Source: Acidobacteriota bacterium (lineage in GTDB: Bacteria; Acidobacteriota; Thermoanaerobaculia; Multivoradales; JAHEKO01). Taken from it: 64,000 bases of DNA. The stretch covers positions 26,287 to 90,286 of the forward strand of contig JAOTWP010000002.1 of NCBI GenBank assembly GCA_029862975.1, written 5' to 3'. Under the pieces are notes generated by a model that was given only the letters and a program-made list of their open reading frames with translations, made no database searches and was not told where the DNA came from. A program made the position numbers and the translations under genes. Shown here one piece after another: positions 1-64,000 of the stretch. Within the stretch, counting starts at the first letter, position 1, and each line of letters begins with the position of its first letter.

Positions 1-1170
1 CTCCTCGAGACCCTGCTCGGGCGGACCTTCGATCTGCTCCGCCCCGAAGAGGCGGTGATCGTGCTCCGCGAACCGGACGGGAGCTTTCGCCAGGCCGCCC
101 GGAAGACCGCCAAGGGCTACGAAGAGCACCACCTGCTGTCGCAGACCCTGATCCGCGAGGTCGCCGACAACGGGCAGGCGGCGCTCGTTCTCGACGTCGC
201 CCGCGACGACCGGTTCGCGCAGGCGGAGAGCATCCTGGACGCCGGAGTGCGCAGCCTGATCGCGGCGCCGCTGGCCGACGCCGAAGGCTCGCTCGGCATG
301 ATCGCGCTGAACTCGCGTCTCCACCGCCACCGCTTCAACGAAGCCGACATGGAGCTCCTGACCTCCCTCGGGTCCGTCGCCGCGCTGCGGCTGCGCAACC
401 TCGAGCTGGCGGAGGAGGCGGCCGAGCGCCGGCGCCTGGAAGACGAAGTGCGCCTCGCGCGCACGATCCAGCTCGCCCTGCTGCCCAGCGAGCTGCCCAC
501 TCTCGAAGGCTACGAGCTGCACGGCGCGACCGAGCCCTCGCAAGGCGTGTCCGGCGACTTCTTCGAGGTCGTGGAAGGCGCCGACGGCGCGACCTGCTTC
601 TTCGTCGTGACGGACGTCTCGGGCAAGGGCATCAGCGCCTCGCTCCTGACCGCCTCCATCGAGGCCCTGCTGGCCGGCCCCCTGGAGGCCGGGCTCGAGC
701 CCGACCGCATCTGCGCCGAGGTCTCCAAGCGGCTCTGGGACCGGACCTCGGCGGCCAAGTACGCCACCGCCCTGCTGGTGCGCCTGGAACCGGCCTCCGG
801 AGCCCTCACCTACGCCAACGCCGGGCACAATCCGGCTCTCGTCGTTCGCGCTGCGGGCGAGAGCGAGGCGCTCGCCGCCAGCGGGCCGCCGATCGGCCTG
901 CTGCCGACGCCGGAGTTCGCGAGCCGGCGCGCGGACTTAGGGGCGGGCGACCTCCTGGTCCTCTACACCGACGGCATCACGGAGGCCGCGAACCCGGCGG
1001 GAGAGGAGTTCGGCCTCGAGCGCCTGCGCGAGATCTGCCTGGCGCTGCGCGCGGCGCCCCTCGAGGACCTCGACGCGGCCGTCAACCGCGCCCTGCTGGA
1101 CTTCGCCGCGGGCGAGCCGTTCGCGGACGACCGCACCCTGGTACTGTTGCGCCGCCGGCCCGGCCGCTAG
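1..1170 (+). CDS. 5'-truncated GAF-domain / PP2C-family (SpoIIE/RsbU-like) serine phosphatase; the frame is open from nt 1.
   Basis: Translation has an N-terminal GAF-like region followed by PP2C/SpoIIE motifs (GVSGDFFEV, FFVVTDVSGKGISASLL, LVLYTDGITEA). The frame continues upstream of the first ATG at 55 to the window edge. GC3 is high. Confidence 0.75.
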   Translation, partial: LLETLLGRTFDLLRPEEAVIVLREPDGSFRQAARKTAKGYEEHHLLSQTLIREVADNGQAALVLDVARDDRFAQAESILDAGVRSLIAAPLADAEGSLGMIALNSRLHRHRFNEADMELLTSLGSVAALRLRNLELAEEAAERRRLEDEVRLARTIQLALLPSELPTLEGYELHGATEPSQGVSGDFFEVVEGADGATCFFVVTDVSGKGISASLLTASIEALLAGPLEAGLEPDRICAEVSKRLWDRTSAAKYATALLVRLEPASGALTYANAGHNPALVVRAAGESEALAASGPPIGLLPTPEFASRRADLGAGDLLVLYTDGITEAANPAGEEFGLERLREICLALRAAPLEDLDAAVNRALLDFAAGEPFADDRTLVLLRRRPGR

Positions 1171-1192
1171 CCCGGGCTGCGGAAACCCCAAG

Positions 1193-1678
1193 ATGGCGAC
1201 GGACCCACGAACGCTCAAGAGGCTCGCGGAACGCGGCGTCCACTACTGCCGCCAGGGCGATTGGGACACGGGCATGGCCTGCCTGGCGCGCGTCGCCGAG
1301 GCCGACGCCGGCGGCGCGGAGCTGCCCTCGCTCTTCTATTCGTACCTCGGCTTCGGCATCGCCTATCGCGAGCGCCGGGTCCGCGAGGGCATCGAGCTGT
1401 GCCGCCGCGCCTGCCACCTGAGCTTCTACGAGCCGGAGAACTTCGTGAACCTGGCCCGCACGTGCCTGCTGGCCGGCAACCGCGGCGAAGCCTACCGCGC
1501 CATCGAGCGCGGCTACGCGCTCGACCCGGAGGAGCCGGCCCTGAGCAAGCTCCACGCCAAGCTCGGCGTGCGCCGGGCGCCGGTGCTGCGCTTTCTCGAG
1601 CGCCGGCACCCGATCAACCGGCTGCTGGGCCGCTTCCGCCACGGCCTGACCCGCGCCTCGGCCGCGGCCGCCGCCTGA
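1193..1678 (+). CDS. TPR-like repeat protein, hypothetical.
   Basis: 161-aa ORF with high GC3 and helical repeat character (AYRAIERGYALDPEEPALSKL). It converges on lpdA. No recognisable catalytic motif. Confidence 0.5.
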   Translation: MATDPRTLKRLAERGVHYCRQGDWDTGMACLARVAEADAGGAELPSLFYSYLGFGIAYRERRVREGIELCRRACHLSFYEPENFVNLARTCLLAGNRGEAYRAIERGYALDPEEPALSKLHAKLGVRRAPVLRFLERRHPINRLLGRFRHGLTRASAAAAA

Positions 1679-1684
1679 CGCGCC

Positions 1685-3442
1685 TCAGCCCGGCGGCCGG
1701 CGCCGCGGCAGGTAGAGGTCGGTGATCGTGCCCTCGAACGCCTCGGCCGCCAGCCCCACCGTCTCCGCCAGGGTGGGGTGGGGGTGGACGGTCAACGCCA
1801 GGTCGGCCGCCTCGCAGTCCATCTCGATGGCCAGGGCGAGCTCCGCGACGAGCTCGCCGGCGTTGGGGCCGACGATGCCGGCGCCCAGCAGTCGCTTCGT
1901 CGCGGGATCGAAGAGCAGCTTCGTCGCGCCCTCGCGGCGGCCCATGGCGAGCGACCGGCCGCTCGCCGACCAGGGAAACTTGCCGGTCTCGTAGGCCACG
2001 CCGCTCGCCCTGGCGTCCGTCTCGGTCAGCCCCACCCAGGCCACCTCCGGATCCGTGTAGGCGACCGCGGGGATGACGCGGGCGTCGAAGCCGCTCTTCT
2101 CGCCCGCCGCCACCTCGGCCGCGACCCGCGCCTCGTGGGTGGCCTTGTGGGCGAGCATCGGCAGGCCGGTCAGGTCGCCGACGGCGAAGATGTGGCGCAC
2201 GTTGGTCCGCCGCTCCCGGTCGACCGGGACGAAGCCGCGGCCGTCGACCTCGATGCCCGCGGCCGCGGCGCCGATCCGGTCGCCGTTGGGGCGCCGCCCG
2301 ACCGCCACGAGCAGGCGATCGAAGATCGCCGGCGCCGGGGCGCGCTCGCCTTCGAAGCGGACCTCGAGGCCGTCCTCCCGCGCCACGGCCGCCGCCACGC
2401 CCGTCGACACCAGGATCTCGGCGCCGTAGCTGCCGCGCAGCCGCTTCTCGAGCGGCCGCACCAGATCGCGGTCGCAGCCGGGGATGAGCCCGTCCTCGAG
2501 CTCGACGACCGTCACGGCCGAGCCCAGCGCCCCGTAGACGGTCGCCATCTCCAATCCGATGACGCCGCCGCCCACGATGAGGAGTCTCGCCGGCACGTCC
2601 GCGAGCTCGAGGGCGGTCGTCGAATCGAGGACCCGGGGATCGTCGTAGGGGATGCCGGGGATGCGCGCCACCCGCGAGCCGACGGCCAGGATCGCCTGCT
2701 CGAAGCGGACCGTGCGCCGGCCGTCCGCTGCCTCGACGGCGAGAGTGTGCGGGTCGATCAGCTCGCCGACGCCCTGGACGATCTCCACTCCGCGGCGCTT
2801 GGCCATGCCGGCGATGCCGCCCGTGAGCTGGGCCACGACCGAGTCCTTCCAGCCGCGCAGCCGCTCGAGGTCGATCTTCGGCTCGCCGAAGTCGATGCCG
2901 CGCTCCCGGAACTCGGCCGCCTCGTCGAGGACCCGCGCGGCATGGAGCAGCGCCTTCGACGGGATGCAGCCGACGTTCAGGCAGACGCCGCCGAGGGTCG
3001 CGTAGCGCTCGACGAGCGTCACCTTCTTGCCCAGATCGGCGGCCCGGAAAGCCGCGGTGTAGCCGCCCGGGCCCGAGCCCAGCACGACCACCTCGGTGGC
3101 CATCTCGGCGCCCGGGTCCGCCGCGGCCTGCCGGGTCTCGGCGGCAGGCTCTTCCGCCGCCTTCGGGGTCGCGGGCGGCGGCTCGAGGCCAGCCGTGGCG
3201 GCCTCCTCATCGAGCCGCGCGATCGGATCGCCCGCGGCCACCGTGTCGCCGATGCCGACCAGGAGCTCGCGCACGACGCCGGCGGCCGTCGCCGGGACGT
3301 CCATCGAGGCCTTGTCGCTCTCGAGGGTGACGAGACCGTCGTCGGCCGCCACGCGGTCGCCGACCGCCACCAGGAGCTCGACGACCGTGACCCCCGCGAC
3401 GTCGCCGAGGTCGGGAACCCGGATCTCGCGCAGCGCGCTCAC
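1685..3442 (-). CDS. lpdA: Dihydrolipoyl dehydrogenase (E3) with an N-terminal lipoyl domain.
   Basis: N-terminal lipoyl motif LESDKASMDVPA. Then FAD/NAD dinucleotide-binding GSGPGGY and the redox-active disulfide GGVCLNVGCIPSK. C-terminal dimerisation HPHPTLAE motif. It is the last gene of the aceE-aceF-lpdA operon. Confidence 0.9.
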   Translation of the reverse strand: MSALREIRVPDLGDVAGVTVVELLVAVGDRVAADDGLVTLESDKASMDVPATAAGVVRELLVGIGDTVAAGDPIARLDEEAATAGLEPPPATPKAAEEPAAETRQAAADPGAEMATEVVVLGSGPGGYTAAFRAADLGKKVTLVERYATLGGVCLNVGCIPSKALLHAARVLDEAAEFRERGIDFGEPKIDLERLRGWKDSVVAQLTGGIAGMAKRRGVEIVQGVGELIDPHTLAVEAADGRRTVRFEQAILAVGSRVARIPGIPYDDPRVLDSTTALELADVPARLLIVGGGVIGLEMATVYGALGSAVTVVELEDGLIPGCDRDLVRPLEKRLRGSYGAEILVSTGVAAAVAREDGLEVRFEGERAPAPAIFDRLLVAVGRRPNGDRIGAAAAGIEVDGRGFVPVDRERRTNVRHIFAVGDLTGLPMLAHKATHEARVAAEVAAGEKSGFDARVIPAVAYTDPEVAWVGLTETDARASGVAYETGKFPWSASGRSLAMGRREGATKLLFDPATKRLLGAGIVGPNAGELVAELALAIEMDCEAADLALTVHPHPTLAETVGLAAEAFEGTITDLYLPRRRPPG

Positions 3443-3455
3443 CCGCCGTCGCCAC

Positions 3456-4796
3456 TCACAGCAGCAGCCGCCTCAGGTCGGAGAGCACGGTCGCCAGGTA
3501 GGTCGTGAACCGGACCCCGAGGGCGCCGTCGACCACCCGGTGGTCGTAGGAGAGCGAGAGGGGCAGCATCAGGCGGGGGCGGAACTCGCCGCCGTCCCAG
3601 ACGGGCTGCCAGCGGGCGCGGCCGACGCCGAGGATGGCGACCTCCGGAGTGTTGACGATCGGCGTGAAGTGGCTGCCGCCGATGCCGCCGAGGCTCGAGA
3701 TCGTGAAGCTCGCGCCGCGCAGCTGGTCCGGCTTGAGCTTGCCGTCCCGCGTGGCGGCGCTGACCGCTCCGAGCTCCGCCGCCAGCTCGAGGAGCCCCTT
3801 CGTGTCGACGTCGCGGATCACCGGCACCATCAGTCCGTCGGCCGTGTCGACGGCGATGCCGAGGTGGTAGTACGACTTGAGGATCAGGTGCTCGCCGTCC
3901 GGGTCGAGCGAGGCGTTGACGGCCGGAAACTCCGCGAGCGCGGCGACGCTCGCCTTCATGAGGAACGCGAGCGGGGTGAGCTTGACCCCGCGCTCCGCGG
4001 CGGCTGCGGCCTCGCTCTTGCGGAACGCCTCCATTTCGGTCACGTCCGCCCAGTCGTGCTGGGTGACGTGGGGGGCGTGGAGCCAGCTGCGCTGCAGGCT
4101 CGGTCCGGCGATCCTCTGGATCCGGGTGAGCGGGCGGCGCTCGATCGGCCCGAAGCGGGAGAAGTCGACGATCGGCATGTCCGGCAGCGCCGCGCCGCGG
4201 CCGGGGGCGGCCAGCTCCCCCTTGACGAAGGCCTCGACGTCTTCCTTGAGGATCCTCGCCTTGCGCCCGGTGCCGCGAACGCGCGCGAGGTCCACCCCGA
4301 GCTGGCGGGCGAAGCGGCGCACGGCGGGCGAGGCGTAGACCTGGGTCGGGTCCTCGTCGATGGCGGCCGGCGGCGGCGCCACGGCCGCGAGGCGGGCCGG
4401 CACCGCCGCCGCGGGAGCGGGAGCGAGCTCGGGGGCGGGCTCCGGCGCCGCGGCCTCGGGACCGAGGGCGGGGCCGGGCTCCGGCGCCGCGGCCTCGGGG
4501 TCGGGGGCGGGGCCGGGCTCCGGCGCCGCGGCCTTCCCGGGCGCGGCCGGCGGCGGGGCGCTCGGCTCGAGCGTCAGGATCAGGTCGCCCTCGCCGACCC
4601 GGTCTCCCGCCTTGACCTTGACGTCGTGGACCTTGCCCGCCCGCGGTGACGGCACGTCCATGGAGGCCTTGTCGCTCTCGAGGGTGACGAGGCCGTCGTC
4701 GACCGCCACCTCGTCCCCCGGGGAGACGAGGACCTCCACGACGTCGGCCGGCTCGCCGCCGATGTCGGGAATCACGATCCGTTCGAGATCAGGCAC
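3456..4796 (-). CDS. aceF: Dihydrolipoamide acetyltransferase (E2) of the pyruvate dehydrogenase complex.
   Basis: Single N-terminal lipoyl domain (LESDKASMDVPSP). Ala/Pro-rich linker and subunit-binding domain. C-terminal catalytic domain ending SLSYDHRVVDGA (the catalytic DHR motif). Lies 51 nt downstream of aceE and 13 nt upstream of lpdA. Confidence 0.9.
   Translation of the reverse strand: MPDLERIVIPDIGGEPADVVEVLVSPGDEVAVDDGLVTLESDKASMDVPSPRAGKVHDVKVKAGDRVGEGDLILTLEPSAPPPAAPGKAAAPEPGPAPDPEAAAPEPGPALGPEAAAPEPAPELAPAPAAAVPARLAAVAPPPAAIDEDPTQVYASPAVRRFARQLGVDLARVRGTGRKARILKEDVEAFVKGELAAPGRGAALPDMPIVDFSRFGPIERRPLTRIQRIAGPSLQRSWLHAPHVTQHDWADVTEMEAFRKSEAAAAAERGVKLTPLAFLMKASVAALAEFPAVNASLDPDGEHLILKSYYHLGIAVDTADGLMVPVIRDVDTKGLLELAAELGAVSAATRDGKLKPDQLRGASFTISSLGGIGGSHFTPIVNTPEVAILGVGRARWQPVWDGGEFRPRLMLPLSLSYDHRVVDGALGVRFTTYLATVLSDLRRLLL
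4431..4540. repeat. About three tandem copies of a ~37-nt unit inside aceF, encoding the Ala/Pro-rich interdomain linker.
   Basis: Near-identical units gggcgggctccggcgccgcggcctcggg... repeat three times. On the coding strand they give the APEPGPA... linker of E2. Confidence 0.5.
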
Positions 4797-4847
4797 GGAC
4801 GCCGATCTCCCCTTGGCGGCGGCGCGGCGGGCTGCCGGCGCTCGCGC

Positions 4848-7529
<2,682 letters not shown>

Positions 7530-7683
7530 GGATCAACTCCCAGAGACGCGCGGATCCGAGGCCCCGGGCCCGCTCGCCAGGCCGTGAACCGCGCATTCTA
7601 CGCTCTCGACGAGACCGTGGGTGCGCAGACCCCCTCGGTCGGGTCGCGTACCCCGGCCCGACCGCTCCCTGCCGCGCGTGGTT

Positions 7684-8169
7684 CTATGCGATCGGCTCGC
7701 CGATGTCCTCGTTCCAGACCTCGGGATGAAGCTCGATGAAGCCGGCCAGCAGCTCGACGCACTCCCGCGACTCGAGGTCGACGACCTCGACCCCGTGGCG
7801 CCGCAGCCACTCGATGCCACCCGCGAAGTTCTCGGACTCGCCGACGACCACGGCGCCGATCCCGAACTGGCGCACGAGCCCGCTGCAGTACCAGCACGGG
7901 GCCAGGGTCGTGACCATGATCGTGTCGCGGTAGCTGGTCTGGCGCCCCGCCTTGCGGAAAGCGTCGGTCTCGCCGTGGATCGACGGATCGCCCTCCTGGA
8001 CGCGGCGGTTGCGGCCGCGGCCCAGCAGCCGTCCCGCACGGTCGAAGAGGGCCGCGCCGATGGGGATGCCGCCCTCCGCCAGGCCGAGCCTGGCCTCCTC
8101 GATCGCCACCGCGAGCATCGCCGTGTAGTCGGGGCGGTCGTAGCGGCGGTCGTCGGGGCTCATGCGCAT
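7684..8169 (-). CDS. Cytosine deaminase of the yeast Fcy1 / CDA-fold type.
   Basis: Zinc ligand motifs HGETDAF and TLAPCWYCSG (HxE ... PCxxC). The C-terminal HPEVWNEDIGE closely matches the Fcy1 C-terminus RPQDWFEDIGE. 161 aa. Confidence 0.75.
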   Translation of the reverse strand: MRMSPDDRRYDRPDYTAMLAVAIEEARLGLAEGGIPIGAALFDRAGRLLGRGRNRRVQEGDPSIHGETDAFRKAGRQTSYRDTIMVTTLAPCWYCSGLVRQFGIGAVVVGESENFAGGIEWLRRHGVEVVDLESRECVELLAGFIELHPEVWNEDIGEPIA

Positions 8170-8206
8170 CTCCTCCTCGCGAGGCGGCCGGCGACGGCGT
8201 TCGCCG

Positions 8207-8623
8207 TCAGCTGGCGGCCACGCACTGCGCCGGGGGCCCGCCGCCGCAGACGCACGTCACGTCCGGCGCGCAGTAGCACACCGCCGGCACGAAGGTGCAG
8301 CCCTCGCCGACGCACGCCTCGGCGGTCGCCGAGCTCTGCACGAAGCCCTCTTCGCAGGCGCTCGCGGGCTCGGCGCAGTAGTAGGTCTTGTCCTCGGCCT
8401 GGCGCAGCGTGCAGTCGCTCGAGTCGAGGCAGGCCAGCTCGTCCCTGGCGTCGCAAGCGACCTGCCTGGGGGCCTCGACCGGCGGTTGGGTGACGTCCGG
8501 CGGGGGCGATCCGTTCGAGCCGGCCGATCCGCAGGCCAGCAAAAGCCAGCCCACTGCGACGACCTCCAACACCGCCCAAGCCGCCATCGCGATCGACCCC
8601 CAACCCGGTCTGTTGCCGGCCAT
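8207..8623 (-). CDS. Cysteine-rich secreted lipoprotein, hypothetical.
   Basis: Signal peptide with lipobox LLLACGS. 17 Cys in 138 aa. High GC3. An alternative start lies at 8587. Confidence 0.5.
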   Translation of the reverse strand: MAGNRPGWGSIAMAAWAVLEVVAVGWLLLACGSAGSNGSPPPDVTQPPVEAPRQVACDARDELACLDSSDCTLRQAEDKTYYCAEPASACEEGFVQSSATAEACVGEGCTFVPAVCYCAPDVTCVCGGGPPAQCVAAS

Positions 8624-8655
8624 GCCCTCGAGTGTACCGCGCTACGAGAGCTACC

Positions 8656-9258
8656 TCACCCTGCCTTGCGCACGACCCAGGTAGTCATGCAGCGCAGGTC
8701 CTGGACGACGGTCGTCTTGAGCGGGTCGAGCAGGGCGCCGCCGAGCTCGGCCGTCAGTGACATCAGCATCGGCTCGTCGACGACGTAGCGCTCCGTGCCG
8801 TCGGGCAGTGCGAAGCGCCTCCCGCCGAGGGTCCGAAAGCGACCCTCCATCCCGATGGTCGAAGCCAGCCGGCAGAAGAAGAGACCGCCCCGCGCCAGCA
8901 CGCGCCAGGATCCCGCCAGCATGGCCCGGAACTCCTCGTCGCCGGCTGCGAAGTGCAGCACGGCACTCGAGATCACGACGTCGGCGCACGCGTCGGGGAA
9001 GGTCATCGCCGTGAGAGGCTCGGCGCGGAAGTTCTCCTCGGGAAGAGCGGGCGCCAGCTCCCGGGCCAAGGCGCGCACCACGCCCACGGCCTCTGGGTCG
9101 CCGTCGGCGCCCATCACCTCGTAGCCGGCGGCCAGCAGGTAGCGAAGGTTGCGCCCTCGGCCGCAGCCCGCGTCGAAGATTCGCATCCCCGGCGCGATCC
9201 GGCCGCGCACCAGCTGGTCGAAGAGATAGATGTCGAGGCCGGCGAAGCGTTGGGGCAT
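8656..9258 (-). CDS. Class I SAM-dependent methyltransferase.
   Basis: Motif I IFDAGCGRGRN, an acidic-residue loop YEVMGAD, and post-II motif LARGGLFF. Confidence 0.7.
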   Translation of the reverse strand: MPQRFAGLDIYLFDQLVRGRIAPGMRIFDAGCGRGRNLRYLLAAGYEVMGADGDPEAVGVVRALARELAPALPEENFRAEPLTAMTFPDACADVVISSAVLHFAAGDEEFRAMLAGSWRVLARGGLFFCRLASTIGMEGRFRTLGGRRFALPDGTERYVVDEPMLMSLTAELGGALLDPLKTTVVQDLRCMTTWVVRKAG

Positions 9259-9340
9259 CAGACCGGCATGCTACCTCCGAGGCGTTCAAGAGCGGCGTGC
9301 GTACCGCCGTCGTGCTCGTGGCGAGCAAGCTCGTCCCCCG

Positions 9341-9517
9341 GCGGTGTTCGCGGCCGGCGAGTACAAGAACCCCAAGCGCGACCTGCCGTTCGCCCTCGTG
9401 CTCCACATCGCCTTGATCACCGCTCTCTACCTCACCGCGCAGTGGGTGGCGGTCGGCACCCTCGACCACGCCGCGGACTCCGCCACGCCGCTGGCCGATG
9501 GACGGGCACGGCTATGA
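9341..9517 (+). pseudogene. Internal fragment (~55 aa) of an APC-superfamily amino-acid transporter; gene remnant.
   Basis: GEYKNPKRDLPFALVLHIALITALYLTAQWVAVGTL...SATPLAD is the characteristic NPxRDLP region plus a TM helix of APC permeases. Only this fragment is present. No start context is seen, and it sits between two unrelated methyltransferase genes. Confidence 0.4.
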
Positions 9518-9580
9518 TCGGCGGATGACGAATCGCGAGCGATCAGGCTGCGATCAGCGCAGGCCCGTGTCCTCTGACCG

Positions 9581-10438
9581 GTGCTGACGATCGACCGCTT
9601 CTCCAACCAGCACGAATACCGTGAGTTCTGTCGGCGGTCCGAGCCGGAGCTACGTCGCCGGTTCCGGCTCGAGCAGCGGTTGGCCGCAGGCCAGCTGCCG
9701 TTCACGGTGGCCGGCCACTGCGACATCTGCGCGCGGGAGGTCGCTTTTGCCGTCGACTTCGAAGCGGCCGGGGGGGTCTCGCCAGAATGCGTGCCGAACT
9801 GGCGCGAACGGGTGATCTGTCCCAGCTGCGGTCTCAACGCGAGGATGCGAGCCGCGGTGTGCATGGCGAAGGCACACCTTCCTCACGACCAGGGACCGAT
9901 CTACGTCACCGAGAGGAAGACCCCTCTGTTCGCGGCTCTCGAGTCCCTCGGCTGGAACATCGTCGGCAGCGAGTATCTCGGCGATCAGGTCGAGCTGGGC
10001 GGCCGCGACGCGACCGGTGTCCGCAACGAAGACCTGACCCGTCTGACCTTCCCGTCCGGGAGCTTCGGGGGAGTCATCAGTCTCGACGTCCTCGAGCACG
10101 TACCAGACTACGGCAGCGCCCTGGGCGAGCTCGCAAGGGTCCTCGTCGAGGGAGGAGGACTCCTGTTGAGCGCGCCGTTTCGCGCTGACCGAACCCGGCA
10201 CCTGGTACGGGCACGACGCGCAGACGACGAGATCGAATACCTCGAGCCGCCCGAGCACCACGACGACCCGACCGATCCGGCCGGTTGCCTGGCCTGGTAT
10301 CACTTCGGCTGGGAGATCCTCGAGAACCTCCGCGCGGCCGGTTTCTCGGGCGCGAGAGCCTGCCTCTACTGGTCGGAGCGCCTCGGCTGCTTCGGACCGG
10401 AGCAGTTCCTGTTCGAAGCCATGAAGACCCCGAGGTAG
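9581..10438 (+). CDS. Methyltransferase with an N-terminal Cys4 zinc-ribbon (TcaB9-like architecture).
   Basis: N-terminal CDIC...CPSC pair. Class I MTase core with FGGVISLDVLEHVPD. 40 nt upstream of the radical SAM pair. Confidence 0.65.
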   Translation: MLTIDRFSNQHEYREFCRRSEPELRRRFRLEQRLAAGQLPFTVAGHCDICAREVAFAVDFEAAGGVSPECVPNWRERVICPSCGLNARMRAAVCMAKAHLPHDQGPIYVTERKTPLFAALESLGWNIVGSEYLGDQVELGGRDATGVRNEDLTRLTFPSGSFGGVISLDVLEHVPDYGSALGELARVLVEGGGLLLSAPFRADRTRHLVRARRADDEIEYLEPPEHHDDPTDPAGCLAWYHFGWEILENLRAAGFSGARACLYWSERLGCFGPEQFLFEAMKTPR

Positions 10439-10478
10439 GGAGGCCGAGAGGAGGAGGTAGACTCGGGGGATCTCCACG

Positions 10479-11546
10479 ATGTCCGATCGCGCTCAGACTG
10501 ACCTGCCGACCTGCGCCGACAGCTCGGACGACCGTCCATTCTGCGAAGCCCCCTTTCGCAAGTTGCTCGTCGCAGGTGACAAGCAGGCCTACCTGTGCTG
10601 CTGGGCGCCACAGGCGATCGGCGATCTCACGCAACAGACTTCCGAGGAAGCCTGGAACTCCAGCCGGGCGCAGGACTTCAGGGCGTCGATTCACGATGGA
10701 ACCTTCAGGTACTGCGACCGGGGGCTTTGCCCGTGGCTTCAGGCCGACAGGCTTCCCCGGCGCTCCGAGGTTGCCGACCCGTACCTCGCCGGGCTCATCG
10801 CTTCTGGCGCCACCGAGATCAGCGCGGGCTTCTCCGAGCTGCTGCTGGGCTACGACCGAAGCTGCAACCTCGCCTGCCCGTCCTGCCGCCCCGGGCTCCA
10901 CTCCGCCGGAGGCGACGAGCTCGACCAGATCCTGGCGGTCCACGAGAACGTCGTCGGTGACCGCCTCCAGAACCTGCACGGCCTCGAGAAGCTGTTCGTC
11001 TCGGTCGACGGCGACGCCTTCACCAGCCGCGTCTACCGCGACCTGCTGTTCGAGATGAAGGCCGCGGACTTCCCGGAACTGCGGATTCGAATCATGACCA
11101 ACGGGCTGCTGTTTACGCCGCGGATGTGGGAGCGACTGGCCGGAATCCGCGATTGCATCAAGGAGGTCGTGATCTCGATCGACGCCGCAACGCCGGAGAC
11201 CTACGAGATCGTGCGCAAGGGGGGTAGCTTCGCTGTCGTGCTCGAGAATCTCCGATTCCTCGGCAAGCTCTACCGCGATGGACGCCTGGCCGGGCTTTCG
11301 ATCACCTTCGTCGTCCAGCGGGTCAACTACCGAGAGATGCGGCCGTTCGCGGAGCTGGGTGCGAGCATTCCCTGCGGCGTCACGTTCATCAAGATGATGA
11401 ATCCGGGCCACATTCCCCTCGGCGAGTTCGTGCACGACCCCGCGCATCCGGAGCACGCGGACTTGTTGGAGACCTTGAAGGACCCGATCTTGCGGACGTC
11501 GTCGGTGAACGTCGACGCTTTCGCGGACCTGCTCGCCGTGCGATGA
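10479..11546 (+). CDS. Radical SAM enzyme with an N-terminal Cys-rich SPASM-like domain.
   Basis: CX3CX2C radical SAM motif CNLACPSC at about residues 128-135. An N-terminal Cys cluster C..C...CCW...WN...C..CPW precedes it. Its stop overlaps the start of the next gene (ATGA at 11543-11546). Confidence 0.7.
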   Translation: MSDRAQTDLPTCADSSDDRPFCEAPFRKLLVAGDKQAYLCCWAPQAIGDLTQQTSEEAWNSSRAQDFRASIHDGTFRYCDRGLCPWLQADRLPRRSEVADPYLAGLIASGATEISAGFSELLLGYDRSCNLACPSCRPGLHSAGGDELDQILAVHENVVGDRLQNLHGLEKLFVSVDGDAFTSRVYRDLLFEMKAADFPELRIRIMTNGLLFTPRMWERLAGIRDCIKEVVISIDAATPETYEIVRKGGSFAVVLENLRFLGKLYRDGRLAGLSITFVVQRVNYREMRPFAELGASIPCGVTFIKMMNPGHIPLGEFVHDPAHPEHADLLETLKDPILRTSSVNVDAFADLLAVR

Positions 11547-12751
11547 GGTTCGCGAAGTCGAACCGAGCGGCGTTCACCAACTTCCTGGCCGCCAGGTACG
11601 AGCGGCTCACCGGCACCACCACGGTCAGCTCACGTCCCTACTCCATGCTCGTCGACGTGGCGGCCAACTGCCACCTGCGCTGCCCCTCGTGCCCGACCGG
11701 GGTCGAGAACGAGGCCCATCGCAGAGGGGATTCGCAACGCTTCCGGGATCGCGGCCTGATGGGGCGGGAGCTCTTCGCCGCGCTCCTCGACGAGATCGGT
11801 GCCTGCCTGTTCCATCTGATGCTCTACAACTGGGGGGAGCCGCTCTTCCACCCCGAGCTGCCGCTCTTCATCGCCAAGGCGAAGCAGCTCGACATCACGA
11901 CCGAGATCCACACCAATCTCTCTCTGCAACTCTCCGAGAGTCGTATGAGGTCTCTCCTGGAGGCGGGCATCGACGAGATCGCAGCCTCGATCGACGGCTT
12001 CTCGCAGCAGTCGTATTCGACCTATCGCCGCGGCGGCGACTTCGAGCTGGCGCGCGACAATCTCGTCCGGCTCGCCGAGCTTCGCACCGATCTCGGACTC
12101 GGGACCAGGATCGTGTGGAACTGCCTCGTGTTCTCGTTCAACGAGCGCGAGCTCGAGGCCGCGGAGGCCTTCTGCTGCGAGCACGGGATCGTCTTCCAGC
12201 GTCGCGAGGCCGCGATCGACGTCGGAAGGACGCCCGGATGGGTGCCGAGTCATCGCCGTCACGAGCTGGCCGGGCCGCGGACCCCGGTCGCCGCGGCGGC
12301 GGCGCACGAGCAAGAAGTGCCGCCGCGACCCTCGTCCTGTGGCTGGCATTACTCCTTCTCCGTCGTCAACGTCAGCGGGTCGATCTCGCCCTGCTGTGCG
12401 GTTTGGAGCCAGGAGCACGACATCGGCCGGTTCGACGGCGACCGCGAGCGCTTCGCGTCGATCTGGAACGGCCCGGAGCTTCGCGGTGCGCGCGCCCTTG
12501 CCAACCCCGAGCGCGGAGCCGCCGAGCCGGCAGGCCACGCCATCTTGTGCCAGGCCTGCCCCTTCGATGATGGCGTCAAGGACCTCTACTCTCCCTTCGA
12601 CGCCGATGTCAAACGTCGCTTTGACGAGGTCTTCGGGCGCACCGACCCCATGCTCGCCGCCGCCTTCGACCTCGTGACGGAGCGGCCCGACGAGTTCGTC
12701 GAGTTCTACCGTGCCCATCGGGAACGGATCGAGAATGGAGCAGGCCGATGA
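11543..12751 (+). CDS. Radical SAM / SPASM-domain enzyme.
   Basis: CX3CX2C motif CHLRCPSC at about residues 43-50. C-terminal Cys-rich domain SCGW...PCCAVW...IWNG...CQACP. Stop overlaps the start of the sulfatase-like gene (ATGA at 12748-12751). Confidence 0.75.
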   Translation: MRFAKSNRAAFTNFLAARYERLTGTTTVSSRPYSMLVDVAANCHLRCPSCPTGVENEAHRRGDSQRFRDRGLMGRELFAALLDEIGACLFHLMLYNWGEPLFHPELPLFIAKAKQLDITTEIHTNLSLQLSESRMRSLLEAGIDEIAASIDGFSQQSYSTYRRGGDFELARDNLVRLAELRTDLGLGTRIVWNCLVFSFNERELEAAEAFCCEHGIVFQRREAAIDVGRTPGWVPSHRRHELAGPRTPVAAAAAHEQEVPPRPSSCGWHYSFSVVNVSGSISPCCAVWSQEHDIGRFDGDRERFASIWNGPELRGARALANPERGAAEPAGHAILCQACPFDDGVKDLYSPFDADVKRRFDEVFGRTDPMLAAAFDLVTERPDEFVEFYRAHRERIENGAGR

Positions 12752-14376
12752 GCGGCCGGTCCAGGGGGCTGGGCGTCGTCTGCCTGGCCATGGCCGTGGT
12801 TGCGACCGGCGGCTGCGAGCAGCCGCCGCGTCAGACGCGGGGTTACGTCCTGATCTCCGTCGACACCTTGCGCGCCGATCACCTCGGCGTGTATGGCTAC
12901 GGGCGCGACACCAGCCCTTTCCTCGACCAGCTCTCCGAGCGTGCCTTGGTCTTCGAGCACGCCTTCTCGCAGTTTCCCGGAACGCTACCGTCGCACATGT
13001 CGATGTTCACCGGTCTCTACCCCTCCGAGCACGGCGTCTTCCCGCCAGCGAGCGTCCTCGACGAGGAGGTCGAATCGCTGCCGGCCGTGTTTCGGCGCGG
13101 GGGATTCCGGACGGCCGGCTACACGGAAGGCGGCTACATGTCCGGGCACTGGGGATTCTCGCGGGGCTTCGAGCAGTTCAGCGACCGGACCGCGCACATG
13201 GCAACCGACGTCGAGGTCACCCTGGAGCGTGCGGGGAGCTTCCTGCGTGGGCTCGAGGATGGCGAGCGGTTCTTCCTCTTTATTCACACCTACGCCGTCC
13301 ACGACCCCTACTTTCCCCCCCAGCGGTACCGCGCCCTGTTCTGGGACGGCGAGGCTCCTGACACGTTTGCGCCGACCGGGCCGAATCTCGTGGAGGTCAA
13401 TCGCGGGGAGCGCGCCGTCACCCGCGTCGCCGTCGACTATTACGAGGCGTTGTACGACGCTGGAATCCGCTACGTCGACGACTGTCTGCGGGACTTCTTC
13501 ACCCTGCTCGACGACCTCCGGCTCGCCTCGGACACGACCGTCGTCCTGACCTCGGACCACGGCGAGGAGTTCCTGGACCACGGCAGGCTGGTTCACGAGC
13601 AGATGTACCGGGAGCTACTCCACGTCCCGCTCATCGTGGTCCATCCGGACCTGACGAGCGGGCGCCGAATCCCGGCTCTCACCCAGAGCATCGACATCGC
13701 GCCGACCTTGTACGAGCTGGCCGGAATCGAGGACCCACCTCGCATGTCCGGCCGCAGCCTGGTCGACGTCCTCGAGGGCGAGAGTGATCGCCTTCGCCCC
13801 GATGCGTACGCGGAGGGCGGCCCGATCGACCGCACACTCTTCCTGCAACGTGGCGAGCAGCTCTTCCAGTACCTGCGGTTCTTTCCGACCACCACTCCCA
13901 ACGGCAGGTGGCAGAGTGACTCGCTCGAGCTGAGGGTGCCGTCGCCGCGGCTCGAGCTCCGGGTCCGCAGCTTCTACGAGCCGCGCCGTTTGACCCTGAG
14001 CGTCGCGGGGGAGGTGATCTCGGAGCTGGACGTCGAACCGACACCGCGCAGGGTCGCGGTGGATCTCGGACTGCCGGACCGGACCGTGAAGATCGAGGCG
14101 GACGGATGCGTCGTGCCCGCGGCGGTCGGAGTCAGCGCGGACACACGGTGCCTCGCCTTCATGGTCGATCACCTCGACCTCGGGCGCGCCGAACTCTACG
14201 AGATCGGCAGTGACCCTCGGGAGACCATTGACCTGACGACGATCGATCCCGAGCTCGCCGAGAGGCTACGCCATCGCCTCAAGGGCTACGACGACAGAGT
14301 CCCCGTCGGCGCCCGCACCACCCGCGAGCTCCCGCCGGAGGTCAGAAGACAGCTCGAAGCCCTCGGCTATCTCTAG
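12748..14376 (+). CDS. Sulfatase-family (alkaline-phosphatase superfamily) lipoprotein carrying Thr at the FGly position (Thr-type sulfatase-like hydrolase/transferase).
   Basis: Lipobox ATGGC. Metal-site motif ISVDTLRADHLGVYGY. The nucleophile loop TLPSHMSMFTG aligns to the sulfatase CSPSRxxLLTG loop with T for C and H for R. LTSDHGEEF motif is present. The C-terminus LEALGYL is shared with two paralogues. Confidence 0.8.
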   Translation: MSGRSRGLGVVCLAMAVVATGGCEQPPRQTRGYVLISVDTLRADHLGVYGYGRDTSPFLDQLSERALVFEHAFSQFPGTLPSHMSMFTGLYPSEHGVFPPASVLDEEVESLPAVFRRGGFRTAGYTEGGYMSGHWGFSRGFEQFSDRTAHMATDVEVTLERAGSFLRGLEDGERFFLFIHTYAVHDPYFPPQRYRALFWDGEAPDTFAPTGPNLVEVNRGERAVTRVAVDYYEALYDAGIRYVDDCLRDFFTLLDDLRLASDTTVVLTSDHGEEFLDHGRLVHEQMYRELLHVPLIVVHPDLTSGRRIPALTQSIDIAPTLYELAGIEDPPRMSGRSLVDVLEGESDRLRPDAYAEGGPIDRTLFLQRGEQLFQYLRFFPTTTPNGRWQSDSLELRVPSPRLELRVRSFYEPRRLTLSVAGEVISELDVEPTPRRVAVDLGLPDRTVKIEADGCVVPAAVGVSADTRCLAFMVDHLDLGRAELYEIGSDPRETIDLTTIDPELAERLRHRLKGYDDRVPVGARTTRELPPEVRRQLEALGYL

Positions 14377-16358
14377 CGCCCCGCGGTCTCTTCACCGACG
14401 ATCGGAGAGCCCGGGTCGGTCGGGTTGCCGGAGAGGCGCCCACCCGTCTTTGCCGCATCCGCGTTCACCTGGCGCGTCAGGCGCGGGACCCACTCCGGGA
14501 CGTAGACTCCGAGAAGACAGGTCAAGGCAATCAGGAGCCACTCGGGAGAGGCGAGAGGGATGTGGGGCTCCAGGTACAGGCTGGCGGCCACTGCCCCGGA
14601 CAAGGCGACTCCTCCCTTGACGAGAAGCCACCGCCGGCGGCCTCTACGCCCGCCCAGCGCCTTGCGCCAGGTCCATGGCTCCGGGTCTTCCCACCCGTGC
14701 TGCCAACAGCGATTGAAGCGTTCGAAGAGCGCGGCCCGCCGAGCCAGATCGGCCCCGGGCGGGCCGAGCACCGCCGCATCCTGCCGATGATTGAAGACCG
14801 ACACCCCTCTCACGCAGACGGCTTCCGAGCCCGTCGCCTGCAGAGTGAAGCGCCCCGCTTGGACGAACGGCAGTGCGGCCTGGATCGACGTCCACGCCGC
14901 AGGGATCGGTCCCAGCCGGACCTCTTGCAGATCTTCGGTCTCGAATCGTACGGACAGCGCCGCGCGGCCCGCGGAACGGACTTCCGCTCGCATCATGAAC
15001 GGCCTTTCCGGCGTGTGCCGGCCGGGGTTCCATCCTGCTTCGATCTCCTGGCTCACGGACGATCCAGGGGGGAGCACCAGACAGGACGCCGCATCGGCTC
15101 CGTGCATCACGGACGGTCCGTCCGCGCCTGTCGTTTCGACCCGCCATCCACTCAACCCCGATGCAAAGTTGGAGTTGAGCAGGATGTTGCTCTCGGTCGG
15201 CTCGAGACTCCAGAACGCATATCCGATCGTCCGCTCGTAGATGATCGGCATCGCCCGCTCCAGGAAGCGGAGGACTTGCGCCTCTCCCTGAAACCGCGAC
15301 GCAAAGGAGAAGCCGGGCGTGGAATCGTCGACGTTGAGCTGACTCACGAAAATCGGTCGGCCGGCCGCCTGGAGCGCCAGCTGCCGGAGGAGATCTCGAA
15401 GGTTGGCGAGCGCGACGTCGGGATCGAGGAAACGGCCGTCATTGCTGGCCCCCCAGGTACCGTTCCAGCAGAAGCTCACGACGTCGTACGCTTCGGGGAG
15501 CTTCCAGGTCCGCTCGTGGTCGAGCCAGGCCAGGGACCCCCCTTCGTCGATCCAGGAATCGGGGTCGACCCTGACCTCGAACGACAGCCGAGCGTCCGGA
15601 TCCCCCTTCTTCACGGCTCTGCCGATCGTCGGGAGGATCCGCTCCTGGAGGCGTTCGTCGCTGAACAACAGGAGATCGCGATATGCGAGTGACGCGGGCG
15701 TCGGCAGCGGCACGTTCTCGTAGCGTTCATGGTCGGTATCCCAGCGTTGATTCCAGTCCGACAGGCTCCGTCGACGGAGGTAGTCCTGGAAGCTCCGGCT
15801 CTCGCGGGCGGCCGTCAGTCGCCGCTCCCGATCGCCGCTCGTCACGCCGAGATAACACTGGAGGTCCTCCAGGGAATGGAGGAGGAAGAGAACGTTGCGG
15901 CGCCCCGCGAGTCGCCGCGCGGTCTCGCCGGAGAACTCGGCGTAGGCTTCGATCTCCGAGTCATCGAGGAACAGCGAGTGTGCGTTGTAGCACCCTCCCG
16001 CGATCCCTCGAGGAACGTGCTCGGCCGAACCGACTCTGAGGATCGCGTACATCCTCATCGCCTCGAGCCGGTCGAGCAGATGGTCGAGCCGGCCATACGC
16101 GTCGTCGTCGTAGACCGGCGGATCGACACGGGGCTGGAATACTCCCCACGGCAGCGAGACCAGCCCGGTGTTGAAATGAAGACCGGCCAGCCGAGTCAAC
16201 TCGGCGTCGACCGCGGCGGCAGTGAAGTTCGACCAGAGGTTGTAGTTCCAGTTTCCCTGCCAGCAGAAGGCACCGGAGATTCGAAACTCGGGGAATCGCA
16301 AGGCCTCGGCGGCCGGCAGGAACGGCCGCGTCCTCCAGTCGCGGATCGGCGCCTCCAT
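14373..16358 (-). CDS. Putative glycoside-hydrolase-like protein (TIM-barrel, cellulase-like) with a CBM4/9-like domain and a C-terminal transmembrane anchor.
   Basis: 661 aa. The central region ends with NILLNSNFASGLSGW, a typical CBM4_9 N-terminal motif. Two C-terminal hydrophobic helices are present and there is no N-terminal signal peptide. High GC3. Confidence 0.45.
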   Translation of the reverse strand: MEAPIRDWRTRPFLPAAEALRFPEFRISGAFCWQGNWNYNLWSNFTAAAVDAELTRLAGLHFNTGLVSLPWGVFQPRVDPPVYDDDAYGRLDHLLDRLEAMRMYAILRVGSAEHVPRGIAGGCYNAHSLFLDDSEIEAYAEFSGETARRLAGRRNVLFLLHSLEDLQCYLGVTSGDRERRLTAARESRSFQDYLRRRSLSDWNQRWDTDHERYENVPLPTPASLAYRDLLLFSDERLQERILPTIGRAVKKGDPDARLSFEVRVDPDSWIDEGGSLAWLDHERTWKLPEAYDVVSFCWNGTWGASNDGRFLDPDVALANLRDLLRQLALQAAGRPIFVSQLNVDDSTPGFSFASRFQGEAQVLRFLERAMPIIYERTIGYAFWSLEPTESNILLNSNFASGLSGWRVETTGADGPSVMHGADAASCLVLPPGSSVSQEIEAGWNPGRHTPERPFMMRAEVRSAGRAALSVRFETEDLQEVRLGPIPAAWTSIQAALPFVQAGRFTLQATGSEAVCVRGVSVFNHRQDAAVLGPPGADLARRAALFERFNRCWQHGWEDPEPWTWRKALGGRRGRRRWLLVKGGVALSGAVAASLYLEPHIPLASPEWLLIALTCLLGVYVPEWVPRLTRQVNADAAKTGGRLSGNPTDPGSPIVGEETAGR

Positions 16359-16420
16359 GGTCGCCGAATCATCGCATAGGCGCCCGGAGCCTCGAGGGGG
16401 CGCGTCAACAACAGTCCAGG

Positions 16421-17626
16421 CTAGCCTTCAAGACGCGCGACGCGGATCGTCGAGACGCCCTCGCCGGCCGCCGTCTCGACCCAGGCGACGAAGAGCTCGG
16501 CGCCGGCCCGGGCCAGGCGTGGGATGCCGCTGGCCCGCGAGGCGGCGGTCGTCGCGACCGTGCGGCTCTCGAGGATCCCGGAGCCGTCGACGCGGGCCAG
16601 GCGCAGCTGAGCCCCGTCGCCGGCGGCCGCGAGCCAGCTGACCCAGGCGCCGCCGCCCGCCGCCAGCGCCAGGTCGACGCGCCCCAGGGGGGTGCCGTCG
16701 TCGACGACGACGGGGGCGCCGAAGCTCGCGCCCGCGTCCGTCGAGAAGGCGACCTGGACGCGCGGCCGCTGGTCGGCGGCGGTGAACCAGGCCGCGGCCA
16801 CCTCGCGCCCCCGGGCCTCCGCCGCCGGGCCGTTGACCGGGCAGCCGGGGATCGTCCAGCCGTCGTCGTGCAGCGTCGCCGGAGCGGTCCAGCCGGCGGG
16901 GGTGCGGCGCGTCACGCCGATGTCGCGCACTTCCTCCCGCGAGCGATCGCGGTAGAACGCGATCGGGCTTCCGGCGGCGGCCACGAGCTCCGCCGGGCAG
17001 CACTCGCACACCCGCGCGTCGAGGACCTCCGCGGTCCCGACCGTCTCGCCGACCGGCGCGGTGCGCAAGGCCATCGGCCCGCCGTCGAGCATCGCCCGGC
17101 CGTCCAGCCACACGGCGCGCAGGCCGTCGCCTTCCGCCGTCCAGGCCACGAAGCCGTGCTCGGTGGGCGTCCCGTCGTCGTGGAGCATCCCCCGCGGCTG
17201 CCAGGTCACGCCGCCGTCGGTCGAGCGGGCCAGGAAGATGCCGTAGGCGTAGGTCTCCTCTCCGAGCTTCGCCAGCCAGTGGGCCCACAGGGTACCGTCG
17301 CCGGCCAGGGCGAGCTTGGGAACGTCGGCCCAGTTGGCGAAGAAGTCCGTCCCCTCGGCGATGACGGCCGGCTCGCTCCACGCGCCGTCGTGCAGGCGGG
17401 AGGCGACCAGGCGCCAGGACGGCTCGAGCCACGAGAGCAGGAGGTCGTCGCCGTCGGTCACGAGGTGTGGTGCGATCGCCCCCGGCCCCGCCGGGGGCTG
17501 GGCCGTGGCCTCCGGCGCCGCCGGAGGCGTCGCCTCCGGGGCGCCGCAGGCGACCGCGGCCAGGGCGGCGAGCAGACCGGGCAGCAGTCCATGCCCCCAG
17601 GCTCGAATGCGGCGCGGGTGGGTCAT
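16421..17626 (-). CDS. BNR/Asp-box repeat (sialidase-fold) lipoprotein.
   Basis: True start is the internal ATG at 17626 (MTHPRRIR...), followed by a signal peptide with lipobox AAVACG. BNR motifs STDGGVTW and FSTDAGASF. The 665-aa track ORF is an N-terminal over-extension. Confidence 0.65.
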   Translation of the reverse strand: MTHPRRIRAWGHGLLPGLLAALAAVACGAPEATPPAAPEATAQPPAGPGAIAPHLVTDGDDLLLSWLEPSWRLVASRLHDGAWSEPAVIAEGTDFFANWADVPKLALAGDGTLWAHWLAKLGEETYAYGIFLARSTDGGVTWQPRGMLHDDGTPTEHGFVAWTAEGDGLRAVWLDGRAMLDGGPMALRTAPVGETVGTAEVLDARVCECCPAELVAAAGSPIAFYRDRSREEVRDIGVTRRTPAGWTAPATLHDDGWTIPGCPVNGPAAEARGREVAAAWFTAADQRPRVQVAFSTDAGASFGAPVVVDDGTPLGRVDLALAAGGGAWVSWLAAAGDGAQLRLARVDGSGILESRTVATTAASRASGIPRLARAGAELFVAWVETAAGEGVSTIRVARLEG

Positions 17627-18294
17627 TCCGCGAGGAGAAGGCGCACGCGCGCCATCTTGCGCTCTAGCGAGATCTCGACCGGCGTCGCGGCCGCGTCCGC
17701 GGCCAGATAGATGTCGAGCCGGCCCTTCCAGACCCGCTCGCCGGGGACCCGCCGCCCGCGCACGGCGTAGTGGCGCGCCGCCACCTGCCGGTCGCCCAGC
17801 GAGCGCATGGCGTGCTCGCGGGGGAAGATCGTCACCGGGTAGATCTTGCCGTCGTTCCAGATCCGCAGGTCGACCGGTGCAGCGGGCTGGAGGCGTCGCA
17901 ACAAGGTGATTCCCGAGGCGATGTCGATGACCGACTCCTCGTCGAACTCCGACTCCTTGAAATCGGTCTTGCCGCGGTACTTGTAGGTGCTCCAGGCTTT
18001 GAGGGTCCGCCCGTCGGCCGGGTCGATCTGGGCTCCGTAGCGCCAGAACTCGCCCTGGGCGGCGGGCGAGGTGATGTCGAGCTCCACCTCGAGACCGCCC
18101 TCGACGGTGCGGCGGGTCGCCAGCACGCCGTCGCCGCGGCCCGGCAGGAACACCCGCGCCACGGTGCCGAAGAAGCCGCCGAGGACCCATCGGTAGCGCA
18201 GCGTCTCGCTCTCGTGGGCGGCCAGCGGGGGCGCGGCGACGAGCGGCAGCAACGTCGCGCCGAGCAGCATCCACGGTGTCGCCTGGCTTCTCAT
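17623..18294 (-). CDS. Secreted hypothetical protein (DUF3108-like).
   Basis: Signal peptide MRSQATPWMLLGATLLPLVAAPPLAA. 223 aa. Its stop overlaps the start of the BNR gene (ATGA at 17623-17626). Confidence 0.5.
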   Translation of the reverse strand: MRSQATPWMLLGATLLPLVAAPPLAAHESETLRYRWVLGGFFGTVARVFLPGRGDGVLATRRTVEGGLEVELDITSPAAQGEFWRYGAQIDPADGRTLKAWSTYKYRGKTDFKESEFDEESVIDIASGITLLRRLQPAAPVDLRIWNDGKIYPVTIFPREHAMRSLGDRQVAARHYAVRGRRVPGERVWKGRLDIYLAADAAATPVEISLERKMARVRLLLAE

Positions 18295-18395
18295 CGCGCG
18301 GACTATATCCTCGGCTCCAACCGCGACATCCGGCGGCGACGGGGCCTCCGCCGGGCTCCGGCCCCGGCGTCCGGAGGGCCGCGGCCGCTCCAGCC

Positions 18396-19850
18396 TCAAC
18401 CGGCGCCGGCGTCGACATCCGGCCCGGGCGCCACGGTGTCGCTGGGGCACGCGGGCAGCGCGATCTCGAGGATCGCCTCGACCTGCGTGCCGTCGTCGTA
18501 GAGCAGCTCGACCTCGAGGTAGACCTCGTCCTGCTCGGCCAGGGAGAGCGTCGGCCCGTTGCCGCCGTTGAACTTGAGCACCAGGACGTCGCTCACCCCG
18601 TCGCCGTCGAAGTCGAACTTCGTGCCGCTCGCCAGCAGCGTGGTCGAGTCGGCGAGCCGCGAGGCGTCGCAGGCGAAGAAGAGGTACTCCGTGCCGAAGC
18701 CCTGGGTCGACCAGGCGTGGACGGCCCGGCCGCGGTTGTCGATGCTGATCCCTTCCACCACCGCCTGCGGGAGGAGGACGGCGTCGAGGGTCTCGTTCGA
18801 CTCCCACAGGACCGGCTCGCCGTCGTAGGCGAGAAAGTGGTCGCCGCTCGAGTCGGCGTCGGTCTCGCCGGAGGCGAGATAGTGGCCGTGATCGTTGATC
18901 GCCACCAGGTCGAAGTCGTGGAACGTGCCGTTGGCCGTCTCGTCGCCGCGCCGCATCGGCAGGGTGCCGTCGACGTAGACGGCCGGCAGCGCCGCCCGGC
19001 CGCGCTCGGGATCGACGACGTTGGCCACCTGGATGACGTGCTCGCCGTCGTCCGAGGCCTGATACTCGAGGCGCAGGCCGTTCATGAAGGCGATGACGGC
19101 GCCGTCCACCTCGTCGCCCGATTGCAGCACGGGCTCGATCGCGGAGCTGCCGGCGTCCGCGGCCGTGTAGAGGACCTGGCTCACGGTCTCCCGCCGCTTC
19201 ATGCCCTCGCGCAAGGGCGTCCGCACCTCGCTGACCCAGAAGGACCGGCCCGCCGGCGTCATCGTCGGCCGGTTGATGCTCTCCACCGTGCTGCCCTCCG
19301 GGAAGCCCGGGGCGGCCATCCCGGCGCCGAGCACGAGCCCCTGGTCGGACCACAAGGAGTCGACGCCGTTGACGAGCGGGCTGTAGACGAACTCGGCCGT
19401 GTCGCTGACGCCCAGAGTACCTTCGGCGCCGTCGAGCCCGTCCTCGGGATGGTCGCTGTTGAGCCACAGAATCGAGCCGTCGTACCAGATGAAAAAGTCC
19501 TCGACGCCGTCGCGGTCGAGCGCCCCGGCCAGCGCGGGCCGCCCCAGCCCGTTGGTGAAGGCCGGGTTGATCCGCTCGACCGGCGCTCCGTTGGCCCCCT
19601 CCGGAACGTCGCCGTCCTCGAGGATCACTCGCGGCAGCGCGGCGGCGTCCGCGCTCTCCCGCGGCAGGGTGGCTGCACCGGCGGGCGCCGCCGGCTCGAC
19701 GGCCGGCTCGACGGCTGGCTGGGAGCGAACGACGGCTGCGGCTGCCGGCCGCGGCGCGTCCGAGGCCACCGCCGCGCAGGCCAGGCTGCCGGCGGACGCG
19801 CCGGTGAGAAGGGCCGCGATGACGATCCCGCGGGGCGCTCTTTCGTTCAT
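18396..19850 (-). CDS. Secreted hypothetical protein.
   Basis: Start is at internal ATG 19850 (MNERAPRGIVIAALLTGASAGSLACAAVAS signal peptide). 484 aa, Asp/Gly-rich and beta-rich. High GC3. Confidence 0.5.
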   Translation of the reverse strand: MNERAPRGIVIAALLTGASAGSLACAAVASDAPRPAAAAVVRSQPAVEPAVEPAAPAGAATLPRESADAAALPRVILEDGDVPEGANGAPVERINPAFTNGLGRPALAGALDRDGVEDFFIWYDGSILWLNSDHPEDGLDGAEGTLGVSDTAEFVYSPLVNGVDSLWSDQGLVLGAGMAAPGFPEGSTVESINRPTMTPAGRSFWVSEVRTPLREGMKRRETVSQVLYTAADAGSSAIEPVLQSGDEVDGAVIAFMNGLRLEYQASDDGEHVIQVANVVDPERGRAALPAVYVDGTLPMRRGDETANGTFHDFDLVAINDHGHYLASGETDADSSGDHFLAYDGEPVLWESNETLDAVLLPQAVVEGISIDNRGRAVHAWSTQGFGTEYLFFACDASRLADSTTLLASGTKFDFDGDGVSDVLVLKFNGGNGPTLSLAEQDEVYLEVELLYDDGTQVEAILEIALPACPSDTVAPGPDVDAGAG

Positions 19851-19942
19851 GGCCCTGTAATCCACGGTCGGCGATGCTGCGTTCGCGATGACGGACTCTT
19901 CGAGAGCGCGAACGACTCTTGGCCGGGTGCCACGCCGGCCGC

Positions 19943-19970
19943 TTGCGTTCGCGCGGCCCCATGCTATCAT
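19943..19970 (+). promoter_or_regulatory. Candidate sigma70-type promoter, TTGCGT - 16 nt - TATCAT, upstream of the secreted-protein gene at 20136.
   Basis: The -35 TTGCGT lies at 19943-19948 and the -10 TATCAT at 19965-19970 with a 16-nt spacer. The region is locally lower in GC and is flanked by GCGTTCGCG inverted repeats. Confidence 0.3.
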
Positions 19971-20135
19971 CGGAGGTCCGAGTGAAACGATGGACTCGAC
20001 GCCAGGGCAAGCCGCCCAGCAAGCGGTCTCGAGAACGTCGCAGCGACGTGGCGAAATCCGCTTGCACGGCCAAAAGCGCTATGCTAGCGTGCCGCTCACC
20101 AAGGTACTGAGAACCGACTTCTGGAGGAATCGACA

Positions 20136-20798
20136 ATGACCAAGACCTTCCGCGTGCTGTCTCTGCTTGGTGCGGCCGCACTCATCTCGATGGCGGCGAG
20201 CGCCAACACCTCGCTGGCCGTCACCAACGCCGCGGCCATCGACGGCAACTTCGGCCTCGAGGTGATCTTCGACGGCACGACGACGAACGCGTTCGTCGAG
20301 GACCAGACGCCGGCCGACGAGTCCACCTACAACGTCGAGTTCAAGCTCCGGGCCAACAACCTCACCATCCTCGCCGCCAACGACGCGACCTCTCGTCACG
20401 AGGTCTTCGCCGGCCGCTTCCCCGCCAACCTGATCCGGATGGAGATCCACTGCCGCCTCGCCCCGGGTGGTCCCGGCACCGGCAACTGCGGCCCCGGCAA
20501 CGACGGCCAGTGGCGCGCCAAGGCCTACGCCCGCAACGACAACAACACCTGGAAGTTCTGCGGCCAGACCGGCTTCGTGCCCACCGGCAACACGACCTAC
20601 CAGATCGAGTGGGTCCAGGGCTCCGGCGGCGCCGACGGCTCGATCCGCTTCCTCAAGAACGGCGTCGAGGTTCGCCTCTGCAACAACGTCGACAACGACG
20701 ACCGTGGCATCAACGCGGCCCGCATGGGCGCCACGGGCCGGGTCGATGCCACGACCTCCGGCACGTCCCACATGGACTCGTTCGTCTCGACCCGCTAG
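20136..20798 (+). CDS. Secreted hypothetical protein (Asn/Thr/Gly-rich, 220 aa).
   Basis: GGAGG sits 8 nt upstream of the ATG. Signal peptide MTKTFRVLSLLGAAALISMAASA. High GC3. Followed by a canonical terminator. Confidence 0.65.
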   Translation: MTKTFRVLSLLGAAALISMAASANTSLAVTNAAAIDGNFGLEVIFDGTTTNAFVEDQTPADESTYNVEFKLRANNLTILAANDATSRHEVFAGRFPANLIRMEIHCRLAPGGPGTGNCGPGNDGQWRAKAYARNDNNTWKFCGQTGFVPTGNTTYQIEWVQGSGGADGSIRFLKNGVEVRLCNNVDNDDRGINAARMGATGRVDATTSGTSHMDSFVSTR

Positions 20799-20823
20799 GT
20801 CGGATCCCAGCACCAGAGAAGGA

Positions 20824-20857
20824 GGGCGAAGCCGCGGTGCTTCGCCCTCTTTTTTTC
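20824..20857 (+). terminator. Rho-independent terminator.
   Basis: Perfect 9-bp stem GGGCGAAGC / GCTTCGCCC with a 6-nt loop, followed by TCTTTTTTTCT, 26 nt after the stop of the 20136 gene. Confidence 0.8.
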
Positions 20858-20874
20858 TGACCTGAACCTCTGAC

Positions 20875-23553
20875 TTGAAACGCCCGCCCTCGACCCCCGG
20901 CCGGTCCGCGCCCCGCCCCTCGCAGGCCGCGCCGCGAGCTCCGGGGGTCGCCCTCTGCCTCCTCGCGGCGCTCACCGTTGCCTGCGGGCGGGACGGCGAG
21001 CCGGCTCGTGTGCGAGTCGTCGATCGCCTCATCGCCGCGGAACCGGCGGGCGCGTTCGAGGACGGCGTTGCCGGACGGCGGACGACCCTCTCGGCGTGGA
21101 ATCTCGCATCGGCCGGCGACCGGCAGCAGTGGTCGGTCGTCGCCGGGGGCGGCTGGGACGCCCGCCGCGGCGGTCTCCCGCTCAAGGCCGATCTGGTGCG
21201 GCTCCGCGCCGCGGCGCCGATCGCCACGGCGGGCGTCGAGAGCCTGCGGCTCGACCTGAGCATGGCGCGGCGCTGCCGGGCGATGGTGCGCTGGCGGGGC
21301 GCGCCGGAGGCGACTTTCGCCGAGCCGTCGGCAAGCCCGGCGACGAGCCTGCGGGTCGAGCTCGCCGGCCGCCCGGCCTGGGCCGGAATCGTCCACGATC
21401 TCGCTGTGACCCTGCGCGGCTGCAAGGGCGGCGTCCTCGTCGGCATCGCTCTCGAGGGTCACGCCGAGCGCCTCGACGACACGTTCGCGCAGGCCTGGAG
21501 GATCACGCTCGGCACCGACTCTCGCCGCGCGCTGCTCCTGCCGCCGGAGACCGAGCGGCGCTGGCGCCTGCCGGAGGCGCTGCCCGCCGGCCACCTGCGC
21601 CTCGGACTGGGGGTAGGCGGAGCACTCGGCGCCGCGAATCGGGTCACCATCGCGACCACCGCGGCAGGTCGCGAGACCGCGCTCCTCGAGGTGCCGCTCG
21701 AGCCGGCGGACCCGGCCACGGCGCGCTGGCTCGACTTGGATCTCCAACTCACCAACCTCGCGGCCGGCAGCGAGATTCTGTTTCGCGCCACCTCGGACTC
21801 GCCGTGGAAGGGGGGCGCCGGCGTCCCCGCGCTGGCCGAGCCACGGATCCTCACCGCCGCCGACGACCCACGCCCGAACGTCCTCCTCATCTCGGTCGAC
21901 ACCCTGCGAGCCGACCATCTGTCGCTCTACGGCTACCCGCGGGAGACCTCGCCGCATCTCGCCGGCCGCGCCGCCAGCTCCGGGATCACGTTCGAGAGCG
22001 TCGTCGCTCCGGCCGCCTGGACGCTCCCGTCGCACGTCTCCATGTTCTCGGGCTTCGACGCCTTGCGCCACGGGGTCAACCACGAGGCGACGCCCGCTCC
22101 GGACTCCCTGCGGTTCGTCGCCGAGTCGTTCCGGGACGCCGGCTACGAGACCGTCGCCTTCACCGCCGGCGGCTACGTCTCGCCGGAGTTCGGGTTCGCC
22201 CGCGGCTTCGAGTCGTTCCGGGCCCGGCGGCCGCCGAAGCGCTCGGTGGAGGCGGCGCGCGCCGAGCTCGGCCAGGGCCTCGACGAGATCGTGGAGTGGC
22301 TCGCCGACTCCCACGACCAGCCCTTCTTCGCTTTCTTCCACACCTACGAGGTCCACGCGCCGTTCTGGGCTCGCGAGCCGTACTTCGAGCGCTTCGGAGG
22401 GCGGCCCGAAGACGTGCCGCTGGGCTATGCGTTCACCAGCCAGGATCGCGATCTGGGAGAGCGGGTCTTCGTCATCCCCGCGGCCGACGGCAAGCCCCTC
22501 CCCGACCCTGACCTGGAGGTCATCGAGCGGCTCTACGACAGCGGAATCGCCTATCTCGACGCCGAGCTCGAGCGCCTCTTCGACGGCCTGGCGGCCGCGA
22601 ATCTGACCGAGCGCACGATCGTCGTCCTGACCTCGGACCACGGCGAGCTGCTGGGCGAGCACGGCCTCGCGGGACACGGACCGGCCTACGACCAGGTCGT
22701 CATGATCCCGCTCGTCCTCTGGGTGCCCGGTGTGGCGGGCGGGCGGCGCATCGACGAGCAGGTGCGGCTGGTCGACGTGGCGCCGACGCTGCTCGACCTC
22801 GCCGGCATCGAGGCCGGCGGCGCCCTCGACGGTCAGAGCCTGCGGCCGCTGTGGGAGGGCGGCCCGGACTACGAAGAGCGGCCCGCGTGGATCCACGCGG
22901 GCCAGTTCGGCGTCGCGATGCGCGTCGCCGATCGGCTGAAGTACGTCTGGCACCGCGCGCCCTGGGATCGCTTCGGCGCCGGCGAGGAGCTCTTCGACCT
23001 GCGCGCCGATCCCGCCGAGCGACGGGACCTCTCCGACTCCCGGTCCGAGCTGCTCGCCTCAGCCCGCGAGCGCACCCGCGCCTGGCTGCTCGAGACCCTC
23101 CCGGGCCTGCGCGTCACCCTCGACAATCGGTCCGCCGAGACCTACGAGCTGACCCTGACGAGCAACCAGAACTGGCTCTCCAGCATCACCAACTTCGATT
23201 GCGACGATCTCGGCTGGCGGCCCCCCCACGGCCTGCTCGTCAGGCTCGCCGCCGGGGAAAGCTGCCTCCTCGTCCTCGAGCACCTGCGGGCCAGCGATCT
23301 CCTCGTCGAGGCCCGGAGCCTCCAGGCCGAGGGCGGGGGCGCCGCGGCAGGTCTGACGCTCGCGACGGGCGAGCTTCCGGGCTCGGTGCTGCGCCTCGTC
23401 GCCGGCGCGGCCTGGGAGCCGGCCGCGGATCCCGGAGACGGAGCTCTCGCCCTCTCCGTCGAGTGGCAGCGCGAGCCCGCCGCGGCGCAGGCCGACGTCC
23501 GGATCGACGAGTCCCTGGCCGAGCAGCTGCGGGCCCTCGGGTACCTCGAGTAG
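20875..23553 (+). CDS. Large lipoprotein: an N-terminal ~330-aa beta-rich domain, then a Thr-type sulfatase-family domain, then a C-terminal extension.
   Basis: Lipobox LTVACG. LLISVDTLRADHLSLYGY and AWTLPSHVSMFSG (Thr at the nucleophile position), LTSDHGELLGEHG. C-terminus AEQLRALGYLE. Confidence 0.8.
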   Translation: MKRPPSTPGRSAPRPSQAAPRAPGVALCLLAALTVACGRDGEPARVRVVDRLIAAEPAGAFEDGVAGRRTTLSAWNLASAGDRQQWSVVAGGGWDARRGGLPLKADLVRLRAAAPIATAGVESLRLDLSMARRCRAMVRWRGAPEATFAEPSASPATSLRVELAGRPAWAGIVHDLAVTLRGCKGGVLVGIALEGHAERLDDTFAQAWRITLGTDSRRALLLPPETERRWRLPEALPAGHLRLGLGVGGALGAANRVTIATTAAGRETALLEVPLEPADPATARWLDLDLQLTNLAAGSEILFRATSDSPWKGGAGVPALAEPRILTAADDPRPNVLLISVDTLRADHLSLYGYPRETSPHLAGRAASSGITFESVVAPAAWTLPSHVSMFSGFDALRHGVNHEATPAPDSLRFVAESFRDAGYETVAFTAGGYVSPEFGFARGFESFRARRPPKRSVEAARAELGQGLDEIVEWLADSHDQPFFAFFHTYEVHAPFWAREPYFERFGGRPEDVPLGYAFTSQDRDLGERVFVIPAADGKPLPDPDLEVIERLYDSGIAYLDAELERLFDGLAAANLTERTIVVLTSDHGELLGEHGLAGHGPAYDQVVMIPLVLWVPGVAGGRRIDEQVRLVDVAPTLLDLAGIEAGGALDGQSLRPLWEGGPDYEERPAWIHAGQFGVAMRVADRLKYVWHRAPWDRFGAGEELFDLRADPAERRDLSDSRSELLASARERTRAWLLETLPGLRVTLDNRSAETYELTLTSNQNWLSSITNFDCDDLGWRPPHGLLVRLAAGESCLLVLEHLRASDLLVEARSLQAEGGGAAAGLTLATGELPGSVLRLVAGAAWEPAADPGDGALALSVEWQREPAAAQADVRIDESLAEQLRALGYLE

Positions 23554-23589
23554 GGCTCGGCGCCCGGGCCGGACGGCCCGCTGACCCGC

Positions 23590-25806
23590 TTGCCGGTACA
23601 ATCCACTTCCCCGACCGGGAGACCCGATCTGCGACTCATGCCCCTGACCCCGCGGCTCTCGAAGCCCGTCTTCCTCGCCGCGCTCCTCGCGACGGCCTGG
23701 GCCTGCGCCCCGAGCGCCGAGGAGGCAACGCCGGTGCGGCGGCTGAGCCTGGTCGACCTCGTCGACGCGGCCGTCGTCACGCCGCCGACGGGCCGGCTCG
23801 ATCTGCACGACGCCGCCAACGACCGCTTCCTCGTCTCCGGCTGGCATCGCAGCAGAAAGACGCTGTGGTCCGGTGGCGAGCCCGCCGTCCTCGACTTCTT
23901 CGCCGGTCCCACGGGACCGCGGCGGATCACCCTGGGCTGCCGGCTGACCGGCGAGGGCGGCGAATCCGCGGCGCTCGCAGTCGAGCTGAACGGGCGCGAG
24001 ATCGGCGAGGTCGAGGCGGCCCGGAAGGCGGTCGCAGTCGACGTTCCGGGGGACGCCCTGCGGCCCGGATGGAATCGCCTCGCGCTCCTGTTGAGGCCCC
24101 CGGCCGCCGCGCAACGGACCGTCGCCTGGGCCTACGTCGACTTCGGAGTCGAAGCGGGCACCGGCGTGCCACCCCTGCAGGCCGGTGGCGGCGGCGAGTC
24201 CGTCGTCCTGGCCGCCGGCCATCAAGCGGACTTCTACCTCGATCTCGTGCCCGGAGCCCGGCTCGAAAGCGATGGCGCCCGATTCCTCGGCGCCGACTGC
24301 GGGGCGCTGACGGCCCTGTGGCAGCCCCTGGGAGGAGAGACCCGAGAGCTCTTCTCGCTGTCCGGCCAGGAGCCGGTCGCCGCGGTGATCACGGACGCGG
24401 GTGGCTCCGGCGCCCTGGGCCTGCGGCTCACGGCCAGGGAGGCCGGCGGGTGCGAAGGCGTCGCCCTGCGACGGCCCCGCATCGCCGCCCGGCAGGCCGA
24501 TCCGCCGCCCGGCACCGGCACCGCGCCGCCGCCGGCCCGGCGGGCGCGAAACGTCGTCCTGTTCCTCGTCGACACCCTGCGGGCCGACCACACGGGCACC
24601 TACGGCTACCCCAAGCCGACCACGCCCGAGCTCGACCGCTTCGCGGCCGACGCTACGGTCTTCCTCGATTCGCAGGCCCAGTCCTCGTGGACCCGGGCCG
24701 CGGTGGCCTCCGTGTTCACCGGGCTCCTGCCGCAGGAGCACCGGGCGAACGACGACGACGAAGGGCTGGCCGAGGAAGCCGTGACGCTGGCCGAAATGCT
24801 GACCGCGGCGGGCTTCGAGACCGCCGGTTTCAGCGCCAACGGCAACGCGGCCCAGGGACCGGACTTCGACCAGGGGTTCGCGACCTGGACGCACGCCGCC
24901 CAGTCGCGCTCGGGGCCTCTCGTCGAGCAAGCCATCGCCTGGCTGCGCTCCCGCGACGCGCAGCGGCCCTTCTTCCTCTGGGTGCACACGATCGACCCGC
25001 ACGCTCCGTACGCGCCGCCGGCCGACTTGCGGGAGGCGTTCGCGCCGCCAGGCACCGATCCCGAGCTCGGCAGCTTGAGGACGTTCGAGCGGCTCCAGCA
25101 CAAGGAGCTCGCCCTCACGCCGGAGATCACGGCCCAGCTCGTAGGCCTCTACGACGCCGAGATCCGCAACAACGATCGCTCCTTCGGCCGGTTCCTGGCG
25201 GAGCTCCGGGCCCTCGGGCTGGCGGACGACACGATCGTCGTCTTCCTCTCCGACCACGGCGAGGAGTTCGGCGAGCACGGCGGCTGGAGCCACGGCAAGA
25301 CCCTCTACGCCGAGATGCTCGAGACACCGCTCGTCATCCGCTTCCCCGACGTGGGCCGCGGGCGGCGCGTCGACTTCACGGCCCAGCACGTCGACCTGGT
25401 GCCCACGGTTCTCGACTACTTCGGCCTGGAAGCGCCGCCCCGGCTCGCCGGCCGCTCGCTGGTCCGGCTTCTCGAGGGCACCGCCCCGCCGGCCGCCGAC
25501 CGGGCCTTCGCCTACCTCGACCTGCGGGGCCGCACCCTCTCGAGCGTGATCGCCGGCCCGTGGAAATACGTCGCCCGGGAGCCCGGCCGCATCTCCGTGG
25601 TGGCGAGCCCGCAGCTCTATCGCCGCGACCTCGACGACGCCGAGCGCGACGACCTGCTGGCCGACGAGCCCGGAACCGCCCGCGCGCTGGCGACGCTGCT
25701 CGCCTCCGAGGAGAGGCAGTGGGCCCAGGCGCTCGAGCCCTCGGTGGTCGACACGAAGGACAAGCAGCTCCAGAAGGAGCTGCGAGCCCTCGGCTACGTC
25801 AATTGA
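23590..25806 (+). CDS. Lipoprotein: an N-terminal ~310-aa domain followed by a Thr-type sulfatase-family domain (paralogue).
   Basis: Lipobox ATAWAC. VVLFLVDTLRADHTGTYGY, nucleophile loop WTRAAVASVFTG (Thr conserved), FLSDHGEEFGEHG. C-terminus KELRALGYVN. Confidence 0.8.
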   Translation: MPVQSTSPTGRPDLRLMPLTPRLSKPVFLAALLATAWACAPSAEEATPVRRLSLVDLVDAAVVTPPTGRLDLHDAANDRFLVSGWHRSRKTLWSGGEPAVLDFFAGPTGPRRITLGCRLTGEGGESAALAVELNGREIGEVEAARKAVAVDVPGDALRPGWNRLALLLRPPAAAQRTVAWAYVDFGVEAGTGVPPLQAGGGGESVVLAAGHQADFYLDLVPGARLESDGARFLGADCGALTALWQPLGGETRELFSLSGQEPVAAVITDAGGSGALGLRLTAREAGGCEGVALRRPRIAARQADPPPGTGTAPPPARRARNVVLFLVDTLRADHTGTYGYPKPTTPELDRFAADATVFLDSQAQSSWTRAAVASVFTGLLPQEHRANDDDEGLAEEAVTLAEMLTAAGFETAGFSANGNAAQGPDFDQGFATWTHAAQSRSGPLVEQAIAWLRSRDAQRPFFLWVHTIDPHAPYAPPADLREAFAPPGTDPELGSLRTFERLQHKELALTPEITAQLVGLYDAEIRNNDRSFGRFLAELRALGLADDTIVVFLSDHGEEFGEHGGWSHGKTLYAEMLETPLVIRFPDVGRGRRVDFTAQHVDLVPTVLDYFGLEAPPRLAGRSLVRLLEGTAPPAADRAFAYLDLRGRTLSSVIAGPWKYVAREPGRISVVASPQLYRRDLDDAERDDLLADEPGTARALATLLASEERQWAQALEPSVVDTKDKQLQKELRALGYVN

Positions 25807-25821
25807 CGTCGGGGCCCTTCG

Positions 25822-26412
25822 CTACGGGACGTCGAGCCGCTTCGCGCTCTCGATGACGACCGCCTCGCGGGGCACGTTGCTCATGCCACGGGAAGACCCG
25901 GTCGCCACGCTCGCGATGGCGTCGACCGTCTCGAGGCCCTCGATCACCTTGCCGAACACGGCGTAGCCCCAGCCGTCCGAGCCCGGATAGTCGAGGGGGG
26001 CGTTGTCCACCGTGTTGATGTAGAACTGTGCCGTGGCGCTGTGGGGGTCGCCGGTCCGCGCCATGGCGACGGTGCCGCGGTCGTTCGCGAGCCCGTTCTC
26101 GGCCTCGTTCGGGATGGGCGCCCGCGTCGGCTTCTTGTCGAGCGCGGCGGTGAAGCCGCCGCCCTGGATCATGAACCCGGGGATCACGCGGTGGAAGACG
26201 GTGCCCTCGTAGAAGCCGGACTCGACGTAGGCGAGGAAGTTCTCGACGGACGTCGGGGCGCGCTCGGCGTCGAGCTCGAGGACGATGCGTCCCTTGCTCG
26301 TCTCGAGGGCGACTCGAGGACCGGCTTCCGGGGGACTGGCGGTCTGGGCGTTCATGGGGCCTCCGATGATTAGCAGGGCCGTCAACGCAAGCCCCGGAAT
26401 GGATCGTCTCAT
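25822..26412 (-). CDS. Periplasmic cyclophilin-type peptidyl-prolyl cis-trans isomerase.
   Basis: True start is the internal ATG at 26412 with GGAGG upstream. Signal peptide MRRSIPGLALTALLIIGGPMNAQ. Cyclophilin motifs FHRVIPGFMIQGGGF and WLDGKH-like FGKVIEGLETVD. Confidence 0.85.
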   Translation of the reverse strand: MRRSIPGLALTALLIIGGPMNAQTASPPEAGPRVALETSKGRIVLELDAERAPTSVENFLAYVESGFYEGTVFHRVIPGFMIQGGGFTAALDKKPTRAPIPNEAENGLANDRGTVAMARTGDPHSATAQFYINTVDNAPLDYPGSDGWGYAVFGKVIEGLETVDAIASVATGSSRGMSNVPREAVVIESAKRLDVP

Positions 26413-26720
26413 TGCACCTCCTCCTGCCGGCTGCAGAGATCTCTCAGGTAATCGAAGCGATAGATGCCCGTGGCGTGGCCGTCCGACCAGTGGATCGAGA
26501 TGGCGTAGTTGCCGACCGGCTCGATCCGCAGCGGCTCGACCGCGGCCGCGGGCGCATGGTACTGGATCTCCTGCGCCCAGTGCCCCTGACAACCGGCGCA
26601 GGGGCAATACCCGCGCAGCGTGTCGTAGGGACACTCGCCCGTGAAGCCGTCGCTCCAGACCAGCTTGACGGTCCGCGACTCGGGTTGCCGCTTCACCTCG
26701 CTCAGGAAACTCGTCGTCAT
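26409..26720 (-). CDS. DUF971-family protein (gamma-butyrobetaine hydroxylase-like N-terminal domain).
   Basis: 103 aa starting MTTSFLSEVKRQ at 26720. Contains CPYDTLRGYCPCAGCQGH. Its stop overlaps the cyclophilin start (ATGA). Confidence 0.6.
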   Translation of the reverse strand: MTTSFLSEVKRQPESRTVKLVWSDGFTGECPYDTLRGYCPCAGCQGHWAQEIQYHAPAAAVEPLRIEPVGNYAISIHWSDGHATGIYRFDYLRDLCSRQEEVQ

Positions 26721-26790
26721 CTCGCTCCCCACGCCGCGGCGTGGAAGCGGATCGTACCGCAGACCGGCGGGAGCCCGCCGCGAGCCGCGG

Positions 26791-27093
26791 TCAGGGCGGG
26801 TCGAGGGTGCCGGCCGGCGTCCAGGGCGCGCAGCGCAGAACCCGCCAGGCCGCCCGCCAGCTGCCGCCGAGCGCGCCATGGCGCTTCAGCACGGCGACGC
26901 CGTAATGGCTGCAGGTCGGCTGGAAGCGGCAGGTGAGACCGCTGCGCGCCAGAAGCGGCGACAGCGTGTGCTGGTAGAGCTCGACGGCCGAGATCAGGCC
27001 GCGGGCCGTCCACTGGCGCTCGGGGGGAGCGCCCAGATCGAGACCCAGGGCGAGGAAGGAAAGCACCACCAGCGGAAGGACGAGGAAGCCCAT
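26791..27093 (-). CDS. yidD: Membrane protein insertion efficiency factor YidD.
   Basis: The conserved FQPTCSHY motif is present. Length is ~100 aa from ATG 27093. An alternative start lies at 27138. Confidence 0.75.
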   Translation of the reverse strand: MGFLVLPLVVLSFLALGLDLGAPPERQWTARGLISAVELYQHTLSPLLARSGLTCRFQPTCSHYGVAVLKRHGALGGSWRAAWRVLRCAPWTPAGTLDPP

Positions 27094-27171
27094 CGCCCCT
27101 CCGCGACCGCGGCGGCGAAAGGACGGCCGCGAGGTCAAGCCAGCCTCGCGGCCGCCATCGGGCCTGGGCGA

Positions 27172-27564
27172 TCAGAACTTGTCGGCGTACTGGCTGACGC
27201 CAGGGATGAGGAACCGCTGGCCATTCAAGGCCTTCACGATGCACAGGATGTGGACCACCAGGGCGATCAGCGGCACCACCAGGGAGACGAGCGCCACCGC
27301 GCAGCCGAAGACGGGAATGCTCGTCAGGATCGTGAAAACGATGCTGATCGCGATCCACAAGAGCATCAGCACGATGCCGTGCTTGGCGTGCCACTGGACC
27401 TCCTGGTCGTCTTTCTCCACCAGGAAGGGCACCAGCGCCAGGGGGCCGAGATAGGCGAGGATGAGCATCAGGGTCTTGTTGTTCCCCGCGCTCCCTCCAC
27501 CGCTCGATGTGGGCTGTGAAGGCTCGCTGGCCGGAGGCGGCGGCGGGGGGGTAGGCTCGCTCAT
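27172..27564 (-). CDS. DUF4870-family small membrane protein.
   Basis: Pro-rich N-terminus, then two TM helices (LMLILAYLGPLALVPFLV; GIVLMLLWIAISIVFTIL). Confidence 0.55.
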   Translation of the reverse strand: MSEPTPPPPPPASEPSQPTSSGGGSAGNNKTLMLILAYLGPLALVPFLVEKDDQEVQWHAKHGIVLMLLWIAISIVFTILTSIPVFGCAVALVSLVVPLIALVVHILCIVKALNGQRFLIPGVSQYADKF

Positions 27565-27627
27565 CTCACACTCTCCTCTAGGTTGATGCGCCGGAACTCG
27601 GGTTCGGACTCTCGGATGCCAGCGATT

Positions 27628-28248
27628 CTAGCACCCGGGGCCGCGTTCGGAGCGCGACCCCGCGGCCTCGAGGCCCAGGGCCGCGAGACGTTCGACGACA
27701 GCGGCCCTTCGGGGTGGGATCACGCGGAGCGTGCAGCGCACGCTCTCTCCGTAGTCCGCCGACGCGAGCTCGATCTCCGGCGGCTGGACGAGCCTCTGCA
27801 GCTCGCCAAAGAGCGCGTAGGGAACCGTCACCGCGATCGTCTCGTAGGCGAGGCGCTCGCCGACCGCGGTCGCAGCCAGGGCCGCGCGGACGGCGCCGCC
27901 GTAGGCGCGGGCGAGGCCCCCCCTGCCGAGCCTGGTGCCGCCGAACCAGCGGCTGACGACCGCCAGGACGTCCGAGACCCCGGCGCCGCGCAGCGCCCTC
28001 AGGATCGGGCGCCCGGCGGTGCCGGCGGGCTCCCCGGCGTCGGACGAGCGCTCCCGCGGCGGGCTGCCCAGGCGCCACGCCCAGCAGTGGTGGCTGGCGT
28101 CCGGATGGCGGGCGGCGAGCGCCGCCAGGTGCTGCTTCGCCGCCTCCTCGTCCGCCACCGGCTCGAGGCGGGCGAGGAAGCGTGAGCCGCGCTCGCGCAG
28201 CTCCGCGCTACCGCTTCCCGCCGGCACGCGGTAGCGGTATCCGGTCAT
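27628..28248 (-). CDS. IMPACT/YigZ-family (UPF0029) protein.
   Basis: HHCWAWRLG...DAGEPAGTAGRPIL matches the YigZ N-domain signature. 206 aa. Confidence 0.75.
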   Translation of the reverse strand: MTGYRYRVPAGSGSAELRERGSRFLARLEPVADEEAAKQHLAALAARHPDASHHCWAWRLGSPPRERSSDAGEPAGTAGRPILRALRGAGVSDVLAVVSRWFGGTRLGRGGLARAYGGAVRAALAATAVGERLAYETIAVTVPYALFGELQRLVQPPEIELASADYGESVRCTLRVIPPRRAAVVERLAALGLEAAGSRSERGPGC

Positions 28249-28269
28249 CGCGGTGCGGCCGGCGCCACG

Positions 28270-29397
28270 CTATCCGCCGCGCCGCACGACGCGCCGGTAG
28301 AGGTCGCGGTAGCGCTCGACGATCGCCTCCTCCGAGAAGCGCGCCACGGCCTGGCGCCGCGCCTCCTCGCCGAAGCGGCGGCGGCGCTCGGGATCCCGCA
28401 GAAGGGACAGCGCGGCCGCGGCCATGCCCTCGACGTCGCCCACCGGCCGCAGGAAGCCGGTCACGCCATCTTCGACGACTTCGGGCAGCCCGCCGACGGA
28501 CGTAGCGATCACCGGCACCTTGCACGACATCGCCTCGAGGGCCGCGAGACCGAAGGACTCCGTCTCCGAGGGCAGGAGGAACAGATCGGCGCCGACCAGG
28601 ACCTCCTCGATCGACGTCGTGCTGCCGGCAAACAGGATCCGGTCGCAGTTGCGCTGCTCGCGGCAATACTGCTCGACCTGGGCGCGCTCGGGGCCGTCGC
28701 CCACGAGCAGCAAGCGGGTGTCGACCTCCCGGGCCACCCGCTCGAAGATCTGCACGACGTCGAGCACCCGCTTGACCGGCCGGTAGTTGGAGACGTGCAC
28801 CAGAAGCGCCTCGTCGCCCTGCGCCCAGCGCCGCGCGCCCTGCCCGGAGCGCGCCATGTCGTAGCGCTCGGGCTCGATGAAGTTGGGAATCACCTCGATC
28901 GGCCGGTCGATGCCGAGCCTTTCCACCGTGTCGCGGCGCAGCGACTCGGACACCGCCGTCACGGCGTCGCTTTCCTCGATGCCGTAGCGGGTCGTCGCCA
29001 GGTAGTTCGGGTCGTTGCCCACGAGGGTGATGTCCGTGCCGTGCAGCGTCGTGACCACCTGGAAGCCGCTGTCGCCCACGATGTCGCGGGCCAGCACGGC
29101 GGACACCGCGTTGGGCACCGCGTAGTGGACGTGGAGCAGGTCGAGCTCGTGATAGGTCGCCACCTCCACCATCTTCGTCGCCAGGGCGAGCGAGTACGGC
29201 GGATACTCGAAGAGCGGGTAATGGGGAACGACGACCTCGTGGAACGACAGCTTGGGGTCCACGAGCTGCAGCCGCGCCGGCATGGCGTAGCTGATGACGT
29301 GGACCTCGTCGCCGGCCGCCGCCAGCGCCATCGCCAGCTCGGTGGCGACGACGCCGGACCCGCCCATCGTCGGGTAGCAGCTGATGCCGATCTTCAC
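28270..29397 (-). CDS. bshA: N-acetyl-alpha-D-glucosaminyl L-malate synthase (GT4 glycosyltransferase), bacillithiol biosynthesis.
   Basis: GTG start at 29397 gives [35 protein letters not shown]. This matches the BshA N-terminus [22 protein letters not shown].... GT4 EX7E region is present. GTGA overlap with the bshB stop. Confidence 0.8.
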   Translation of the reverse strand: [375 protein letters not shown]

Positions 29398-30122
29398 CTG
29401 AGGCCCCCCGGCGCGAGCTCGAGGGGGTCGCGGACCGCCAGCGGCAGCGGGCTCCAGAACGGCTCGCCGTACTCGGCGCCGATCAGCAGGCCGAAGTGAC
29501 GAGCCCGGCCCTCGACCGCGGCGCGGAACTCGGGCGACGCGACCTTGGTAGGCGGCAGCGCGGGCGCCCGGCCCGGCTGGTGGAGCTGGCTGCCGTAGGC
29601 CGCCAGCGCCGCGAGCTTGCGCTCCCAGGCCGCGGACACGTCGACGACGAAACGGGGCTCGAAGGGATCGTGCTGCAGGTAGGAGAAGACCGCGGCCGGC
29701 CGGTACGGCTGGCCCCGGCCGCGCCTGGCGAGACCGGCGTAGAAGGCGGCGGCGGCGACGAGCCGGTGGGCCCGGCCATGGTCCGGGTGGCGGTCGCGCG
29801 GCGCCGGACCGAAAACGATCTCCGGCCGCCACCGCCGCAGCACGGCGATCACGGCGTCCTCCTCGTCCTCGCCCGTGCGCAGGCGGCCGTCGCCGCAGTT
29901 GAGGAAGTCGACCGCGACGGCGCCCAGGGCGGCCGCCGCGGCGTGCGCCTCCGCCTCGCGCTCGTCCGGCGTGCCGCGGGTGCCCGCCTCGCCCCGCGTC
30001 AGGTGGAGAATGCCGACGCGGCGGCCGGCCGCCGCCAGCAGGGCGAGCGTCCCGCCGCAGCCGAGCTCGACGTCGTCGGGATGCGCCCCGATCGCCAGGG
30101 CAGCGAGCGTCTCCGTTTCCAC
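29394..30122 (-). CDS. bshB: LmbE-family N-acetylglucosaminyl-malate deacetylase, bacillithiol biosynthesis.
   Basis: GTG start at 30122 with GGAGAGGA upstream. N-terminus LAIGAHPDDVELGCGGTLA (LmbE AHPDDE motif). HPDH metal-site motif. Confidence 0.75.
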   Translation of the reverse strand: METETLAALAIGAHPDDVELGCGGTLALLAAAGRRVGILHLTRGEAGTRGTPDEREAEAHAAAAALGAVAVDFLNCGDGRLRTGEDEEDAVIAVLRRWRPEIVFGPAPRDRHPDHGRAHRLVAAAAFYAGLARRGRGQPYRPAAVFSYLQHDPFEPRFVVDVSAAWERKLAALAAYGSQLHQPGRAPALPPTKVASPEFRAAVEGRARHFGLLIGAEYGEPFWSPLPLAVRDPLELAPGGLR

Positions 30123-30142
30123 CGATCCTCTCCCCGCGGAGG

Positions 30143-31792
30143 TCACAGCTCGATCACCTGCAGCCGGCTGCCGTCGAGCTCGAGCTGCTCGAAGATAGCA
30201 TCGACCGCCGCCGGGCCGTAGCGGCCGGGCAGGTCGGAGCTCGACAGCACCCGTTCCTGGAGCCGGCCGTCGGGGCGCACCCATTGCCGGAGCCCCGCGA
30301 GGCGGCCGCGCCGCAGCTCGTCGGCCCGCCCCAGAGCCGCCGTCAAGCGGGCCTCGAACTGCTCGAGGGCGCGGCGCATCTGATCCGCCGTCTTCTCGAG
30401 CGGCCGGCCGAGGTCGGCGGCCGCCGGCGCCGCCGCGGCCTCGAGATCGGCAAGGAGGGCCTCGAGACGGCGGCGGGCGGGCGCGAGCCTTTCCTCCGAC
30501 CGGGCGCCCGCGGCGGCGCGGTCGAGGTCGAAGTCCGGCCCTACGAAGTCCGCGAGCCCGCGACCGGTCTGCTCGAGCCGGCGGCGCTGGTTGGCGGGCA
30601 GGACGAGAATCTGGGGGCGCAGCGCCGTCGCCGGCGCGGCCACCCCGAGCGCCCCGTAGAGCGGCGCCAGCTGCGGCAGGTACGACATCTCGGCGGGGCC
30701 CATCACCTGCAGCGTGGTCCCCAGGATGGCGTCCTGGACGAGCGGCCGCGCGAGCACGCCGGGCATGATCGCGCCGGGGTTCTCGGCGATCGCCTGTTCG
30801 AGCTCGGCCACTCCGCGCTCCTCCTCGCGGCCCCGCAAGGCCCAGGTCGCGTCGCCGGTCCAGACGATCCGCCGGCGCTCGGGACCGCTCAGGAAGAAAA
30901 GGGGGCTCGCTCCCGGCTGCGGGGCGACCTGCAGCGGGTGCCCCCGCCCGGTCACCGCCGCCGCGGCCGTGGCGAGGATCGACTCCACCTCTCCGCGGCG
31001 CGCGACGAAGGCGGCGAGCCAGGGCCTTTCGGCCTGCTTGACGGCCGGCAGCATGGCGTCGAGCAGCAGCGGGCACCGCGGCCCCAGCAGGTGGACGAAC
31101 AGCCTGGCGAACGCCTCGCCGAAGCGCGCCGTCGGCTGGTACCAGCCGGCGAGCGTGTCGCACCATTCGCCGAACCGCGGGCTCGCGTTGCCCTCCTTCA
31201 CGCTCGCGAGCACGTCCGCCACCGCGGGACCGAAGCTGCGCATGCCCAGCGGCGTGAGCTCCTGCTCGTCGGCTCCCAGCTCGAAGCGGCGTAGCCCGCC
31301 GTCGACCTGGAAGGCGCTCCACGAGCTCTCCCGGAAGTCGTGGTCCTCCGTGGCCATCCAGAAGACGGCGACGGCCGGGCGGCCGGCAGCCTCCAGCGCC
31401 GCCGCCCAGCGCGCCGCGGCGGCCGCCTTGGCGAGCGCGTAGAGCGGCCCGCCGAAGAGACCGGGCTGCTGGCCCGTCACGACCACCGCGGTCGCGGGGT
31501 CGGCGAGCTGCGCGGCGGCCGCCGCCGCCCGCGGATGACCGTAGGCGGCGTTGGCCTCCGCCAGGCCCGCCGCCAGGGCGCCGCGGTCGACGCTGCGCGG
31601 GGCGGGTGCGGGCAGCTCGCCGGGCGCGAGAAACTCGAGGGGGGCCAGCAGGTCGCGATCGCGGCCGGCGAGAAAGGCCCGCGCCACGGGCGGCAGCAGC
31701 CCGAGCTCGGCGAGCTCGAGATCAGAGCTTGCGCCCGACGTAGATGAGTCGCTCGCTGTCACCGCCGCTCGGCTCTCCTTGGAAGCCGCCAT
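30143..31792 (-). CDS. bshC: Bacillithiol biosynthesis cysteine-adding enzyme BshC.
   Basis: ~540 aa. The conserved VVTGQQPGLFGGPLY motif is at about residue 100, as in B. subtilis BshC (VVGGQQAGLLTGPLY). It is followed by FWMATEDHDF. The start overlaps the upstream methyltransferase by ~70 nt, so the true start may be downstream. Confidence 0.7.
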   Translation of the reverse strand: MAASKESRAAVTASDSSTSGASSDLELAELGLLPPVARAFLAGRDRDLLAPLEFLAPGELPAPAPRSVDRGALAAGLAEANAAYGHPRAAAAAAQLADPATAVVVTGQQPGLFGGPLYALAKAAAAARWAAALEAAGRPAVAVFWMATEDHDFRESSWSAFQVDGGLRRFELGADEQELTPLGMRSFGPAVADVLASVKEGNASPRFGEWCDTLAGWYQPTARFGEAFARLFVHLLGPRCPLLLDAMLPAVKQAERPWLAAFVARRGEVESILATAAAAVTGRGHPLQVAPQPGASPLFFLSGPERRRIVWTGDATWALRGREEERGVAELEQAIAENPGAIMPGVLARPLVQDAILGTTLQVMGPAEMSYLPQLAPLYGALGVAAPATALRPQILVLPANQRRRLEQTGRGLADFVGPDFDLDRAAAGARSEERLAPARRRLEALLADLEAAAAPAAADLGRPLEKTADQMRRALEQFEARLTAALGRADELRRGRLAGLRQWVRPDGRLQERVLSSSDLPGRYGPAAVDAIFEQLELDGSRLQVIEL

Positions 31793-32450
31793 GGATGTCC
31801 GTGATGTCCAGTCCCGCCCAGCTCAGGCCGTTGACCACCTCGTCGCGGGTGTAGGCCCGCACGCTCTCGAGATAGGTGCGCGTGGGCTCGCCCGCGCGCA
31901 GCAGGCGGATGCGCTTGTTGACCCGGCGCGTGGCGGCGTCGAACCAGCGCTCGATCTCCACCGCCCCGCCTTCGCGCTCCACGCGGTCGCGCGGCTCGAG
32001 GGTGGCGAGCACGCGGTCGCTGTTGAACAGGTCGATCAAGCAGCGGCCGCCGGGGCGCAGCACCCGCACGATCTCCTCGAGCACCCGGAAGTTCTCGCGC
32101 TCGCTCTCGAAGTAGCCGAAGGAGGTGAAGAAGTTCAGCACCCAGTCGAACGTGGCGGCGGCAAAGGGCAGGTCGCGCATGTCCGCCGCCACCCGCGGCA
32201 GGCCGGCGCCCTGGGCCAGCATGGTCGGCGAGAGATCGGTGCCGAGCACCCGGTAGCCGCGCCGCCGCAGCTCGCGGGTGTGGCGGCCGGCGCCGCACGC
32301 GAGGTCGAGAACCGCCGTCGGCTTCGCGTCGCCAAAGAGCCGCGTCACGAAATCGACGTGGCGCCGGGCCTCCCCCTCGTCCCGGTGGGCGTAGAGCTCG
32401 AGGTAGTCCTCGCCGAACCACTCCTTGTACCAGGCCACGGCGGGGATCAT
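31722..32450 (-). CDS. Class I SAM-dependent methyltransferase; candidate bacillithiol N-methyltransferase (NmbA-like) by context.
   Basis: Motif I VLDLACGAGRHT, acidic loop VLGTDLS, motif II/III FDWVLNFFTSFGYF, LRPGGRCLID. It is immediately upstream of and overlapping bshC. Confidence 0.7.
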   Translation of the reverse strand: MIPAVAWYKEWFGEDYLELYAHRDEGEARRHVDFVTRLFGDAKPTAVLDLACGAGRHTRELRRRGYRVLGTDLSPTMLAQGAGLPRVAADMRDLPFAAATFDWVLNFFTSFGYFESERENFRVLEEIVRVLRPGGRCLIDLFNSDRVLATLEPRDRVEREGGAVEIERWFDAATRRVNKRIRLLRAGEPTRTYLESVRAYTRDEVVNGLSWAGLDITDIHGGFQGEPSGGDSERLIYVGRKL

Positions 32451-32510
32451 ACCCGGCCTGGCCAGCGTCCCACCGCGGACGCTGCCCGCGCGGCGTATAC
32501 TGAGTGCCGC

Positions 32511-33434
32511 ATGCTCTCGTTGCGATCCAGCATCAAGATGGCCTGGGCTCTGACGCTGCTCGCCGCCGCGGGGTCGGCGGCCCAGGCGCCCGAAGCGGTG
32601 GAGGAGCCCGCGGGAGCGCTCTTCGCCAACGGCTTCGAGAGCGGCAACACGCTCGCCTGGTCGGACCGGTTCCCGCCGTTGCCGGCGCCCGACGCCTTCC
32701 GGATCCTCGACCTCGACCTGCGCGACCCGCACGTCTTCGTCGACATTCCCGTCTTCGGCTGCGTCGACTTCACGGACGACGCCCTGCCCGCCGGGCTGGG
32801 TCCGTCGTTCAACGACTCCCTGCAGGCGGCGATCGAGAGCGACGGCGACGGCGACGGGTTGCTCGACTTCAGCTTCATCCTCGGGTTCCGTCCCTTCCTC
32901 GAGACGGCCGCCGGCGAGCGGCTCGACGCCGGCTGCGGGCTGTGCACCGACCCGCCCGCCACCACGGTCTGCGACTGGGACCGCGCGGTCGCCATCCCGC
33001 GCACCACGACCTACGACGGCCTGACGGCCGGGCTCTGCCTGGACGCGCTTCCGGGCACGACCTCGGGCTACGACCCGCCGGTGGCGGCCACCGTCGCGCC
33101 GTGCGTCGGCAGCAACGTCGGGCTGGCGCCGATCATCGTCCTGGTCGTCGCCGGCATCCCGATCGTCTTCGAGGACGGCCAGATCGCCGGCACCCTGGTC
33201 GGCGATCCCGTTTTCCGCCTCGAAGGCGGCCTCGTCCGCGGGTTCCTGAGCGAAGCGGTGGCCGACTCCATCGTGCTGCCCGGCCCGGCGGGCGACATCA
33301 CCCTGAGCTCGCTCCTGCCCGGCGGCCAGGGCAGCTGCGCGGCCGGCGACGACCGCGATCTTCTCGACGGCGTCAGCGGCTGGTGGTTCTACCTCGAGCA
33401 CGTCGCCGAGGAGATCGACTTCGTCGGCGACTGA
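32511..33434 (+). CDS. Secreted hypothetical protein.
   Basis: ATG 32511. Signal peptide MLSLRSSIKMAWALTLLAAAGSAAQA. 307 aa with several Cys pairs. High GC3. Confidence 0.55.
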   Translation: MLSLRSSIKMAWALTLLAAAGSAAQAPEAVEEPAGALFANGFESGNTLAWSDRFPPLPAPDAFRILDLDLRDPHVFVDIPVFGCVDFTDDALPAGLGPSFNDSLQAAIESDGDGDGLLDFSFILGFRPFLETAAGERLDAGCGLCTDPPATTVCDWDRAVAIPRTTTYDGLTAGLCLDALPGTTSGYDPPVAATVAPCVGSNVGLAPIIVLVVAGIPIVFEDGQIAGTLVGDPVFRLEGGLVRGFLSEAVADSIVLPGPAGDITLSSLLPGGQGSCAAGDDRDLLDGVSGWWFYLEHVAEEIDFVGD

Positions 33435-33471
33435 AGCGCCCTTCGCCCGCGAGCGGCGTTGTCGCCGGCCG

Positions 33472-34071
33472 CTACGCCCCCGGCGAACGGCGGATCTGCG
33501 CCGTGATCCTGGCGAACCGCTCGCCGGAGCGCCGTGCCGTCTCGAGCTCCGCGGTGGAGAGGCCGGGATCGGAGGGCCCGGTGGTGGCTCCGGCACCGAG
33601 GCTTCCGAAGCCGTCCAGCTCGAGACCGCCGATGACCGTGAACCGCATGTTCAGGAAGGCGGCCAGGATCGCCAGCCGGGCGAGCTCCTTGCCCGCGGCC
33701 GGCGCGCCGCCGGTGCAGAACGCCCCCGCGGTGCGGCCCTCGCCGTGGATCTCCTCGTCGAGCACGCGCCCGACGCGATCCAGGAAGCCCTTGGCCCCGG
33801 CGCTCAGGCTCCCCCAGATGACCGGCGTGCCGACGAGGATTCCGTCCGCCCTCAGGATCTCCTCGTCGGTCACGGCGGAGATCCTCCGCAGAACGGACTC
33901 CACGCCCTCCACCGAAGCCACGCCTTCGGCGAGAGCCCGGCCGAGCGCCTCGGTGTTCCCGGTCTCGGAATCGTAGGCGACGAGGACGATCGTCGCCGCC
34001 GGCTCCACCGCGCGAGCCGGCTCCATCGCCGCCATCGAGCCGACGGCAAGAGCGAGGACAAGGGCCGCCAC
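33472..34071 (-). CDS. Flavodoxin-like (WrbA/NAD(P)H:quinone oxidoreductase-like) protein with an N-terminal hydrophobic extension.
   Basis: Flavodoxin signature IVLVAYDSETGNTEALGRALAEG. The best start is GTG 34071, 5 nt after GGGAGG. This adds MAALVLALAVGS ahead of the alternative ATG at 34035. Confidence 0.55.
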   Translation of the reverse strand: MAALVLALAVGSMAAMEPARAVEPAATIVLVAYDSETGNTEALGRALAEGVASVEGVESVLRRISAVTDEEILRADGILVGTPVIWGSLSAGAKGFLDRVGRVLDEEIHGEGRTAGAFCTGGAPAAGKELARLAILAAFLNMRFTVIGGLELDGFGSLGAGATTGPSDPGLSTAELETARRSGERFARITAQIRRSPGA

Positions 34072-34169
34072 CAGAACCTCCCGCAACGGATCGCTCCTCT
34101 CGTTTCCCCGGGGATCCTCGAGCGCGACGAGGGCTCCCTGGGCCGGACGCCATCGCCCGTGACGGGATT

Positions 34170-34853
34170 CTATCCGGGCGCGCCCGCGGAAGATCCTGGC
34201 TCGAGGGAGGAGGGCAGCAAGATGCCGCCCGAGATGACCATTCGCACTCCCTCTTCGATCGACATCGGCAGGTCGATGGTCTGATCGCGCGGCACGAGCA
34301 GCAGGTAGCCGCTCGTCGGGTTGGGGGTCGTGGGCAGGAAGACCATGACGAAATCGCTGGTGCGCTCGTGGATCTGAGGCCACCGGCTGCTGCCGGTGAC
34401 GAAAGCCAGCGCGAACATGTCCTTGCGCGGATACTCGATCAGCACAACCCGCTTGAAGGCGTCGCTCTTGTCCCGCGCCAGCGCCTCCATGACGCCCTTG
34501 GTCGCCAGATAGACCGCCCCGCCGACCGGAATGCGGGCGATCAGGCGCTCGACTCCGGCCACGATCCGGCGCCCCACGTAGTTGCTCGACAGCCAACCGA
34601 GGAGAAGGACCACCGCCAGCGTCAGGATCAAGCCGAGCCCGGGAATGTAAAAGCCCGGGATGTAGGGGTCGATCCAGGCCTGGATTCGGGGCGCGAAGAT
34701 GCCGTCCATCCAGCGGAAGAGCTGGAGCAGCACGTAGGCCGAGAGAGCTACGGGAACGAGGATCACGATCCCGGTCAGGAACATGCGCCGGAGTCGCGTG
34801 CGCAGCGGCATGTGGATCACCGCGGGGACCGCCTCGTGGTCGAGCGCCTTCAT
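34170..34853 (-). CDS. DUF502-family membrane protein.
   Basis: MKALDHEAVPAV... then a TM helix (FLTGIVILVPVALSAYVLL), and the conserved SGYLLLVPRDQTIDLPMSIEEG near the C-terminus. ATGA overlap with the NUDIX stop. Confidence 0.65.
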   Translation of the reverse strand: MKALDHEAVPAVIHMPLRTRLRRMFLTGIVILVPVALSAYVLLQLFRWMDGIFAPRIQAWIDPYIPGFYIPGLGLILTLAVVLLLGWLSSNYVGRRIVAGVERLIARIPVGGAVYLATKGVMEALARDKSDAFKRVVLIEYPRKDMFALAFVTGSSRWPQIHERTSDFVMVFLPTTPNPTSGYLLLVPRDQTIDLPMSIEEGVRMVISGGILLPSSLEPGSSAGAPG

Positions 34854-35425
34854 CGCGGCTCCGTGTGCGGCCCGCGGGAAGGGCCGTCCGCCGCCCCCAG
34901 GCCCAGCAGATAGAACGCCGCGACGACCAGCGAGTGGGTGATCTCGCCGCTGGCGATCAGGCCCGGGATCGCCGTCAGCGCAACGGTCTCCACCCGGATT
35001 TCCTCTCCCTCGACGCCGTAGACCTCGCGGCCGGCCGGCGGCGCTTCGAGGTCGCTGGCGAGCCAGGTCGAGAGCTCGTTGGACAGGAAGGCCGGGTTGG
35101 GGTGGGTGACGCCGAGCCGGCGGATCTTCCGGGCGCGGTAGCCGGTCTCCTCTTCGAGCTCCCGCCGCGCCGCCCGCTCGGGGTCCTCGCCCGGATCGAC
35201 CATGCCGCCGGGAATCTCGAGGGTCGGCGCCTGGATGCCGAAGCGCCACTGGCGGATCAGCAGGACGCGGCCGTCGGCGAGGAGCGGGACGACGTTGATC
35301 CAGTGCGGCGCCGTGAGGACCAGGGCTTCGCGGCGCTCCTCTCCCGCCGCCAGCTGGTGCCGCTCGAGCTCGAAGATGGGGTGGCGAAACAGGCTTTGGA
35401 CGTCGGTGGGCCGCCAGGAGCGCAT
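34850..35425 (-). CDS. NUDIX hydrolase (ADP-ribose pyrophosphatase-like).
   Basis: Nudix box GGMVDPGEDPERAARRELEEETG. Confidence 0.8.
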   Translation of the reverse strand: MRSWRPTDVQSLFRHPIFELERHQLAAGEERREALVLTAPHWINVVPLLADGRVLLIRQWRFGIQAPTLEIPGGMVDPGEDPERAARRELEEETGYRARKIRRLGVTHPNPAFLSNELSTWLASDLEAPPAGREVYGVEGEEIRVETVALTAIPGLIASGEITHSLVVAAFYLLGLGAADGPSRGPHTEPR

Positions 35426-35570
35426 CGCGAGACATTACCGCAAGAGCAACCGCGCAGCGCACTCCTCGCGAGGCGACCGGAAGGTTCTCGCCGCTCGGCC
35501 ATCCAACGGACGGCGCAAGCAGCCCGGGCCAGGCGCGGACACCCGCCTGCTCGTGCCGCCGCAGCCGGCC

Positions 35571-36452
35571 TCAGCGCCCGAGGTCGGACGCCGCCGCCTC
35601 GCCCGGGAAGGGCGTGGGAGCCGATCCGGCGAGCGCCGCCTCGCAGTAGGCGTCACGGGCCAGGAAGGAGGCGAAGATCTCGAGGGCGTCGAGGGCTCCT
35701 GGGATCTGCACGTCGGTGCAGGCGCACAGCAGATCCCCAGTCGCGGCGGGGCGTGCGCCCGGCTTGCGACCGCGCACGGCGGCCATGAGACGCTCGAGAG
35801 AGACGTCTTCGCGGGAGCGGCGGCTCAGCCGTAGCCGGGTGGCGAGATCGCGGCTCGCAAACTCCTTCTCGTAGGCGCGGAAGGCGGCTGGAGTGGCGAA
35901 CAGGGCAAGGTAGGGCGGTGGATCCCGCGCCAGGACGGCGGTGACCACCTCGGGGACGGTGAAGACCTCGATCGGCGGCTCGCCGGCGGGGCGGTCGTGG
36001 GGCGGTGACTCTTCGCCTGGCGGCACGTTGCCTGGCCCGGTGGCCACGGCATTCCGCAGCACTTTGCCGGCCTCGCAGAGCGAGTTGCAGGGGATGATCA
36101 CGCGGACGCGTGCCACCGCCGTGCCGCGGATGGTCTCGATCCACGGCGCGAGAGCCTCCGAGATTCGGCGGCCCATCTCGGCCGCGGTCAGGCCCCCGCC
36201 GACGCCGACGAGAATGCCGGAATCGAGCGCTCGACCTGCGCGCGCGTAGGTCGCGAGCTCCTCCGCCTTCAGGTCGGGAAGAAGGCCGAGCACCGTGTAG
36301 CGCACCGTCCGGTACTCGTCGAAGAACGGCTGGCCGGCGAGGCGCTGTTCGAGAATCCGGCGCTCGGCGTCCGAGAAGGCCGCGAGGTAGCGCAGGGTCG
36401 CCCGGCGACCGAAGTCGCCGACGATCAGGTCGTGAGTTGGCAGGCTGCCCAA
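35571..36452 (-). CDS. Hypothetical protein.
   Basis: 293-aa ORF with high GC3 and a Rossmann-like segment (GILVGVGGGLTAAEMGRRI). No diagnostic motif recognised. Confidence 0.45.
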   Translation of the reverse strand: MGSLPTHDLIVGDFGRRATLRYLAAFSDAERRILEQRLAGQPFFDEYRTVRYTVLGLLPDLKAEELATYARAGRALDSGILVGVGGGLTAAEMGRRISEALAPWIETIRGTAVARVRVIIPCNSLCEAGKVLRNAVATGPGNVPPGEESPPHDRPAGEPPIEVFTVPEVVTAVLARDPPPYLALFATPAAFRAYEKEFASRDLATRLRLSRRSREDVSLERLMAAVRGRKPGARPAATGDLLCACTDVQIPGALDALEIFASFLARDAYCEAALAGSAPTPFPGEAAASDLGR

Positions 36453-36500
36453 GGTCTGGAGGTCCTTTCGTCGGTCTCGATAGCGGGGACGACGATCCCG

Positions 36501-39500
36501 CTACCCTCGGGCCCGTCGCCGCGAGATCACCTCGATGAAGCCGGGGAGAATCTCCAGATGATCGCCGAGCATATCGTGAATCGCGCCACGGCTCAGCTCG
36601 AGAAGCCTCGTCGGCGCAACGGCGGTGGCGTCGGCCGTTCGCGCCCCGGTCTGCACCGCGGCGATCTCACCGAGGGTGCCCAGCTCTCCGACCTCGGTCA
36701 GCAATCTGCCGTCCTTCTCGACCCGAACCCGGCCCTCGACGACCAGAACCAGCGTCTGCCCGGGCTCCCCTTCCCGAAACAGCGGCATGCCCTCGCGGAG
36801 ACTCATCTCCCTGGTGCCCGCGCAGTACGTCGCCAGCAGGCGCGAAGGCAGCCTGGCGAAGAGATCCGAGCTCTTGAAGACGAGCACCTTCTCGAACGCC
36901 AGCAGATTCCGGCGGCCGCTCCCGTCACCCTCCGACCCGGGCTCGAGAAGCACAAGAAGGGGCTGCCGCGCGCTCGCCGGCAGCCGCTTCACATGGTGCT
37001 CGAACGCCGCACGATCGATCTCCGCGAGCGCCCAGGCGGCGAGCTCGCGCACCATCGCGTCCGAGCTGTGGAGATTGGCGAGCAGCGGTTCGGGGACGCT
37101 CTTCTCGCCGAGCTCCACCCACGACTGGATGGCGGTGGCGCGGAGCCAGCCATCGGCCGTACGGCGACCCCGGCTCATGATGTCGAGGAGGCGGGCGGAG
37201 CGGCCAAGGAGGCGCTGCGGCGAGTGCGCGGCGAGGCGATGGAGCAACTGGGCGCGCGGCAGGCTCTCGAAGAGGGGTAGCAACAGGTCCCGCTGGCCGG
37301 GGGGTAGGATCTGGTCGGCGATCTCGACGGCGTAGGCTCGATCTTCAGTGTTCTCGGACGCGATCTGTTGGCGCAAGAGCTCGACCGTCTTGCCGTCGGC
37401 GATCAACGCCAAAAGGTGGAAGATGGTCTCGATCTCGCTCTCGATCTCCAGATCGAGAGCGCCGGCGAGAAGCTCGGTCTCGCGACCATCACCGAGATCG
37501 AGGCGCGAGGCGAGATACCAGGCGAGGGTATCGACGACCTTCTCGATTTGATTCTGGACGATCGATTCCTGCTCGCCCCGGGCGCGGAAACCGAGCATGC
37601 CGAGGGAGCGGATCGCCTGCCGCTCGACGCCGCGGTCGGGGAAGACGAGTCTGTCGAAAAGGAGACTTTCCGCCTTGACGCCGCCGATCCGCTCGTAGAT
37701 GCGGAGAATCCGCAACCTCGCCTCCGGAGAATCGTCGAAGCGCCCGAAAGCCGCTTCCAGGGAGTCGAGTACACCCTCTCCGGCGGTGATCAGGCTCGAG
37801 GCTGCCGCCTTGCAGAAGAGCCCGGACGGCAACTGTTCGATCAGGACGGGCCAGAACTCGGCCCGCCGAGTCTGGCCGGCGGCGATCAAGGCGCGGCGGC
37901 GCACGGCGATGTCGCTGTCCCGCATCAGCCCGAAGAGCGAGCGCGCGGCCACGAGATCGGTTCGCCGGCCGATCATGACGGCTGCCGACTCGCGCTGCGC
38001 GGGATCGCGGGATTGAGCCAGCGCCGCCAGCTGGGCGGGCGTCGCGTCGTCCTGCGCCGCCGCCAGGAGAGAGCGGGCCGCGGCGCGGGCGGCGGCCGTC
38101 ATCTGCGGCTCCGACTCGCGAGCAGCCGCTGCCGAGAGCGCCGGCACCGGGTCGAAGATCTGCTGTACCTCGATCGTCTCGTAGGCCATGCGGCGCAGCT
38201 CCGCACGGTCCGACGCCAGCAGCTCGACCAGCAGTAGCTCGAGGACGTTCGGATCGACCACCTTGAGCGCGTCCAACGAGTGCCTGCACTCGAGCGGTGG
38301 CGCGGCCTGCAGCCGCCGGAGGATGAGGTCGAGCGGCGAGGCGATGGAGGCTCCTCCCGGCTGCCTGGCCAAGGCCGAGAGCAGCTTCTGCTGGAAGCCC
38401 GCGTAGGTCGGACGAATCAGCGTGAGCCAGATGGCAAGAACCAGCGCCAGCGCTACGATGACCGGTAGCGAGGTCTCCGAGACACGGCCCAGGCCGAGCA
38501 GGATCGAGCCGGCCAGCAACAGGCCGACCGGTTTCGCCACGCCCTCCAACCGCGCCTGAACGGACAGCCGGACGTCCTCGGAGAGCGGCTGGAAGAGAAC
38601 CCTCTGCGACGGCTCGAAGATCGAGCGGCGCAGCACGAACTCCGCCATCTTCGCCACCAGCACGAGGATGAAGTAGAGCTCGCCGAGCGCGCCGATCACG
38701 CCGCTCAAGAGCGACAGCGCGACGAGGACGGCGAGCGCCACGGGAAGGGCCGAGAGTCCGACCACGACGCCGAATCGAGTGACGAGCCTGCCCGCCAGGA
38801 ACGTCTTCGTCAGAAGCTCGAACAGCTTGATGACGCCGAAGAAAAAGCCGAGGATCCCGGCCAGGGCCTCTGCGCCCTGGAACCGGGCGCGGGTCTCCAC
38901 GAGGAAGCTGAAGTCGACGAAGAAGAGCGTGAAGACCGACAGCGCCGTGGTCGCCGCCACGAGCACGAAATAGCGATCGGCGAAGACCGTCGACAGGGCC
39001 ATCCCGGGCTCGGTCGCCGCGGCGTCCCGGCGCGTCCTGCGGAGCTGGTCCGCGAAGCGGCGGAGGATCGCCTGCAGCACCAGCAAGGAGAGGATCAGCC
39101 CGCCGGCGGCCAGGGCGAGCAGGCCGGTCGAGCCGAGAGTGCCGACGAGAGCGGGGACGAGCAGGAAGCCGAGAATCTCCGAGACCACCTCGCCGGAGCC
39201 GAGGAGGCCGAACAGGCGCTTGCCCTGCTGCAGATCGAAGAGCCTCGCCGCCAACCCCCAGAAGCCGAGGTCGACGAGCGTCAGGACCGGCAGAATCATG
39301 GAGAACATGACGAACCGGATCCAACCGCCTCCGGGCAGATTCAGCCCGACCGCAAAGAGCGCGGAGAGCACGACGAGGAACGCCAGGTTGATCATCAGCA
39401 GTCGCTCGATCGACACGCGACGCTCGAGGCGCGAGAAGAGCGCGAGGATCAGATAGGCCAGGCCGCCGGAGAGGATGTAGGCCCAGGGCAGAACGCGGTA

Positions 39501-39677
39501 GTCGAACCGATCGAGAAACTGGGCGCTGGCGACGGAGAAGAAGAAGGCGATGAAGACGCCGATCCAGAACGAGTGCGCCCACAACAGGACGATGCGGGAC
39601 CCTTCGCCGGGTCGAATGTGCAGCCAGCGCTCGATCCGCCGCCCGCCACCGGCATCTTCGGCGGCGTCGAGGGGCAT
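36501..39677 (-). CDS. Multidomain membrane protein: an N-terminal 12-TM MFS/TLC (ATP:ADP antiporter-like) transporter domain, HEAT/PBS-lyase-like repeats, and a C-terminal cyclic-nucleotide-binding domain.
   Basis: Start is ATG 39677 (MPLDAAED...) with GGAGGAG 5 nt upstream. About 12 hydrophobic helices lie in the first ~450 aa. Repeated ...A..AL..L.D..V... HEAT-like units follow. The C-terminal cNMP-binding signature is GEPGQTLVLVVEGRVRV...LGTLGEIA. Confidence 0.65.
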   Translation of the reverse strand: MPLDAAEDAGGGRRIERWLHIRPGEGSRIVLLWAHSFWIGVFIAFFFSVASAQFLDRFDYRVLPWAYILSGGLAYLILALFSRLERRVSIERLLMINLAFLVVLSALFAVGLNLPGGGWIRFVMFSMILPVLTLVDLGFWGLAARLFDLQQGKRLFGLLGSGEVVSEILGFLLVPALVGTLGSTGLLALAAGGLILSLLVLQAILRRFADQLRRTRRDAAATEPGMALSTVFADRYFVLVAATTALSVFTLFFVDFSFLVETRARFQGAEALAGILGFFFGVIKLFELLTKTFLAGRLVTRFGVVVGLSALPVALAVLVALSLLSGVIGALGELYFILVLVAKMAEFVLRRSIFEPSQRVLFQPLSEDVRLSVQARLEGVAKPVGLLLAGSILLGLGRVSETSLPVIVALALVLAIWLTLIRPTYAGFQQKLLSALARQPGGASIASPLDLILRRLQAAPPLECRHSLDALKVVDPNVLELLLVELLASDRAELRRMAYETIEVQQIFDPVPALSAAAARESEPQMTAAARAAARSLLAAAQDDATPAQLAALAQSRDPAQRESAAVMIGRRTDLVAARSLFGLMRDSDIAVRRRALIAAGQTRRAEFWPVLIEQLPSGLFCKAAASSLITAGEGVLDSLEAAFGRFDDSPEARLRILRIYERIGGVKAESLLFDRLVFPDRGVERQAIRSLGMLGFRARGEQESIVQNQIEKVVDTLAWYLASRLDLGDGRETELLAGALDLEIESEIETIFHLLALIADGKTVELLRQQIASENTEDRAYAVEIADQILPPGQRDLLLPLFESLPRAQLLHRLAAHSPQRLLGRSARLLDIMSRGRRTADGWLRATAIQSWVELGEKSVPEPLLANLHSSDAMVRELAAWALAEIDRAAFEHHVKRLPASARQPLLVLLEPGSEGDGSGRRNLLAFEKVLVFKSSDLFARLPSRLLATYCAGTREMSLREGMPLFREGEPGQTLVLVVEGRVRVEKDGRLLTEVGELGTLGEIAAVQTGARTADATAVAPTRLLELSRGAIHDMLGDHLEILPGFIEVISRRRARG

Positions 39678-40396
39678 CAAGACTCCTCCGGTGGCGGCGG
39701 CACGGCGACGAACCAGGCATCCTCGGCATGCCGCTCCGGGGCAAGGAAGGCGACGACCTGGAACGGCGTGCTCTCGTAGAGCTGGCACAGCCGCTGCGGC
39801 TCATGGGCGGGAATCAGCGCGTAGTCGACGCCGGCCTCTCCGCCTTCGACGAAGCCACGGAGCCGCTCGCGATCGATCCGCTCGTCGACGAGGGGATCCC
39901 CGTCGAGCGGACGGGCGATCGCCAGCCGCGCGGCGCCGAACCCCGCGAGACGGGGGTACACCGCTTCGACGCTGTGCCCGCAGAGATTGATGAACGTGAC
40001 GAGCGAAGCATGATTGTGGGGCGCCAGGACGGCGCGCTGGGCGCCACAGCCGCGCAGCGACGCCGCAAGCGCCGAGTGGGTGACGAGATCGGCGCCGAGA
40101 CGCCGCCCCGCGAGCTCCTCCGCCACGGCCAGGCTGACGCAGTAGGAGGTGCTCTCTGCGTCGCCGTAGGTGCACTCGAGCAGCGAAGCGACGATCCGTC
40201 CGGCCCCGTCCTCGAGCAGAAGCGGATGGCCGAACCGCACGAACCGATAGAGATCGTAGGCGGTCACCATCTCCAGGGCGGGGGACGAGAAGCGAGTGGC
40301 CAGGAAGGCCTCGATCGCCGGGACGTCGTCGATCCCCGGCGCGCGCAGCCGCAGCCCGAGCCGCGCGAAACGCCGCTCGAGCTGCTCGATGCGCAC
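39677..40396 (-). CDS. GNAT-like acetyltransferase-fold protein (start uncertain).
   Basis: C-terminal ~200 aa show a GNAT-like pattern (GRRLGADLVTHSALAASLRGCGAQRAVL). The proposed GTG start at 40396 (VRIEQLERRF) is weak. The stop overlaps the downstream ATG by 1 nt (TGATG). Confidence 0.35.
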   Translation of the reverse strand: MRIEQLERRFARLGLRLRAPGIDDVPAIEAFLATRFSSPALEMVTAYDLYRFVRFGHPLLLEDGAGRIVASLLECTYGDAESTSYCVSLAVAEELAGRRLGADLVTHSALAASLRGCGAQRAVLAPHNHASLVTFINLCGHSVEAVYPRLAGFGAARLAIARPLDGDPLVDERIDRERLRGFVEGGEAGVDYALIPAHEPQRLCQLYESTPFQVVAFLAPERHAEDAWFVAVPPPPEES

Positions 40397-40488
40397 TCGC
40401 TGCCCGGGCCCCCGGGCACCCCCCGGCTCGGCCCGCTCCTCACAGAGGGCTCTCGGCTTGTGCCGGACGGCGGCAGGCCGCGAGGCGA

Positions 40489-43191
40489 TCACCGATCGCC
40501 GCCGCTTCCGGTGGGAGAGGAGATCCCGACGCGAAGCGACAGGACTCTTCCGGGCTGCGGCAGGATCGACGCGAAGAACGTTCCGTCCGCCAGCCTCACG
40601 CCGGGGTCCGAGTAGGTCTCGGCCAGCAGATTCGTGGCCGACAGCCGAAGCGACCACCGAGACGCGGGTCGACGGTAAGCGAGCGCCCCGTCGAGGACGA
40701 AGTGGGAGTCGATGCGGGCGAGCGGATTGAGCGGGACCGTCGTCAGGCGTCCGGTGGGGCGCTCGCCGACGAAGTTGGCCCGCAGGTTGAAGTTCCAACC
40801 ATCGTCGCGGTGGTAGTTCGCCCCGGCGTTCGCGCGGTGACTGGCGATGTCGCCGATCCTTCGTTCCTCGAGGGTCTGCGTCGTCGCGCTCAAGACCTCG
40901 CCCTTGGGGTCGGTAAAGGTGTAGTTGGCGTAGAGGTCCCAAGCGCCGCGCTGCCAGGAGGCGGTCGCCTGGAGACCGCTGATCTCGCGGCCGCCGCGAT
41001 TGACGTTGCGCCCGGTTCCCGAATCGCCGAACGGCTCGATGGCAACGGCGGCGCTGTAGTCGGCGCGATAGTAGGCGAGGTCGAGGTCGAGGTCCTCCCG
41101 CGGCTGCCAGCCGACGCTGAGCTCGAGGTTCTTCACCTTTTCGGGCGCCAGGTCAGGGGCCTGAAGCTCGCGGGTGCTCGGCGCCGTGGCGTAGCGATTG
41201 AAGTTCGACGCGTCCTTGAAGGCCTCGCTGTAGATCGCCTTGACGACATAGCGGTCTCGCAGGTGAATGAGACCGAGCCGCGGGTTGAGGACGGTGCCGT
41301 AGCCCGAGACCGTGACCGGCTCGCCATCGGCGCCAAGGACGTCGCGGCCGGCCTGAGAGACGTGATTGTCGTCCAACCTGCCACCAGCGACGAGCTTCCA
41401 GCGATCGGACAGCCGGTAGCTGGCCTGGGCGAACACGCCGATATCGGTCTGGTCGAACGACTGGCCGCTGGAGCAGTTCTCGGCTCCCCCGCTCGTGACG
41501 CAAAAGAAGGGCTGCTCGCGGGCGTTGGCAAAGCCAACGCCTGCGGGACGCTCGAACCTCAGGTTGTAGTCGCCTTGAATCTGGCTCGTCCGCACCTCGA
41601 GACCGCCGACCAGGCTGAGCCTGCTCGACGGTCGCCAGTTCAGGGTGATCTCGTTCCTGAACTGCTGGGAAGACTGGCTGTACTCGGTCGTCTGGAAGTA
41701 CGCGGGTATCCCGTTGGCGAGATCCTCGGCGTCGAGGCTGCCCTTGCTGTAGTTGCGCAGCTGCAGCTCGCCCGTGCCGTCGGCCAGCTTGTGCCGCTTG
41801 AAGCGGCTGAACACCGTGAGACCGAGCCGCCCCGGAATCAGGTCGTCCGCGTACTTGGCGTAGAAGAAGAGCTGGCTGGGGATCCACAGGGTGCCGCTGT
41901 CGGCGCCGGTGAACAGCTGGTCGGTAAACCAGCTCGTAAAGCCCTCCTCGCGCCGCCACGTCTGGAAGCCGGCCGTGAACTTGCGGGAGACGGAGATCCG
42001 GCCGTGGATCAGCCAGTCATCGGTGCGATCCGAGAACCGCAGGGGAGCGCCGAGGCTCGACAGCGCAGCCTTGTCGAGGTCGCGGGCGAGCGCGGCACCC
42101 TCACCCAGATGATCGTAGCCGCCGCGATCGAAGTAGAGGTCGTAGAAGCCGGGATCGTAGTCCCAGTAGCGAACGGACGACGGCGTCGCCGGGTCTCCGG
42201 GCAGAAAGCGCGGCCCCGAGAAGCCGGAGAGGTCGAGCTCGTCCGAGGTGTAGGTACGCGCGGCGAGAGAGAACGCGACCTTGCCCAGCACGCGACCGGC
42301 GACGAGAGCGTCGACGAAGCTCGTGCCCAGCTCGGCACCGCCGACCTCGACGTCGTAGAAGAACGATTCGCCCTCCGGCGTCAGATTCTCGGGGTCCTTG
42401 GTGATCACGTTGATGACGCCGACGAAGGCGTTGGGACCGTACATCGTCGTGGCGGGCCCGTAGATCACCTCCACGCGCTCGATGTTGCGCAACGGATACT
42501 GGCGAGAGACGTAGGCGATGTTCGACCACAGATCGTTCTCCTCGACGCCGTCGACGAGAAACAGGGTCCGGTCGGTGCTGTCGGAGCGATAGCCGCGAGG
42601 ATAGACGTTGGAGTAGAGAATTCCGTTGCCGCGCGAGATGTCGAACCCGGGCAGGTCATGAAGCACCGCTGCGAGATCGAGATACCCGCGGCGGGCGATC
42701 TGCTCGCCGGTGATCACCTCGACGGTGGCCGGCGCTTCGCGGAGACTCTCACTGGTCTTGGAGACTGAGCTCACGACCACCGTCGCGCCGCTCGACTTGA
42801 GCTGGGCCACGAGGCGCTTGAGGCGTGGGGGGTCGGCGCGGGCGGGCTCGTAGGCCGGGAGCTCATCGAGCACACGCGCGATCCAGGTCTCCGCCATCTC
42901 GAACTCGTCGCGTCCGAGATGGGCCTTGGCGAGCAGGATCTCGGCTTCGGTTCGATCCCGCCCACGCAAGCGCTCGTAGCATTCGCCAACGGTCTCCAGA
43001 ACGAGGTCGAACCGGCCGAGTCGGTAGGAATCCTCGGCGCCGTCGAGGTCGCAAGCGACGCCCTCGCCGGAGGCCTGGGCTCGCAGCCCGCCCGCACCCA
43101 GGAGGAAGGCGACCACCGCGATCGGCAGCAGGCCTCGCCGGCGCCGCGCCAGGCCTTTCGTGGCTCGACTCCTAAGGACAGGTTGCCTCAT
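40489..43191 (-). CDS. TonB-dependent outer-membrane receptor.
   Basis: Signal peptide. N-terminal extension and plug domain (TVVVSSVSKTSESLREAPATVEVITGEQI, TonB-box-like), IYGPATTMYGPNAFVGVINVITK, and a 22-strand barrel-length C-terminus. Confidence 0.8.
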   Translation of the reverse strand: MRQPVLRSRATKGLARRRRGLLPIAVVAFLLGAGGLRAQASGEGVACDLDGAEDSYRLGRFDLVLETVGECYERLRGRDRTEAEILLAKAHLGRDEFEMAETWIARVLDELPAYEPARADPPRLKRLVAQLKSSGATVVVSSVSKTSESLREAPATVEVITGEQIARRGYLDLAAVLHDLPGFDISRGNGILYSNVYPRGYRSDSTDRTLFLVDGVEENDLWSNIAYVSRQYPLRNIERVEVIYGPATTMYGPNAFVGVINVITKDPENLTPEGESFFYDVEVGGAELGTSFVDALVAGRVLGKVAFSLAARTYTSDELDLSGFSGPRFLPGDPATPSSVRYWDYDPGFYDLYFDRGGYDHLGEGAALARDLDKAALSSLGAPLRFSDRTDDWLIHGRISVSRKFTAGFQTWRREEGFTSWFTDQLFTGADSGTLWIPSQLFFYAKYADDLIPGRLGLTVFSRFKRHKLADGTGELQLRNYSKGSLDAEDLANGIPAYFQTTEYSQSSQQFRNEITLNWRPSSRLSLVGGLEVRTSQIQGDYNLRFERPAGVGFANAREQPFFCVTSGGAENCSSGQSFDQTDIGVFAQASYRLSDRWKLVAGGRLDDNHVSQAGRDVLGADGEPVTVSGYGTVLNPRLGLIHLRDRYVVKAIYSEAFKDASNFNRYATAPSTRELQAPDLAPEKVKNLELSVGWQPREDLDLDLAYYRADYSAAVAIEPFGDSGTGRNVNRGGREISGLQATASWQRGAWDLYANYTFTDPKGEVLSATTQTLEERRIGDIASHRANAGANYHRDDGWNFNLRANFVGERPTGRLTTVPLNPLARIDSHFVLDGALAYRRPASRWSLRLSATNLLAETYSDPGVRLADGTFFASILPQPGRVLSLRVGISSPTGSGGDR

Positions 43192-46100
43192 AGGGGAGAT
43201 CCTCGGGGAAGAAGCGCGCCCATTGCGCGCTGGTTAGACTTCGCGACAGGCGCGAGCAGATCGCGGCGACGAGCTCCTCGCTGCCGGTGGCCCAGCTGCG
43301 GACCGCGCCGTCGGCGCCGCCGGAGAAGAGCCGCCGGACGTCCGGGTGGAAGGCGACCGCCCAGACCCAGGAGTCGTGGCCGGAAAGAACGAGCGGATCG
43401 CTCTCGTAGAGGGGACCCGACCAGATCCTCACGGTACCGTCGGAGCCCGCCGAAGCGAGGAGCTCGCCATCTCTGGCGAAGCGCAACGAGTTGACGCTCG
43501 AGCGGTGGCCGACGAGGCGGCGCGGCGCGGCGTTCGAGCCGAGCTGCCAGAGGAAGACGTCGCCGCGCAAGTTGCCGACGGCGACGACGTCTCCGGCGGG
43601 GTGAAAGGCGAGCGACCGGACGTCGGTCAGACCCGGGTCGCCGCCGCCGCGCCCGCCGACGACCGTGGCGAGCGAGAGCTCGTAGCGGCGGCGAAACGCC
43701 CCGTCTGCGGCTTGCCACACGCGGACGAGGCCCTCTCCTCCGGCGGCCGCCAGCAGGCTCGCGTCGGGAGCGAAGTCGACCGCCGTGACCCTTCCCGAGA
43801 TCTCGAGATCGCTGCCCGACGCGGGATCGGCCGCTTCGCTCCACACCCGTACCCGGCCGCTGGAAAGTCCTGCGGCAAGCGTGCCGGAAGACGAGAAGGC
43901 GAGCGCGGAGACGATCGCTCCCGGTTCGAAGAAGACTTCCGTCTCCGCGGGAGAGGCGCCGAGCGCGAGGATCCGGACACGCCCCTCGACGTCGCCCACT
44001 GCGAGGCGCCCACCCTCGGCATCGAGGGCGAGGGAGCGCACGCCGGCGCCCGGCGCCAGGGAGAGCGGCTTCATGGCGGGAGCACTCGGGTCGAGAACGT
44101 GGATCTGCCCGCTGTCGTCTCCCGAGACGAGGATCGAGCCATCGGCAGCCACCGCCAACGCCCGGACCTGATCGTCATGCCCGGGGAGCCGCCCGCGGGT
44201 CGGATCGAGCTTCGACACAGCGCCCAGGAGGGCATCGTAGATCTCCGCGTTGCGGGGCTCTCCCTCGCTCGACCGATTGAGGCGGTAGGCCTCGACCGCG
44301 ATCAGCGCGGCGAGCTCTGGACCCTCCTCGGCTGCGAGACGGGGCACGCTCACCGCCAGGCGGCGGGCGAGCTCGAGCCGCCGGAGTCGCTGGGTCTTGG
44401 CCTCGGCAGCGCGCGCCTGTCGGGCCGCCTGCTCCGCTTCACCCTGGCTCTTGAGGGCGAGCTGCTCGTTGCGAGCCGCTTCCCGCCTGGCCCTCGCTTC
44501 CAGCGCCTGCGCCTCGAGCGCTCGCGCCCTCTCCTCCTCGGCCCGGCTCTGGGCACGCAGCGCCGTCTGCTCGCTGGCGACGGCCTTCTCCCGCGCAAGC
44601 CTCTCGGCCGCCTGGGCCGAGAGTGCCCGTGCCCTGTCCTCTTCGGCCCGCCGCTTGCTGCGCAAGGCCTCCTCCTCGCTCGCGAGCGCTTCCTCCTTGG
44701 CCCTGGCCTCGCGCGCTACCGCCACTTCGGCACGACCGAGCGCTTCGTCGGCCTGGCCCTTGGCGACCAGCGCCCAGCCGAAGAGAACAAGGATGACGCC
44801 GACCGCCAACGCCGAACCCAGCGCGACCATCCGCAACCCTCGCAGCTTGCGCCTGCGGCGCTGATCCTCGCGGGCCATTTCGCGCTCGCGCTCCGCGCGG
44901 CTGAGCTCGAGGAACGTCGCGGCGCGCTCGTACGAGGGGTCGTAGCGCTGCGCCCAGGCCTCGGTGGGCTGGGCCGACTCGCGCCAGCTGAGCGCCAGCT
45001 GCAGCTCGGGATCGCGCAGCAGCCCGCCCTGGCCATCCTGGTAGCGCGCCGCCGCCGCCGCCAGACGCAGGTAGACCTGGGCGCCCTGGGCCTCCTGATC
45101 CACGAGCCTGCGCAGCCGGGTCCAGACTCGCATCAGGCTCTCGTGCGAGATGTCGACGACGGAATCCGACCGCAGCTCCTTGCCGACCGGAGGGATGAGG
45201 AACGAGCGCCCCGGGCTGCGAAAGACCTCGACCACCCTGCGCACCTCCGATTCCGACAGGCCGGTCACGGCGCAGATCTCCGCCACGCTCGACGGACGGC
45301 GGATCCCGCGGCCGTCGATACCCTTCTCGGTGATGCACTTGAAGAGCTTCTCGGCGCCGTCGATCGCCCCCTCGGTGCCGAGCTCCACGAGTGCTTCTTC
45401 GGCGTGCAGGGACAGCGCTTCGCGGGTCGTACCGATGGCCTCGTAGTGACGCAGATCGAGGGGCTCGTCATCGATGTGGTTGCGCTCCCAATAGTCCCAG
45501 GTCCGCATCAGGGAGTGCTGGAGGATCGGCAGCTCATCGGGGTCGTCGCCGCCGTCGTTGAGCAGCCGGAGAACCAGCCGCTCGGCGATCTCGGCGCCAC
45601 CCACCGCCACCGGGCCGGTGATCGCCGAGCGCCGCTCTTCGCGCGTCATCCGCGGGATCAAGTAGAGGCCGCGGTTGATCGCGCCTGGCAGATCCTGGAA
45701 CTCCGTGCAGTTGCCCAGGAAGTCGGAGCGCATCGTGAGCACCACGAAGATCGGACGTTGCTGCTGCCTCGAAGCCTCGAGAAGCAGGGTCATGAAGGCG
45801 GTCGATTCGTCTGTGGAGGCGAGCCGCGCGGCGCTGCGCTTGAAGCGGAAGATCTCCTCGAACTGATCGACGAGGATCAACAGGTTCTCGTCCTCGGGGA
45901 GCCCGGATTGCCGGACGGCCTCCGTCAGACCCTGGCCGCCACGGCGCAGCGTCGCCTCGATGATGGCGCTGCGCGTGGCGTGGGGCGTGCCGTCGGCTGG
46001 CAGCACTTCCGGATCGCCGAGGCTGGCGGCGAGGTTGCCGAGCGGATCGTCGCCCGGACGCAGGATCGCGATCCGCCAGGAGGATCCGGCCGCGGCGAGG

Positions 46101-46318
46101 TAGCCGCTGTAGAGATAGGGGATCAGACCGGAGCGCACGAGAGACGACTTGCCGCTGCCGGACGCTCCGACGACGGTGAGGAATCGAGACCTGTCGAGAC
46201 GTGCCAGCAGCTCGTCCACCTCCGACTCGCGGCCGAAGAAGAGGTGGTCCTCCCCCGGCTCGAACGGTCTCAGGCCTGGAAACGGATTGAACGTCGTCGT
46301 GGCGTTCGAAACTGCCAT
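43172..46318 (-). CDS. STAND-class P-loop NTPase with a single TM helix, a long coiled-coil and a C-terminal WD40 beta-propeller.
   Basis: N-terminus FFGRESEVDELLARLDRSRFLTVVGASGSGKSSLVRSGLIPYL (Walker A). Walker B LLILVDQFEE. TM helix LRMVALGSALAVGVILVLFGWALVA. ~200 aa of Ala/Glu/Arg-rich heptad-like sequence follow. Then come at least six WD-like repeats (GHDDQVRALAV..., GHRSSVNSLRF..., SGHDSWVWAVAF...). Confidence 0.75.
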   Translation of the reverse strand: MAVSNATTTFNPFPGLRPFEPGEDHLFFGRESEVDELLARLDRSRFLTVVGASGSGKSSLVRSGLIPYLYSGYLAAAGSSWRIAILRPGDDPLGNLAASLGDPEVLPADGTPHATRSAIIEATLRRGGQGLTEAVRQSGLPEDENLLILVDQFEEIFRFKRSAARLASTDESTAFMTLLLEASRQQQRPIFVVLTMRSDFLGNCTEFQDLPGAINRGLYLIPRMTREERRSAITGPVAVGGAEIAERLVLRLLNDGGDDPDELPILQHSLMRTWDYWERNHIDDEPLDLRHYEAIGTTREALSLHAEEALVELGTEGAIDGAEKLFKCITEKGIDGRGIRRPSSVAEICAVTGLSESEVRRVVEVFRSPGRSFLIPPVGKELRSDSVVDISHESLMRVWTRLRRLVDQEAQGAQVYLRLAAAAARYQDGQGGLLRDPELQLALSWRESAQPTEAWAQRYDPSYERAATFLELSRAEREREMAREDQRRRRKLRGLRMVALGSALAVGVILVLFGWALVAKGQADEALGRAEVAVAREARAKEEALASEEEALRSKRRAEEDRARALSAQAAERLAREKAVASEQTALRAQSRAEEERARALEAQALEARARREAARNEQLALKSQGEAEQAARQARAAEAKTQRLRRLELARRLAVSVPRLAAEEGPELAALIAVEAYRLNRSSEGEPRNAEIYDALLGAVSKLDPTRGRLPGHDDQVRALAVAADGSILVSGDDSGQIHVLDPSAPAMKPLSLAPGAGVRSLALDAEGGRLAVGDVEGRVRILALGASPAETEVFFEPGAIVSALAFSSSGTLAAGLSSGRVRVWSEAADPASGSDLEISGRVTAVDFAPDASLLAAAGGEGLVRVWQAADGAFRRRYELSLATVVGGRGGGDPGLTDVRSLAFHPAGDVVAVGNLRGDVFLWQLGSNAAPRRLVGHRSSVNSLRFARDGELLASAGSDGTVRIWSGPLYESDPLVLSGHDSWVWAVAFHPDVRRLFSGGADGAVRSWATGSEELVAAICSRLSRSLTSAQWARFFPEDLPYEATCP

Positions 46319-46327
46319 GATCGTCTC

Positions 46328-47821
46328 CTATGCCTCCACCGCCGCCAGGAAAGGCTCGAGCGACTCGACCGAGAGGCTGTCCGGACACTTGATGACGACC
46401 GCTTCGTGGGTCCGGAACTGCTCCTTCTCCGGCGATGCCGGCTGGGCCACCAGGATCGCCTTCGCGCGCATCGGCTCGGTGCGGCCATAGCCGGCGATCT
46501 TCTTGAGCTCGCGGAGCTTGGAGCGCAGCCAGAGCGACTTCGCATGGCCGTAGTAGATGAGGACTGCGTCGCAGATCTTGAGATTCTCCTCGTGGTCCGT
46601 CCGGACCTCGGAGGCCTCCCCCTCGAAGATCGGCAGCGCGACCTCGAGGCCGCGGTCGTAGAGTAGATCCCCCACCGTTCGCACCTCGTCGATGTCCTTG
46701 CGGTCGCAGATCAGGTAGACCAGGCTCGGGCCGTCCCCGCCGGCCGCGGCGGCCCTCGACCCGCCGTTGGCGGTCACCTTCGGCGCCAGCTTGCCGAGGA
46801 TGGCCGCCTTGAGCTCCTCGAGCGAGGTCTCGAAGAGATCCGCGCCGCCGAGAGTGGCCGGGTCGGTGCGCAGGGCTTGAAGCAGGCTGCGCTGTCGCTC
46901 GTCCTCCGCCTCGACGCCAGGCTGGATCCAGACGACGCGATCGAAGCCGGCGCCGGCGGCCCGCTCGATGGAGAGCCGGTTCTGAAGGTCGGCGAGCGAG
47001 TGGTTGGCGCCTTCGGGAACCACGCCGTAGCTCTTCCCCATGAGGTGAACCGACAGCTGGCACCGGGCGAGGATCTCGGGCACCCGGCGGGCGATCTCCG
47101 AAGCCACGGGTGGCAGGGCCTCCTGCGGCTCGACCGTGTAGCCGCGTTGGACGAGGTCGCGCTTGACGGCGTCTCGCGCTTCCCTGAGCCCGAAGGTCGC
47201 CTCCGCGAGGAAGACCCGTTTGCCGGAACCCTCGGCCGGGGACTTCATGGCCGGAGCCGGAGCACCCTCCGCGGCGGCGGCCTCCGATTCCAGGAGCCGA
47301 GCGATGTCCGAGGCCAGATCGTCGAGGGCCGACCAGTACTTGCGCTCTCGCTCCGGTCCCGAGAAGAGGTTGTACTCACGGACCCGCTCGGTCTCGGGAT
47401 CGAGGGAGAAGAAGTCGTAGCCCAACAGGCCGCGGATCTCCTCCGGCTGGCTCTCGAGAGGAATCGGGGTCTTCGTCACCTTGAAGAGACGGCTCTTGTT
47501 CGCGATCGTCAGATCGCCCCCTCGCCGCTTCGCGTCGAGGAAGCCGGTGAGCTCTCGCAGACACCACTCCGACCGCACGTAACGCGGCGACAGCACGGAG
47601 ACCATCGTCGAGACGCTCGCGAAGCGGTCGGCGATCTCGCCTGCGAAATCGTCGTTGCCCTGCAGCTTGGGATCGCGCCACACTCGCGGCTCGCGGCCCA
47701 GCAACTGCCCGAGGCGGACCTTCAGCGAGTGGTGGAAGCTCGAGACCCACCCCTCCTGGTCGGGAACCAGCGGTTGATTGTCGATGTGCGCGTAGCTGAC
47801 GAAGACGTCGTTCTCTGCCAT
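46328..47821 (-). CDS. TIR-domain protein with two further TIR-like/flavodoxin-fold (DUF4062-like) domains.
   Basis: N-terminus MAENDVFVSYAHIDNQ...WVSSFHHSLKVRL...VLSPRYVRSEWCLREL is a canonical bacterial TIR. Two further Rossmann-like modules follow (KRVFLAEATFG...CQLSVHLMG; SLVYLICDRKD...CDAVLIYYG). The stop lies 9 nt upstream of the NTPase ATG, with AGGAG overlapping the stop. Confidence 0.75.
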   Translation of the reverse strand: MAENDVFVSYAHIDNQPLVPDQEGWVSSFHHSLKVRLGQLLGREPRVWRDPKLQGNDDFAGEIADRFASVSTMVSVLSPRYVRSEWCLRELTGFLDAKRRGGDLTIANKSRLFKVTKTPIPLESQPEEIRGLLGYDFFSLDPETERVREYNLFSGPERERKYWSALDDLASDIARLLESEAAAAEGAPAPAMKSPAEGSGKRVFLAEATFGLREARDAVKRDLVQRGYTVEPQEALPPVASEIARRVPEILARCQLSVHLMGKSYGVVPEGANHSLADLQNRLSIERAAGAGFDRVVWIQPGVEAEDERQRSLLQALRTDPATLGGADLFETSLEELKAAILGKLAPKVTANGGSRAAAAGGDGPSLVYLICDRKDIDEVRTVGDLLYDRGLEVALPIFEGEASEVRTDHEENLKICDAVLIYYGHAKSLWLRSKLRELKKIAGYGRTEPMRAKAILVAQPASPEKEQFRTHEAVVIKCPDSLSVESLEPFLAAVEA

Positions 47822-48025
47822 TCTCAGCTCATCGCCCGCCCGCGCGGTCCACCGCCGCGCCGCTCCCGACGACGCCCTCGAGGGGTTGACTCGAATGGGG
47901 ATGGCACCCTCGATCCCATGCGAGTTGAAAACAAGGTACTACAGATCTTCCCACATCGGCGCGCCGCATCGCACCGGGTGCTCGGTCGTCCGCCGGCTCC
48001 CGGAGGTGCTCGAGAGGGTCCGGCG

Positions 48026-51000
48026 TCAGGTCGCCGCGCGGGCGATCGACGGCGCCCCGCTCGCCTCCCGGCGCCGGGCGTGGTAGCGATGGACCTGGTG
48101 CGCGAACGCCTCGAGACGAGCCTCGCCCGAGCCGCCGGTGCCGTCGCCGTAGACGAGGGTCGTCATCGGGACGTCGTCGTGGTCCGCTCGCAGGCGGTCG
48201 AGCAGCGAGGCCGAGATCGTCCCCACCATGCAGTTGAGGCAGATCGCGTTGACCACTCCGGACGCGCCGTGGCGCGCGAAGTCGATCATCTTCGACAGGT
48301 TGAGCAGCGCCAGGTAGTTCGCCTCCGGCGGGGCATAGGGAGCGGTCGCCGCGAGGACCTGCGCATAGGTCGGCTCGGGACGGGCGGCCATGACGAGGGC
48401 GCCGCGAACCCGCGCCGCCGCGTGATGGCGCAGGGCCTCGAGCAGCGTGGCCGTCAGGAGCTCGCGAATCCGCCACTGCCGCCGCGCCTGCCGCGCCCAG
48501 CGTGACGCGGTGAAGTCGACCGTGTCGACCAGCGTGGGGGCGGGCCAGACCTCGCAGCCGAGCGACTCCAGCCGGCGGAAGAGATCGTCGCTGGCGAAGC
48601 CGTTGACCCGCGTGTAGACGTCGCCCGCCACGCCGACCGCGGGCCGCGGAGGCGAGCGGTCGATGGCGATCGCGGCGAGGTCCTCGCCGGCGCGGCGCAC
48701 CGCCTGCTCGAGACCGCCGCTCTCCACCGCTTCCTCGACGCGCCGCAGGTTGGCCCGGTGGACGGCGTCCGTCCGCCCGGGCTCGAGCTCGTACGGTCGC
48801 AGCGAGCAGGCTGCCTTGAGCAGGAGATCGACCGCCACCAGGCCCTGCCAGAAGAGGTAGAGCCCGTGGAAGCCGAGCAGCGACGAGAAGTGCTCGGTGG
48901 TGTGGGGAGTGACGACGTCAATCCGCGGCGGGGCCAGCCCGCGCAGCCCGTGCAGCATGGCATCGCGGTACTGGGGCAGGAGGCAGGGGACGGCGGTGCC
49001 GGGGAAGAGGAAGGCGTCTCCCTCCCGCGACCCGCCGGCGCTCGCCAGGCTGGAGAGGTCGCCGGCAAGAATGCTGAACACGTGGCACTCCCGGCCGGAG
49101 GCCATCCGGGCGCCGAGCCGGCGCTTCGCTTCGTCCGGCGGCGGCAGGACGACGGCCTCGTGACCGGCCCGGCGCAGAGCGCCGGCGTAGGCGTGGACGT
49201 GATCGGCGAAGTGGGGCAGGAAGTAGCGACGGCTGGCCGGCGTCCGGCGGGTCTCCCCGCGGGCGGGGCCGCGGCGCACCGCGGACCCGGTCCGCCGCCG
49301 GCAGAAGGCGTCGATCTCGTCCGCGAAGGCTTCCAACCGGGTGATCAGCCCGGCTTCGGCGCGGTGCTCGTCGACCTCCAGGACGAGCTGGGGCCGGTTC
49401 TCGAGCAGCGCCTCGAGATGGCGCACGGTGAACCCGTCCGGCCCGCAGCCGAAGCTCGAAATGGCCAGGGGGAACAGGCGGGGATCGTCGCGCGCGAAAA
49501 GCGCCGCCCGTACGTAGTCCCGATTGGTGCCCCAGGGAAGCTCGGACCACCGCTCGTCGAGACTCACCTCGTCGAGCGGCAGGCACTCCATGGGCATGAA
49601 GGGCAGTCCGAGGCGGACCAGGTGGCGCCCCAGGCCCAGGTTGAGGAACGGGTCGAGGAGGTTGTAGGGCTTGCCGAGAACGACCACCAGCCGATCGCCG
49701 CGGCGCGCGAGCAGCTGCCGTCCGAGGGCCCGCATGCGCCCGCGGAACCGCTCCTGGGCGCGCAGGCCAGCGGCCAGGGCCGCCTGCAGGAGGTCGGGCT
49801 CGATGCCCAGCCGGGCGGCGAGCCCTTCGGGCTCGAGGATCCGTTCTTCGGCGAGCTCGACGCGGGGGGCGAGAAGCTCCACCCCGAGGGCGGCCCGGAC
49901 CATGAACGGCAGGTAGTGGGTGTAGGGGCAGGTGTGGCCGGCGGGGGACGAATCCGCCGGGCCGGGCGGCACCGACAGCACGGAGGGAAGGAGGATCGTC
50001 CGGACCCCGCGGGCGAGCAGATCGCGCACGTGGCCGTGGGCCATCTTGACCGGCAGGCAGGTCTCCGCCCGGATGTCGCCGAGCGCCGCCGCCAGGATGG
50101 ACGGCGAGCTCGGAGCCGAGAGCACCGCTTGCCTGCCCGCCGCCCGCACCAGCGCCGCCCACACCGGCAGCCAGGCGAGGGCGAGCCCGGCCCGCGGGAT
50201 GCCCACGGCGCTCGTGGGGTCGACGGCGCCGTCGGCTCCGGCAGCCAGACCGGCCTCCTCGAGCAGCGCCGCCTCCATCACCGCCAGATGGTCCTCGGCG
50301 GCGGCGCCGCCGGCGGGCGCCGCCGCCTTGCTGGTGTAGCGCTCGCAGGTGTCGCCGAAAAAGAAGCTCTCGGCGCCCGAGCGCAAGCGGTTCACCTGAC
50401 AGCGGTTGGAGCACAGCGGGCACTCGAAGCTGCGGTCGATCTCGCCGCTGCACGCGGTGAAGCCCTTGAACCGGGTGCTCTCGGCTGGCCGCCGCGTCGC
50501 CCGTCGGTCGAGAACCAGCAGCGCGGCGCCGACGGCCCCCGAGAGGCGGTTCCAGGGATGGACCTGGACCGGCCGCCCGAGGCTTTGCTCGAGCGCCGCG
50601 ACGACCGCCCGGTTCGACGCCGTCCCGCCCTGGAAGAACACCCGCCGGCCGATCGGTCGCCCCGCCACGACCCGGTCGAGGTAGTTGCGCACCACCGACA
50701 AGGCGAGGCCGGCGACGATGTCGTCGCTCGCGGCCCCGTGGCGCAGCGCGCGAGCGACCTCGCTGTCCATGAACACGGTGCAGCGGCTGCCGAGATCGAC
50801 CGGCGACGGCGCGCGCAAGGCGCGCTCGGCGAACTCCTCCTCGATCCGGATCCCCAACCTCTCGGCCTGCTCCTCGAGAAACGACCCGGTGCCGGCGGCG
50901 CAGATCTTGTTCATCGTGAAGTCCACGATGTGACCATCTCTCACCTGGATGTACTTCGAGTCCTGGCCGCCGATCTCGAGCACCGTGTCGACGTCGGGAA

Positions 51001-52246
51001 GCACGGCCACCGCCGCCCGCAGCTGGGCCGTGATCTCGTTGCGGACCTCGTCGGCGCCGATCAGCCAGCCCGCCAGGTGCCGCCCGGAGCCGGTGGCACC
51101 GGCGCCGAGCACCAGGATCCGGCCGCGATGGCGGCCATGGAGGATCGCGAGCCCCTCCCGCACGGCCTCGAGCGGCCGCCCGCGAGTGCGCAGATAGACG
51201 CCGTCGACCAGCCGGCCGTCCACGGTCACCAGGGCGAGGTTGGTGGAGACCGAGCCGACGTCGACCCCGAGGACGACCGCGGTCTCGCCCAGTCCCTCCC
51301 CCCCGGGCTCCGCCTCGGGAGCGGCTCCGAGCGGGGGCTCGAGGGCGGGCAGGCGCGGCAGCGGGGGCGGAGCCGCCCGGTGCCCGCGCAGCAGGCGTCG
51401 CAGCTCGTCGAGACCCACCGGCGCGCCGCCCGCCGCCAGCAGCGCCGCGCCGACCGCGGCGGCCACCGTGGGCGGATCGGGGATGACGAGGGCCCGCCGC
51501 TCGAGGGCGAAGACCTGCCGCACGGCGCGGACCACGCCCTGGTTGAGCGCCCCGCCGCCGATCAAGGCCAGCGGCAGCCGCAGCCGCTTGCCCCGCAGCA
51601 GCGTCGCCTGGAGGTTGCGGACCAAGGCCAGGCAGAGGCCGAAGGCGATCTCCGCCACCGGAGTGCCCTTCTGCTGCAGGTGGATCATGTCGGTCTTGGC
51701 GAAGACCGCGCAGCGGCCGGCCACCGCGGCCCCCCGGGGAGCCCCGGCGGCGAGAGAGGCGAGCCCGGCGATCTCTAGCCCCAGGCGGCCCGCCTGCTGC
51801 TCGAGGAAGACGCCGGCGCCGGCGGCGCAGGGCTGCGACAGCGAGAAGTCGACGAGCTCGCCGCTGCCCCCGTCGGCGAGCGCCATCCAGCGCGAGAGCT
51901 GGCCGCCGATCTCGATCACCGAGCGGGCGCCGGGACACACCGCCGCGGCGCCGCGGGCGCCGGCGACGACCTCCCCCGCGGCGACGGCGCCGCGGCAGCC
52001 TTCCCCGAGGAGATCCCGCGCCCCGCCGGTGAGTCCAACCCGCACCCGGTGGTCGCGACGGGACTCGCCGGCACCGAGATCGCCACCGAGATCGGCGACC
52101 AGCTCGTCGACGAGGGCGCCGAGCACCGGCAGGGCGGCGCCCTCGTAGGCGCGCGAGCGCCCCCACAGCACCTCGCCTCCGGGCTCGACCACCGCCAGAT
52201 GAACGGCGACCGAGCCCAAGTCGATGCCGAGTCGCAGGCTAGCCAT
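48026..52246 (-). CDS. 1406-aa fusion of two BadF/BadG/BcrA/BcrD (HgdC-like) ASKHA ATPase 'CoA-substrate-specific enzyme activase' domains with a 2-hydroxyacyl-CoA dehydratase-like / DUF2229 region.
   Basis: Start is ATG 52246 (MASLRLGIDLGSVAVHLAV) with GGAGAG upstream. A second ASKHA module is present (VLGVDVGSVSTNLALV...EIGGQDSKYIQV...NKICAAGTGSFLEEQAERLGI). A Cys cluster CPLCSNRC...GDTCERY follows. The long C-terminal region resembles HgdAB-like domains. Confidence 0.7.
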   Translation of the reverse strand: MASLRLGIDLGSVAVHLAVVEPGGEVLWGRSRAYEGAALPVLGALVDELVADLGGDLGAGESRRDHRVRVGLTGGARDLLGEGCRGAVAAGEVVAGARGAAAVCPGARSVIEIGGQLSRWMALADGGSGELVDFSLSQPCAAGAGVFLEQQAGRLGLEIAGLASLAAGAPRGAAVAGRCAVFAKTDMIHLQQKGTPVAEIAFGLCLALVRNLQATLLRGKRLRLPLALIGGGALNQGVVRAVRQVFALERRALVIPDPPTVAAAVGAALLAAGGAPVGLDELRRLLRGHRAAPPPLPRLPALEPPLGAAPEAEPGGEGLGETAVVLGVDVGSVSTNLALVTVDGRLVDGVYLRTRGRPLEAVREGLAILHGRHRGRILVLGAGATGSGRHLAGWLIGADEVRNEITAQLRAAVAVLPDVDTVLEIGGQDSKYIQVRDGHIVDFTMNKICAAGTGSFLEEQAERLGIRIEEEFAERALRAPSPVDLGSRCTVFMDSEVARALRHGAASDDIVAGLALSVVRNYLDRVVAGRPIGRRVFFQGGTASNRAVVAALEQSLGRPVQVHPWNRLSGAVGAALLVLDRRATRRPAESTRFKGFTACSGEIDRSFECPLCSNRCQVNRLRSGAESFFFGDTCERYTSKAAAPAGGAAAEDHLAVMEAALLEEAGLAAGADGAVDPTSAVGIPRAGLALAWLPVWAALVRAAGRQAVLSAPSSPSILAAALGDIRAETCLPVKMAHGHVRDLLARGVRTILLPSVLSVPPGPADSSPAGHTCPYTHYLPFMVRAALGVELLAPRVELAEERILEPEGLAARLGIEPDLLQAALAAGLRAQERFRGRMRALGRQLLARRGDRLVVVLGKPYNLLDPFLNLGLGRHLVRLGLPFMPMECLPLDEVSLDERWSELPWGTNRDYVRAALFARDDPRLFPLAISSFGCGPDGFTVRHLEALLENRPQLVLEVDEHRAEAGLITRLEAFADEIDAFCRRRTGSAVRRGPARGETRRTPASRRYFLPHFADHVHAYAGALRRAGHEAVVLPPPDEAKRRLGARMASGRECHVFSILAGDLSSLASAGGSREGDAFLFPGTAVPCLLPQYRDAMLHGLRGLAPPRIDVVTPHTTEHFSSLLGFHGLYLFWQGLVAVDLLLKAACSLRPYELEPGRTDAVHRANLRRVEEAVESGGLEQAVRRAGEDLAAIAIDRSPPRPAVGVAGDVYTRVNGFASDDLFRRLESLGCEVWPAPTLVDTVDFTASRWARQARRQWRIRELLTATLLEALRHHAAARVRGALVMAARPEPTYAQVLAATAPYAPPEANYLALLNLSKMIDFARHGASGVVNAICLNCMVGTISASLLDRLRADHDDVPMTTLVYGDGTGGSGEARLEAFAHQVHRYHARRREASGAPSIARAAT

Positions 52247-52355
52247 CAGGAGCTCTCCACGGGCTGCTGGCTGCTGCCCCATGATCGGGCACCGCTCGCC
52301 GCCGCGCACCACCCCCCGGGGCGGCCGACCCGCCACCCCGGCGATCGCGGCGGGT

Positions 52356-52533
52356 CTATGGCGCGGCCAAGGGGTCGATCGCGGTGAGGCCAGGAACCGA
52401 GCGGAAGCCGCGATCGCGGGTCCAGATCTCGGCGGCGCCGTTGTCGAACGCGGTCAGCGCGATCTGCAGATCGAAGACGCGCGTCCCGGTCACGTCGAGG
52501 CCCGCCGCCACGCGCAGGAGCCGGGAAGGGCGA
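52356..52533 (-). pseudogene. C-terminal ~59-aa remnant of a PIN-domain VapC toxin (Rv0624-like); the N-terminal two thirds are missing.
   Basis: Frame reads ...SRLLRVAAGLDVTGTRVFDLQIALTAFDNGAAEIWTRDRGFRSVPGLTAIDPLAAP*. This aligns to the C-terminus of VapC30-type PIN toxins (QVTDAYLAQLARSHDGQLATLDSGLAHLHGDVAVLIP). No start and no N-terminal catalytic Asp region are present. It directly abuts the vapB stop. Confidence 0.45.
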
Positions 52534-52749
52534 TCACGAATCGCCGCGCAGCCACGCGTGCATCGCGGTCCGATCGCTCAGGTCGAGGCCCGGCGGCAGG
52601 CCACCGTCGACGACCGGCAAGCGCAGGGCCCGGCCGCCACCCCCTCGACCTGCTCCCGCCGCGCCGAGCTCGCGCCGCAGACCGCGGGCGACGAGCTCCC
52701 GCAGGCTCGTCTCTGCTGCGCGGCCCGTCTCGGTCAGCTTCCTCGTCAT
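52534..52749 (-). CDS. vapB: Rv0623-like (PSK-type) VapB antitoxin.
   Basis: 71 aa MTRKLTETGRAAETSLRELVARGLRREL...LPVVDGGLPPGLDL. This matches the TGETLTEAVVTALRERL ... LPVVD pattern of Rv0623-family antitoxins. AGGA sits 7 nt upstream. An in-frame stop lies 3 codons upstream of the ATG. Confidence 0.45.
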   Translation of the reverse strand: MTRKLTETGRAAETSLRELVARGLRRELGAAGAGRGGGGRALRLPVVDGGLPPGLDLSDRTAMHAWLRGDS

Positions 52750-52815
52750 GCACGTATCCTACACGTGCACGCGCGGCCCTGCCGCGGCCGCTAGGCCGGA
52801 ACGCCCTCGCGGGTC

Positions 52816-54258
52816 TCACGCTCGGCGCCCAGGCTCGGCGTCTAGGTACTCGTGGATCCCGGCCGCGGCGGTGCGGCCGGCGCCCATGGCGAGGATGACG
52901 GTCGCGGCGCCGGTGACGATGTCGCCGCCGGCGAAGACACCCGGCTTGCTGGTCGCCAGCGTCCGCGGGTCGGCCGCGATGTAGCCCCCGCGACGGGTCG
53001 CGAGATCCGGGGTCGTCGACTGGACGATCGGATTGGCCGTGGTGCCGACGGCGATGACGGCCAGCGCCAGCGGCAGCTCGAACTCGGAGCCGGGGATGGG
53101 CAGCGGGCGGCGGCGGCCGGAATCGTCGGGCTCGCCGAGCTCCATCCGCTGGCAGCGCGCCGCCACGAGAGCCCCCGCCTCGTCGCCCACGAACTCCACC
53201 GGGTTGACGAGGAACTGGAACTCGACGCCCTCCTGCTCCGCGTGGTGGATCTCCTCCGCCCGCCCCGGCATCTCCTCGCGCGAGCGGCGGTAGAGGATCG
53301 AGCCGCGGCGGGCGCCGAGCCGCAGCGCGGTGCGCACCGAATCGAGCGCCGTGTTGCCGCCGCCGATCACCGCCACGTCCCGGCCGCGGCAGTCGAAGAG
53401 CGGCTCGTCGGCCTGCGGGAAACGGTAGGCCTTCATGAGGTTGACCCGGGTCAGGAACTCGTTGGCCGAGCAGACGCCGTTCAGGTGCTCGCCGGGCACG
53501 CCGAGGAAGCGCGGCAGCCCGGCGCCGGTGGCGAGGAACACCGCGTCGTAGCCCTCTTCGCGCATCAGCTCGTCGACCGTGACGGTCTTGCCGACCACGA
53601 CGTTGGTCTCGAACTCGACGCCCATGGCGGCCAGCGATTCCACGTCCTGGCGCACGATCTCCTTGGGCAGCCGGAACTCGGGGATGCCGTAGACCAGCAC
53701 CCCGCCGAGCTCGTGCAGGGCCTCGAAGACGCGCACCCGATGGCCGCGCTGGACGAGGTCGCCGGCGCAGGAGAGCCCCGCCGGGCCGCTGCCGACGATC
53801 GCTACGCTCCGCCCCGTCGGCGCCGCGATGGGCGGCAGGCCGATCTCCCCGACCCGCCGCTCGTAGTCGGCGACGAAGCGCTCGAGATGGCCGACGGCGA
53901 GCGGCGAGCCGCGCTTGCCGAGCGGGCACACGCCCTCGCACTGGTCCTCCTGCGGGCAGACGCGGCCGGTGACCGCCGGCAGGGCGTTGTCCTCGCGCAC
54001 CTTGGCGGCGGCCGCGAGGAGATCGCCCGCCGCCACCAGCGCCACGAACTCGGAGACCTTGACGCCGACGGGGCAGCCGCCCACGCACTTGGGGCTGGCG
54101 CATTCGAGGCAGCGCACGGCCTCGGCGAGCGCCAGCGCCGCGTCGTAACCGAGATTCACCTCGCCGAAGTCGCGGACGCGAGCGTTCGCCGCGCGCTCCG
54201 GCATCGGCTGGCGCGGCAGCTTGACCCGCTCCTTGACCGACGGCCGCTGCGCCGTCAT
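52816..54258 (-). CDS. NADPH-dependent glutamate synthase beta-chain-like oxidoreductase (GltD/SudA/NfnB family).
   Basis: Two N-terminal [4Fe-4S] Cys motifs (CLECASPKCVGGCPVGV; CPQEDQCEGVCPLG). FAD site VAIVGSGPAGLSCAGDL and NAD(P) site VAVIGGGNTALD. 480 aa. ATGA overlap with the upstream gene. Confidence 0.8.
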   Translation of the reverse strand: MTAQRPSVKERVKLPRQPMPERAANARVRDFGEVNLGYDAALALAEAVRCLECASPKCVGGCPVGVKVSEFVALVAAGDLLAAAAKVREDNALPAVTGRVCPQEDQCEGVCPLGKRGSPLAVGHLERFVADYERRVGEIGLPPIAAPTGRSVAIVGSGPAGLSCAGDLVQRGHRVRVFEALHELGGVLVYGIPEFRLPKEIVRQDVESLAAMGVEFETNVVVGKTVTVDELMREEGYDAVFLATGAGLPRFLGVPGEHLNGVCSANEFLTRVNLMKAYRFPQADEPLFDCRGRDVAVIGGGNTALDSVRTALRLGARRGSILYRRSREEMPGRAEEIHHAEQEGVEFQFLVNPVEFVGDEAGALVAARCQRMELGEPDDSGRRRPLPIPGSEFELPLALAVIAVGTTANPIVQSTTPDLATRRGGYIAADPRTLATSKPGVFAGGDIVTGAATVILAMGAGRTAAAGIHEYLDAEPGRRA

Positions 54259-55172
54259 CGCGGCACCTCGACAAGGCTCGTCGCGAGCTCCTCTTCCCGC
54301 GCGGCCGCGCGCCGGCAGTCGTGGCGGACCTTCTCGACCTCGCCGCCCGGATCGGCCAGGAAGTCCGAGAGCGACCGGCTCTCGGCGTCCCGGTACATGG
54401 CGTTGCGCTGCGCGAGCACCGCGAAGTCGACCTCGTGGGCGTCGAACTCGGGTCCGTCGACGCAGGCAAACCGGCTCTCGCCGCCGACCAGGACCCGGCA
54501 GCCGCCGCACATGCCGGTGCCGTCGACCATGATCGAGTTGAGCGAGACGATCGTCGGCACGGCCCAGGGGCGGGTGACCTCGGCCACCGCGCGCATCATC
54601 GGCACCGGGCCGATGGCCAGCACGCGGTCGATGCGCCGCCCCGACTCCAGCCATTCGAGAAGCGGCCCGGTCACGAGACCACGGCGGCCGTACGAGCCGT
54701 CGTCGGTCGTCACGACCAGCTCGGCGGAGACGGCGGCGAGCTCGGCCTCGAGGAGCACCAGCTCGCGGCTGCGGCCGCCGAGGATCGTCAGCACCTCGTT
54801 GCCGGCGCGCCCCAGGGCCACGGCAGTCGGATAGGCGATGGCGGCGCCGACGCCGCCGCCCAGCACCGCCACCGTGCCGAAGCGCTCGACCTCGGAAGCC
54901 CTCCCCAGCGGACCGACGACGTCGAGGATGGCGTCCCCGGCGGCGAGCGAGTTCATCAGCTTCGTCGTCTTGCCGATCCCCTGGACGATCAGGGTGATGG
55001 TGCCCGCCGCGGCATCGGAGTCGGCGATCGTGAGCGGGATGCGCTCGCCGTCGGCATGCAGGCGGACGATGACGAACTGCCCGGCCTGGCGCTTGCGCGC
55101 GATGCGCGGCGCCACGATCCGGAAGAGCCGGACGCCGGGCGCCAGGGGGCGGGACTCGCGGATGGGAAACAC
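54255..55172 (-). CDS. PyrK/SudB/NfnA-like FAD/NAD(P)-binding and [2Fe-2S] electron-transfer subunit.
   Basis: GTG start at 55172 with GGAGG 9 nt upstream. N-terminus VFPIRESRPLAPGVRLFRIVAPRIARKRQAGQFVIVR resembles the start of PyrK/SudB. C-terminal Cys cluster MCGGCRV...CVDGP. Confidence 0.7.
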   Translation of the reverse strand: MFPIRESRPLAPGVRLFRIVAPRIARKRQAGQFVIVRLHADGERIPLTIADSDAAAGTITLIVQGIGKTTKLMNSLAAGDAILDVVGPLGRASEVERFGTVAVLGGGVGAAIAYPTAVALGRAGNEVLTILGGRSRELVLLEAELAAVSAELVVTTDDGSYGRRGLVTGPLLEWLESGRRIDRVLAIGPVPMMRAVAEVTRPWAVPTIVSLNSIMVDGTGMCGGCRVLVGGESRFACVDGPEFDAHEVDFAVLAQRNAMYRDAESRSLSDFLADPGGEVEKVRHDCRRAAAREEELATSLVEVPR

Positions 55173-55810
55173 TCTCGACGGCCTCCGGCGATACCGGCGG
55201 AAGTGTAGACAAAGCCCGCACCCGGTGCCCCACCCGCACGGCGCACCGCCCACCCGCCTGCGCAGGTGGGCCGATCGCGACGACAGGTAGGACGGTGAGC
55301 GCTCGGCCCGGGTGGAGCGCCGAGCCGGGTCCCGCTGCTAGCCGGGGCTCGTGGCCTGGGGCTCGTCGGCGCCGCTGAAGACGGAACTCTCGGCGCCGGC
55401 GCGCTTCCGCGCCCGCCTCAGGTCCATCTTCTCTTTCTTGGCCAGGCGCTTCTCTCTCTTCTTCTGCTCGCGCTGGCGCTTCGCTTGGGTCTGCGGTCCT
55501 GGTCTTGCGATGGGGCAACTCCTTCCAGGGGGTCGGGCAACCCCGGCAGAAGCGCCCGGGCTGCGGTCGTGGCTAGGGAAGCCACACGAGTACTGGGCCC
55601 AGTGTACTCCCTTCGCCGCCTCCCTGCGGCTCACGGACCTCAGGCTCGCGATCGGGGCGGCGAGATCCCAGGCTCGCGAACGCGGTGCTCGCCGCGGCCG
55701 GCGACGGGGGCGAGCGGGCCGCCGGCCGCCCGGCGGCGGCGACGGCGGCGCGTCCACGGCGTCCTCCCAAGAGGACGAGTCGTTCGGTCCAGAGCACCCG
55801 AAGGATGCGT

Positions 55811-55834
55811 AAGTTCCTTTTTTTTGAGGAACTT
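55811..55834. promoter_or_regulatory. Palindrome AAGTTCCT-T7G-AGGAACTT in an AT-rich island 50 nt upstream of the 55886 gene, followed by TTGACG; candidate operator/promoter element.
   Basis: Perfect 8-bp inverted repeat with an 8-nt T-rich spacer. Local GC is far below the genome average. TTGACG (55833-55838) overlaps the right arm. Confidence 0.3.
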
Positions 55835-55885
55835 GACGATTCCGGCACGGATCATGAAACCTTCCAGAGCCCAGGAGGTGAACCC

Positions 55886-56455
55886 ATGAACCGACTCGTC
55901 CCGTCTCTCGCCCTGGCCGTCCTTCTCGTCCCGCTCACCGGAGCCTCCGCGCCCGCCGAGGCCAGCTCGCGCTGGTTCGTGGGCGCCGACTTCTCGGTCG
56001 GCGGCATCGGCTTCTCGCTCGGCTTCGCCGACTTCGACCGCTACCGCCGCGGCCCGAGCTACTTCTACCGGACCGGCCGCCACCTGAGCTATCGCGGCTT
56101 CCGATGCGGCTCGGCCTGCTACATCCGCGACAACCTCTACTACCACCACCCCGACTGCCCGCTGGTTCACGAGCACTTCCACCGCTACGGCTTCAATCCC
56201 TACTCCGCGTGGGCGGCGCTCCCCTACGGCGGCTTCTACTACGCCCCGCGCCCCTACATCCCCTACCGGCCGGGCTACTCCTACTACCGCTACGACCCCC
56301 GCTACGAGATCCGGCGCTTCGACGACCGCCACGGCTACTGGGACCACCGGCGCGACGACGACTCGGACTCCGATTCCGACCGCCGCTGGCGCGGCGACGA
56401 CCGCCGCGGCCACGGCGGGGCGGCGCGCTCCCGCAGCCGGCGCCACCACGACTAG
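55886..56455 (+). CDS. Secreted Tyr/Arg-rich low-complexity protein.
   Basis: AGGAGGTG sits 5 nt upstream of the ATG. Signal peptide MNRLVPSLALAVLLVPLTGASAPAEA. The mature part is rich in Y/R/G/P (YYAPRPYIPYRPGYSYYRYDPRYEIRRF) and ends with a DSDSDSD acidic run and a basic tail. Confidence 0.6.
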   Translation: MNRLVPSLALAVLLVPLTGASAPAEASSRWFVGADFSVGGIGFSLGFADFDRYRRGPSYFYRTGRHLSYRGFRCGSACYIRDNLYYHHPDCPLVHEHFHRYGFNPYSAWAALPYGGFYYAPRPYIPYRPGYSYYRYDPRYEIRRFDDRHGYWDHRRDDDSDSDSDRRWRGDDRRGHGGAARSRSRRHHD

Positions 56456-56603
56456 CGATCCGGCAGCGGGACGAGCTCCCCCGAGGGGACCGCGCCGCGC
56501 GGCGATCCGCGGCCCCGACGGGGGGCTCGAGCTCCTCGGCGCCCCATCGCAGGTGCCATGGCCCGGCAGGCTGCTCGGCGGGCTCTCGCCGGTCCCCGTC
56601 CCG

Positions 56604-57092
56604 TCAGTCCGGCTCGCCGTCGAAGCGCAGCTCGAGGTAGCGCGCGCCGGCGATCGGGTTCTCGTAGTACGGCTCGATCTCGCGAAACCCGAGATCGGCG
56701 TAGAGGCGCCGCGCCGCGGTCATCGCCGGCAGGGTATCGAGCCGCAGCCGCGCGTACCCGAGCTCGCGGCCGGCGGCGACGAGGGCCACGGCGAGGCGCC
56801 GCCCCAGCCCCAGGCCGCGGTGGCTCGGGCGGACGAACAGGCGCTTCATCTCGCAGGTCGCGTCGTCGAGCCGCCGAAGGGCGACGCCGCCCGCGACCTC
56901 ACCGTCGACCCTGGCGAGCAGCATGCGCCCGCACGGCGGCCCGTACACGGCGGGCAGCTGGTCGATCTCCCGGTCGAAGCCCTGGAAGCACAGCTCGTAG
57001 CCGAGCGAGTCGGCGTACTCGATGAAGAGCCGGCGAACCTCCGCCACGTCCGCCGCCGTCGTCGCCGGCGCGATCTCGATCCGCCGTGCCAC
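56604..57092 (-). CDS. GNAT-family N-acetyltransferase.
   Basis: Acetyl-CoA-binding motif [17 protein letters not shown]. 162 aa. Confidence 0.8.
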
Positions 57093-57190
57093 GGCCCGAT
57101 GCTACTACCTCCCCCGCGCTGCCGGCATGGTCGAGGTGACTCTCGACCGGCCGCACAAGGACGGCATCGTCGACCGACGGCCCCACTCGC

Positions 57191-57262
57191 CCCCGGCTGC
57201 AACCCCCCGGCTGCAACCACGGGAGAGCTGACGCGTAGATACCTTGTGACGCAAGATATAAT
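57191..57262 (+). promoter_or_regulatory. Divergent GNAT/padR intergenic region with a perfect 14-bp tandem direct repeat, TGACGC half-repeats and a TATAAT box abutting the padR start.
   Basis: CCCCGGCTGCAACC occurs twice back-to-back (57191-57204, 57205-57218). TGACGCGTAGATA and TGACGCAAGATAT follow. TATAAT lies at 57257-57262. Confidence 0.3.
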
Positions 57263-57275
57263 GTCTTCAGAAATC

Positions 57276-57674
57276 ATGGCGCGACGAGACACCGAGCCTC
57301 GAACCTTGACCCCGCTACCTGCCCTGGAGACGTGGCGCGAGCAGCTGCGGCGCGGCGGCCTCGATCTGGCCATCCTGCTCTCCGTCTCGTCCACCGCCCG
57401 CTACGGCCTGGAGATCATCCGGCATCTCCAGGCATCGACCGACCTGGTGGTCACCGAGGGGACGATCTACCCGATCCTGGCCCGCCTGACGAGCAGCGGC
57501 CTCGTCGAGGCCGAGTGGGTAGCCGGCGAGACGCCGCACCCGCGCAAGTACTACCGGCTGAGCGGCGAGGGCCGGAAGGCGCTGGCGACCATGATCGGCC
57601 ACTGGACCTCGTTCCGGCGCAAGATCGACCGCCTGATCGAGCGCGAGAAAGGAAGCGGCGATGAGACTGAGTGA
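57276..57674 (+). CDS. PadR-family transcriptional regulator.
   Basis: Winged-helix signature YGLEIIRHL...GTIYPILARLTSSGLVEAEW...RKYYRLSGEG. Start ATG 57276 is favoured because TATAAT overlaps the upstream ATG at 57261 (near-leaderless). Confidence 0.8.
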   Translation: MARRDTEPRTLTPLPALETWREQLRRGGLDLAILLSVSSTARYGLEIIRHLQASTDLVVTEGTIYPILARLTSSGLVEAEWVAGETPHPRKYYRLSGEGRKALATMIGHWTSFRRKIDRLIEREKGSGDETE

Positions 57675-58296
57675 GGCAAGCGAGGCCCGCGTGCGGGGCT
57701 ACCTGTTCATCCTGAAGCGCTCGCTCGAGACGTTCATGCCACGGACGACGATGGACGACGCTCTCCGCGAGCTCGAGTCGCACCTGCGCGAGCGCCTCGA
57801 CCAGGTCGCGCCCGAGCCGGACGAGCGAACGGCGCTCGAGGCGGTGCTGGCCGAGCTCGGCCACCCCTCGAAGGTCGCCCAGGCCTACTCCGGCGAGCTC
57901 TTGATCGACGAAGCGGTCGCCACCGGGAGGGCCGGCGCCATGGCCCGCGCGCTCTGGCACCTGGCCACCACGACGGTGCTCGGCTTCCTGCTGGCGCTCG
58001 GCCTCTTGAGCGGGTACTCCATCGGCTTCTCGCTCTTCGCGGTCGCGGCGCTCAAGCCGATCTTCCCCGGCAACGTCGGGCTCCTGGTCGCGGACGGGCT
58101 GCCGCGAGCGTTCGGGGTCTTCGGGTCGATTCCCCCGGGAAGCGAGGTCCGGGGCGGCTACTGGATCGTCCCCATCGCTCTCGCGCTCGGCCTCGCCCTC
58201 CTCGTCGCCACCCACCGCGGGTCGCGGCGAGCGCTCCTCTGGTGGCGAGGGCGCCGATCCGCGGGTCTCGAAGGCCCGACCCGGCCGAGCAGCTGA
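57661..58296 (+). CDS. DUF1700-family membrane protein, the usual PadR partner.
   Basis: N-terminal helical domain (MRLSEASEARVRGYLFILKRSLE...DDALRELESHLRERLD) and C-terminal TM helices. Overlaps the padR end by 14 nt. Confidence 0.7.
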   Translation: MRLSEASEARVRGYLFILKRSLETFMPRTTMDDALRELESHLRERLDQVAPEPDERTALEAVLAELGHPSKVAQAYSGELLIDEAVATGRAGAMARALWHLATTTVLGFLLALGLLSGYSIGFSLFAVAALKPIFPGNVGLLVADGLPRAFGVFGSIPPGSEVRGGYWIVPIALALGLALLVATHRGSRRALLWWRGRRSAGLEGPTRPSS

Positions 58297-58356
58297 GCCA
58301 ACCGGAGCGGCCTCGGGACTCGTCCGGCGCCCCGGGCACCGCGATTCGTCCCGAGG

Positions 58357-60348
58357 TCAGTCGGTGACGACCAGGGGCAGCTCGACGTAGCTCGCGTGGT
58401 CCGGGGAGTGATAGACGCGCTGCACCGCCTTGGCGAAGTCCTCGGGCGCGGCCCAGAAGATGCTCGGCACGAAGGTCTGCGGGTTGCGATCGTAGAGCGG
58501 GAACCAGCTCGACTGGACCTGCACCATGATGCGGTGGCCGCGGCGGAAGACGTGGTGGGCCGTCGGCAGCGCGAAGCGGTAGAGCAGGGGCTCGCCGGGC
58601 GCGAGCGCCCCGGGCGTCTCGAGGCTCTCGCGGTAGCGGCCGCGGAAGATGTCGGCCGCGACCATCAGCTGGTAGCCGCCCATCTCGGGCTGCGCGGCGA
58701 CCTCGTCGGGGTAGACGTCGATCAGCTTGACGACCCAGTCGGAGTCGGTGCCGCTCGTCGCGGCCACGAGGTGGACCCTCGGCGTGCCGCTCACCTTCAG
58801 CGGCTCGGCGAGCACGTCGGAGACGAACGCCAGGACGTCGGGCCGCCCCGAGGCCTCGCGCTGGTCGTCGACCAGCCACTCGCGCCAGGTCAGCCCGGGC
58901 CCCCCGCCGACCGGCTGGATGGGCCGCGCGCGGAAGGGCACGGGTTTCGCGGGGTCGGAGACGTACTCCGCGAACGGCGCTCCGGCGTCCGCCGGCGGGT
59001 CGAGCCCCAGCCGCGCGCCGGGGGCGAGGAAGAGGCGCGTCGCTTCGATCGTGCAGCCGGAAGCGCACCCGGCGGGCCACGCGTCCAGATGGCGCCAGGT
59101 GTTCGTGCCCGTCTCGAAGGCCACCACCGGCGCGAGCCGCGCGGCGGGCGCGCCGTCGATCAGGTGCTGGGCCAGGAACGGCCGCAGGATCTCCTGCCGG
59201 AAGTAGAGCGCCGTGTCGCTGCCGAACTCGAGCGCCCCCAGCGAGCTGCCGTCGCGGATCTGCTGCCCGTGATGCCAGGGACCCATCACCAGGAACACCC
59301 GATCGTTGCCCGTGTCCTTGGGCTCGAGGGCCCGGTAGACCGCCGGCGCCCCGTAGATGTCCTCCTGGTCCCAGAGCCCGTGGACGAGCATCACCGGCAC
59401 CGCGAGCGGCCGCGCGGCGAGCAGCCGGTCCACCGCCTGATCGCGCCAGAAGGCGTCGTAGGCGGGGTGCTCGAGGATCTTGCGCCAGAAGCCGACCTGC
59501 TCGAGGCCGCGGCTGCGGCCCAGGGCGCCGGCCGAGCCGGCCGCGAGGTAGGCGTCGTAGTCGTCGAAGTGGGCGCTCCACCACTTGAGCTTCGAGTCCC
59601 GGGTCGCCTGCTGGGAGTACATGTAGGGCATCATCTGCTGGCGGAAGGCGCCGTTGTGGAACCAGTCGTCGCCGAGCCAGCCGTCGACCATCGGGTTCAT
59701 CGGCACGGCCACCGCGAGCGCCGGGTGCGGGTCGACGAGCGCCATGAGCGGCAGGAAGCCGTCGTACGAGATGCCGAGGATCCCGACCTTGCCGTTGGTC
59801 TCGGGGACGTTCTCGACCAGCCAGTCGATCGTGTCCCAGGTGTCCGTCGCGTGATCGACGGGGGTGGGGTTCTGCGGCCCGCTCAGGGGCCGGTTCATCA
59901 CGTAGTCGCCCTCGGAGCCGTGCTTGCCGCGGACGTCCTGGACGACGCGGATGTAGCCGTCGTCGACGATCACGTCGGTCACGTTGTCGTAGCCCTGGAG
60001 CACCGGTCCGAGGTGCGCGCTCTCGGCGTGGGTCGTCAGCCCGTCGGCGTCGTAGGGGGTGCGGGTCAAGAGAATCGGCGCCCGCTCGGCCCCCTTGGGC
60101 ACGAGGATCACCGTGAAGAGCTTCACCCCGTCGCGCATCGGGATCATCACCTCGCGCCGCTCGTGGTCGAACGCCTCGGTGACCGGCACGAACTCGGCGG
60201 GCGTCTCGCTCGGATACTCGGGGTACGCGACGAGCTCGGCGTCGACTACCGCGGGCGCCTGCGCCGACACCGTGCCGGCCAGGAGCATCGTCCCGATCAG
60301 CGACCCGATCCTGACCCGCCAGCCCGCACCGCCTTCCGATCGCCACAT
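58357..60348 (-). CDS. Secreted CocE/NonD-family hydrolase (peptidase S15, X-Pro dipeptidyl-peptidase-like).
   Basis: GGAGG sits 7 nt upstream. Signal peptide. Catalytic Ser motif GILGISYDG. S15 N-terminal region TPYDADG. C-terminal beta-sandwich domain. Confidence 0.8.
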   Translation of the reverse strand: MWRSEGGAGWRVRIGSLIGTMLLAGTVSAQAPAVVDAELVAYPEYPSETPAEFVPVTEAFDHERREVMIPMRDGVKLFTVILVPKGAERAPILLTRTPYDADGLTTHAESAHLGPVLQGYDNVTDVIVDDGYIRVVQDVRGKHGSEGDYVMNRPLSGPQNPTPVDHATDTWDTIDWLVENVPETNGKVGILGISYDGFLPLMALVDPHPALAVAVPMNPMVDGWLGDDWFHNGAFRQQMMPYMYSQQATRDSKLKWWSAHFDDYDAYLAAGSAGALGRSRGLEQVGFWRKILEHPAYDAFWRDQAVDRLLAARPLAVPVMLVHGLWDQEDIYGAPAVYRALEPKDTGNDRVFLVMGPWHHGQQIRDGSSLGALEFGSDTALYFRQEILRPFLAQHLIDGAPAARLAPVVAFETGTNTWRHLDAWPAGCASGCTIEATRLFLAPGARLGLDPPADAGAPFAEYVSDPAKPVPFRARPIQPVGGGPGLTWREWLVDDQREASGRPDVLAFVSDVLAEPLKVSGTPRVHLVAATSGTDSDWVVKLIDVYPDEVAAQPEMGGYQLMVAADIFRGRYRESLETPGALAPGEPLLYRFALPTAHHVFRRGHRIMVQVQSSWFPLYDRNPQTFVPSIFWAAPEDFAKAVQRVYHSPDHASYVELPLVVTD

Positions 60349-60482
60349 GGTCGCCCCTCCTGCGTGGCGCTCCTGCGCCGCGCACCGACTATACCCACCC
60401 GCAGCGAAGGAGACTCACCCCCGAACCTGCTGCGGATCGGCAGTCTCGGCCTGCGGACCCGCCGCGCCGGCGGGGCCTCCGC

Positions 60483-61925
60483 TCACTCCTGCGCCGAAGG
60501 CTCGTCGACCGCGAACACCAGCGGCTCGCCGGAACAGGGGTCGGCGACGTCGGTGAGCGACGCGCTGAGCAGGAACTCCTCGACGACCGGGCGCAGACAG
60601 GTGAAGCCCGCGCCGTGGCTCTGGTCGCGGACGACGACGTGGCGGCTGTTCGGGAAGCTGCGGCGGACCGCCTCGGCGGCCTCGGCGGGGGTCGACGGAT
60701 CGTAGTAGCCGGAGACGAGCAACGTCGGGATCGGAGACGAGAAGTCGCGGTACCAGTCCGGCGCCGCCGGCGTGACCGGCCAGTTGTCGCAGGCGCCGCG
60801 GTACTCGGCGACGAGATAGCCGCCCAGGAAGGTCTCGGCCGTCTCGGCGGCGACGTCGACGCCGGCCAGCCGCGGAACGTCCTCGGCGCAGTAGGACGAC
60901 AGATGCAGACCGACGGCGACGACGCCGCCGAGGAGTGCGCTCGCCCGGTCGTAGAGCGCCTGCGCGAAGTACGAGAGGTCGCCGGTGGCGGCGGCGTGGT
61001 GCACCTCGGCGGGCAGCCGCGGGATCGTGCGCGCGCCGTACAGCACCCCCCGCAGGGCGTAGGCGAGATCGCCCGCCCGGACCTCGACCGTAGCCGCCGC
61101 GCCGTCCGCGCGCGCGATCGTCGTCGGCACGGGGCCGGCCTCGACGCGGTCGAAGACCCTCTTCAGGTCGGCCTCGAGCTCGGGGTAGGCCGCGGCGCAT
61201 CCGGGCTGGGCCTCGCAGTCGGCAACGACGCGCCGCCACGCCCGCTGCGCGTAGCCCGAGAAAGGCAGCGGCATCCGGTAGTCGATGGGCGTCACGCCGT
61301 CGAGCACGGCGGCGACGACCCGCTCCGGATGCTCGCGGACGAAGGCCTGGGCCGTCCGCGTCCCGCCCGAGCCCCCCCACAGGACGACCTTGCCGTAGCC
61401 CAGCGCGTCGAGAACCTCCGCCACGTCGGCCACGTAGTCGGCCGTGGTGTACTCGCTCGGGTCGGCGTGCTCCAGTACCCGTTCGTGGCACTCGCGGATC
61501 GCTTCCCGCGGCCACAGAGCACCGAACACCCGCTCGGGATCCGACGCGAGATCCGTCAGGCAGTGCATGGCGTTCGACTCGCCCGAGCCCCGCTGGCCGA
61601 TGAGGACGACGTCGCGCTTCTCGAGCACCCGCGGGTAGGCCTGGGTAGCGAGCGGGATGAGGGTGGGCGTTGCCTGGCCGGGTCCCCCGGGGAACATGAC
61701 GAGCGGCTCGGCGCTCGCGGCCGCCGCGCTCGGCAGCACCACGACCCGAACGCGGATCCTCCGTCCCTCGGGCGCAGCGCGGTTCTCCGCGACCTCGGCC
61801 CAGCCGCAACGGGCCGTCACGCCGAACTGGTCGGGGCAGGGCGTCAGAGAGACCTCGTTGGCCGCGGCCCCGGTCGCGACGAGCGACCCGAGGATCAGCG
61901 TCCAGATCCGGTGCCTGCCTCGCAT
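60483..61925 (-). CDS. Secreted alpha/beta-hydrolase (S33 proline iminopeptidase / tripeptidyl-aminopeptidase-like).
   Basis: Signal peptide. Nucleophile elbow GGSGG at about residue 205. HGAGF near the C-terminus. 480 aa. Confidence 0.7.
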   Translation of the reverse strand: MRGRHRIWTLILGSLVATGAAANEVSLTPCPDQFGVTARCGWAEVAENRAAPEGRRIRVRVVVLPSAAAASAEPLVMFPGGPGQATPTLIPLATQAYPRVLEKRDVVLIGQRGSGESNAMHCLTDLASDPERVFGALWPREAIRECHERVLEHADPSEYTTADYVADVAEVLDALGYGKVVLWGGSGGTRTAQAFVREHPERVVAAVLDGVTPIDYRMPLPFSGYAQRAWRRVVADCEAQPGCAAAYPELEADLKRVFDRVEAGPVPTTIARADGAAATVEVRAGDLAYALRGVLYGARTIPRLPAEVHHAAATGDLSYFAQALYDRASALLGGVVAVGLHLSSYCAEDVPRLAGVDVAAETAETFLGGYLVAEYRGACDNWPVTPAAPDWYRDFSSPIPTLLVSGYYDPSTPAEAAEAVRRSFPNSRHVVVRDQSHGAGFTCLRPVVEEFLLSASLTDVADPCSGEPLVFAVDEPSAQE

Positions 61926-61989
61926 ACCGCCTCCTCTCCCACCTGGATAGGCACTACGGCCGGCGCGGGCGGAGAGTTTCCCGATCCAG

Positions 61990-63057
61990 GTGTCGTCGCG
62001 GCCGCCTGGCTACAATGCCGCCGTGCGCCGGCTCCGGGTCCTGCTGCTTGCCGACACCCACCTCGGCTTCGACCTGCCACACCGGCCGCGGGTCGAGCGG
62101 CGGCGCCGCGGGCCCGATTTCTTCGCCAACTTCGAGCGCGCCCTGGCGCCGGCGCGGCGCGGGGAGGTGGATCTCGTGGTCCACGGCGGCGACGTCCTCT
62201 TCCGCAGCCGGGTGCGGCGCGAGCTCGTCCACCGCGCCTTCGCGCCGCTCGTCGAGGTCGCCGGGCTCGGTGTGCCGGTGGTCGTCGTGCCCGGCAACCA
62301 CGAGCGCTCGCAGATCCCCTTCCCCCTGCTCGCCGCCCACCCGCAAGTGCACATCCTCGACCGGCCGCGCACCGTCCGCCTCGAGGCCGGCGGGCTGGCC
62401 GTCGCCGTGGCGGGCTTTCCCTTCCAGCGGCAGGAGGCGAGAGCGCGCTTCCCGCGCCTCCTCGCCGAGACGGGCTGGCGCGACGCCGCGGCGCGGATCC
62501 GCCTGTTGTGCCTCCACCAGACCGTCGAAGGCGCGCGGGTCGGACCCTCCGGCTATACCTTCCGGGGCGGCGCCGACGTCGTCCGCGGCCGGGACATCCC
62601 GGCCGGCTTCGCCGCCGTCCTCGCCGGCCACATCCACCGGCGGCAGGTTCTGACCACCGATCTCGCCGGGCGGGCGCTCGCCGCGCCCGTCCTCTACCCG
62701 GGCTCGATCGAGCGCACCAGCGCCGCGGAGCGCCACGAGCCCAAGGGCTTCTTCACCCTCGAGCTGCGCCCCGGCGGCGCCGGCGGCCGCCTCGAGCGGT
62801 GGGCCTTCCACGAGCTTCCGGCCCGGCCGATGGTCGACCTCGAGGTCGCGGCCGCCGGCCTCGACGCCGCGCGGCTCGCCGCGCGCCTGCAAAGCCGGCT
62901 CGCGGCCGTCGATCCGGACGCCGTCGTGCGGCTCACGGTGATCGGCGAGGTGGCCCCCGGGGCCGCCACGGTGCTGGGCGCCGCCAGCCTGCGCTCCCTG
63001 GCCCCGCCGACCATGACCCTGACCCTGCGGCGGCCCCGCCAGACGCCGGTGCGCTGA
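61990..63057 (+). CDS. Calcineurin-like metallophosphoesterase (Mre11/SbcD-like).
   Basis: Motifs LLLADTHLG, VHGGDVLF, VVVPGNHE, GHIHRRQ. The tracked start is GTG 61990. A second GTG at 62023 (VRRLRVLLLAD) lies 7 nt after a TACAAT box (62011-62016) and may be the real, leaderless start. Confidence 0.75.
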   Translation: MSSRPPGYNAAVRRLRVLLLADTHLGFDLPHRPRVERRRRGPDFFANFERALAPARRGEVDLVVHGGDVLFRSRVRRELVHRAFAPLVEVAGLGVPVVVVPGNHERSQIPFPLLAAHPQVHILDRPRTVRLEAGGLAVAVAGFPFQRQEARARFPRLLAETGWRDAAARIRLLCLHQTVEGARVGPSGYTFRGGADVVRGRDIPAGFAAVLAGHIHRRQVLTTDLAGRALAAPVLYPGSIERTSAAERHEPKGFFTLELRPGGAGGRLERWAFHELPARPMVDLEVAAAGLDAARLAARLQSRLAAVDPDAVVRLTVIGEVAPGAATVLGAASLRSLAPPTMTLTLRRPRQTPVR

Positions 63058-63114
63058 ACCGCCGGCCGGCCGCGCGGCTTCCCGAAGGCTCCAACCCTTG
63101 AGAGGATGGGAGCA

Positions 63115-63283
63115 TGGGCAGACGAGGCGGGTACTCTCCAGAGGTGGGCGAGCGTGCCGTCCGCAGGGTCCTCGAGCAGGAGCGTCACCACTCGTCTCAG
63201 TGCCGCAGCCCGGTCAGCTGCATGCGCGTCGCGGCGAGACCTGCAAACGATGTCCAGCATGATCGGCATGCGTATCTATGACC
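63115..63283 (+). mobile_element. Possible N-terminal remnant of an IS3-family transposase OrfA (56-aa ORF), alternatively a small upstream ORF coupled to the antiporter gene.
   Basis: MGRRGGYSPEVGERAVRRVLEQE... resembles the M.KRR.YS.EFKREAVRLV.E helix-turn-helix start of IS3 OrfA, then diverges. GAGAGGA sits 7 nt upstream. Its TGA overlaps the antiporter ATG (ATGA). Confidence 0.25.
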
Positions 63284-64000
63284 GCGGCCCAGCTGTCCGT
63301 GGCCTTCTTCCTCCAGATGTTCTTCATCCTGGCGGTCTGCCGCCTCGTGGGGATGGCGGCGAGGAAGATCGGCCAGCCGCAGGTCGTGGGGGAGATGATC
63401 GCCGGCGTGCTGATGGGGCCGTCGCTGTTCGGCCTCGTGTGGCCACGGGCGCAGCAGTTTCTCTTTCCGCCGGACTCGCTGGAGGTGCTCTACGTCGGGG
63501 CCCAGCTGGGCGTGGGCCTGTACATGTTCATCGTGGGCATCGAGTTCAAGACCGACCTCTTCCGCAGCCGGGCCCGCAGCGCCGCGGCCGTGTCGCTGGC
63601 GGGCATCCTCGTGCCGTTCCTTCTCGGCGCCGCGCTGGCGCTGTGGCTCATTCGCGTGCCGGGGCTCATCGCCGAGTCGGTCGACCTGCACGAGGCGATG
63701 CTGTTCATGGGCGCCTCCATGGCCATCACCGCCTTTCCCATGCTGGCGCGCATCATCTACGAGCGCGGGCTGACCGGCACCGCGCTGGGCACGCTGGCGC
63801 TGGCGGCCGGCGCCATCGACGACGCGGTCGCCTGGTGCGTGCTGGCGGTCGTGCTGGCGAGCTTCGGCGGCGGGTGGGGCGGCGCCGCGCTGGCGATCGG
63901 CGGCGGAGCGGCGTACGCGGTGATCATCACCCTGCTGGGCCGGCGGGCCCTGGCGCCGCTGGGCACTGCCGCCGAGCGACATGGCGACATCACCCCCTCC
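63278..64000 (+). CDS. Cation:proton antiporter (CPA2, KefB/KefC-like), 3'-truncated by the window edge.
   Basis: MTAAQLSVAFFLQMFFILAVCRLVGMAARKIGQPQVVGEMIAGVLMGPSLFG matches the Kef-type N-terminus. Successive TM helices follow. The frame is open to nt 64000. High GC3. Confidence 0.8.
   Translation, partial: MTAAQLSVAFFLQMFFILAVCRLVGMAARKIGQPQVVGEMIAGVLMGPSLFGLVWPRAQQFLFPPDSLEVLYVGAQLGVGLYMFIVGIEFKTDLFRSRARSAAAVSLAGILVPFLLGAALALWLIRVPGLIAESVDLHEAMLFMGASMAITAFPMLARIIYERGLTGTALGTLALAAGAIDDAVAWCVLAVVLASFGGGWGGAALAIGGGAAYAVIITLLGRRALAPLGTAAERHGDITPS

What the first reader, a model, noticed from the sequence alone, without database searches (positions are those of the whole stretch)
9581..14376. 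Translationally coupled operon: Zn-ribbon methyltransferase, two radical SAM/SPASM enzymes with reciprocal domain order, and a Thr-type sulfatase-like lipoprotein.
Four + strand genes are packed with ATGA stop/start overlaps at 11543-11546 and 12748-12751. The first radical SAM enzyme carries a Cys-rich SPASM-like module (C...CCW...WN...C..CPW) at its N-terminus, before the CX3CX2C core. The second carries the homologous module (C...CCAVW...IWNG...CQACP) at its C-terminus, after the core. This permuted pair is unusual. Radical SAM/SPASM enzymes beside sulfatase-family genes normally mean anaerobic sulfatase maturation. Here, however, the sulfatase-like protein has Thr, not Cys/Ser, at the FGly position (TLPSH versus CxPxR). 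The pair therefore must have a different substrate, possibly a peptide, lipid or sugar also modified by the upstream TcaB9-like methyltransferase. No obvious small precursor-peptide ORF was seen, but the APC-transporter pseudogene fragment and the divergent methyltransferase at 8656-9258 mark this as a remodelled accessory region.
Basis: partly seen in the sequence, partly recalled or inferred. Interest (0 to 1): 0.7.

Follow-up and report, generated by a model that had tools for sequence, protein, structure and literature searches.

The report
Radical SAM glycan-tailoring gene island
A horizontally acquired five-gene island in an Acidobacteriota genome most likely tailors a cell-surface sugar polymer and is not a sulfatase-maturation or peptide system; it has unusual details but is built from known kinds of enzymes.

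Summary
Four + strand genes sit at 9581-14376, with ATGA overlaps at 11543 and 12748. The first radical SAM (rSAM) enzyme carries its Cys-rich auxiliary module N-terminally and the second C-terminally; the two modules are homologous (hhalign 92.6%, E 4e-7). The sulfatase-like protein has TLPSH where sulfatases have C/S-x-P-x-R.

The interpretation needs correcting:
- **Domain type and order.** Both modules are one-cluster "twitch" domains. N-terminal twitch rSAMs are a curated NCBIfam family (NF033640), and G2's relatives occur in at least 581 places in species-representative genomes, often in paralog arrays.
- **Thr in G4.** Thr is a clade signature: 143 of 146 relatives have it.
- **Size of the unit.** By GC3 the unit has five genes. 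It includes the convergent gene at 14373-16358, a GH-A-like barrel plus carbohydrate-binding domain.
- **Conserved partners.** That fifth gene is the best-conserved partner of the N-twitch rSAM and is fused to one elsewhere. The methyltransferase and the sulfatase-like gene are only sporadic partners.
- **Context of G3 relatives.** Four of five examined lie in ABC-transporter polysaccharide clusters beside methyltransferases.

Best reading (about 0.45): a glycan-tailoring cassette. The exact chemistry is unknown.

The parts
9300..9517 (+). Remnant of an amino-acid (APC) permease gene at the left edge of the island
   Evidence: Pfam AA_permease E 0.0077, profile positions 213-252 of 470. GC3 is 0.80. 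The support is weak.
9581..10438 (+). G1: class I SAM-dependent methyltransferase with an N-terminal four-Cys Zn-ribbon (C47, C50, C80, C83)
   Evidence: Pfam Methyltransf_11 E 1.2e-9 and Methyltransf_23. The best PDB match is D-glucose O-methyltransferase 6uv6, E 6.8e-7, and there is no TcaB9 hit. The Cys pairs are read. Methyltransferases sit next to G3-type rSAMs, or are fused to them, elsewhere.
10479..11546 (+). G2: radical SAM enzyme with an N-terminal twitch (half-SPASM) auxiliary Fe-S domain
   Evidence: Pfam SPASM at aa 22-80, then Radical_SAM at aa 128-292. NF033640 N_Twi_rSAM matches end to end at 55.3 bits, below its 170-bit cut-off. The AF2 model has pLDDT 92.7. Foldseek top hits are BlsE, viperin, SuiB, SkfB, NifB and DesII.
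10536..10736 (+). G2 N-terminal twitch module (C22, C40, C41, C79, C84)
   Evidence: These Cys are 98-100% conserved in 61 relatives, and the module is homologous to the G3 C-terminal module (hhalign 92.6%, E 4.4e-7). The model shows a beta-hairpin at aa 28-38 followed by helices at aa 55-72.
10863..10886 (+). G2 CX3CX2C radical SAM cluster motif (CNLACPSC)
11543..12751 (+). G3: radical SAM enzyme with a C-terminal twitch domain, BtrN-like in architecture
   Evidence: Pfam Radical_SAM at aa 41-181, then SPASM at aa 266-326. The best PDB sequence matches are BtrN (E 5e-5), PqqE, BlsE, Tes and DesII. All NCBIfam hits are far below their cut-offs.
11669..11692 (+). G3 CX3CX2C motif (CHLRCPSC)
12338..12559 (+). 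G3 C-terminal twitch module (C266, C284, C285, C336, C339)
   Evidence: These Cys are 100% conserved in 51 relatives. The module ends in CX2C only and lacks CX2CX5CX3C. It aligns with the BtrN auxiliary-cluster region.
12748..14376 (+). G4: probable lipoprotein of the alkaline-phosphatase superfamily (Pfam Sulfatase fold) with a Thr nucleophile
   Evidence: Pfam Sulfatase E 3.8e-47 and Phosphodiest E 3.8e-16 over aa 34-98. Family invariants are D39, T79, D270 and H271. C23 is conserved in at least 90% of members, and C454 and C468 are invariant.
12982..12996 (+). TLPSH motif occupying the C/S-x-P-x-R (formylglycine) position
   Evidence: Alignment to solved sulfatases. Thr is present in 143 of 146 relatives and His in 129 of 146. 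Coordinates were checked.
14373..16358 (-). G5: clan GH-A-like (beta/alpha)8 barrel plus CBM-like beta-sandwich, with a C-terminal hydrophobic hairpin and no signal peptide.
   Evidence: No Pfam hit. The family is rare: 8 homologs, some with faint Glyco_hydro_35 hits. The AF2 model has pLDDT 70.6. Foldseek matches GH5+CBM6, GH35 and endoglycoceramidase at E 5e-11 to 1e-9. Hydrophobic segments lie at about aa 578-625 after RRGRRR. G5 is 40% identical over 544 aa to the C-terminal part of an N-twitch rSAM fusion protein.
11543..11546 (+). ATGA stop/start overlap between G2 and G3
12748..12751 (+). ATGA stop/start overlap between G3 and G4
14373..14376 (.). Four-base overlap of the convergent stop codons of G4 and G5

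Best explanation
G1-G5 (about 9.3-16.4 kb) is one horizontally acquired cassette that tailors a carbohydrate, most likely a lipid-linked or polymeric envelope polysaccharide.

Inferred steps at the cytoplasmic face of the membrane:
- G5, a GH-A-like barrel plus carbohydrate-binding sandwich, is tethered by a C-terminal hydrophobic hairpin and binds or trims the glycan.
- G2 and G3 each use SAM and one auxiliary [4Fe-4S] cluster to abstract a hydrogen atom from a sugar. The outcome would be an oxidation, epimerisation, dehydration, decarboxylation or C-C bond formation of the BtrN / BlsE / DesII type.
- G1 methylates the product.

Inferred step after export: the lipoprotein G4 uses Thr79 and a D39/D270/H271 metal site to transfer or hydrolyse a phosphoester (less likely a sulfoester) substituent.

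What is shown: the domain content, the co-transcription signals, the compositional unity of the five genes, the gene-fusion and neighbourhood links, and the absence of a formylglycine site.

What is inferred: the substrate class, the topology and the order of steps. The exact radical reaction is unknown.
For: Unity of the cassette. All five genes have GC3 0.81-0.87 and both flanks have 0.90-0.96.

G2-G5 link. The closest G2 homologs (53-58% identity) sit beside G5 homologs (40% identity) in L001, L002 and L003. In L002/L003 a G5-like domain with a CBM_4_9 hit above the gathering score is fused to an intact N-twitch rSAM. L003 also carries a G3 homolog (42% identity).

L089 locus. It combines a G5 homolog, a G2-type rSAM, a PMT_2 glycosyltransferase, an Acyl_transf_3 protein and two Thr-type sulfatase-like lipoproteins with the motifs TIPAH and TKPSV.

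G3 relatives. Four of five examined contexts (L094, L095, L177, L178) are polysaccharide clusters. Two carry an ABC2_membrane/Wzt_C transporter (L094, L178). Other recurring genes are GT2/GT4 glycosyltransferases, Bac_transf, Wzx/Wza/Wzz, an adjacent class I methyltransferase and a second rSAM. rSAM-twitch-methyltransferase fusion proteins also exist.

G2-family neighbours. The recurrent ones are an ABC ATPase (14 loci), a GT4 (8 loci), methyltransferases and further rSAM paralogs.

Nearest solved relatives. BtrN, BlsE, DesII and viperin act on sugars, aminocyclitols or nucleotides.

G4. It has conserved metal ligands, a Thr nucleophile, a conserved lipobox Cys and a conserved Cys pair in the C-terminal domain, which fits an extracytoplasmic enzyme.
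Against: - The island contains no glycosyltransferase, flippase or sugar-nucleotide gene. The nearest GT4 is about 12 kb away in core DNA.
- G1 and G4 are not conserved partners. Among 80 G2-family loci, none has a G1 relative and one has a G4 relative, about 8 kb from the rSAM gene. Among 80 G4-family loci, 3 have an rSAM neighbour.
- The top NCBIfam hits for G2 and G3 are "maturase" families, although all lie far below their cut-offs.
- Some G3 relatives carry TPR domains, which usually bind proteins.
- In G5 the strand that carries the nucleophile Glu in clan GH-A enzymes reads SQLN, with invariant Gln340, so G5 may bind rather than cleave (this is inference).
- No member of any of the five families has been characterised experimentally in the sources I could search.
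Confidence: 0.45

Rival explanations
1. Peptide or protein maturation. G2 and G3 are RiPP-type or metalloenzyme-type maturases that cross-link or modify a peptide encoded elsewhere, or a protein such as G5.
For: SPASM/twitch rSAMs are best known as peptide maturases. The top NCBIfam hits are the tungsten-oxidoreductase maturase, the Geobacter metalloenzyme maturase, and the mycofactocin and PqqE families. Structural hits include SuiB and SkfB. TPR-rSAM fusions occur among G3 relatives. Multi-rSAM arrays are typical of some RiPP clusters.
Against: All those hits are 50-57 bits against cut-offs of 265-400 bits. Neither protein has an RRE/PqqD domain. The only real intergenic gap holds a permease remnant, and there is no credible short ORF. 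The island has no peptidase or exporter. The conserved partners are carbohydrate-type proteins, including a CBM fusion.
Confidence: 0.15
2. Lipid or glycolipid tailoring. The rSAM pair modifies an acyl or alkyl chain or the head group of a membrane lipid, G5 acts like an endoglycoceramidase on a glycolipid, and G4 handles a phospho head group.
For: G5 matches endoglycoceramidases I and II. G3 weakly matches the tetraether synthase Tes (19.6 bits). rSAM enzymes with extra Fe-S domains, including an N-terminal one in Tes, modify lipids (PMC13459092). The G2 family is common in taxa I know to have unusual lipids: Sphingomonas, Bacteriovoracaceae, Pedobacter, Myxococcota and anammox bacteria (the lipid point is my own knowledge). 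G5 is membrane-anchored.
Against: The Tes match is to the generic rSAM core. No lipid-synthesis gene is in the island or among the recurrent neighbours. The G5 structural matches span many GH-A families equally. In the five Sphingomonas loci that share this synteny, the gene lies among conserved neighbours (cytochrome c maturation, alanine dehydrogenase and Kup genes) that give no clue to its function.
Confidence: 0.12
3. A mosaic with no shared pathway. The genes were assembled by chance in an accessory region and act independently.
For: The full gene order is found only in contigs that carry identical G2 and near-identical neighbours. G1 and G4 are absent from the closest relatives' loci. 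The G4 family is mostly unlinked to rSAMs.
Against: The genes share GC3 and have tight overlaps. Pairwise links recur in unrelated lineages: G2+G5, G2+G3+G5, G2+G5+Thr-type AP enzyme, G1-like+G3, and rSAM directly upstream of TLPSH-type genes in L104, L127 and L144.
Confidence: 0.1
4. Anaerobic sulfatase maturation. The rSAMs convert an active-site residue of G4 to formylglycine.
For: The only support is the adjacency of rSAM/SPASM-type genes to a Pfam Sulfatase gene.
Against: G4 has Thr at the site and no C/S-x-P/A-x-R motif anywhere. The whole clade has Thr. There is no anSME model hit at E <= 0.01. G2 and G3 have one auxiliary cluster site each, not the two of anSME. The rSAMs beside other TLPSH genes are not anSME either.
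Confidence: 0.02

Closest known systems
NCBIfam NF033640, 'twitch domain-containing radical SAM protein' (N_Twi_rSAM)
   Same: The architecture matches end to end: an N-terminal twitch module followed by the CX3CX2C core. G2 aa 20-323 align to profile positions 3-315. All 25 tested G2 relatives hit the model.
   Different: G2 scores 55.3 bits against a cut-off of 170, and the best relative reaches only E 3.3e-27. G2 therefore belongs to a sister clade, not the curated family. No function is attached to the family, and no paper in the searchable library mentions an N-terminal twitch or SPASM domain.
BtrN (2-deoxy-scyllo-inosamine dehydrogenase, PDB 4M7T), the founding twitch-domain rSAM
   Same: It is the best PDB sequence match to G3. 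It shares the rSAM core plus a C-terminal single-cluster domain, with the C ... C(C) ... CX2C ligand pattern aligned. It acts on a sugar-like small molecule.
   Different: The match is weak (E 5e-5, about 25 bits). G3 is about 130 aa longer and has an extra conserved Cys, C211. The substrate and the reaction are unknown.
Anaerobic sulfatase-maturating enzymes (AtsB / anSMEcpe) with Cys- or Ser-type sulfatases
   Same: An rSAM gene with a SPASM-family domain sits next to a Pfam Sulfatase gene.
   Different: G4 has no convertible Cys or Ser and no Arg in the motif. The auxiliary domain is a twitch with one cluster, not a full SPASM with two. No anSME model is hit.
[quoted passage not shown]
   Same: Thr occupies the nucleophile position at the start of the helix. 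The TLPSH motif resembles the NPP motif T-F-P-N-H, which I cite from my own knowledge. Pfam Phosphodiest and ENPP4 match this segment. The Asp and Asp-His metal ligands are conserved.
   Different: Overall, G4 is closest in sequence to the formylglycine-type arylsulfatase / phosphonate-monoester-hydrolase clade, at 76-82 bits. It is a lipoprotein with an extra conserved C-terminal domain of about 190 aa, not a polytopic membrane enzyme like EptA or LtaS. The clade is uncharacterised.
Clan GH-A glycoside hydrolases with a CBM (GH5+CBM6 arabinoxylanase, GH35 beta-galactosidase, GH5 endoglycoceramidase)
   Same: The predicted fold is a (beta/alpha)8 barrel followed by a beta-sandwich. A homolog has a CBM_4_9 hit. 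An invariant Glu164 follows strand 4, and an invariant Trp383 lies on strand 8.
   Different: Identity is 10-13%, there is no Pfam hit, and TM-scores are low (0.2-0.5). Strand 7 reads SQLN where the nucleophile Glu is expected. The protein faces the cytoplasm and is fused to an rSAM in some organisms.

Membership tests
Anaerobic sulfatase-maturating enzyme (anSME) | The cognate sulfatase carries C/S-x-P/A-x-R | tested here: not met
   TLPSH occupies the aligned position. There is no [CS]x[PA]xR motif anywhere in G4. Thr is present in 143 of 146 relatives.
Anaerobic sulfatase-maturating enzyme (anSME) | The protein matches the curated anSME sequence model or a solved anSME | tested here: not met
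   No anSME family appears among the NCBIfam hits at E <= 0.01 for G2 or G3. No anSME chain appears among the PDB hits at E <= 0.01.
Anaerobic sulfatase-maturating enzyme (anSME) | A full C-terminal SPASM domain with the 7-8 Cys that bind two auxiliary clusters | tested here: not met
   G3 has C266, C284/285 and C336-x2-C339 only. G2's module is N-terminal and has 5 Cys.
Radical SAM superfamily | CX3CX2C motif and a Pfam PF04055 hit above the gathering score | tested here: met
   G2 has CNLACPSC and scores 43.6 bits. G3 has CHLRCPSC and scores 35.8 bits. The cut-off is 29.5.
SPASM/twitch subfamily | A PF13186 hit above the gathering score with conserved Cys ligands | tested here: met
   The scores are 27.7 and 27.2 bits against a cut-off of 21.5. 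The Cys are 98-100% conserved.
SPASM/twitch subfamily | The auxiliary domain is a C-terminal extension of the rSAM core | tested here: not met
   G3 meets this feature. G2 does not, because its module lies at aa 20-86, before the core. The review PMC13459092 defines SPASM domains as C-terminal extensions.
SPASM/twitch subfamily | The domain actually binds one (twitch) or two (SPASM) auxiliary [4Fe-4S] clusters | not testable with these tools
   This needs iron/sulfide quantification and EPR or Moessbauer spectroscopy. The Cys count suggests one cluster in each protein.
NCBIfam NF033640 N_Twi_rSAM | An N-terminal twitch module followed by the rSAM core | tested here: met
   The alignment runs end to end: G2 aa 20-323 against profile positions 3-315 of 398.
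NCBIfam NF033640 N_Twi_rSAM | A score at or above the curated cut-off of 170 bits | tested here: not met
   G2 scores 55.3 bits. The best of 25 relatives reaches E 3.3e-27.
Formylglycine-dependent (S1) sulfatases | The sulfatase fold with conserved metal-binding Asp and Asp-His | tested here: met
   PF00884 E 3.8e-47. D39, D270 and H271 are invariant.
Formylglycine-dependent (S1) sulfatases | A Cys or Ser that is converted to formylglycine | tested here: not met
   Thr79 occupies the position.
Thr-nucleophile AP-superfamily phosphodiesterases/transferases | Thr at the nucleophile position with an NPP-like motif | tested here: met
   The TLPSH motif is present. PF01663 matches aa 34-98, and ENPP4 matches aa 33-99.
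Thr-nucleophile AP-superfamily phosphodiesterases/transferases | Phosphoryl-transfer activity | not testable with these tools
   This needs assays with pNP-phosphate, bis-pNPP, pNP-sulfate and a T79A variant.
RiPP radical SAM maturase system | An adjacent precursor-peptide gene | tested here: not met
   The only gap longer than 62 nt (9259-9580) holds a permease remnant and a 29-aa ORF with no family hit.
RiPP radical SAM maturase system | An RRE/PqqD-like recognition domain | tested here: not met
   No such Pfam hit in G2 or G3 at E <= 0.01.
TcaB9-type sugar C-methyltransferase | The Methyltransf_13 Zn-binding domain and the Methyltransf_14 C-terminal domain | tested here: not met
   G1 hits only generic Methyltransf_11/23/25. 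There is no TcaB9 chain at E <= 1. A four-Cys ribbon is present.
Clan GH-A glycoside hydrolases (G5) | A (beta/alpha)8 barrel | tested here: met
   The AF2 model and Foldseek hits to GH5, GH35 and GH30 at E down to 5.5e-11. The model confidence is only moderate (pLDDT 70.6).
Clan GH-A glycoside hydrolases (G5) | A catalytic Glu pair on strands 4 and 7 | tested here: inconclusive
   Invariant E164 follows strand 4. Strand 7 ends in SQLN with invariant Q340 and N342. There is no residue-level structural superposition.
Prokaryotic viperin (pVip) defence | A match to the PADLOC pVip models | tested here: inconclusive
   The hits are only 20-27 bits and cover the generic rSAM core. Viperins lack a twitch domain (my own knowledge).

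The most novel reading that the evidence does not exclude
The rSAM enzymes may oxidise the conserved active-site Thr of the TLPSH-type protein (G4 and its paralogs) to a beta-keto residue. That residue would be a ketone analogue of formylglycine whose hydrate is the true nucleophile. This would define a third, "Thr-type" class of radical-SAM-matured alkaline-phosphatase-superfamily enzymes.

What leaves this open:
- G3-like rSAM genes lie immediately upstream of TLPSH or TLPSQ genes in at least three other lineages (L104, L127/L144, L089).
- Sulfatase maturases typically act in trans, so a lack of adjacency elsewhere is weak evidence against (my own knowledge).
- To my recollection, anSMEs have been reported to oxidise Thr in substrate-analogue peptides in vitro (not checked here).

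What argues against it:
- Thr is a proven direct nucleophile in this superfamily.
- 77 of 80 G4-family loci lack an rSAM neighbour.
- The rSAMs' conserved partners are carbohydrate-type proteins.

A less radical novel reading has a probability of about 0.2: radical SAM chemistry guided by a carbohydrate-binding domain and performed directly on a polymeric glycan.
Probability: 0.04. Interest if true: 0.9.

Novelty: new variant of a known kind. Interest (0 to 1): 0.4.

Why it matters
Every part belongs to a known superfamily, but no family here has a characterised member. G2's clade of N-terminal-twitch rSAMs is widespread, with at least 581 hits in species-representative genomes, and it often occurs in arrays of up to nine paralogs. 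I found no published function for it.

The gene fusion of such an rSAM to a GH-A/CBM-like domain is a concrete, testable lead to its substrate class, as is the placement of G3 relatives beside methyltransferases in ABC-transporter polysaccharide clusters. If confirmed, this would add radical chemistry to the known ways bacteria decorate surface polysaccharides.

The TLPSH clade also deserves correct annotation. These proteins are named "sulfatase" in databases, but they cannot form formylglycine.

Tried and rejected
- **anSME reading.** Rejected.
- **TcaB9-like label for G1.** Rejected.
- **Mn-dependent arylsulfatase EfAS as a non-formylglycine precedent.** The paper shows it uses Cys61 converted to formylglycine, so it is not a precedent.
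- **Literature searches.** Searches for an N-terminal twitch or SPASM domain, and for SPASM rSAMs in exopolysaccharide or O-antigen clusters, returned no papers or nothing relevant. The ladderane/lipid rSAM review gave only the Tes precedent for an N-terminal Fe-S domain.
- **PADLOC defence models.** Only weak pVip core hits of 20-27 bits.
- **Promoter and terminator scan of 8600-16600.** Nothing above shuffle expectation.
- **Short-ORF search in the gaps.** No credible precursor.
- **Fold search of G5 against AFDB50.** The library was unavailable.
- **Enrichment of rSAMs next to G4-family genes.** Three of 80 loci is about what chance gives, so I make no enrichment claim.
- **Neighbourhood of the broad G2 family.** At 35-42% identity it is heterogeneous. 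In the five Sphingomonas loci that share this synteny, the gene lies among conserved cytochrome c maturation, alanine dehydrogenase and Kup genes that are uninformative about its function.

Full report
**Source and layout.** The window comes from an Acidobacteriota metagenome-assembled genome. Source databases name the exact G2 and G3 proteins as "radical SAM protein [Acidobacteriota bacterium]". The window is about 72% G+C, with a dip to 65-68% between 10 and 16 kb. The four reported + strand genes are:
- G1, 9581-10438
- G2, 10479-11546
- G3, 11543-12751
- G4, 12748-14376

The ATGA overlaps are at the stated coordinates, and the G1-G2 gap is 40 nt. A fifth gene, G5 (14373-16358, minus strand), converges on G4 with a 4-nt overlap.

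**The unit has five genes.** Third-position G+C is 0.83, 0.86, 0.86, 0.87 and 0.81 for G1-G5. The nine flanking genes examined have 0.90-0.96 (a whole-window view is). G1-G5, plus a short remnant of an amino-acid permease gene (weak hit, E 0.0077), therefore form one compositional island.

**The two radical SAM enzymes.** Pfam places the SPASM-family module before the core in G2 and after it in G3, both above the gathering score.
- I aligned 61 G2 relatives and 51 G3 relatives, cut out the Cys-rich modules and compared them with hhalign. The modules match each other at probability 92.6%, E 4.4e-7. The cores match each other at 98.4%. The two cross-comparisons score below 1%. The "reciprocal domain order" is therefore real homology.
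- Conserved cysteines are C22, C40, C41, C79 and C84 in G2. In G3 they are C211, C266, C284, C285, C336 and C339.
- Neither protein has the CX2CX5CX3C motif that builds the second auxiliary cluster of a full SPASM domain. Both are better called twitch domains with one auxiliary cluster.
- G3's best solved relative is the founding twitch enzyme BtrN, and the alignment covers the auxiliary-cluster cysteines.
- The G2 model is confident (pLDDT 92.7). It shows the expected beta-hairpin plus helix at the N-terminus. Its nearest solved folds are BlsE, viperin, SuiB, SkfB, NifB and DesII.

- NCBIfam already curates NF033640, "twitch domain-containing radical SAM protein". It matches G2 end to end, though at 55 bits against a cut-off of 170. 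All 25 tested relatives hit it, none strongly. G2 belongs to a sister clade.
- I clustered the genes within five positions of G2 homologs in 80 loci. In 31 loci there were two to nine related rSAM paralogs. L057 has two G3-type and two N-twitch genes side by side.
- Still, I found no paper in the searchable library that mentions an N-terminal twitch or SPASM domain. A 2026 review defines SPASM domains as C-terminal extensions (PMC13459092). The family is uncharacterised but not unknown.

**The sulfatase-like protein.** G4 has the sulfatase fold (E 3.8e-47).
- In phmmer alignments to solved sulfatases, T79-L-P-S-H83 lies on the C/S-x-P-x-R motif. No alternative motif exists in the protein.
- A full HMMER search of 1.84 billion cluster representatives gave a full-length family of 540-560 aa at 40-52% identity.
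- Among the 146 best representatives that cover the site, 143 have Thr and 129 have His at the Arg position. The consensus is TLPSH.
- D39, T79, D270 and H271 are invariant. The lipobox Cys23 is at least 90% conserved. A Cys pair in the C-terminal domain is invariant. G4 is therefore a probable extracytoplasmic lipoprotein with an intact metal site and a Thr nucleophile.
- From my own knowledge, the motif resembles T-F-P-N-H of nucleotide pyrophosphatase/phosphodiesterases. Pfam Phosphodiest and ENPP4 both match exactly this segment.
- The window carries two more sulfatase-domain genes with Thr at this position, at 20875 and 23590, in core-composition DNA.
- Thr is thus a clade signature, and the proteins cannot be formylglycine sulfatases.

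**Why this is not sulfatase maturation.** No residue is available for conversion. Neither rSAM hits an anSME model or structure. Each has one auxiliary cluster site rather than two.

**Neighbourhood evidence.** The full order G1-G4 appears only in three other contigs that carry identical G2 and near-identical neighbours. The partial links are informative:
- **G2 with G5.** The closest G2 homologs (53-58% identity) are next to G5 homologs in L001, L002 and L003. L003 adds a G3 homolog at 42% identity. In L002/L003 the G5-like region is the C-terminal 540 aa of a 980-992-aa protein. The N-terminus of that protein is an intact N-twitch rSAM, with C13, C31/C32, C72-x2-C75 and CNARCVHC. That fusion carries a CBM_4_9 hit above the gathering score.
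- **L089.** This locus is from an unrelated metagenome. It has a G5 homolog, a G2-type rSAM, a PMT_2 glycosyltransferase, an Acyl_transf_3/2OG-oxygenase protein and two sulfatase-like lipoproteins with TIPAH and TKPSV motifs.
- **G3 relatives.** Four of the five contexts examined for relatives at 45-50% identity are polysaccharide clusters. Two of the four carry an ABC2_membrane/Wzt_C transporter. Other recurring genes are GT2/GT4 glycosyltransferases, Bac_transf, Wzx/Wza/Wzz, a Pel9A-like beta-helix protein, a second rSAM and an adjacent class I methyltransferase. The fifth context is not a polysaccharide cluster. Fusions of rSAM, twitch and methyltransferase exist, and one matches G1 at E 6e-12.
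- **G4 relatives.** In 80 metagenome loci they have a G3-like rSAM nearby in only three cases: L104, L127 and L144. There the rSAM gene is directly upstream of a TLPSH or TLPSQ gene. The two rSAMs I scanned (L104, L127) are not anSME-like. This rate is about what chance would give, so I make no enrichment claim.
- **The broad G2 family.** None of 80 loci has a G1 relative. One has a G4 relative, about 8 kb from the rSAM gene.

**G5.** It has no Pfam hit and only eight database relatives, some with faint Glyco_hydro_35 hits.
- The model (pLDDT 70.6) is a (beta/alpha)8 barrel followed by a beta-sandwich.
- It matches GH5+CBM6 arabinoxylanases, GH35 beta-galactosidases and endoglycoceramidases at E 5e-11 to 1e-9, with low TM-scores and 10-13% identity.
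- It lacks a signal peptide. It ends in two hydrophobic segments preceded by RRGRRR, which suggests a domain that faces the cytoplasm and is tethered to the membrane. The fusion to an Fe-S enzyme in other organisms agrees with this. Several homologs instead have an N-terminal anchor.
- Glu164 after strand 4 is invariant. Strand 7, where clan GH-A enzymes carry the nucleophile Glu, reads SQLN with invariant Gln340. G5 may therefore bind rather than hydrolyse. This rests on reading strands from a moderate-confidence model.

**Most likely mechanism (confidence about 0.45).** The island is a tailoring cassette for a carbohydrate, probably a lipid-linked polysaccharide built at the cytoplasmic face.
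- G5 holds or trims the glycan.
- G2 and G3 carry out hydrogen-abstraction chemistry on sugar carbons.
- G1 methylates.
- After export, the lipoprotein G4 handles a phosphoester substituent.

The parts list, the unity of the island, the fusions and the neighbourhoods are shown. The substrate class, the topology, the order of steps and all the chemistry are inferred. The main weaknesses are the absence of glycosyltransferase or sugar-nucleotide genes in the island and the sporadic conservation of G1 and G4.

**Rivals.**
- Peptide or protein maturation (0.15). The support is only sub-threshold maturase hits and TPR-fused relatives. There is no precursor ORF, no RRE domain, no peptidase and no exporter.
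- Lipid or glycolipid tailoring (0.12).
- A mosaic with no shared pathway (0.10).
- Formylglycine maturation (0.02).

**Most novel reading not excluded (about 0.04).** The rSAMs could oxidise the active-site Thr of TLPSH proteins to a ketone analogue of formylglycine.

**Verdict.** The finding is an uncharacterised variant assembled from known enzyme kinds. It is less surprising than proposed, but it offers a concrete lead, the rSAM-CBM/GH-like fusion, to the function of a widespread orphan rSAM clade.

Noticed in passing
window 20875-23553 (+) and 23590-25806 (+): Two more sulfatase-domain genes sit in core-composition DNA (GC3 0.91-0.92). Each has an N-terminal extension of about 320 aa, and both have Thr at the formylglycine position (WTLPSH and WTRAAV).
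   Followed up: partly
window 43172-46318 (-) and 46328-47821 (-): A TIR_2-domain protein (E 7.7e-11) lies next to an nSTAND1 NTPase with WD40 repeats (E 2.3e-90). The pair looks like a conflict or defence system.
   Followed up: no
L075, L076, L036, L072 (Brocadia); L062 (Scalindua); L067 (Planctomycetia): Arrays of 5-9 related twitch/SPASM radical SAM paralogs lie within five genes of the G2 homolog in these anammox-lineage genomes, and GT4 glycosyltransferase genes recur as neighbours of G2 homologs (8 loci, the cluster representative being in L075). I did not check whether they overlap the proposed ladderane clusters.
   Followed up: no
L104 5862-7088 and 7123-8129; L127 8276-9253 and 9323-11329; L144: A C-terminal SPASM/twitch rSAM gene lies directly upstream of a Thr-type (TLPSQ or TLPSH) sulfatase-like gene in unrelated high-GC and low-GC metagenome contigs. 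The two rSAMs scanned (L104, L127) are not anSME family members.
   Followed up: partly
L003 1939-4917 (-) and L002 3-2942 (-): A 980-992-aa fusion protein combines an N-terminal twitch module, a radical SAM core, a GH-A-like barrel and a CBM_4_9 domain. Its C-terminal part is 40% identical to G5.
   Followed up: yes
window 15327-15353 (-), G5 aa 336-344: The G5 family has invariant Gln340 and Asn342 (SQLN) on the strand where clan GH-A enzymes carry the nucleophile Glu. It also has an invariant S-x-E-x-R-x-D motif on strand 5. G5 may be a non-hydrolytic or non-canonical barrel.
   Followed up: partly
L088, L089, L091-L093: In these loci the G5 homolog converges on, and overlaps the end of, a 1098-1245-aa protein with no Pfam hit. 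In L089 the C-terminal part of that protein contains an NEP motif typical of GH-A enzymes.
   Followed up: no
window 48026-52336 (-): A 1436-aa protein carries duplicated BadF/BcrA-type ATPase domains and DUF2229, which resembles a CoA-enzyme activase.
   Followed up: no
window 9581-10438 (+), G1 aa 105-125: The usual glycine-rich SAM-binding motif I is not evident in G1; the sequence reads IYVTERKTPLF. The Pfam methyltransferase alignment starts only at profile position 12. G1 may be a divergent SAM binder.
   Followed up: no

Follow-up and report, generated by a model that had tools for sequence, protein, structure and literature searches.

A TIR–STAND gene pair lies in a larger conserved operon with its own predicted outer-membrane receptor

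Described systems resembling the locus

NTPases of the nSTAND1 family have been assigned to conflict systems, with a predicted role in countering invaders (Kaur, Iyer, Burroughs & Aravind 2021, PMC8195603). The acidobacterial locus analyzed here shares with these systems the NTPase family (PF20703, 304 bits), TIR or other effectors, and C-terminal repeat sensors. However, the systems described in PMC8195603 are soluble and carry effector or adaptor domains in one polypeptide, whereas here a gene of its own encodes the effector, and a transmembrane helix separates the repeat sensor from the NTPase. None of ‘TonB’, ‘outer membrane’, and ‘periplasm’ occurs in the searched text of that paper, and its matches to ‘transmembrane’, six in all, do not concern nSTAND1.

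Each Avs protein consists of one cytoplasmic polypeptide, which binds phage terminase or portal within the cell. DUF4062/NIR domains serve as NADase effectors in Avs and in further defence systems (bioRxiv 2026.05.01.722283, 2026.09.04.749371), and PsAvs2, with its DUF4062/NIR effector, follows the same effector–STAND–repeat-sensor grammar as our locus (bioRxiv 2026.09.04.749371). TIR/NIR NADase chemistry with a catalytic glutamate is also in common, and activation by oligomerization would be expected. Unlike Avs, the locus has its effector split off, a sensor predicted to be extracytoplasmic, outer-membrane and 12-TM partners, and no match to a PADLOC Avs model. Thoeris and other TIR NADase systems share the TIR fold with its catalytic glutamate, though PADLOC matched neither ThsA nor ThsB. 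Thoeris and Pycsar effectors read nucleotide signals, and a cNMP-binding protein encoded here may do likewise. Swarozyc, Vulcan, Vesta, and Evangelion have a DUF4062-like domain in common with the locus (bioRxiv 2026.05.01.722283, 2026.09.04.749371, 2026.06.25.731849), the closest solved relative being KpSwz. A glutamine at the catalytic position, as our DUF4062-like domain has, abolishes activity in PsAvs2, Vulcan, and VstA. Three tandem TIR-like domains are not among the architectures in the examined text of these preprints.

A second set of resemblances concerns the cell envelope. In FecA-FecR-FecI, a TonB-dependent receptor (TBDR) bearing an additional periplasmic domain at its N-terminus is genetically coupled to an inner-membrane protein that crosses the membrane once and has its C-terminus in the periplasm, and an outer-membrane event is relayed to the cytoplasm; the operon appears to share this layout. 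Its receptor extension is TPR-like rather than an STN signalling domain, the anti-sigma factor is replaced at the inner membrane by a STAND NTPase bearing a WD40 propeller, and a large NTPase takes the place of FecR’s small cytoplasmic N-terminus. There is no ECF sigma factor, and the output would be the TIR or 12-TM protein instead of transcription. TolA/TolB-Pal and TonB-ExbBD likewise are anchored in the inner membrane, have a long helical stalk in the periplasm that is rich in Ala/Glu/Lys or Arg, and touch outer-membrane proteins, TBDRs among them, through a beta-propeller or C-terminal domain. However, they use proton-motive-force stators rather than a cytoplasmic STAND NTPase, serve to energize transport or maintain envelope integrity, and have no sequence relationship to this module.

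Two eukaryotic comparisons are also apt. Animal Toll-like receptors have an extracytoplasmic repeat sensor, a single transmembrane helix, and a cytoplasmic TIR-based output, whereas the TIR domain here is on its own polypeptide and is probably enzymatic, an NLR-type NTPase stands in between, and the sensor is WD40 or TPR rather than LRR. This likeness is an analogy only, with homology limited to the TIR fold. TEP1/NWD1 (NIR-NACHT-WD40) and Apaf-1 combine a TIR-like NADase domain, a STAND NTPase, and a WD40 propeller, but these are soluble single chains from another STAND clade (NACHT/AP-ATPase) and have neither a membrane nor an outer-membrane partner. We found no description of a TIR–STAND–TBDR module in the literature searched.

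Genes and domains of the operon

An earlier note on this DNA proposed a two-gene operon encoding a TIR protein and a membrane-anchored STAND protein. Both reading frames and their domains were borne out (Table 1), while the promoter and base-composition claims were not. The upstream region said to be lower in GC has a GC content of 0.691, compared to 0.677 for the TIR gene. The TTGACT proposed as a promoter box is at 47886 on the forward strand, antisense to the operon, and no sigma-70-like promoter was found on either strand of 47822-48025. A short palindrome (CCCTCGAGGG) does exist at 47875, but spans only 10 nt. The operon promoter presumably lies within this region.

Table 1. Coordinates of the operon and its features within the window, the 64-kb stretch of DNA that was analyzed
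Feature	Position	Strand	Basis or remark
Intergenic region upstream of gene 1, 204 nt	47822..48025		
Gene 1, 497-aa cytoplasmic protein, three TIR-like alpha/beta domains	46328..47821	-	
Domain 1 (aa 1-185), canonical TIR, motif SEWCLRELTGF	47267..47821	-	catalytic Glu E90 conserved
Catalytic Glu E90 codon	47552-47554	-	within SEWCLRELTGF
Domain 2 (aa 200-348), DUF4062/NIR-like	46778..47224	-	Gln at catalytic Glu position
Q280 codon in domain 2	46982-46984	-	
Domain 3 (aa 363-497), third TIR-like alpha/beta domain	46331..46735	-	AF2 secondary structure
Spacer between genes 1 and 2, 9 nt, GAGACGATC	46319..46327	-	sequence read
Gene 2, 1048-aa single-pass inner-membrane STAND protein	43172..46318	-	ORF, Pfam, AF2
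nSTAND1 NTPase module (aa 12-429), cytoplasmic	45032..46285	-	PF20703
Transmembrane helix (aa 500-518, LGSALAVGVILVLFGWALV)	44765..44821	-	Kyte-Doolittle score 2.4
Helical stalk, predicted periplasmic, Ala/Glu/Arg-rich (aa 519-~620, low confidence), then helical domain (aa 620-704)	44207..44764	-	
7-bladed WD40 propeller (aa 718-1010) and C-terminal helical cap, predicted periplasmic	43175..44206	-	AF2
Gene 3, 900-aa TBDR-like outer-membrane protein, plug and beta-barrel	40489..43191	-	Pfam
TPR-like N-terminal extension of the TBDR, ~95 aa (aa 40-135)	42787-43074	-	
Small ORF between genes 3 and 5, ~239 aa, weak GNAT similarity	39677..40396	-	
Gene 5, 1058-aa inner-membrane protein: 12 TM, HEAT repeats, C-terminal cyclic-nucleotide-binding domain	36501..39677	-	

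The first domain of the TIR protein matched TIR_2 at aa 6-101 (E 7.7e-11, 43 bits, with a gathering score of 28). The glutamate expected of NADase TIRs is present: E90 is invariant across 105 homologues and aligns by sequence to the catalytic E100 of RUN1, in a register confirmed by PDB 7s2z, whose sequence has an alanine there. Domain 1 is thus predicted from E90 to be catalytically competent. Domain 2 scored 16.7 bits against Pfam DUF4062, under the gathering score; its closest PDB match is the DUF4062 of KpSwz (E 0.0056), with S275-L-A-D-L-Q280-N-R-L-S284 aligning to the KpSwz motif S-F-T-E-K-[E97A]-F-D-Y-A. All 17 aligned homologues retain Q280, as do at least 90% of the 105. Domain 3, modelled by AF2 at pLDDT >90, has K435 at the canonical glutamate position and a conserved E438 one helical turn further on; a PDB sequence search with it gave no match. 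All three proposed TIR-like domains are present, but only the first has a glutamate at the canonical position – which we count against the reading in which the TIR protein provides the output. As proposed, a Shine-Dalgarno AGGAG ahead of gene 2 overlaps the TAG stop of gene 1.

The STAND protein (AF2 pLDDT 82.9) comprises an nSTAND1 NTPase (PF20703 at aa 12-429, E 2.3e-90, 304 bits), one transmembrane helix, a helical stalk, and a WD40 propeller (Pfam WD40 E 1e-40). Walker A (G51-S59, GASGSGKSS) and Walker B (D151-Q-F-E-E155) residues are invariant across 79 homologues. A Pfam search identified no DNA-binding or other output domain. The stalk (27% A, 17% E, 16% R) had been described as a coiled coil of ~200 residues; AF2 helices span 526-585, 597-665, 667-683, and 691-704, of which only ~100-140 residues are low-confidence helix (526-585, 597-~620), followed by the well-packed helical domain at 620-704. 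A Foldseek search with the 7-bladed propeller returned a Thermomonospora WD40 as top match (PDB 5yzv, TM-score 0.92), while Apaf-1 was a full-length structural match of the protein.

The membrane tether of the earlier note was upheld as a single helix, but its topology had been understated. RRRRKLRGLR precedes the helix and indicates an N-in/C-out orientation; the 15 aa on the N-terminal side contain 7 K/R, compared to 2 on the C-terminal side. The helix is present in every complete STAND homologue, and the positive-inside bias recurs in 77 of 79 homologues (K/R 7.1 before versus 2.3 after), in 59 of 60 homologues of a second set (6.9 versus 3.0), and in STAND homologues from loci that lack a TIR gene. 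Given the universal helix and strong bias, the WD40 propeller should be periplasmic – a placement based on hydropathy, charge bias, and genomic context. Bacterial WD40 propellers are mostly cytoplasmic, which counts against this placement.

Gene 3 begins 20 nt ahead of the STAND gene stop codon, as the earlier note reported. Its product has a signal peptide (aa 1-39, AQA|S) and matches to Pfam plug (2.7e-20) and barrel (2.8e-39) domains; the closest solved relatives are Cir and BtuB, with PhuR and FepA also near. The N-terminal extension is conserved and has weak TPR matches (TPR Pfam matches in homologues), but no match among solved TBDRs and no Pfam match to an STN signalling domain. The small ORF that follows (Acetyltransf_1 E 0.005, under the cut-off) has no homologue at the same position in related loci, three of which (L001, L003, L030) have the TBDR gene directly abutting the next gene. 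Its TGA overlaps the ATG of gene 5 at 39677 (TGATG), which is preceded by a Shine-Dalgarno GGAGGAG. The gene 5 product has 12 hydrophobic segments with weak TLC/MFS likeness and Pfam matches to cNMP_binding (4.6e-14), HEAT_2 (1.5e-13), and TLC (0.003). Genes of the module are co-oriented and overlap or lie less than ~150 nt apart.

Conserved gene order and receptor co-divergence

We identified hundreds of full-length homologues of both the TIR and STAND proteins. The STAND gene directly follows the TIR gene in 78 of 80 TIR-seeded genomes, a pairing far beyond chance. These loci come from Acidobacteriota, Bacteroidota, Cyanobacteria, Proteobacteria, Poribacteria, Dormiibacterota, Rhodothermales, and Chitinivibrionales (at least 8 phyla). 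Among 185,579 species-representative genomes, at least 528 encode a relative; these are dispersed across 8 phyla or more, and some genomes contain two divergent copies (L003/L012, L004/L020, L007/L059).

The earlier note regarded the TBDR as an incidental overlapping neighbour of a two-gene unit, and neither view held. The TBDR gene directly follows the STAND-WD40 gene in ~35 of the TIR-seeded loci and, in a TBDR-seeded sample of metagenome loci independent of the TIR-seeded genomes, the STAND gene is directly upstream of the TBDR in 47 of 53. This adjacency is kept across phyla, with TBDRs of 37-41% identity from Ignavibacteria and Bacteroidales occurring in the same triplet. The 12-TM/HEAT/cNMP-binding gene is a further conserved member, with homologues downstream of the TBDR in 23 TIR-seeded loci and 46 of 59 TBDR-seeded loci. 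These results suggest that the pair is part of a bigger conserved operon that includes a dedicated outer-membrane receptor – an undescribed device for cell-surface sensing and intracellular response.

Only 12 of 41 TBDR-seeded loci have the TIR gene itself. Since ~70% of TBDR-seeded loci contain a STAND-TBDR-12TM core with no TIR gene and no alternative effector was seen upstream in them, NAD+ cleavage is not the family’s general output. Housekeeping genes surround the TIR-less loci (ABC transporter, Mfd, isoamylase, DAHP synthase, PurK). A Reg_prop/Y_Y_Y histidine kinase is also encoded in some loci, and a RyR-TPR-S-cyclase protein in class B loci. In a second class of loci, TPR replaces WD40 as the putative periplasmic module and the third gene encodes a small outer-membrane barrel (signal peptide, C-terminal ...EYRYSF beta-signal) in place of the TBDR, which provides independent support for an envelope-spanning reading.

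The closest TBDR homologues are encoded on the same contigs as TIR and STAND homologues, and the distance matrices of the three proteins correlate at r 0.81-0.97. After control for the NTPase, the distances of the WD40 and stalk continue to follow those of the TBDR (partial r 0.63-0.76, p 0.001); after control for the WD40, those of the NTPase do not (r 0.04-0.14). The TBDR thus co-diverges with the predicted periplasmic half of the STAND protein and not with its NTPase, though a linked recombination block comprising the 3' half of the STAND gene and the TBDR gene could produce this pattern in place of physical co-evolution.

A candidate trans-envelope relay and its alternatives

We consider it probable that the module spans the cell envelope, with genes 1 and 2 providing its cytoplasmic and inner-membrane half. 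The fuller proposal – an NLR-like trans-envelope sensor wired like FecA-FecR or a Toll-like receptor and using, in this sub-clade, a TIR NADase for its output – has, in our estimation, an even chance of being correct. An event at the outer-membrane receptor (engagement of a ligand, phage, or bacteriocin, or plug movement) would alter the periplasmic face of the TBDR, and the WD40 and stalk of the STAND protein would read this change. Transmission across the inner membrane would permit nucleotide-dependent oligomerization of the NTPase, and the oligomer would cluster and activate the TIR protein, a step for which we see the case as equally balanced. TIR domain 1 may then cleave NAD+, causing NAD+ depletion (with growth arrest or death) or generating a nucleotide signal. 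The 12-TM/HEAT/cNMP-binding inner-membrane protein would complete the unit. Such logic would be that of FecA-FecR or Toll-like receptor signalling with an NLR-type switch interposed.

An immune role is plausible but unproven because PADLOC matches are almost absent, the 64-kb window contains no defence island (flanking genes are metabolic or housekeeping), and the core occurs without the TIR gene. PADLOC returned marginal matches for the TIR protein and none for the STAND or TBDR proteins. We hold a role against phages or bacteriocins to be a tentative and somewhat doubtful proposal.

Rather unlikely, in our view, is a non-immune role in envelope signalling or uptake, in which the TBDR and 12-TM protein form an import route, the STAND-WD40 protein is a FecR-like trans-envelope regulator, and the TIR protein is not a suicide effector but a lineage-specific accessory that makes or uses up a nucleotide signal connected to the cNMP-binding domain. 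The TIR-less core and its housekeeping surroundings favour this account, as do the intact plug and barrel closest to nutrient receptors, the weak TLC/MFS similarity and cNMP-binding domain of gene 5, the histidine kinase and cyclase additions, and the defence searches just described. However, regulatory STAND proteins normally carry a DNA-binding or other output domain, which is lacking here, and nSTAND1, TIR, and DUF4062 are all strongly linked to conflict systems. The patchy cross-phylum distribution with several divergent copies per genome, the whole-module swap of WD40 and TBDR for TPR and small barrel (typical of conflict systems), and the invariant TIR glutamate, which argues for real NAD+ chemistry, also weigh against it.

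The earlier note correctly identified the TIR and STAND proteins and their adjacency, but its interpretation – a two-gene, Avs/Thoeris-like cytoplasmic antiphage system whose WD40 senses an intracellular phage protein, with an unrelated TBDR and a hydrophobic segment that is a mere tether or no transmembrane helix at all – strikes us as improbable. A TIR with a catalytic glutamate, a STAND NTPase, and a repeat sensor do follow the grammar of Avs and bacterial NLR-like proteins, and WD40-STAND proteins such as Apaf-1, the full-length structural match, are cytoplasmic. Yet the conserved helix and charge bias put the C-terminal half outside the cytoplasm, and with the WD40 so placed, Avs-like sensing of cytoplasmic phage proteins is unlikely. 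Also against this interpretation are TBDR adjacency across phyla and in the TBDR-seeded loci, the second class pairing another putative periplasmic repeat with another outer-membrane protein, TBDR co-divergence specific to the WD40 and stalk, and the failure of any PADLOC Avs or Thoeris model to match.

We regard it as highly improbable that these genes simply have a conserved housekeeping function in this acidobacterial clade and take no part in conflict or signalling. The metabolic flanking genes would fit, as would the many Thermoanaerobaculia and Holophagales MAGs in which homologues share ~50% identity and synteny. However, the distribution data already contradict this view: a pair adjacent in 78 of 80 genomes of many phyla is not one clade’s housekeeping pair, and the scattered relatives include genomes with two divergent copies. 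The catalytic glutamate is also retained, and the flanks are not conserved, with the upstream CoA-activase gene present in 0 of 80 TIR-seeded loci.

Gene order of the module in the window and across genomes

Both open reading frames (ORFs) that the earlier note had read as a TIR gene followed by a STAND gene are present in the window. A 9-nt gap separates them, with an AGGAG that overlaps the TAG stop codon, and the gene for a TonB-dependent receptor (TBDR) starts 20 nt ahead of the STAND stop codon – both as had been proposed from the sequence. The description of the upstream spacer did not hold. Said to be lower in GC, this 204-nt region has a GC fraction of 0.691 versus 0.677 for the TIR gene, and the TTGACT promoter box at 47886 is on the + strand, whereas the operon is read from the opposite one. 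A search of both strands of the spacer found nothing that resembles a sigma-70 site. A database search identified proteins identical to those of the window in an Acidobacteriota metagenome-assembled genome (MAG).

Positions of module genes, window neighbours and associated genes in related loci (L numbers; L081 and L082 lack a TIR gene)
Feature	Position	Strand	Size	Remark
TIR protein gene	window 46328..47821	-	497 aa	
STAND protein gene	window 43172..46318	-	1048 aa	
TBDR gene	window 40489..43191	-	900 aa	
Small GNAT-like ORF	window 39677..40396	-	~239 aa	weak GNAT similarity
12-TM/HEAT/cNMP-binding protein gene	window 36501..39677	-	1058 aa	
CoA-enzyme activase-like gene, upstream neighbour	window 48026-52336	-	1436 aa	fusion of two BcrAD/BadFG ATPase domains and DUF2229
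GltD/dihydropyrimidine-dehydrogenase-like ORF	window 52816-55518	-	900 aa	C-terminal Fer4_20 and Pyr_redox_2
TrkA_N membrane protein gene	L008:1679-3619, L030:8035-9975, L035:8024-9979, L062:8032-9966		~646 aa	20 Bacteroidota loci
RyR/TPR-S/cyclase gene	L019:6069-8366, L036:7408-9786, L042:7601-9961, L049:7514-9982, L021:14852-17122		~775 aa	16 loci in all
Hybrid sensor kinase gene	L081:15632-19360 (Ignavibacteriaceae MAG), L082:14200-18003 (Bacteroidales MAG)			Reg_prop/Y_Y_Y/HisKA/HATPase
Third-class STAND gene	L047:11494-15537; also L055, L037, L007, L075		~1170-1380 aa	TIR-linked

Between the TBDR and 12-TM genes sits the GNAT-like ORF, whose TGA shares bases with the start codon of the 12-TM gene (TGATG); the Shine-Dalgarno sequence GGAGGAG precedes this ATG. 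Because related loci have no homologue at that position – the TBDR gene there usually abuts the 12-TM gene – this ORF is probably a lineage-specific insertion. The CoA-activase gene upstream of the window's module adjoins it in none of the 80 TIR-seeded loci described below. With a GltD-like oxidoreductase, a PadR regulator, a hydrolase and a methyltransferase as the products of the other neighbouring genes, the window does not qualify as a defence island. The long N-terminal part of the 900-aa GltD/dihydropyrimidine-dehydrogenase-like ORF has no Pfam match at E<=1e-4, and the gene model there, in high-GC DNA, is uncertain because a 659-aa ORF overlaps it in another frame.

To place the pair in a wider context, we scanned one genome per species with a TIR-protein alignment, which returned at least 528 carriers, and examined the genomic surroundings of the best 80. 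These 80 come from several classes of Acidobacteriota and from Bacteroidota, Cyanobacteria, Woeseiaceae, Geobacter, Poribacteria, Dormiibacterota, Rhodothermales and Chitinivibrionales; cultured Bacteroidota carriers are Sediminibacterium ginsengisoli DSM 22335 and Mucilaginibacter polytrichastri RG4-7. An nSTAND1 gene directly follows the TIR gene in 78 of the 80 loci, so the adjacency seen in the window recurs across several phyla. The two remaining loci, both from Thermoanaerobaculia MAGs (L026, L028), carry an nSTAND1-WD40 gene ~5 kb upstream on the same strand. A TBDR homologue (31-47% identity) directly follows the STAND-WD40 gene in ~35 of the 80 loci, again across phyla, and the closest database homologues of the TBDR share contigs with TIR and STAND homologues.

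Because the TIR protein had served as the seed of this first sample, we drew two further samples from the TBDR. The first comprised three distant homologues (37-41% identity) from Ignavibacteriaceae, Bacteroidales and a metagenome contig; all three loci encode an nSTAND1-WD40 protein, the TBDR and then, by tblastn, a ~840-1050-aa 12-TM/HEAT homologue, and none has a TIR gene. The second, a TBDR-alignment scan of metagenome contigs, yielded 84 loci. A STAND NTPase gene lies directly upstream of the TBDR in 47 of the 53 loci with at least 3.3 kb of room, a 12-TM gene lies downstream in 46 of the 59 with enough room, and a TIR gene adjoins the STAND gene in 12 of 41. From these counts, the conserved core is STAND-TM-WD40, TBDR and 12-TM/HEAT, and the TIR protein belongs to one sub-clade. 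NTPase identity to the window protein is mostly 51-63% within the TIR sub-clade versus mostly 37-52% in TIR-less loci. TIR-less STAND proteins match the TIR-linked forms in length (median 1032 aa), in transmembrane (TM) position and in charge bias, and the genes upstream of them are unrelated housekeeping genes, with no alternative effector at that position.

Some loci carry additional genes. In Bacteroidota, a conserved gene for a protein with N-terminal TM helices and a TrkA_N domain (an NAD-binding Rossmann fold) immediately precedes the TIR gene and has the same orientation, with an AAA ATPase gene further upstream in six loci; this NAD(H)-binding membrane protein may be functionally tied to the neighbouring predicted TIR NADase. 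In two TIR-less triplets, L081 and L082, a hybrid sensor kinase gene follows the 12-TM/HEAT gene, and in L081 a response-regulator-SpoIIE phosphatase gene comes after it.

Domains and predicted topology of the TIR and STAND proteins

Domain 1 of the TIR protein is the canonical TIR domain that had been recognised from the sequence: it scores above the gathering threshold of TIR_2 (PF13676) and has a flavodoxin-like TIR fold. NADase-type TIR domains carry a catalytic glutamate in the alphaC helix (WxxxE), corresponding to E100 of RUN1 and E642 of SARM1. E90 of the window protein, within SEWCLREL, aligns with E100 of plant RUN1 – a register confirmed by PDB entry 7s2z, whose sequence has an alanine at position 100 – and is invariant across 105 homologues. 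By this residue, domain 1 is predicted to be an enzymatic, NADase-type TIR.

The earlier note had also described two extra TIR-like/DUF4062-like modules. A profile of domain 2 has the DUF4062 domain of KpSwz as its best PDB match (E 0.0056), and many homologues of the TIR protein carry a precomputed match to Pfam DUF4062 (PF13271). The window protein itself, however, scores 16.7 bits against a PF13271 gathering score of 24.7, and as single-sequence PDB queries domains 2 and 3 found no match, KpSwz being recovered only by the domain 2 profile. The catalytic glutamate of DUF4062/NIR domains (E97 in KpSwz, E108 in PsAvs2) lies in an S-x-T-E-x-E-[FY] motif. Aligned with S-F-T-E-K-[E97A]-F-D-Y-A of KpSwz (the deposited mutant), the window protein reads S275-L-A-D-L-Q280-N-R-L-S284, so domain 2 lacks this glutamate. 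All 17 aligned homologues share the replacement, Q280, as do at least 90% of a set of 105. Glutamate-to-glutamine substitutions abolished defence in PsAvs2, Vulcan and VstA, as described in bioRxiv 2026.05.01.722283 and 2026.09.04.749371. Domain 2 has a fold related to DUF4062/NIR and is probably not an active NADase; from the glutamine at the catalytic position we infer a pseudo-enzyme, acting as a scaffold or nucleotide-binding domain. Its natural substitution would offer a ready-made pseudo-enzyme domain inside a TIR assembly. Domain 3 has a lysine (K435) at the usual TIR glutamate position and a conserved E438 one helical turn further.

The STAND-type P-loop NTPase proposed for the second gene is confirmed by an nSTAND1 match (PF20703; aa 12-429, model positions 1-374 of 379) of 304 bits versus a gathering score of 27, with an intact and invariant Walker A (G51, S53, G54, G56, K57, S58, S59) and Walker B (D151, Q152, E154, E155). 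The single TM helix is likewise present, as one hydrophobic stretch at aa 500-518 (Kyte-Doolittle score 2.4). It is preceded by RRRRKLRGLR, giving seven lysines or arginines in the 15 residues before the helix versus two after. A helix near residue 490-517 occurs in every complete STAND ORF of the TIR-seeded loci, and the charge bias is shared by 59 of 60 of these proteins (on average 6.9 before versus 3.0 after) and by 77 of 79 database homologues (7.1 versus 2.3). The strong charge bias, together with the need of the NTPase for ATP from the cytoplasm, predicts that the stalk and propeller are periplasmic.

An AF2 model (pLDDT 82.9) contains a 7-bladed propeller at 718-1010, consistent with the WD40 domain of the earlier note. 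The ~200-residue coiled coil it had placed before the propeller is instead modelled as long helices (526-585 and 597-665) that are of low confidence to ~610, followed by a confident helical domain at 620-704. The best Foldseek match is a Thermomonospora WD40 domain (5yzv, TM-score 0.92), and full-length Apaf-1 was also matched.

Two further indications of export were considered and discarded. Two cysteines in the C-terminal cap, C1021 and C1047, are invariant, and we set them aside as marks of a periplasmic disulfide because a similar ...TCP tail probably also occurs in cytoplasmic actinobacterial WD40 proteins. In locus L043, an apparent fusion of STAND-TM-TPR to an outer-membrane barrel would have favoured export of the STAND C-terminus, but an internal signal peptide (SMKRLLVFLLLLPVAAVAQEP) marks the barrel as a separate gene joined by ORF-caller read-through.

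Outer-membrane partners and the 12-TM/HEAT protein

The third gene encodes a TonB-dependent receptor, with a signal peptide (cleavage AQA|S) and Pfam matches to the plug (E 2.7e-20) and barrel (E 2.8e-39). A putative TonB box (TVVVSSVSK) lies ahead of the plug. Among solved structures it is closest to Cir (E 2e-36), BtuB, PhuR and PirA/FepA, receptors of types that are also exploited by colicins and phages. The ~95-aa N-terminal extension is conserved, has conserved cysteines and weak TPR matches (TPR Pfam matches occur in the extension of some homologues), and has no counterpart among solved TBDRs. Pfam identified no STN signalling domain in the receptor. No sigma or anti-sigma factor gene adjoins it in the window, where its neighbours are the STAND, 12-TM and TIR genes.

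We observed a second class of locus (class B, Terriglobia-type) in which the STAND protein keeps the NTPase and TM helix and ends in TPR repeats. The product of the next gene combines a signal peptide with a Pro/Ser/Thr/Gln-rich linker and a ~300-aa domain, and weakly matches the Phenol_MetA_deg barrel family; its C-terminus, ...EYRYSF, reads as an outer-membrane beta-signal with terminal phenylalanine. Because two repeat modules are each paired with a different outer-membrane protein – WD40 with the TBDR, TPR with a small barrel – we favour a C-terminal STAND half that works in the periplasm; the pairing is otherwise hard to explain.

The STAND C-terminus and the receptor also diverge together. 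Distance matrices of the TIR protein, NTPase and TBDR correlate across 30 loci (r 0.81-0.97, Mantel p 0.001). With the NTPase held constant, the WD40 and stalk regions still track the extension, plug and barrel of the TBDR (partial r 0.61-0.76, 71 loci; p 0.001 for the three comparisons permuted), whereas no such relation between the NTPase and the TBDR is seen once WD40 distances are controlled for (partial r 0.04-0.14). Rate saturation alone is not the cause, because the slowly evolving plug gives the same pattern. The pattern may reflect either physical co-evolution or recombination of the 3' half of the STAND gene and the TBDR gene as one linked block.

The 12-TM gene emerged from all-against-all clustering of flanking ORFs and follows the TBDR in 23 TIR-seeded loci. 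Its product has 12 TM helices with weak similarity to TLC (ATP/ADP-transporter)/MFS proteins, HEAT repeats and, in the Acidobacteriota versions, a C-terminal cNMP-binding domain; the Bacteroidota versions, of ~845 aa, have no Pfam match. The cNMP-binding domain of the window protein weakly matches Pycsar-related PADLOC models (E 2e-6 to 9e-5), namely PDLC00731 (annotated 'Effector', description 'TIR'), PycC and PycTIR, which could reflect generic cNMP-binding resemblance. Pycsar combines the PycC cyclase with a cNMP-binding effector; the window has no cyclase gene.

In class B loci, an adjacent gene encodes RyR and TPR-S (PF20308) domains, a central region with no domain assignment and a class III adenylate/guanylate cyclase, and in several loci only 20-250 nt separate its end from the TIR gene. 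The cyclase has no PADLOC match. This arrangement hints that cyclic-nucleotide signalling is wired into class B modules.

Known systems, possible roles and variant loci

We compared the module with known defence and signalling systems. No PADLOC (2023) model matches the STAND protein (E<=0.01) or the TBDR, and the TIR protein has marginal matches only (SAVED_TIR, E 6.6e-4, aa 46-100; PDC-S66, E 7e-3, aa 3-101). The likeness to Avs and Thoeris suggested by the earlier note does not extend to membership. With nSTAND1 starting at aa 12, the STAND protein has no effector fused N-terminal to the NTPase and falls outside Avs1-4; Avs sensors bind phage terminase or portal in the cytoplasm, whereas the sensor here is predicted to lie outside it, which argues against this mode of sensing. 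Thoeris pairs a ThsB-type TIR and a ThsA effector (SLOG plus SIR2, TM or Macro), and PADLOC matched neither ThsA nor ThsB. FxsC, the TIR-like protein of the FxSxx-COOH system, was rejected at 55.5 bits against an NCBIfam NF040588 cut-off of 130. A FecA-type TonB-dependent transducer was also rejected: the TBDR extension has weak TPR matches in place of STN, and there is no FecR-type anti-sigma or ECF sigma factor. The module may share its working logic with FecA-FecR and with TLRs and is a member of neither family.

The module appears to belong with nSTAND1/TIR conflict-type systems, with predicted extracytoplasmic sensing coupled to an outer-membrane receptor, a feature that appears undescribed. 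No bacterial STAND/NLR-like immune protein with an experimental characterisation is known to detect its trigger anywhere but inside the cell. In an incomplete searchable corpus, we found no paper linking STAND, TIR and TonB-dependent receptors and no description of a STAND protein with a periplasmic sensor. PMC8195603 named nSTAND1 as a clade of STAND NTPases in systems predicted to act against invaders; the searched text of Aravind-group papers, including this one, makes no mention of TonB or 'outer membrane'. In bioRxiv 2026.05.01.722283 and 2026.09.04.749371, DUF4062/NIR domains were shown to act as the NADase effectors of Swarozyc, Avs2, Vulcan and Vesta, and a 2026 preprint gives them as the required core of Evangelion, there as putative enzymes only.

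The NLR-like TIR and STAND module of the earlier note stands at the domain level, but that reading missed the TBDR and the 12-TM protein as conserved partners, a sensor that is probably periplasmic, and the TIR-less core. The best-supported mechanism is a trans-envelope relay in which the outer-membrane receptor would signal to the periplasmic WD40 propeller, and the NLR-type NTPase in turn to the TIR NADase.

Judged from sequence, this relay may serve immunity or, with only slightly lower probability, envelope signalling and uptake, each of the two being less likely than not. A bacterial innate-immune sensor that combines TLR and NLR function is an unlikely specific reading: here the periplasmic WD40 would guard the TBDR, a class of protein that serves phages and colicins as an entry port, and would act through the NLR-type NTPase to trigger the TIR NADase before or as an invader crosses the envelope, with the 12-TM/HEAT protein as effector of the TIR-less core and TPR/small barrel as a second solution of the same design. 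If true, an exported repeat sensor locked genetically to an outer-membrane receptor would carry NLR logic over to cell-surface surveillance, provide a prokaryotic analogue of TLR-type signalling and add a new kind to the TonB-dependent 'transducers', one paired with an NTPase switch rather than an anti-sigma factor. If not immune, the module, which occurs in hundreds of species from Acidobacteriota, Bacteroidota and further phyla, would represent a trans-envelope system for signalling or transport that had not been recognised before. The idea can be tested directly in the two cultured carriers.

Several variants depart from this organization. A third class of STAND protein has many more WD40 repeats after the TM helix – in L047 ~12 units, which may form two propellers – and no obvious outer-membrane gene downstream. 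Among homologues of the TIR protein (P0056 and P0115; P0007, P0012, P0015, P0020 and others), some carry a fused protein-kinase domain and others, ~660-680 aa long, align over only 70-85% of the query in the BLASTP summary; in locus L039 a gene for a 901-aa Ser/Thr kinase follows the STAND gene. Kinase modules apparently serve as alternative partners. In each of three MAGs there are two divergent TIR-STAND modules on different contigs (L003/L012, L004/L020 and L007/L059), consistent with paralogous diversification.

What the first reader, a model, noticed from the sequence alone, without database searches (positions are those of the whole stretch)
43172..48025. Two-gene TIR + membrane-anchored STAND NTPase/WD40 operon: candidate NLR-like defence or death-signalling module.
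A 497-aa protein with a canonical TIR domain (DVFVSYAHID...SEWCLREL) plus two extra TIR-like/DUF4062-like modules ends 9 nt before a 1048-aa protein. The SD sequence overlaps its stop. The second protein combines a STAND-type P-loop NTPase (FFGRESEVDELL...VVGASGSGKSS), one TM helix, a ~200-residue coiled-coil and a WD40 propeller. TIR-containing STAND NTPases are the core of Avs- and Thoeris-like antiphage immunity and of apoptosis-like systems proposed for multicellular bacteria. Here the TIR effector is a separate gene and the sensor is membrane-tethered. I do not recognise this split as a named system. A 200-nt lower-GC intergenic region (47822-48025) with a TTGACT box and a short palindrome precedes the pair. 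The TonB receptor gene overlaps the 3' end by 20 nt.
Basis: partly seen in the sequence, partly recalled or inferred. Interest (0 to 1): 0.8.

Follow-up and report, generated by a model that had tools for sequence, protein, structure and literature searches.

The report
TIR NADase plus membrane-anchored STAND sensor
This is a two-gene bacterial immune-type module. A soluble TIR enzyme that can destroy NAD+ sits right next to a dedicated STAND-family NTPase sensor, which is tethered in the membrane and has a WD40 propeller; the pair is often followed by an outer-membrane TonB-dependent receptor. It is best read as a variant of a recently described family of TIR-based cell-suicide systems, not as an ordinary housekeeping operon.

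Summary
Window 46328-47821 (- strand) encodes a 497-aa protein. It has an N-terminal TIR NADase domain whose catalytic Glu (E90, in the motif WC-RE) is kept in all 120 homologues, followed by a TIR-like C-terminal region. It belongs to the FxsC family ('TIR-FC + FxsC-C'). The gap to the next gene is 9 nt, and a Shine-Dalgarno sequence overlaps the TIR stop codon. That next gene (43172-46318) is a 1048-aa nSTAND1 STAND NTPase with one conserved transmembrane helix, a coiled coil and a WD40 propeller. Its stop overlaps by 20 nt the start of a TonB-dependent receptor that carries its own N-terminal extension.

In 17 of 17 independent loci with an FxsC homologue, an nSTAND1 gene lies directly downstream, and these partner NTPases form one clade. 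Unlike their paralogues, they lack an N-terminal effector domain. A complex model puts FxsC's C-terminal domain onto the N-terminal face of the NTPase (ipSAE 0.74; best control 0.00).

Best reading: a split 'NLR-like' system in which the membrane-tethered nSTAND1 senses a trigger, oligomerises and clusters FxsC in trans. Clustered TIR domains then destroy NAD+, giving abortive infection or cell death. This is a new variant of the recently described TIR-FC/nSTAND1 (TIR-ParA) conflict systems; it lacks ParA and frequently brings a TonB receptor. No function is shown.

The parts
46328..47821 (-). FxsC-family TIR protein (497 aa): TIR NADase domain res 6-101 (catalytic Glu90 = codon 47552-47554), linker 102-200, FxsC-C TIR-like alpha/beta domain ~200-497
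   Evidence: Pfam TIR_2; NCBIfam FxsC_Nterm; E90 invariant in 120 homologues; AlphaFold + Foldseek plant/SPARTA TIR
46319..46335 (-). Translational coupling: SD AGGAG overlapping TIR stop, 9-nt gap to nSTAND1 ATG
45031..46285 (-). nSTAND1 NTPase domain (res ~12-429; N-terminal NPFPGLRxF motif, Walker A ~res 50-58, Walker B-like LVDQFEE ~res 148-155)
   Evidence: Pfam PF20703 E 2.3e-90; invariant columns in A2
44750..44845 (-). Conserved single TM helix of nSTAND1 (res ~492-523), Arg/Lys-rich N-flank (positive-inside suggests N-in/C-out)
   Evidence: Kyte-Doolittle scan in G000 and 5 module orthologues; topology inferred, not tested
44278..44746 (-). Charged coiled-coil segment of nSTAND1 (res ~525-680), poorly conserved
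   Evidence: sequence; region identity 26-36% vs NTPase 56-64%
43172..44071 (-). C-terminal WD40 beta-propeller of nSTAND1 (res ~750-1048), putative sensor
   Evidence: Pfam WD40 and many beta-propeller families
40489..43191 (-). TonB-dependent receptor (900 aa) in the same operon (20-nt overlap with nSTAND1): signal peptide, N-terminal helical TPR-like extension with conserved Cys (res ~45-135, nt ~42786-43059), TonB-box-like ATVEVIT, plug, 22-strand barrel
   Evidence: Pfam Plug/TonB_dep_Rec; orthologous in module loci; extension fold; co-location with FxsC homologues
36501..39788 (-). Accessory: polytopic membrane protein (~10-12 TM) with HEAT repeats and C-terminal cNMP-binding domain
   Evidence: orthologue (41% over 1044 aa) after TonB in L034

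Best explanation
An immune or cell-suicide module with a split sensor and effector.

- Sensor: the membrane-anchored nSTAND1 protein (43172-46318). Its C-terminal coiled coil and WD40 propeller would detect a trigger: a phage or invader product, or a signal at the cell envelope. Detection would release the NTPase to bind nucleotide and oligomerise, as STAND/NLR proteins do.
- Effector: the FxsC TIR protein (46328-47821), recruited in trans. Its FxsC-C domain docks onto the N-terminal face of the nSTAND1 nucleotide-binding domain, the place where other STAND proteins carry a fused effector. Oligomerisation of the sensor would cluster the TIR-FC domains; clustered TIRs become active NADases (catalytic E90) and deplete NAD+ or make ADP-ribose-type products. 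The outcome would be abortive infection or death of the cell.
- Role of the membrane: the conserved TM helix tethers the sensor to the inner membrane. With the positive-inside flank it most likely gives a type-II topology, which would put the coiled coil and WD40 on the periplasmic side. The co-transcribed TonB-dependent receptor, with its module-specific N-terminal periplasmic TPR-like extension, is a candidate source or partner for the signal at the outer membrane.

What is shown: the domains, the invariant catalytic Glu, the conserved adjacency and coupling, the dedicated sensor clade lacking N-terminal effectors, and a confident modelled FxsC-nSTAND1 interface.
What is inferred: activation by oligomerisation, NAD+ depletion, antiphage function, periplasmic sensing, and involvement of the TonB receptor.
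For: Family and catalytic residue:
- TIR_2 domain with the catalytic Glu90 invariant in 120 homologues. FxsC family membership (preprint 10.64898/2026.10.19.760177 calls TIR-FC the active NADase and FxsC-C an inactive TIR). AlphaFold model matches plant TIR NADases (RUN1/RPP1/SNC1) and the SPARTA TIR.

Sensor:
- Partner is an nSTAND1 STAND NTPase with WD40, a family tied to conflict and apoptosis-like systems (PMC8195603).

Co-occurrence and co-evolution:
- 17/17 FxsC loci have nSTAND1 immediately downstream on the same strand: 8 metagenome/ENA contigs and 9 GTDB genomes, including distant homologues.
- The FxsC-linked nSTAND1s form one clade (UFBoot 100 / SH-aLRT 100), apart from the other nSTAND1 paralogues in the order.
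- Linked nSTAND1s begin at the NTPase (P-loop at residue 43-65). Unlinked paralogues carry 190-540-aa N-terminal extensions, one TIR-like. This is consistent with the effector being supplied in trans.
- FxsC-like TIRs also occur fused to a STAND NTPase (P0123, nSTAND2/AAA-TPR + C-terminal FxsC TIR).

Modelled complex:
- Complex prediction of nSTAND1 1-470 with FxsC: ipSAE 0.74 (three runs 0.73-0.75) against best control 0.00; contacts agree in at least 94% between runs; partner pLDDT at least 80. The interface is nSTAND1 residues 22-81/226-257 against FxsC residues 318-446 (FxsC-C).

Expression and distribution:
- Tight translational coupling.
- Patchy distribution: 8/401 phylum genomes; 4/61 relatives. 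Typical of defence systems, not housekeeping.

Membrane and TonB:
- TM helix conserved in every module nSTAND1, with an Arg/Lys-rich N-flank.
- TonB receptor orthologous across module loci (plug 68-75% identity). Relatives lacking the module carry only generic TonB receptors (at most 48% identity). 10 of the top 120 TonB-extension homologues sit on the same contigs as FxsC homologues.
Against: - No experiment: NADase activity, phage defence and cell death are all unshown.
- PADLOC finds no named system.
- The membrane topology rests only on hydropathy and the positive-inside rule. A WD40 propeller on the periplasmic side would be unusual.
- The TonB receptor is absent from several module loci (L021, L020, L026, G058). 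Its N-terminal extension folds as a TPR-like helical domain, not the STN signalling domain of TonB-dependent transducers.
- The complex prediction is model confidence only, and could come from general STAND/TIR likeness.
- The host, likely Acidobacteriota (named homologues), is not a classic multicellular taxon.
Confidence: 0.55

Rival explanations
1. The same TIR effector and nSTAND1 sensor pair, but with an ordinary cytoplasmic sensor. The hydrophobic segment is a membrane anchor or a buried helix rather than a signal anchor, so the WD40 stays in the cytoplasm and recognises phage proteins there, as Avs/bNACHT TPR or WD40 sensors do. The TonB receptor would be a common neighbour, not a functional part.
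For: - Cytoplasmic C-terminal repeat sensors are the norm for STAND defence proteins (established knowledge).
- The TonB receptor is missing from several module loci.
- Its N-terminal extension has no STN signalling fold.
- Hydrophobic segments also occur in unlinked nSTAND1 paralogues at other positions, so membrane association may be general to this family rather than specific to the module.
Against: - The TM segment is strictly conserved at the same position in all module nSTAND1s, with an Arg/Lys-rich N-flank.
- The type-II receptor topology has a precedent in the same system family: the receptor-like subtype of TIR-ParA systems (preprint).
Confidence: 0.3
2. FxsC is a signal generator (Thoeris-like), not the terminal effector. 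When nSTAND1 activates it, FxsC makes a cyclic ADP-ribose-type messenger, which switches on a separate effector. Candidates are the accessory polytopic HEAT/cNMP-binding membrane protein, where present, or a SLOG/SIR2-type protein elsewhere in the genome.
For: - Some TIRs (ThsB) produce signalling isomers of cADPR (established knowledge).
- The fourth gene has a C-terminal cNMP-binding domain and many TM helices, resembling Pycsar-type membrane effectors. It is orthologous between G000 and the L034 contig (41% identity).
Against: - The cNMP protein is absent from most loci.
- No SLOG or SIR2 gene was found in the module.
- A cNMP-binding domain sensing a TIR product is unprecedented.
Confidence: 0.1
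3. A non-immune regulated-death or regulatory module that ties outer-membrane receptor function (nutrient or siderophore uptake, or envelope damage) to NAD+ depletion. It would cause growth arrest under envelope stress rather than act as a defence against viruses.
For: - Frequent co-transcription with a TonB-dependent receptor.
- Possible periplasmic sensor domain.
Against: - The distribution is patchy and mobile-like, typical of defence systems.
- The TIR-FC and nSTAND1 families are found in conflict systems (PMC8195603; preprint).
Confidence: 0.05

Closest known systems
TIR-ParA (FxsC/FxsT) apoptosis-like systems, bioRxiv 10.64898/2026.10.19.760177
   Same: Same TIR component (TIR-FC active NADase + FxsC-C inactive TIR-like domain). 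The partner is a STAND-type nSTAND1 NTPase with C-terminal repeats. A receptor-like subtype with a single-TM type-II topology is described there.
   Different: There is no ParA or TIR-FT domain. The nSTAND1 lacks the N-terminal ParA graft and any effector domain. The module often includes a TonB-dependent receptor; the preprint does not mention TonB.
nSTAND1 conflict systems (Kaur, Burroughs, Iyer, Aravind eLife 2021, PMC8195603; eLife 2020, PMC7159879)
   Same: Same NTPase clade (nSTAND1) with superstructure-forming C-terminal repeats (WD40/TPR), in systems with TIR effectors.
   Different: There the effector domain is usually fused N-terminally. Here the effector is a separate gene, and the nSTAND1 sub-clade is membrane-tethered.
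Avs / bacterial NLR-like STAND antiphage proteins (Gao et al. 2022; Kibby et al. 2023; from memory, not tested)
   Same: STAND NTPase sensor with C-terminal repeat sensor domain; effector activation by oligomerisation.
   Different: Avs proteins carry fused effectors (SIR2, nucleases) and TPR sensors and are soluble. Here the TIR effector works in trans, the sensor has a TM helix, and no PADLOC Avs model matched.
Thoeris (ThsA + ThsB)
   Same: A bacterial TIR protein that processes NAD+ in an immune system.
   Different: There is no SIR2/SLOG partner, and activation here is predicted to come directly from the STAND sensor, not from a receptor-free TIR making a signal. PADLOC found no Thoeris match.
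Plant TNLs / resistosomes (RPP1, ROQ1)
   Same: The TIR NADase is switched on by oligomerisation of an NB-ARC-type STAND NTPase. Structural matches to RPP1/RUN1 TIRs.
   Different: In plants the TIR is fused N-terminally to the NLR and the sensor is an LRR. Here the TIR is a separate protein, the repeats are WD40, and there is a TM anchor.

Membership tests
TIR-ParA (FxsC/FxsT) systems | Active TIR-FC domain with the NAD+-cleaving catalytic Glu | tested here: met
   TIR_2 6-101; E90 invariant in 120 homologues; model matches plant TIR NADases
TIR-ParA (FxsC/FxsT) systems | C-terminal FxsC-C domain (inactive TIR-like) | tested here: met
   NCBIfam FxsC_Nterm (below cut-off); residues 200-497 fold as alpha/beta Rossmann/TIR-like domains; conserved across homologues
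TIR-ParA (FxsC/FxsT) systems | ParA (SIMIBI) NTPase partner (FxsT), optionally with TIR-FT | tested here: not met
   Partner is nSTAND1 with the NTPase starting at residue 12; no ParA domain in the Pfam scan; 17/17 loci carry nSTAND1
nSTAND1 conflict systems | nSTAND1 NTPase with C-terminal superstructure repeats | tested here: met
   PF20703 E 2.3e-90 plus WD40
nSTAND1 conflict systems | Effector or adaptor domain fused to the NTPase N-terminus | tested here: not met
   Module nSTAND1s start at the NTPase (P-loop residue 43-65); unlinked paralogues have N-terminal extensions
Thoeris | SIR2/SLOG-containing ThsA effector next to a TIR ThsB | tested here: not met
   No such gene in the window neighbourhood; PADLOC no Thoeris hit
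Avs (antiviral STAND) | Matching PADLOC Avs models; fused N-terminal effector | tested here: not met
   PADLOC: no hit for the STAND protein; no fused effector
TonB-dependent transducers | N-terminal STN signalling domain before the TonB box | tested here: not met
   Extension present but folds as a TPR-like helical domain; no STN Pfam match at E<=10
DGR-diversified nSTAND1 sensors (PNAS 2024, PMC10907252) | Reverse transcriptase and template/variable repeats at the sensor | tested here: not met
   No RVT_1 in the genome, which is 93% complete
Pycsar-type membrane effector (for the 4th gene) | Cyclic pyrimidine nucleotide cyclase (PycC) in the same locus | tested here: not met
   No cyclase among Pfam hits of neighbouring genes
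TIR-ParA (FxsC/FxsT) systems | Anti-phage or cell-death activity | not testable with these tools
   Requires expression and phage challenge

The most novel reading that the evidence does not exclude
The nSTAND1 is a transmembrane NLR with a type-II topology: cytoplasmic NTPase, one signal-anchor helix, and a periplasmic coiled coil plus WD40 sensor. Together with its co-transcribed TonB-dependent receptor (module-specific periplasmic TPR-like extension), it would form an envelope-spanning sensor that relays an event at the outer membrane into cytoplasmic activation of a TIR NADase. An example would be phage adsorption to, or damage of, the receptor, with cell suicide as the result. This would be an NLR/STAND immune receptor that senses from outside the cytoplasm.
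Probability: 0.25. Interest if true: 0.85.

Novelty: new variant of a known kind. Interest (0 to 1): 0.58.

Why it matters
STAND/NLR immune receptors in bacteria, plants and animals are thought to sense their triggers inside the cytoplasm. A conserved STAND subfamily that is membrane-anchored, possibly with a periplasmic WD40, and that travels with an outer-membrane TonB receptor would be a way for an NLR-type switch to be triggered from the cell envelope. That is directly testable with topology reporters and receptor knock-outs. The module also gives a tractable two-component case of a STAND sensor activating a TIR NADase supplied in trans: the predicted FxsC-C-to-NTPase interface can be tested by mutation. 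It extends the recently described TIR-ParA/FxsC family to a ParA-less form.

Tried and rejected
- Promoter claim: no sigma-70 consensus site above chance in 46000-48600. The TTGACT box lies on the opposite strand to the operon.\n- DGR targeting of the WD40 sensor: no reverse transcriptase in the genome.\n- The TonB N-terminal extension as a TBDT STN signalling domain: AlphaFold gives a five-helix TPR-like fold, and Foldseek returns only weak TPR/BamD/Fis1 matches. The analogy to TonB-dependent transducers therefore holds for topology at most, not for homology.\n- P0199, an apparent fusion of the nSTAND1 C-terminal half with the TonB N-terminal half: its locus (L035) is fragmented, with nSTAND1 split into pieces. 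It is best read as a frameshift or assembly artefact, not a functional fusion, although it confirms the linkage.\n- Mobile-island context: no integrase or transposase among the flanking genes, and no tRNA in the window. Only a modest GC dip over the module.\n- First genome-contig scan with single-sequence patterns found nothing; the same questions were answered with the genome search and the look-up of encoding contigs instead.\n- complex prediction passed. It is reported as support for a modelled interface only, not as evidence of binding in cells.
Full report
1. What is in the window.

TIR protein (46328-47821, - strand, 497 aa)
- Pfam TIR_2 at residues 6-101; a weak DUF4062 match at 102-175; NCBIfam FxsC_Nterm at 7-175.
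- In an alignment of 120 homologues, the plant-TIR catalytic motif WC-RE is kept, with E90 present in all 120.
- AlphaFold with a 44-sequence alignment (A1; mean pLDDT 84) gives a TIR fold followed by alpha/beta Rossmann-like domains. Foldseek matches the grapevine RUN1 TIR, including the RUN1 E100A mutant bound to NAD, Arabidopsis RPP1/SNC1 TIRs, the SPARTA TIR and tandem Rossmann folds.
- This is the FxsC architecture described in a 2026 preprint (10.64898/2026.10.19.760177, sections 25-26): an active TIR-FC NADase plus a C-terminal FxsC-C domain interpreted as an inactive TIR. There FxsC pairs with FxsT, a ParA protein often grafted onto STAND NTPases (AP-ATPase, nSTAND1, NACHT).

Spacing and coupling
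- The TIR stop and the next start are 9 nt apart, with a Shine-Dalgarno AGGAG overlapping the TAG stop.

STAND protein (43172-46318, 1048 aa)
- nSTAND1 (PF20703, E 2.3e-90) at 12-429, then WD40 repeats.
- It begins at the NPFPGLRxF motif (invariant across orthologues) and has no N-terminal effector.
- One hydrophobic segment at about 492-523 is conserved in every module orthologue, always with an Arg/Lys-rich N-terminal flank, followed by a poorly conserved charged coiled coil and the WD40 propeller.
- Its stop overlaps the start codon of a TonB-dependent receptor by 20 nt.

TonB-dependent receptor (40489-43191, 900 aa)
- Pfam Plug and barrel.
- It carries a signal peptide and a ~90-aa N-terminal extension with conserved Cys residues, ahead of a TonB-box-like ATVEVIT (alignment A3).
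- This extension folds as a five-helix TPR-like domain (pLDDT 95-98 over residues 50-130), not as the STN signalling domain of TonB-dependent transducers (Foldseek).

Further genes
- A polytopic membrane protein with HEAT repeats and a C-terminal cNMP-binding domain (36501-39788) follows the receptor.

Intergenic region 47822-48025
- No sigma-70 or terminator consensus above chance.
- Its GC (0.69) matches the module genes (0.67-0.71) and is below the window average of 0.714. The whole block 36-48 kb has lower GC, a possible hint of horizontal acquisition. No integrase or transposase was found among the flanking genes, and there is no tRNA in the window.

2. Conservation, linkage and co-evolution.

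Patchy distribution
- FxsC homologues are patchy: 4/61 close relatives and 8/401 genomes across the phylum. The G000 genome has only this one copy.
- Homologue names point to Acidobacteriota/Thermoanaerobaculia. So the host is probably an acidobacterium, an inference from homologues; the genome itself is unnamed.

Adjacency of nSTAND1
- In every informative locus an nSTAND1 gene lies immediately downstream of the FxsC homologue, on the same strand, often with overlapping or abutting start and stop codons:
  - 8 metagenome or assembly contigs (L019/L034, L020-L026);
  - 9 GTDB genomes, including FxsC homologues at only 27-29% identity.
- That is 17/17.

A dedicated sensor clade
- The FxsC-linked nSTAND1 NTPase domains form one maximum-likelihood clade (UFBoot 100 / SH-aLRT 100) against unlinked nSTAND1 paralogues from related genomes.
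- The linked ones start at the NTPase (P-loop at residue 43-65). The unlinked paralogues carry N-terminal extensions of 190-540 aa, one of them TIR-like.
- So this nSTAND1 lineage seems to have handed its effector over to a separate gene.

Fusions
- FxsC-type TIRs also occur fused C-terminally to a STAND/AAA-TPR NTPase (P0123) and N-terminally to Ser/Thr kinases (P0121, P0122, P0115).

Variable C-terminus and TonB linkage
- The sensor's C-terminal repeats vary (WD40 in most loci, TPR in L020 and L026).
- A TonB-dependent receptor of one orthologous subfamily follows in G000, L034, L022, L023 and L025 (plug identity 68-75%). L024 carries a different outer-membrane beta-barrel instead.
- Close relatives that lack the module carry only generic TonB receptors.
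- 10 of the top 120 homologues of the TonB extension lie on the same contigs as FxsC homologues.
- A fragmented locus (L035) even carries a frameshifted nSTAND1-TonB readthrough product next to YcaO/ThcOx/NHase-alpha RiPP genes.
- The HEAT/cNMP membrane protein follows the receptor in G000 and L034 (41% identity over 1044 aa), and probably in L023.

3. Coupling between sensor and effector.

- Complex prediction was run on nSTAND1 residues 1-470 (alignment A2) with full-length FxsC (A1).
- Score: ipSAE 0.74 (runs 0.73-0.75) against best control 0.00; contacts agree in at least 94% between runs; partner pLDDT at least 80.
- Interface: FxsC residues 318-446 (the FxsC-C domain, not the catalytic TIR) against the N-terminal helices of the nSTAND1 nucleotide-binding domain (residues 22-81) and residues 226-257.
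- That is where fused effector domains sit in other STAND proteins. This supports, but does not show, a model in which FxsC-C is an adaptor that docks FxsC onto the sensor, leaving the TIR-FC domains free to cluster when the sensor oligomerises.

4. Interpretation.

Best explanation (confidence ~0.55)
- A split NLR-like death or abortive-infection module: a membrane-tethered nSTAND1 sensor with a WD40 (or TPR) sensing domain activates the FxsC TIR NADase in trans. NAD+ depletion is inferred from the invariant catalytic Glu and the TIR NADase family.
- The conserved TM helix and positive-inside flank suggest the coiled coil and WD40 may face the periplasm. This matches the receptor-like type-II subtype described for TIR-ParA systems. 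The co-transcribed TonB receptor could then be the outer-membrane sensor or partner (the 'novel case', p ~0.25).

Rivals
- Cytoplasmic sensor with an incidental membrane anchor (0.3).
- FxsC as a Thoeris-like signal generator, with the cNMP membrane protein as the effector (0.1).
- A non-immune envelope-stress or regulatory module (0.05).

5. Novelty and scores.

- The core pair is a ParA-less variant of the recently described TIR-FC/nSTAND1 (TIR-ParA) family, so it is a new variant of a known kind.
- The membrane-anchored sensor clade and the recurrent linkage to a TonB-dependent receptor with a module-specific periplasmic extension were not found in the literature searched.
- Interest 0.58. 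The finding is specific and testable but not categorically new.

Noticed in passing
window 36501-39788 (-): Polytopic membrane protein (~10-12 TM helices, weak MFS match) with HEAT repeats and a C-terminal cNMP-binding domain. Orthologous (41%) to the gene after the TonB receptor in contig L034. Its function and link to the TIR module are unknown.
   Followed up: partly
window 39789-40488: About 700 bp between the TonB receptor and the HEAT/cNMP gene, where the L034 orthologues are 22 nt apart. A 421-aa ORF (39677-40942, -) overlaps the TonB 3' end; its C-terminal part may be a real gene.
   Followed up: no
L035 (ENA contig_10900): A fragmented copy of the module (DUF4062 remnant, nSTAND1 in pieces, an nSTAND1-TonB readthrough) next to YcaO, ThcOx and a nitrile-hydratase-alpha-like precursor: a RiPP cluster, echoing the FxsAB peptide-processing link of FxsC systems.
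   Followed up: partly
L023, L025: Radical SAM genes lie a few kb upstream of the FxsC-nSTAND1-TonB module in two contigs. This could be an FxsB-like peptide maturase link.
   Followed up: no
P0121, P0122, P0056, P0115 (L026): FxsC homologues fused N-terminally to Ser/Thr protein kinase domains, still followed by an nSTAND1-TPR gene (L026).
   Followed up: partly
P0123: A STAND/AAA NTPase (nSTAND2-like) with TPR fused to a C-terminal FxsC-type TIR: a natural sensor-effector fusion.
   Followed up: partly
G014 nSTAND1 paralogue (locus L016): An unlinked nSTAND1 paralogue carries an N-terminal TIR-like extension (MSTIFISHNSADRAW...), the fused counterpart of the split arrangement here.
   Followed up: no
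G000 genome: Six further TIR_2 proteins on other contigs (C202, C5, C284 x3, C131) and a second weak nSTAND1 on C149. They could be other TIR-based systems.
   Followed up: no
window 20875-25806 (+): Two large sulfatase (PF00884) genes in tandem; also an X-Pro dipeptidyl peptidase (58357-60348) and a BcrAD/DUF2229 CoA-substrate activase (48026-52336) flanking the module.
   Followed up: no
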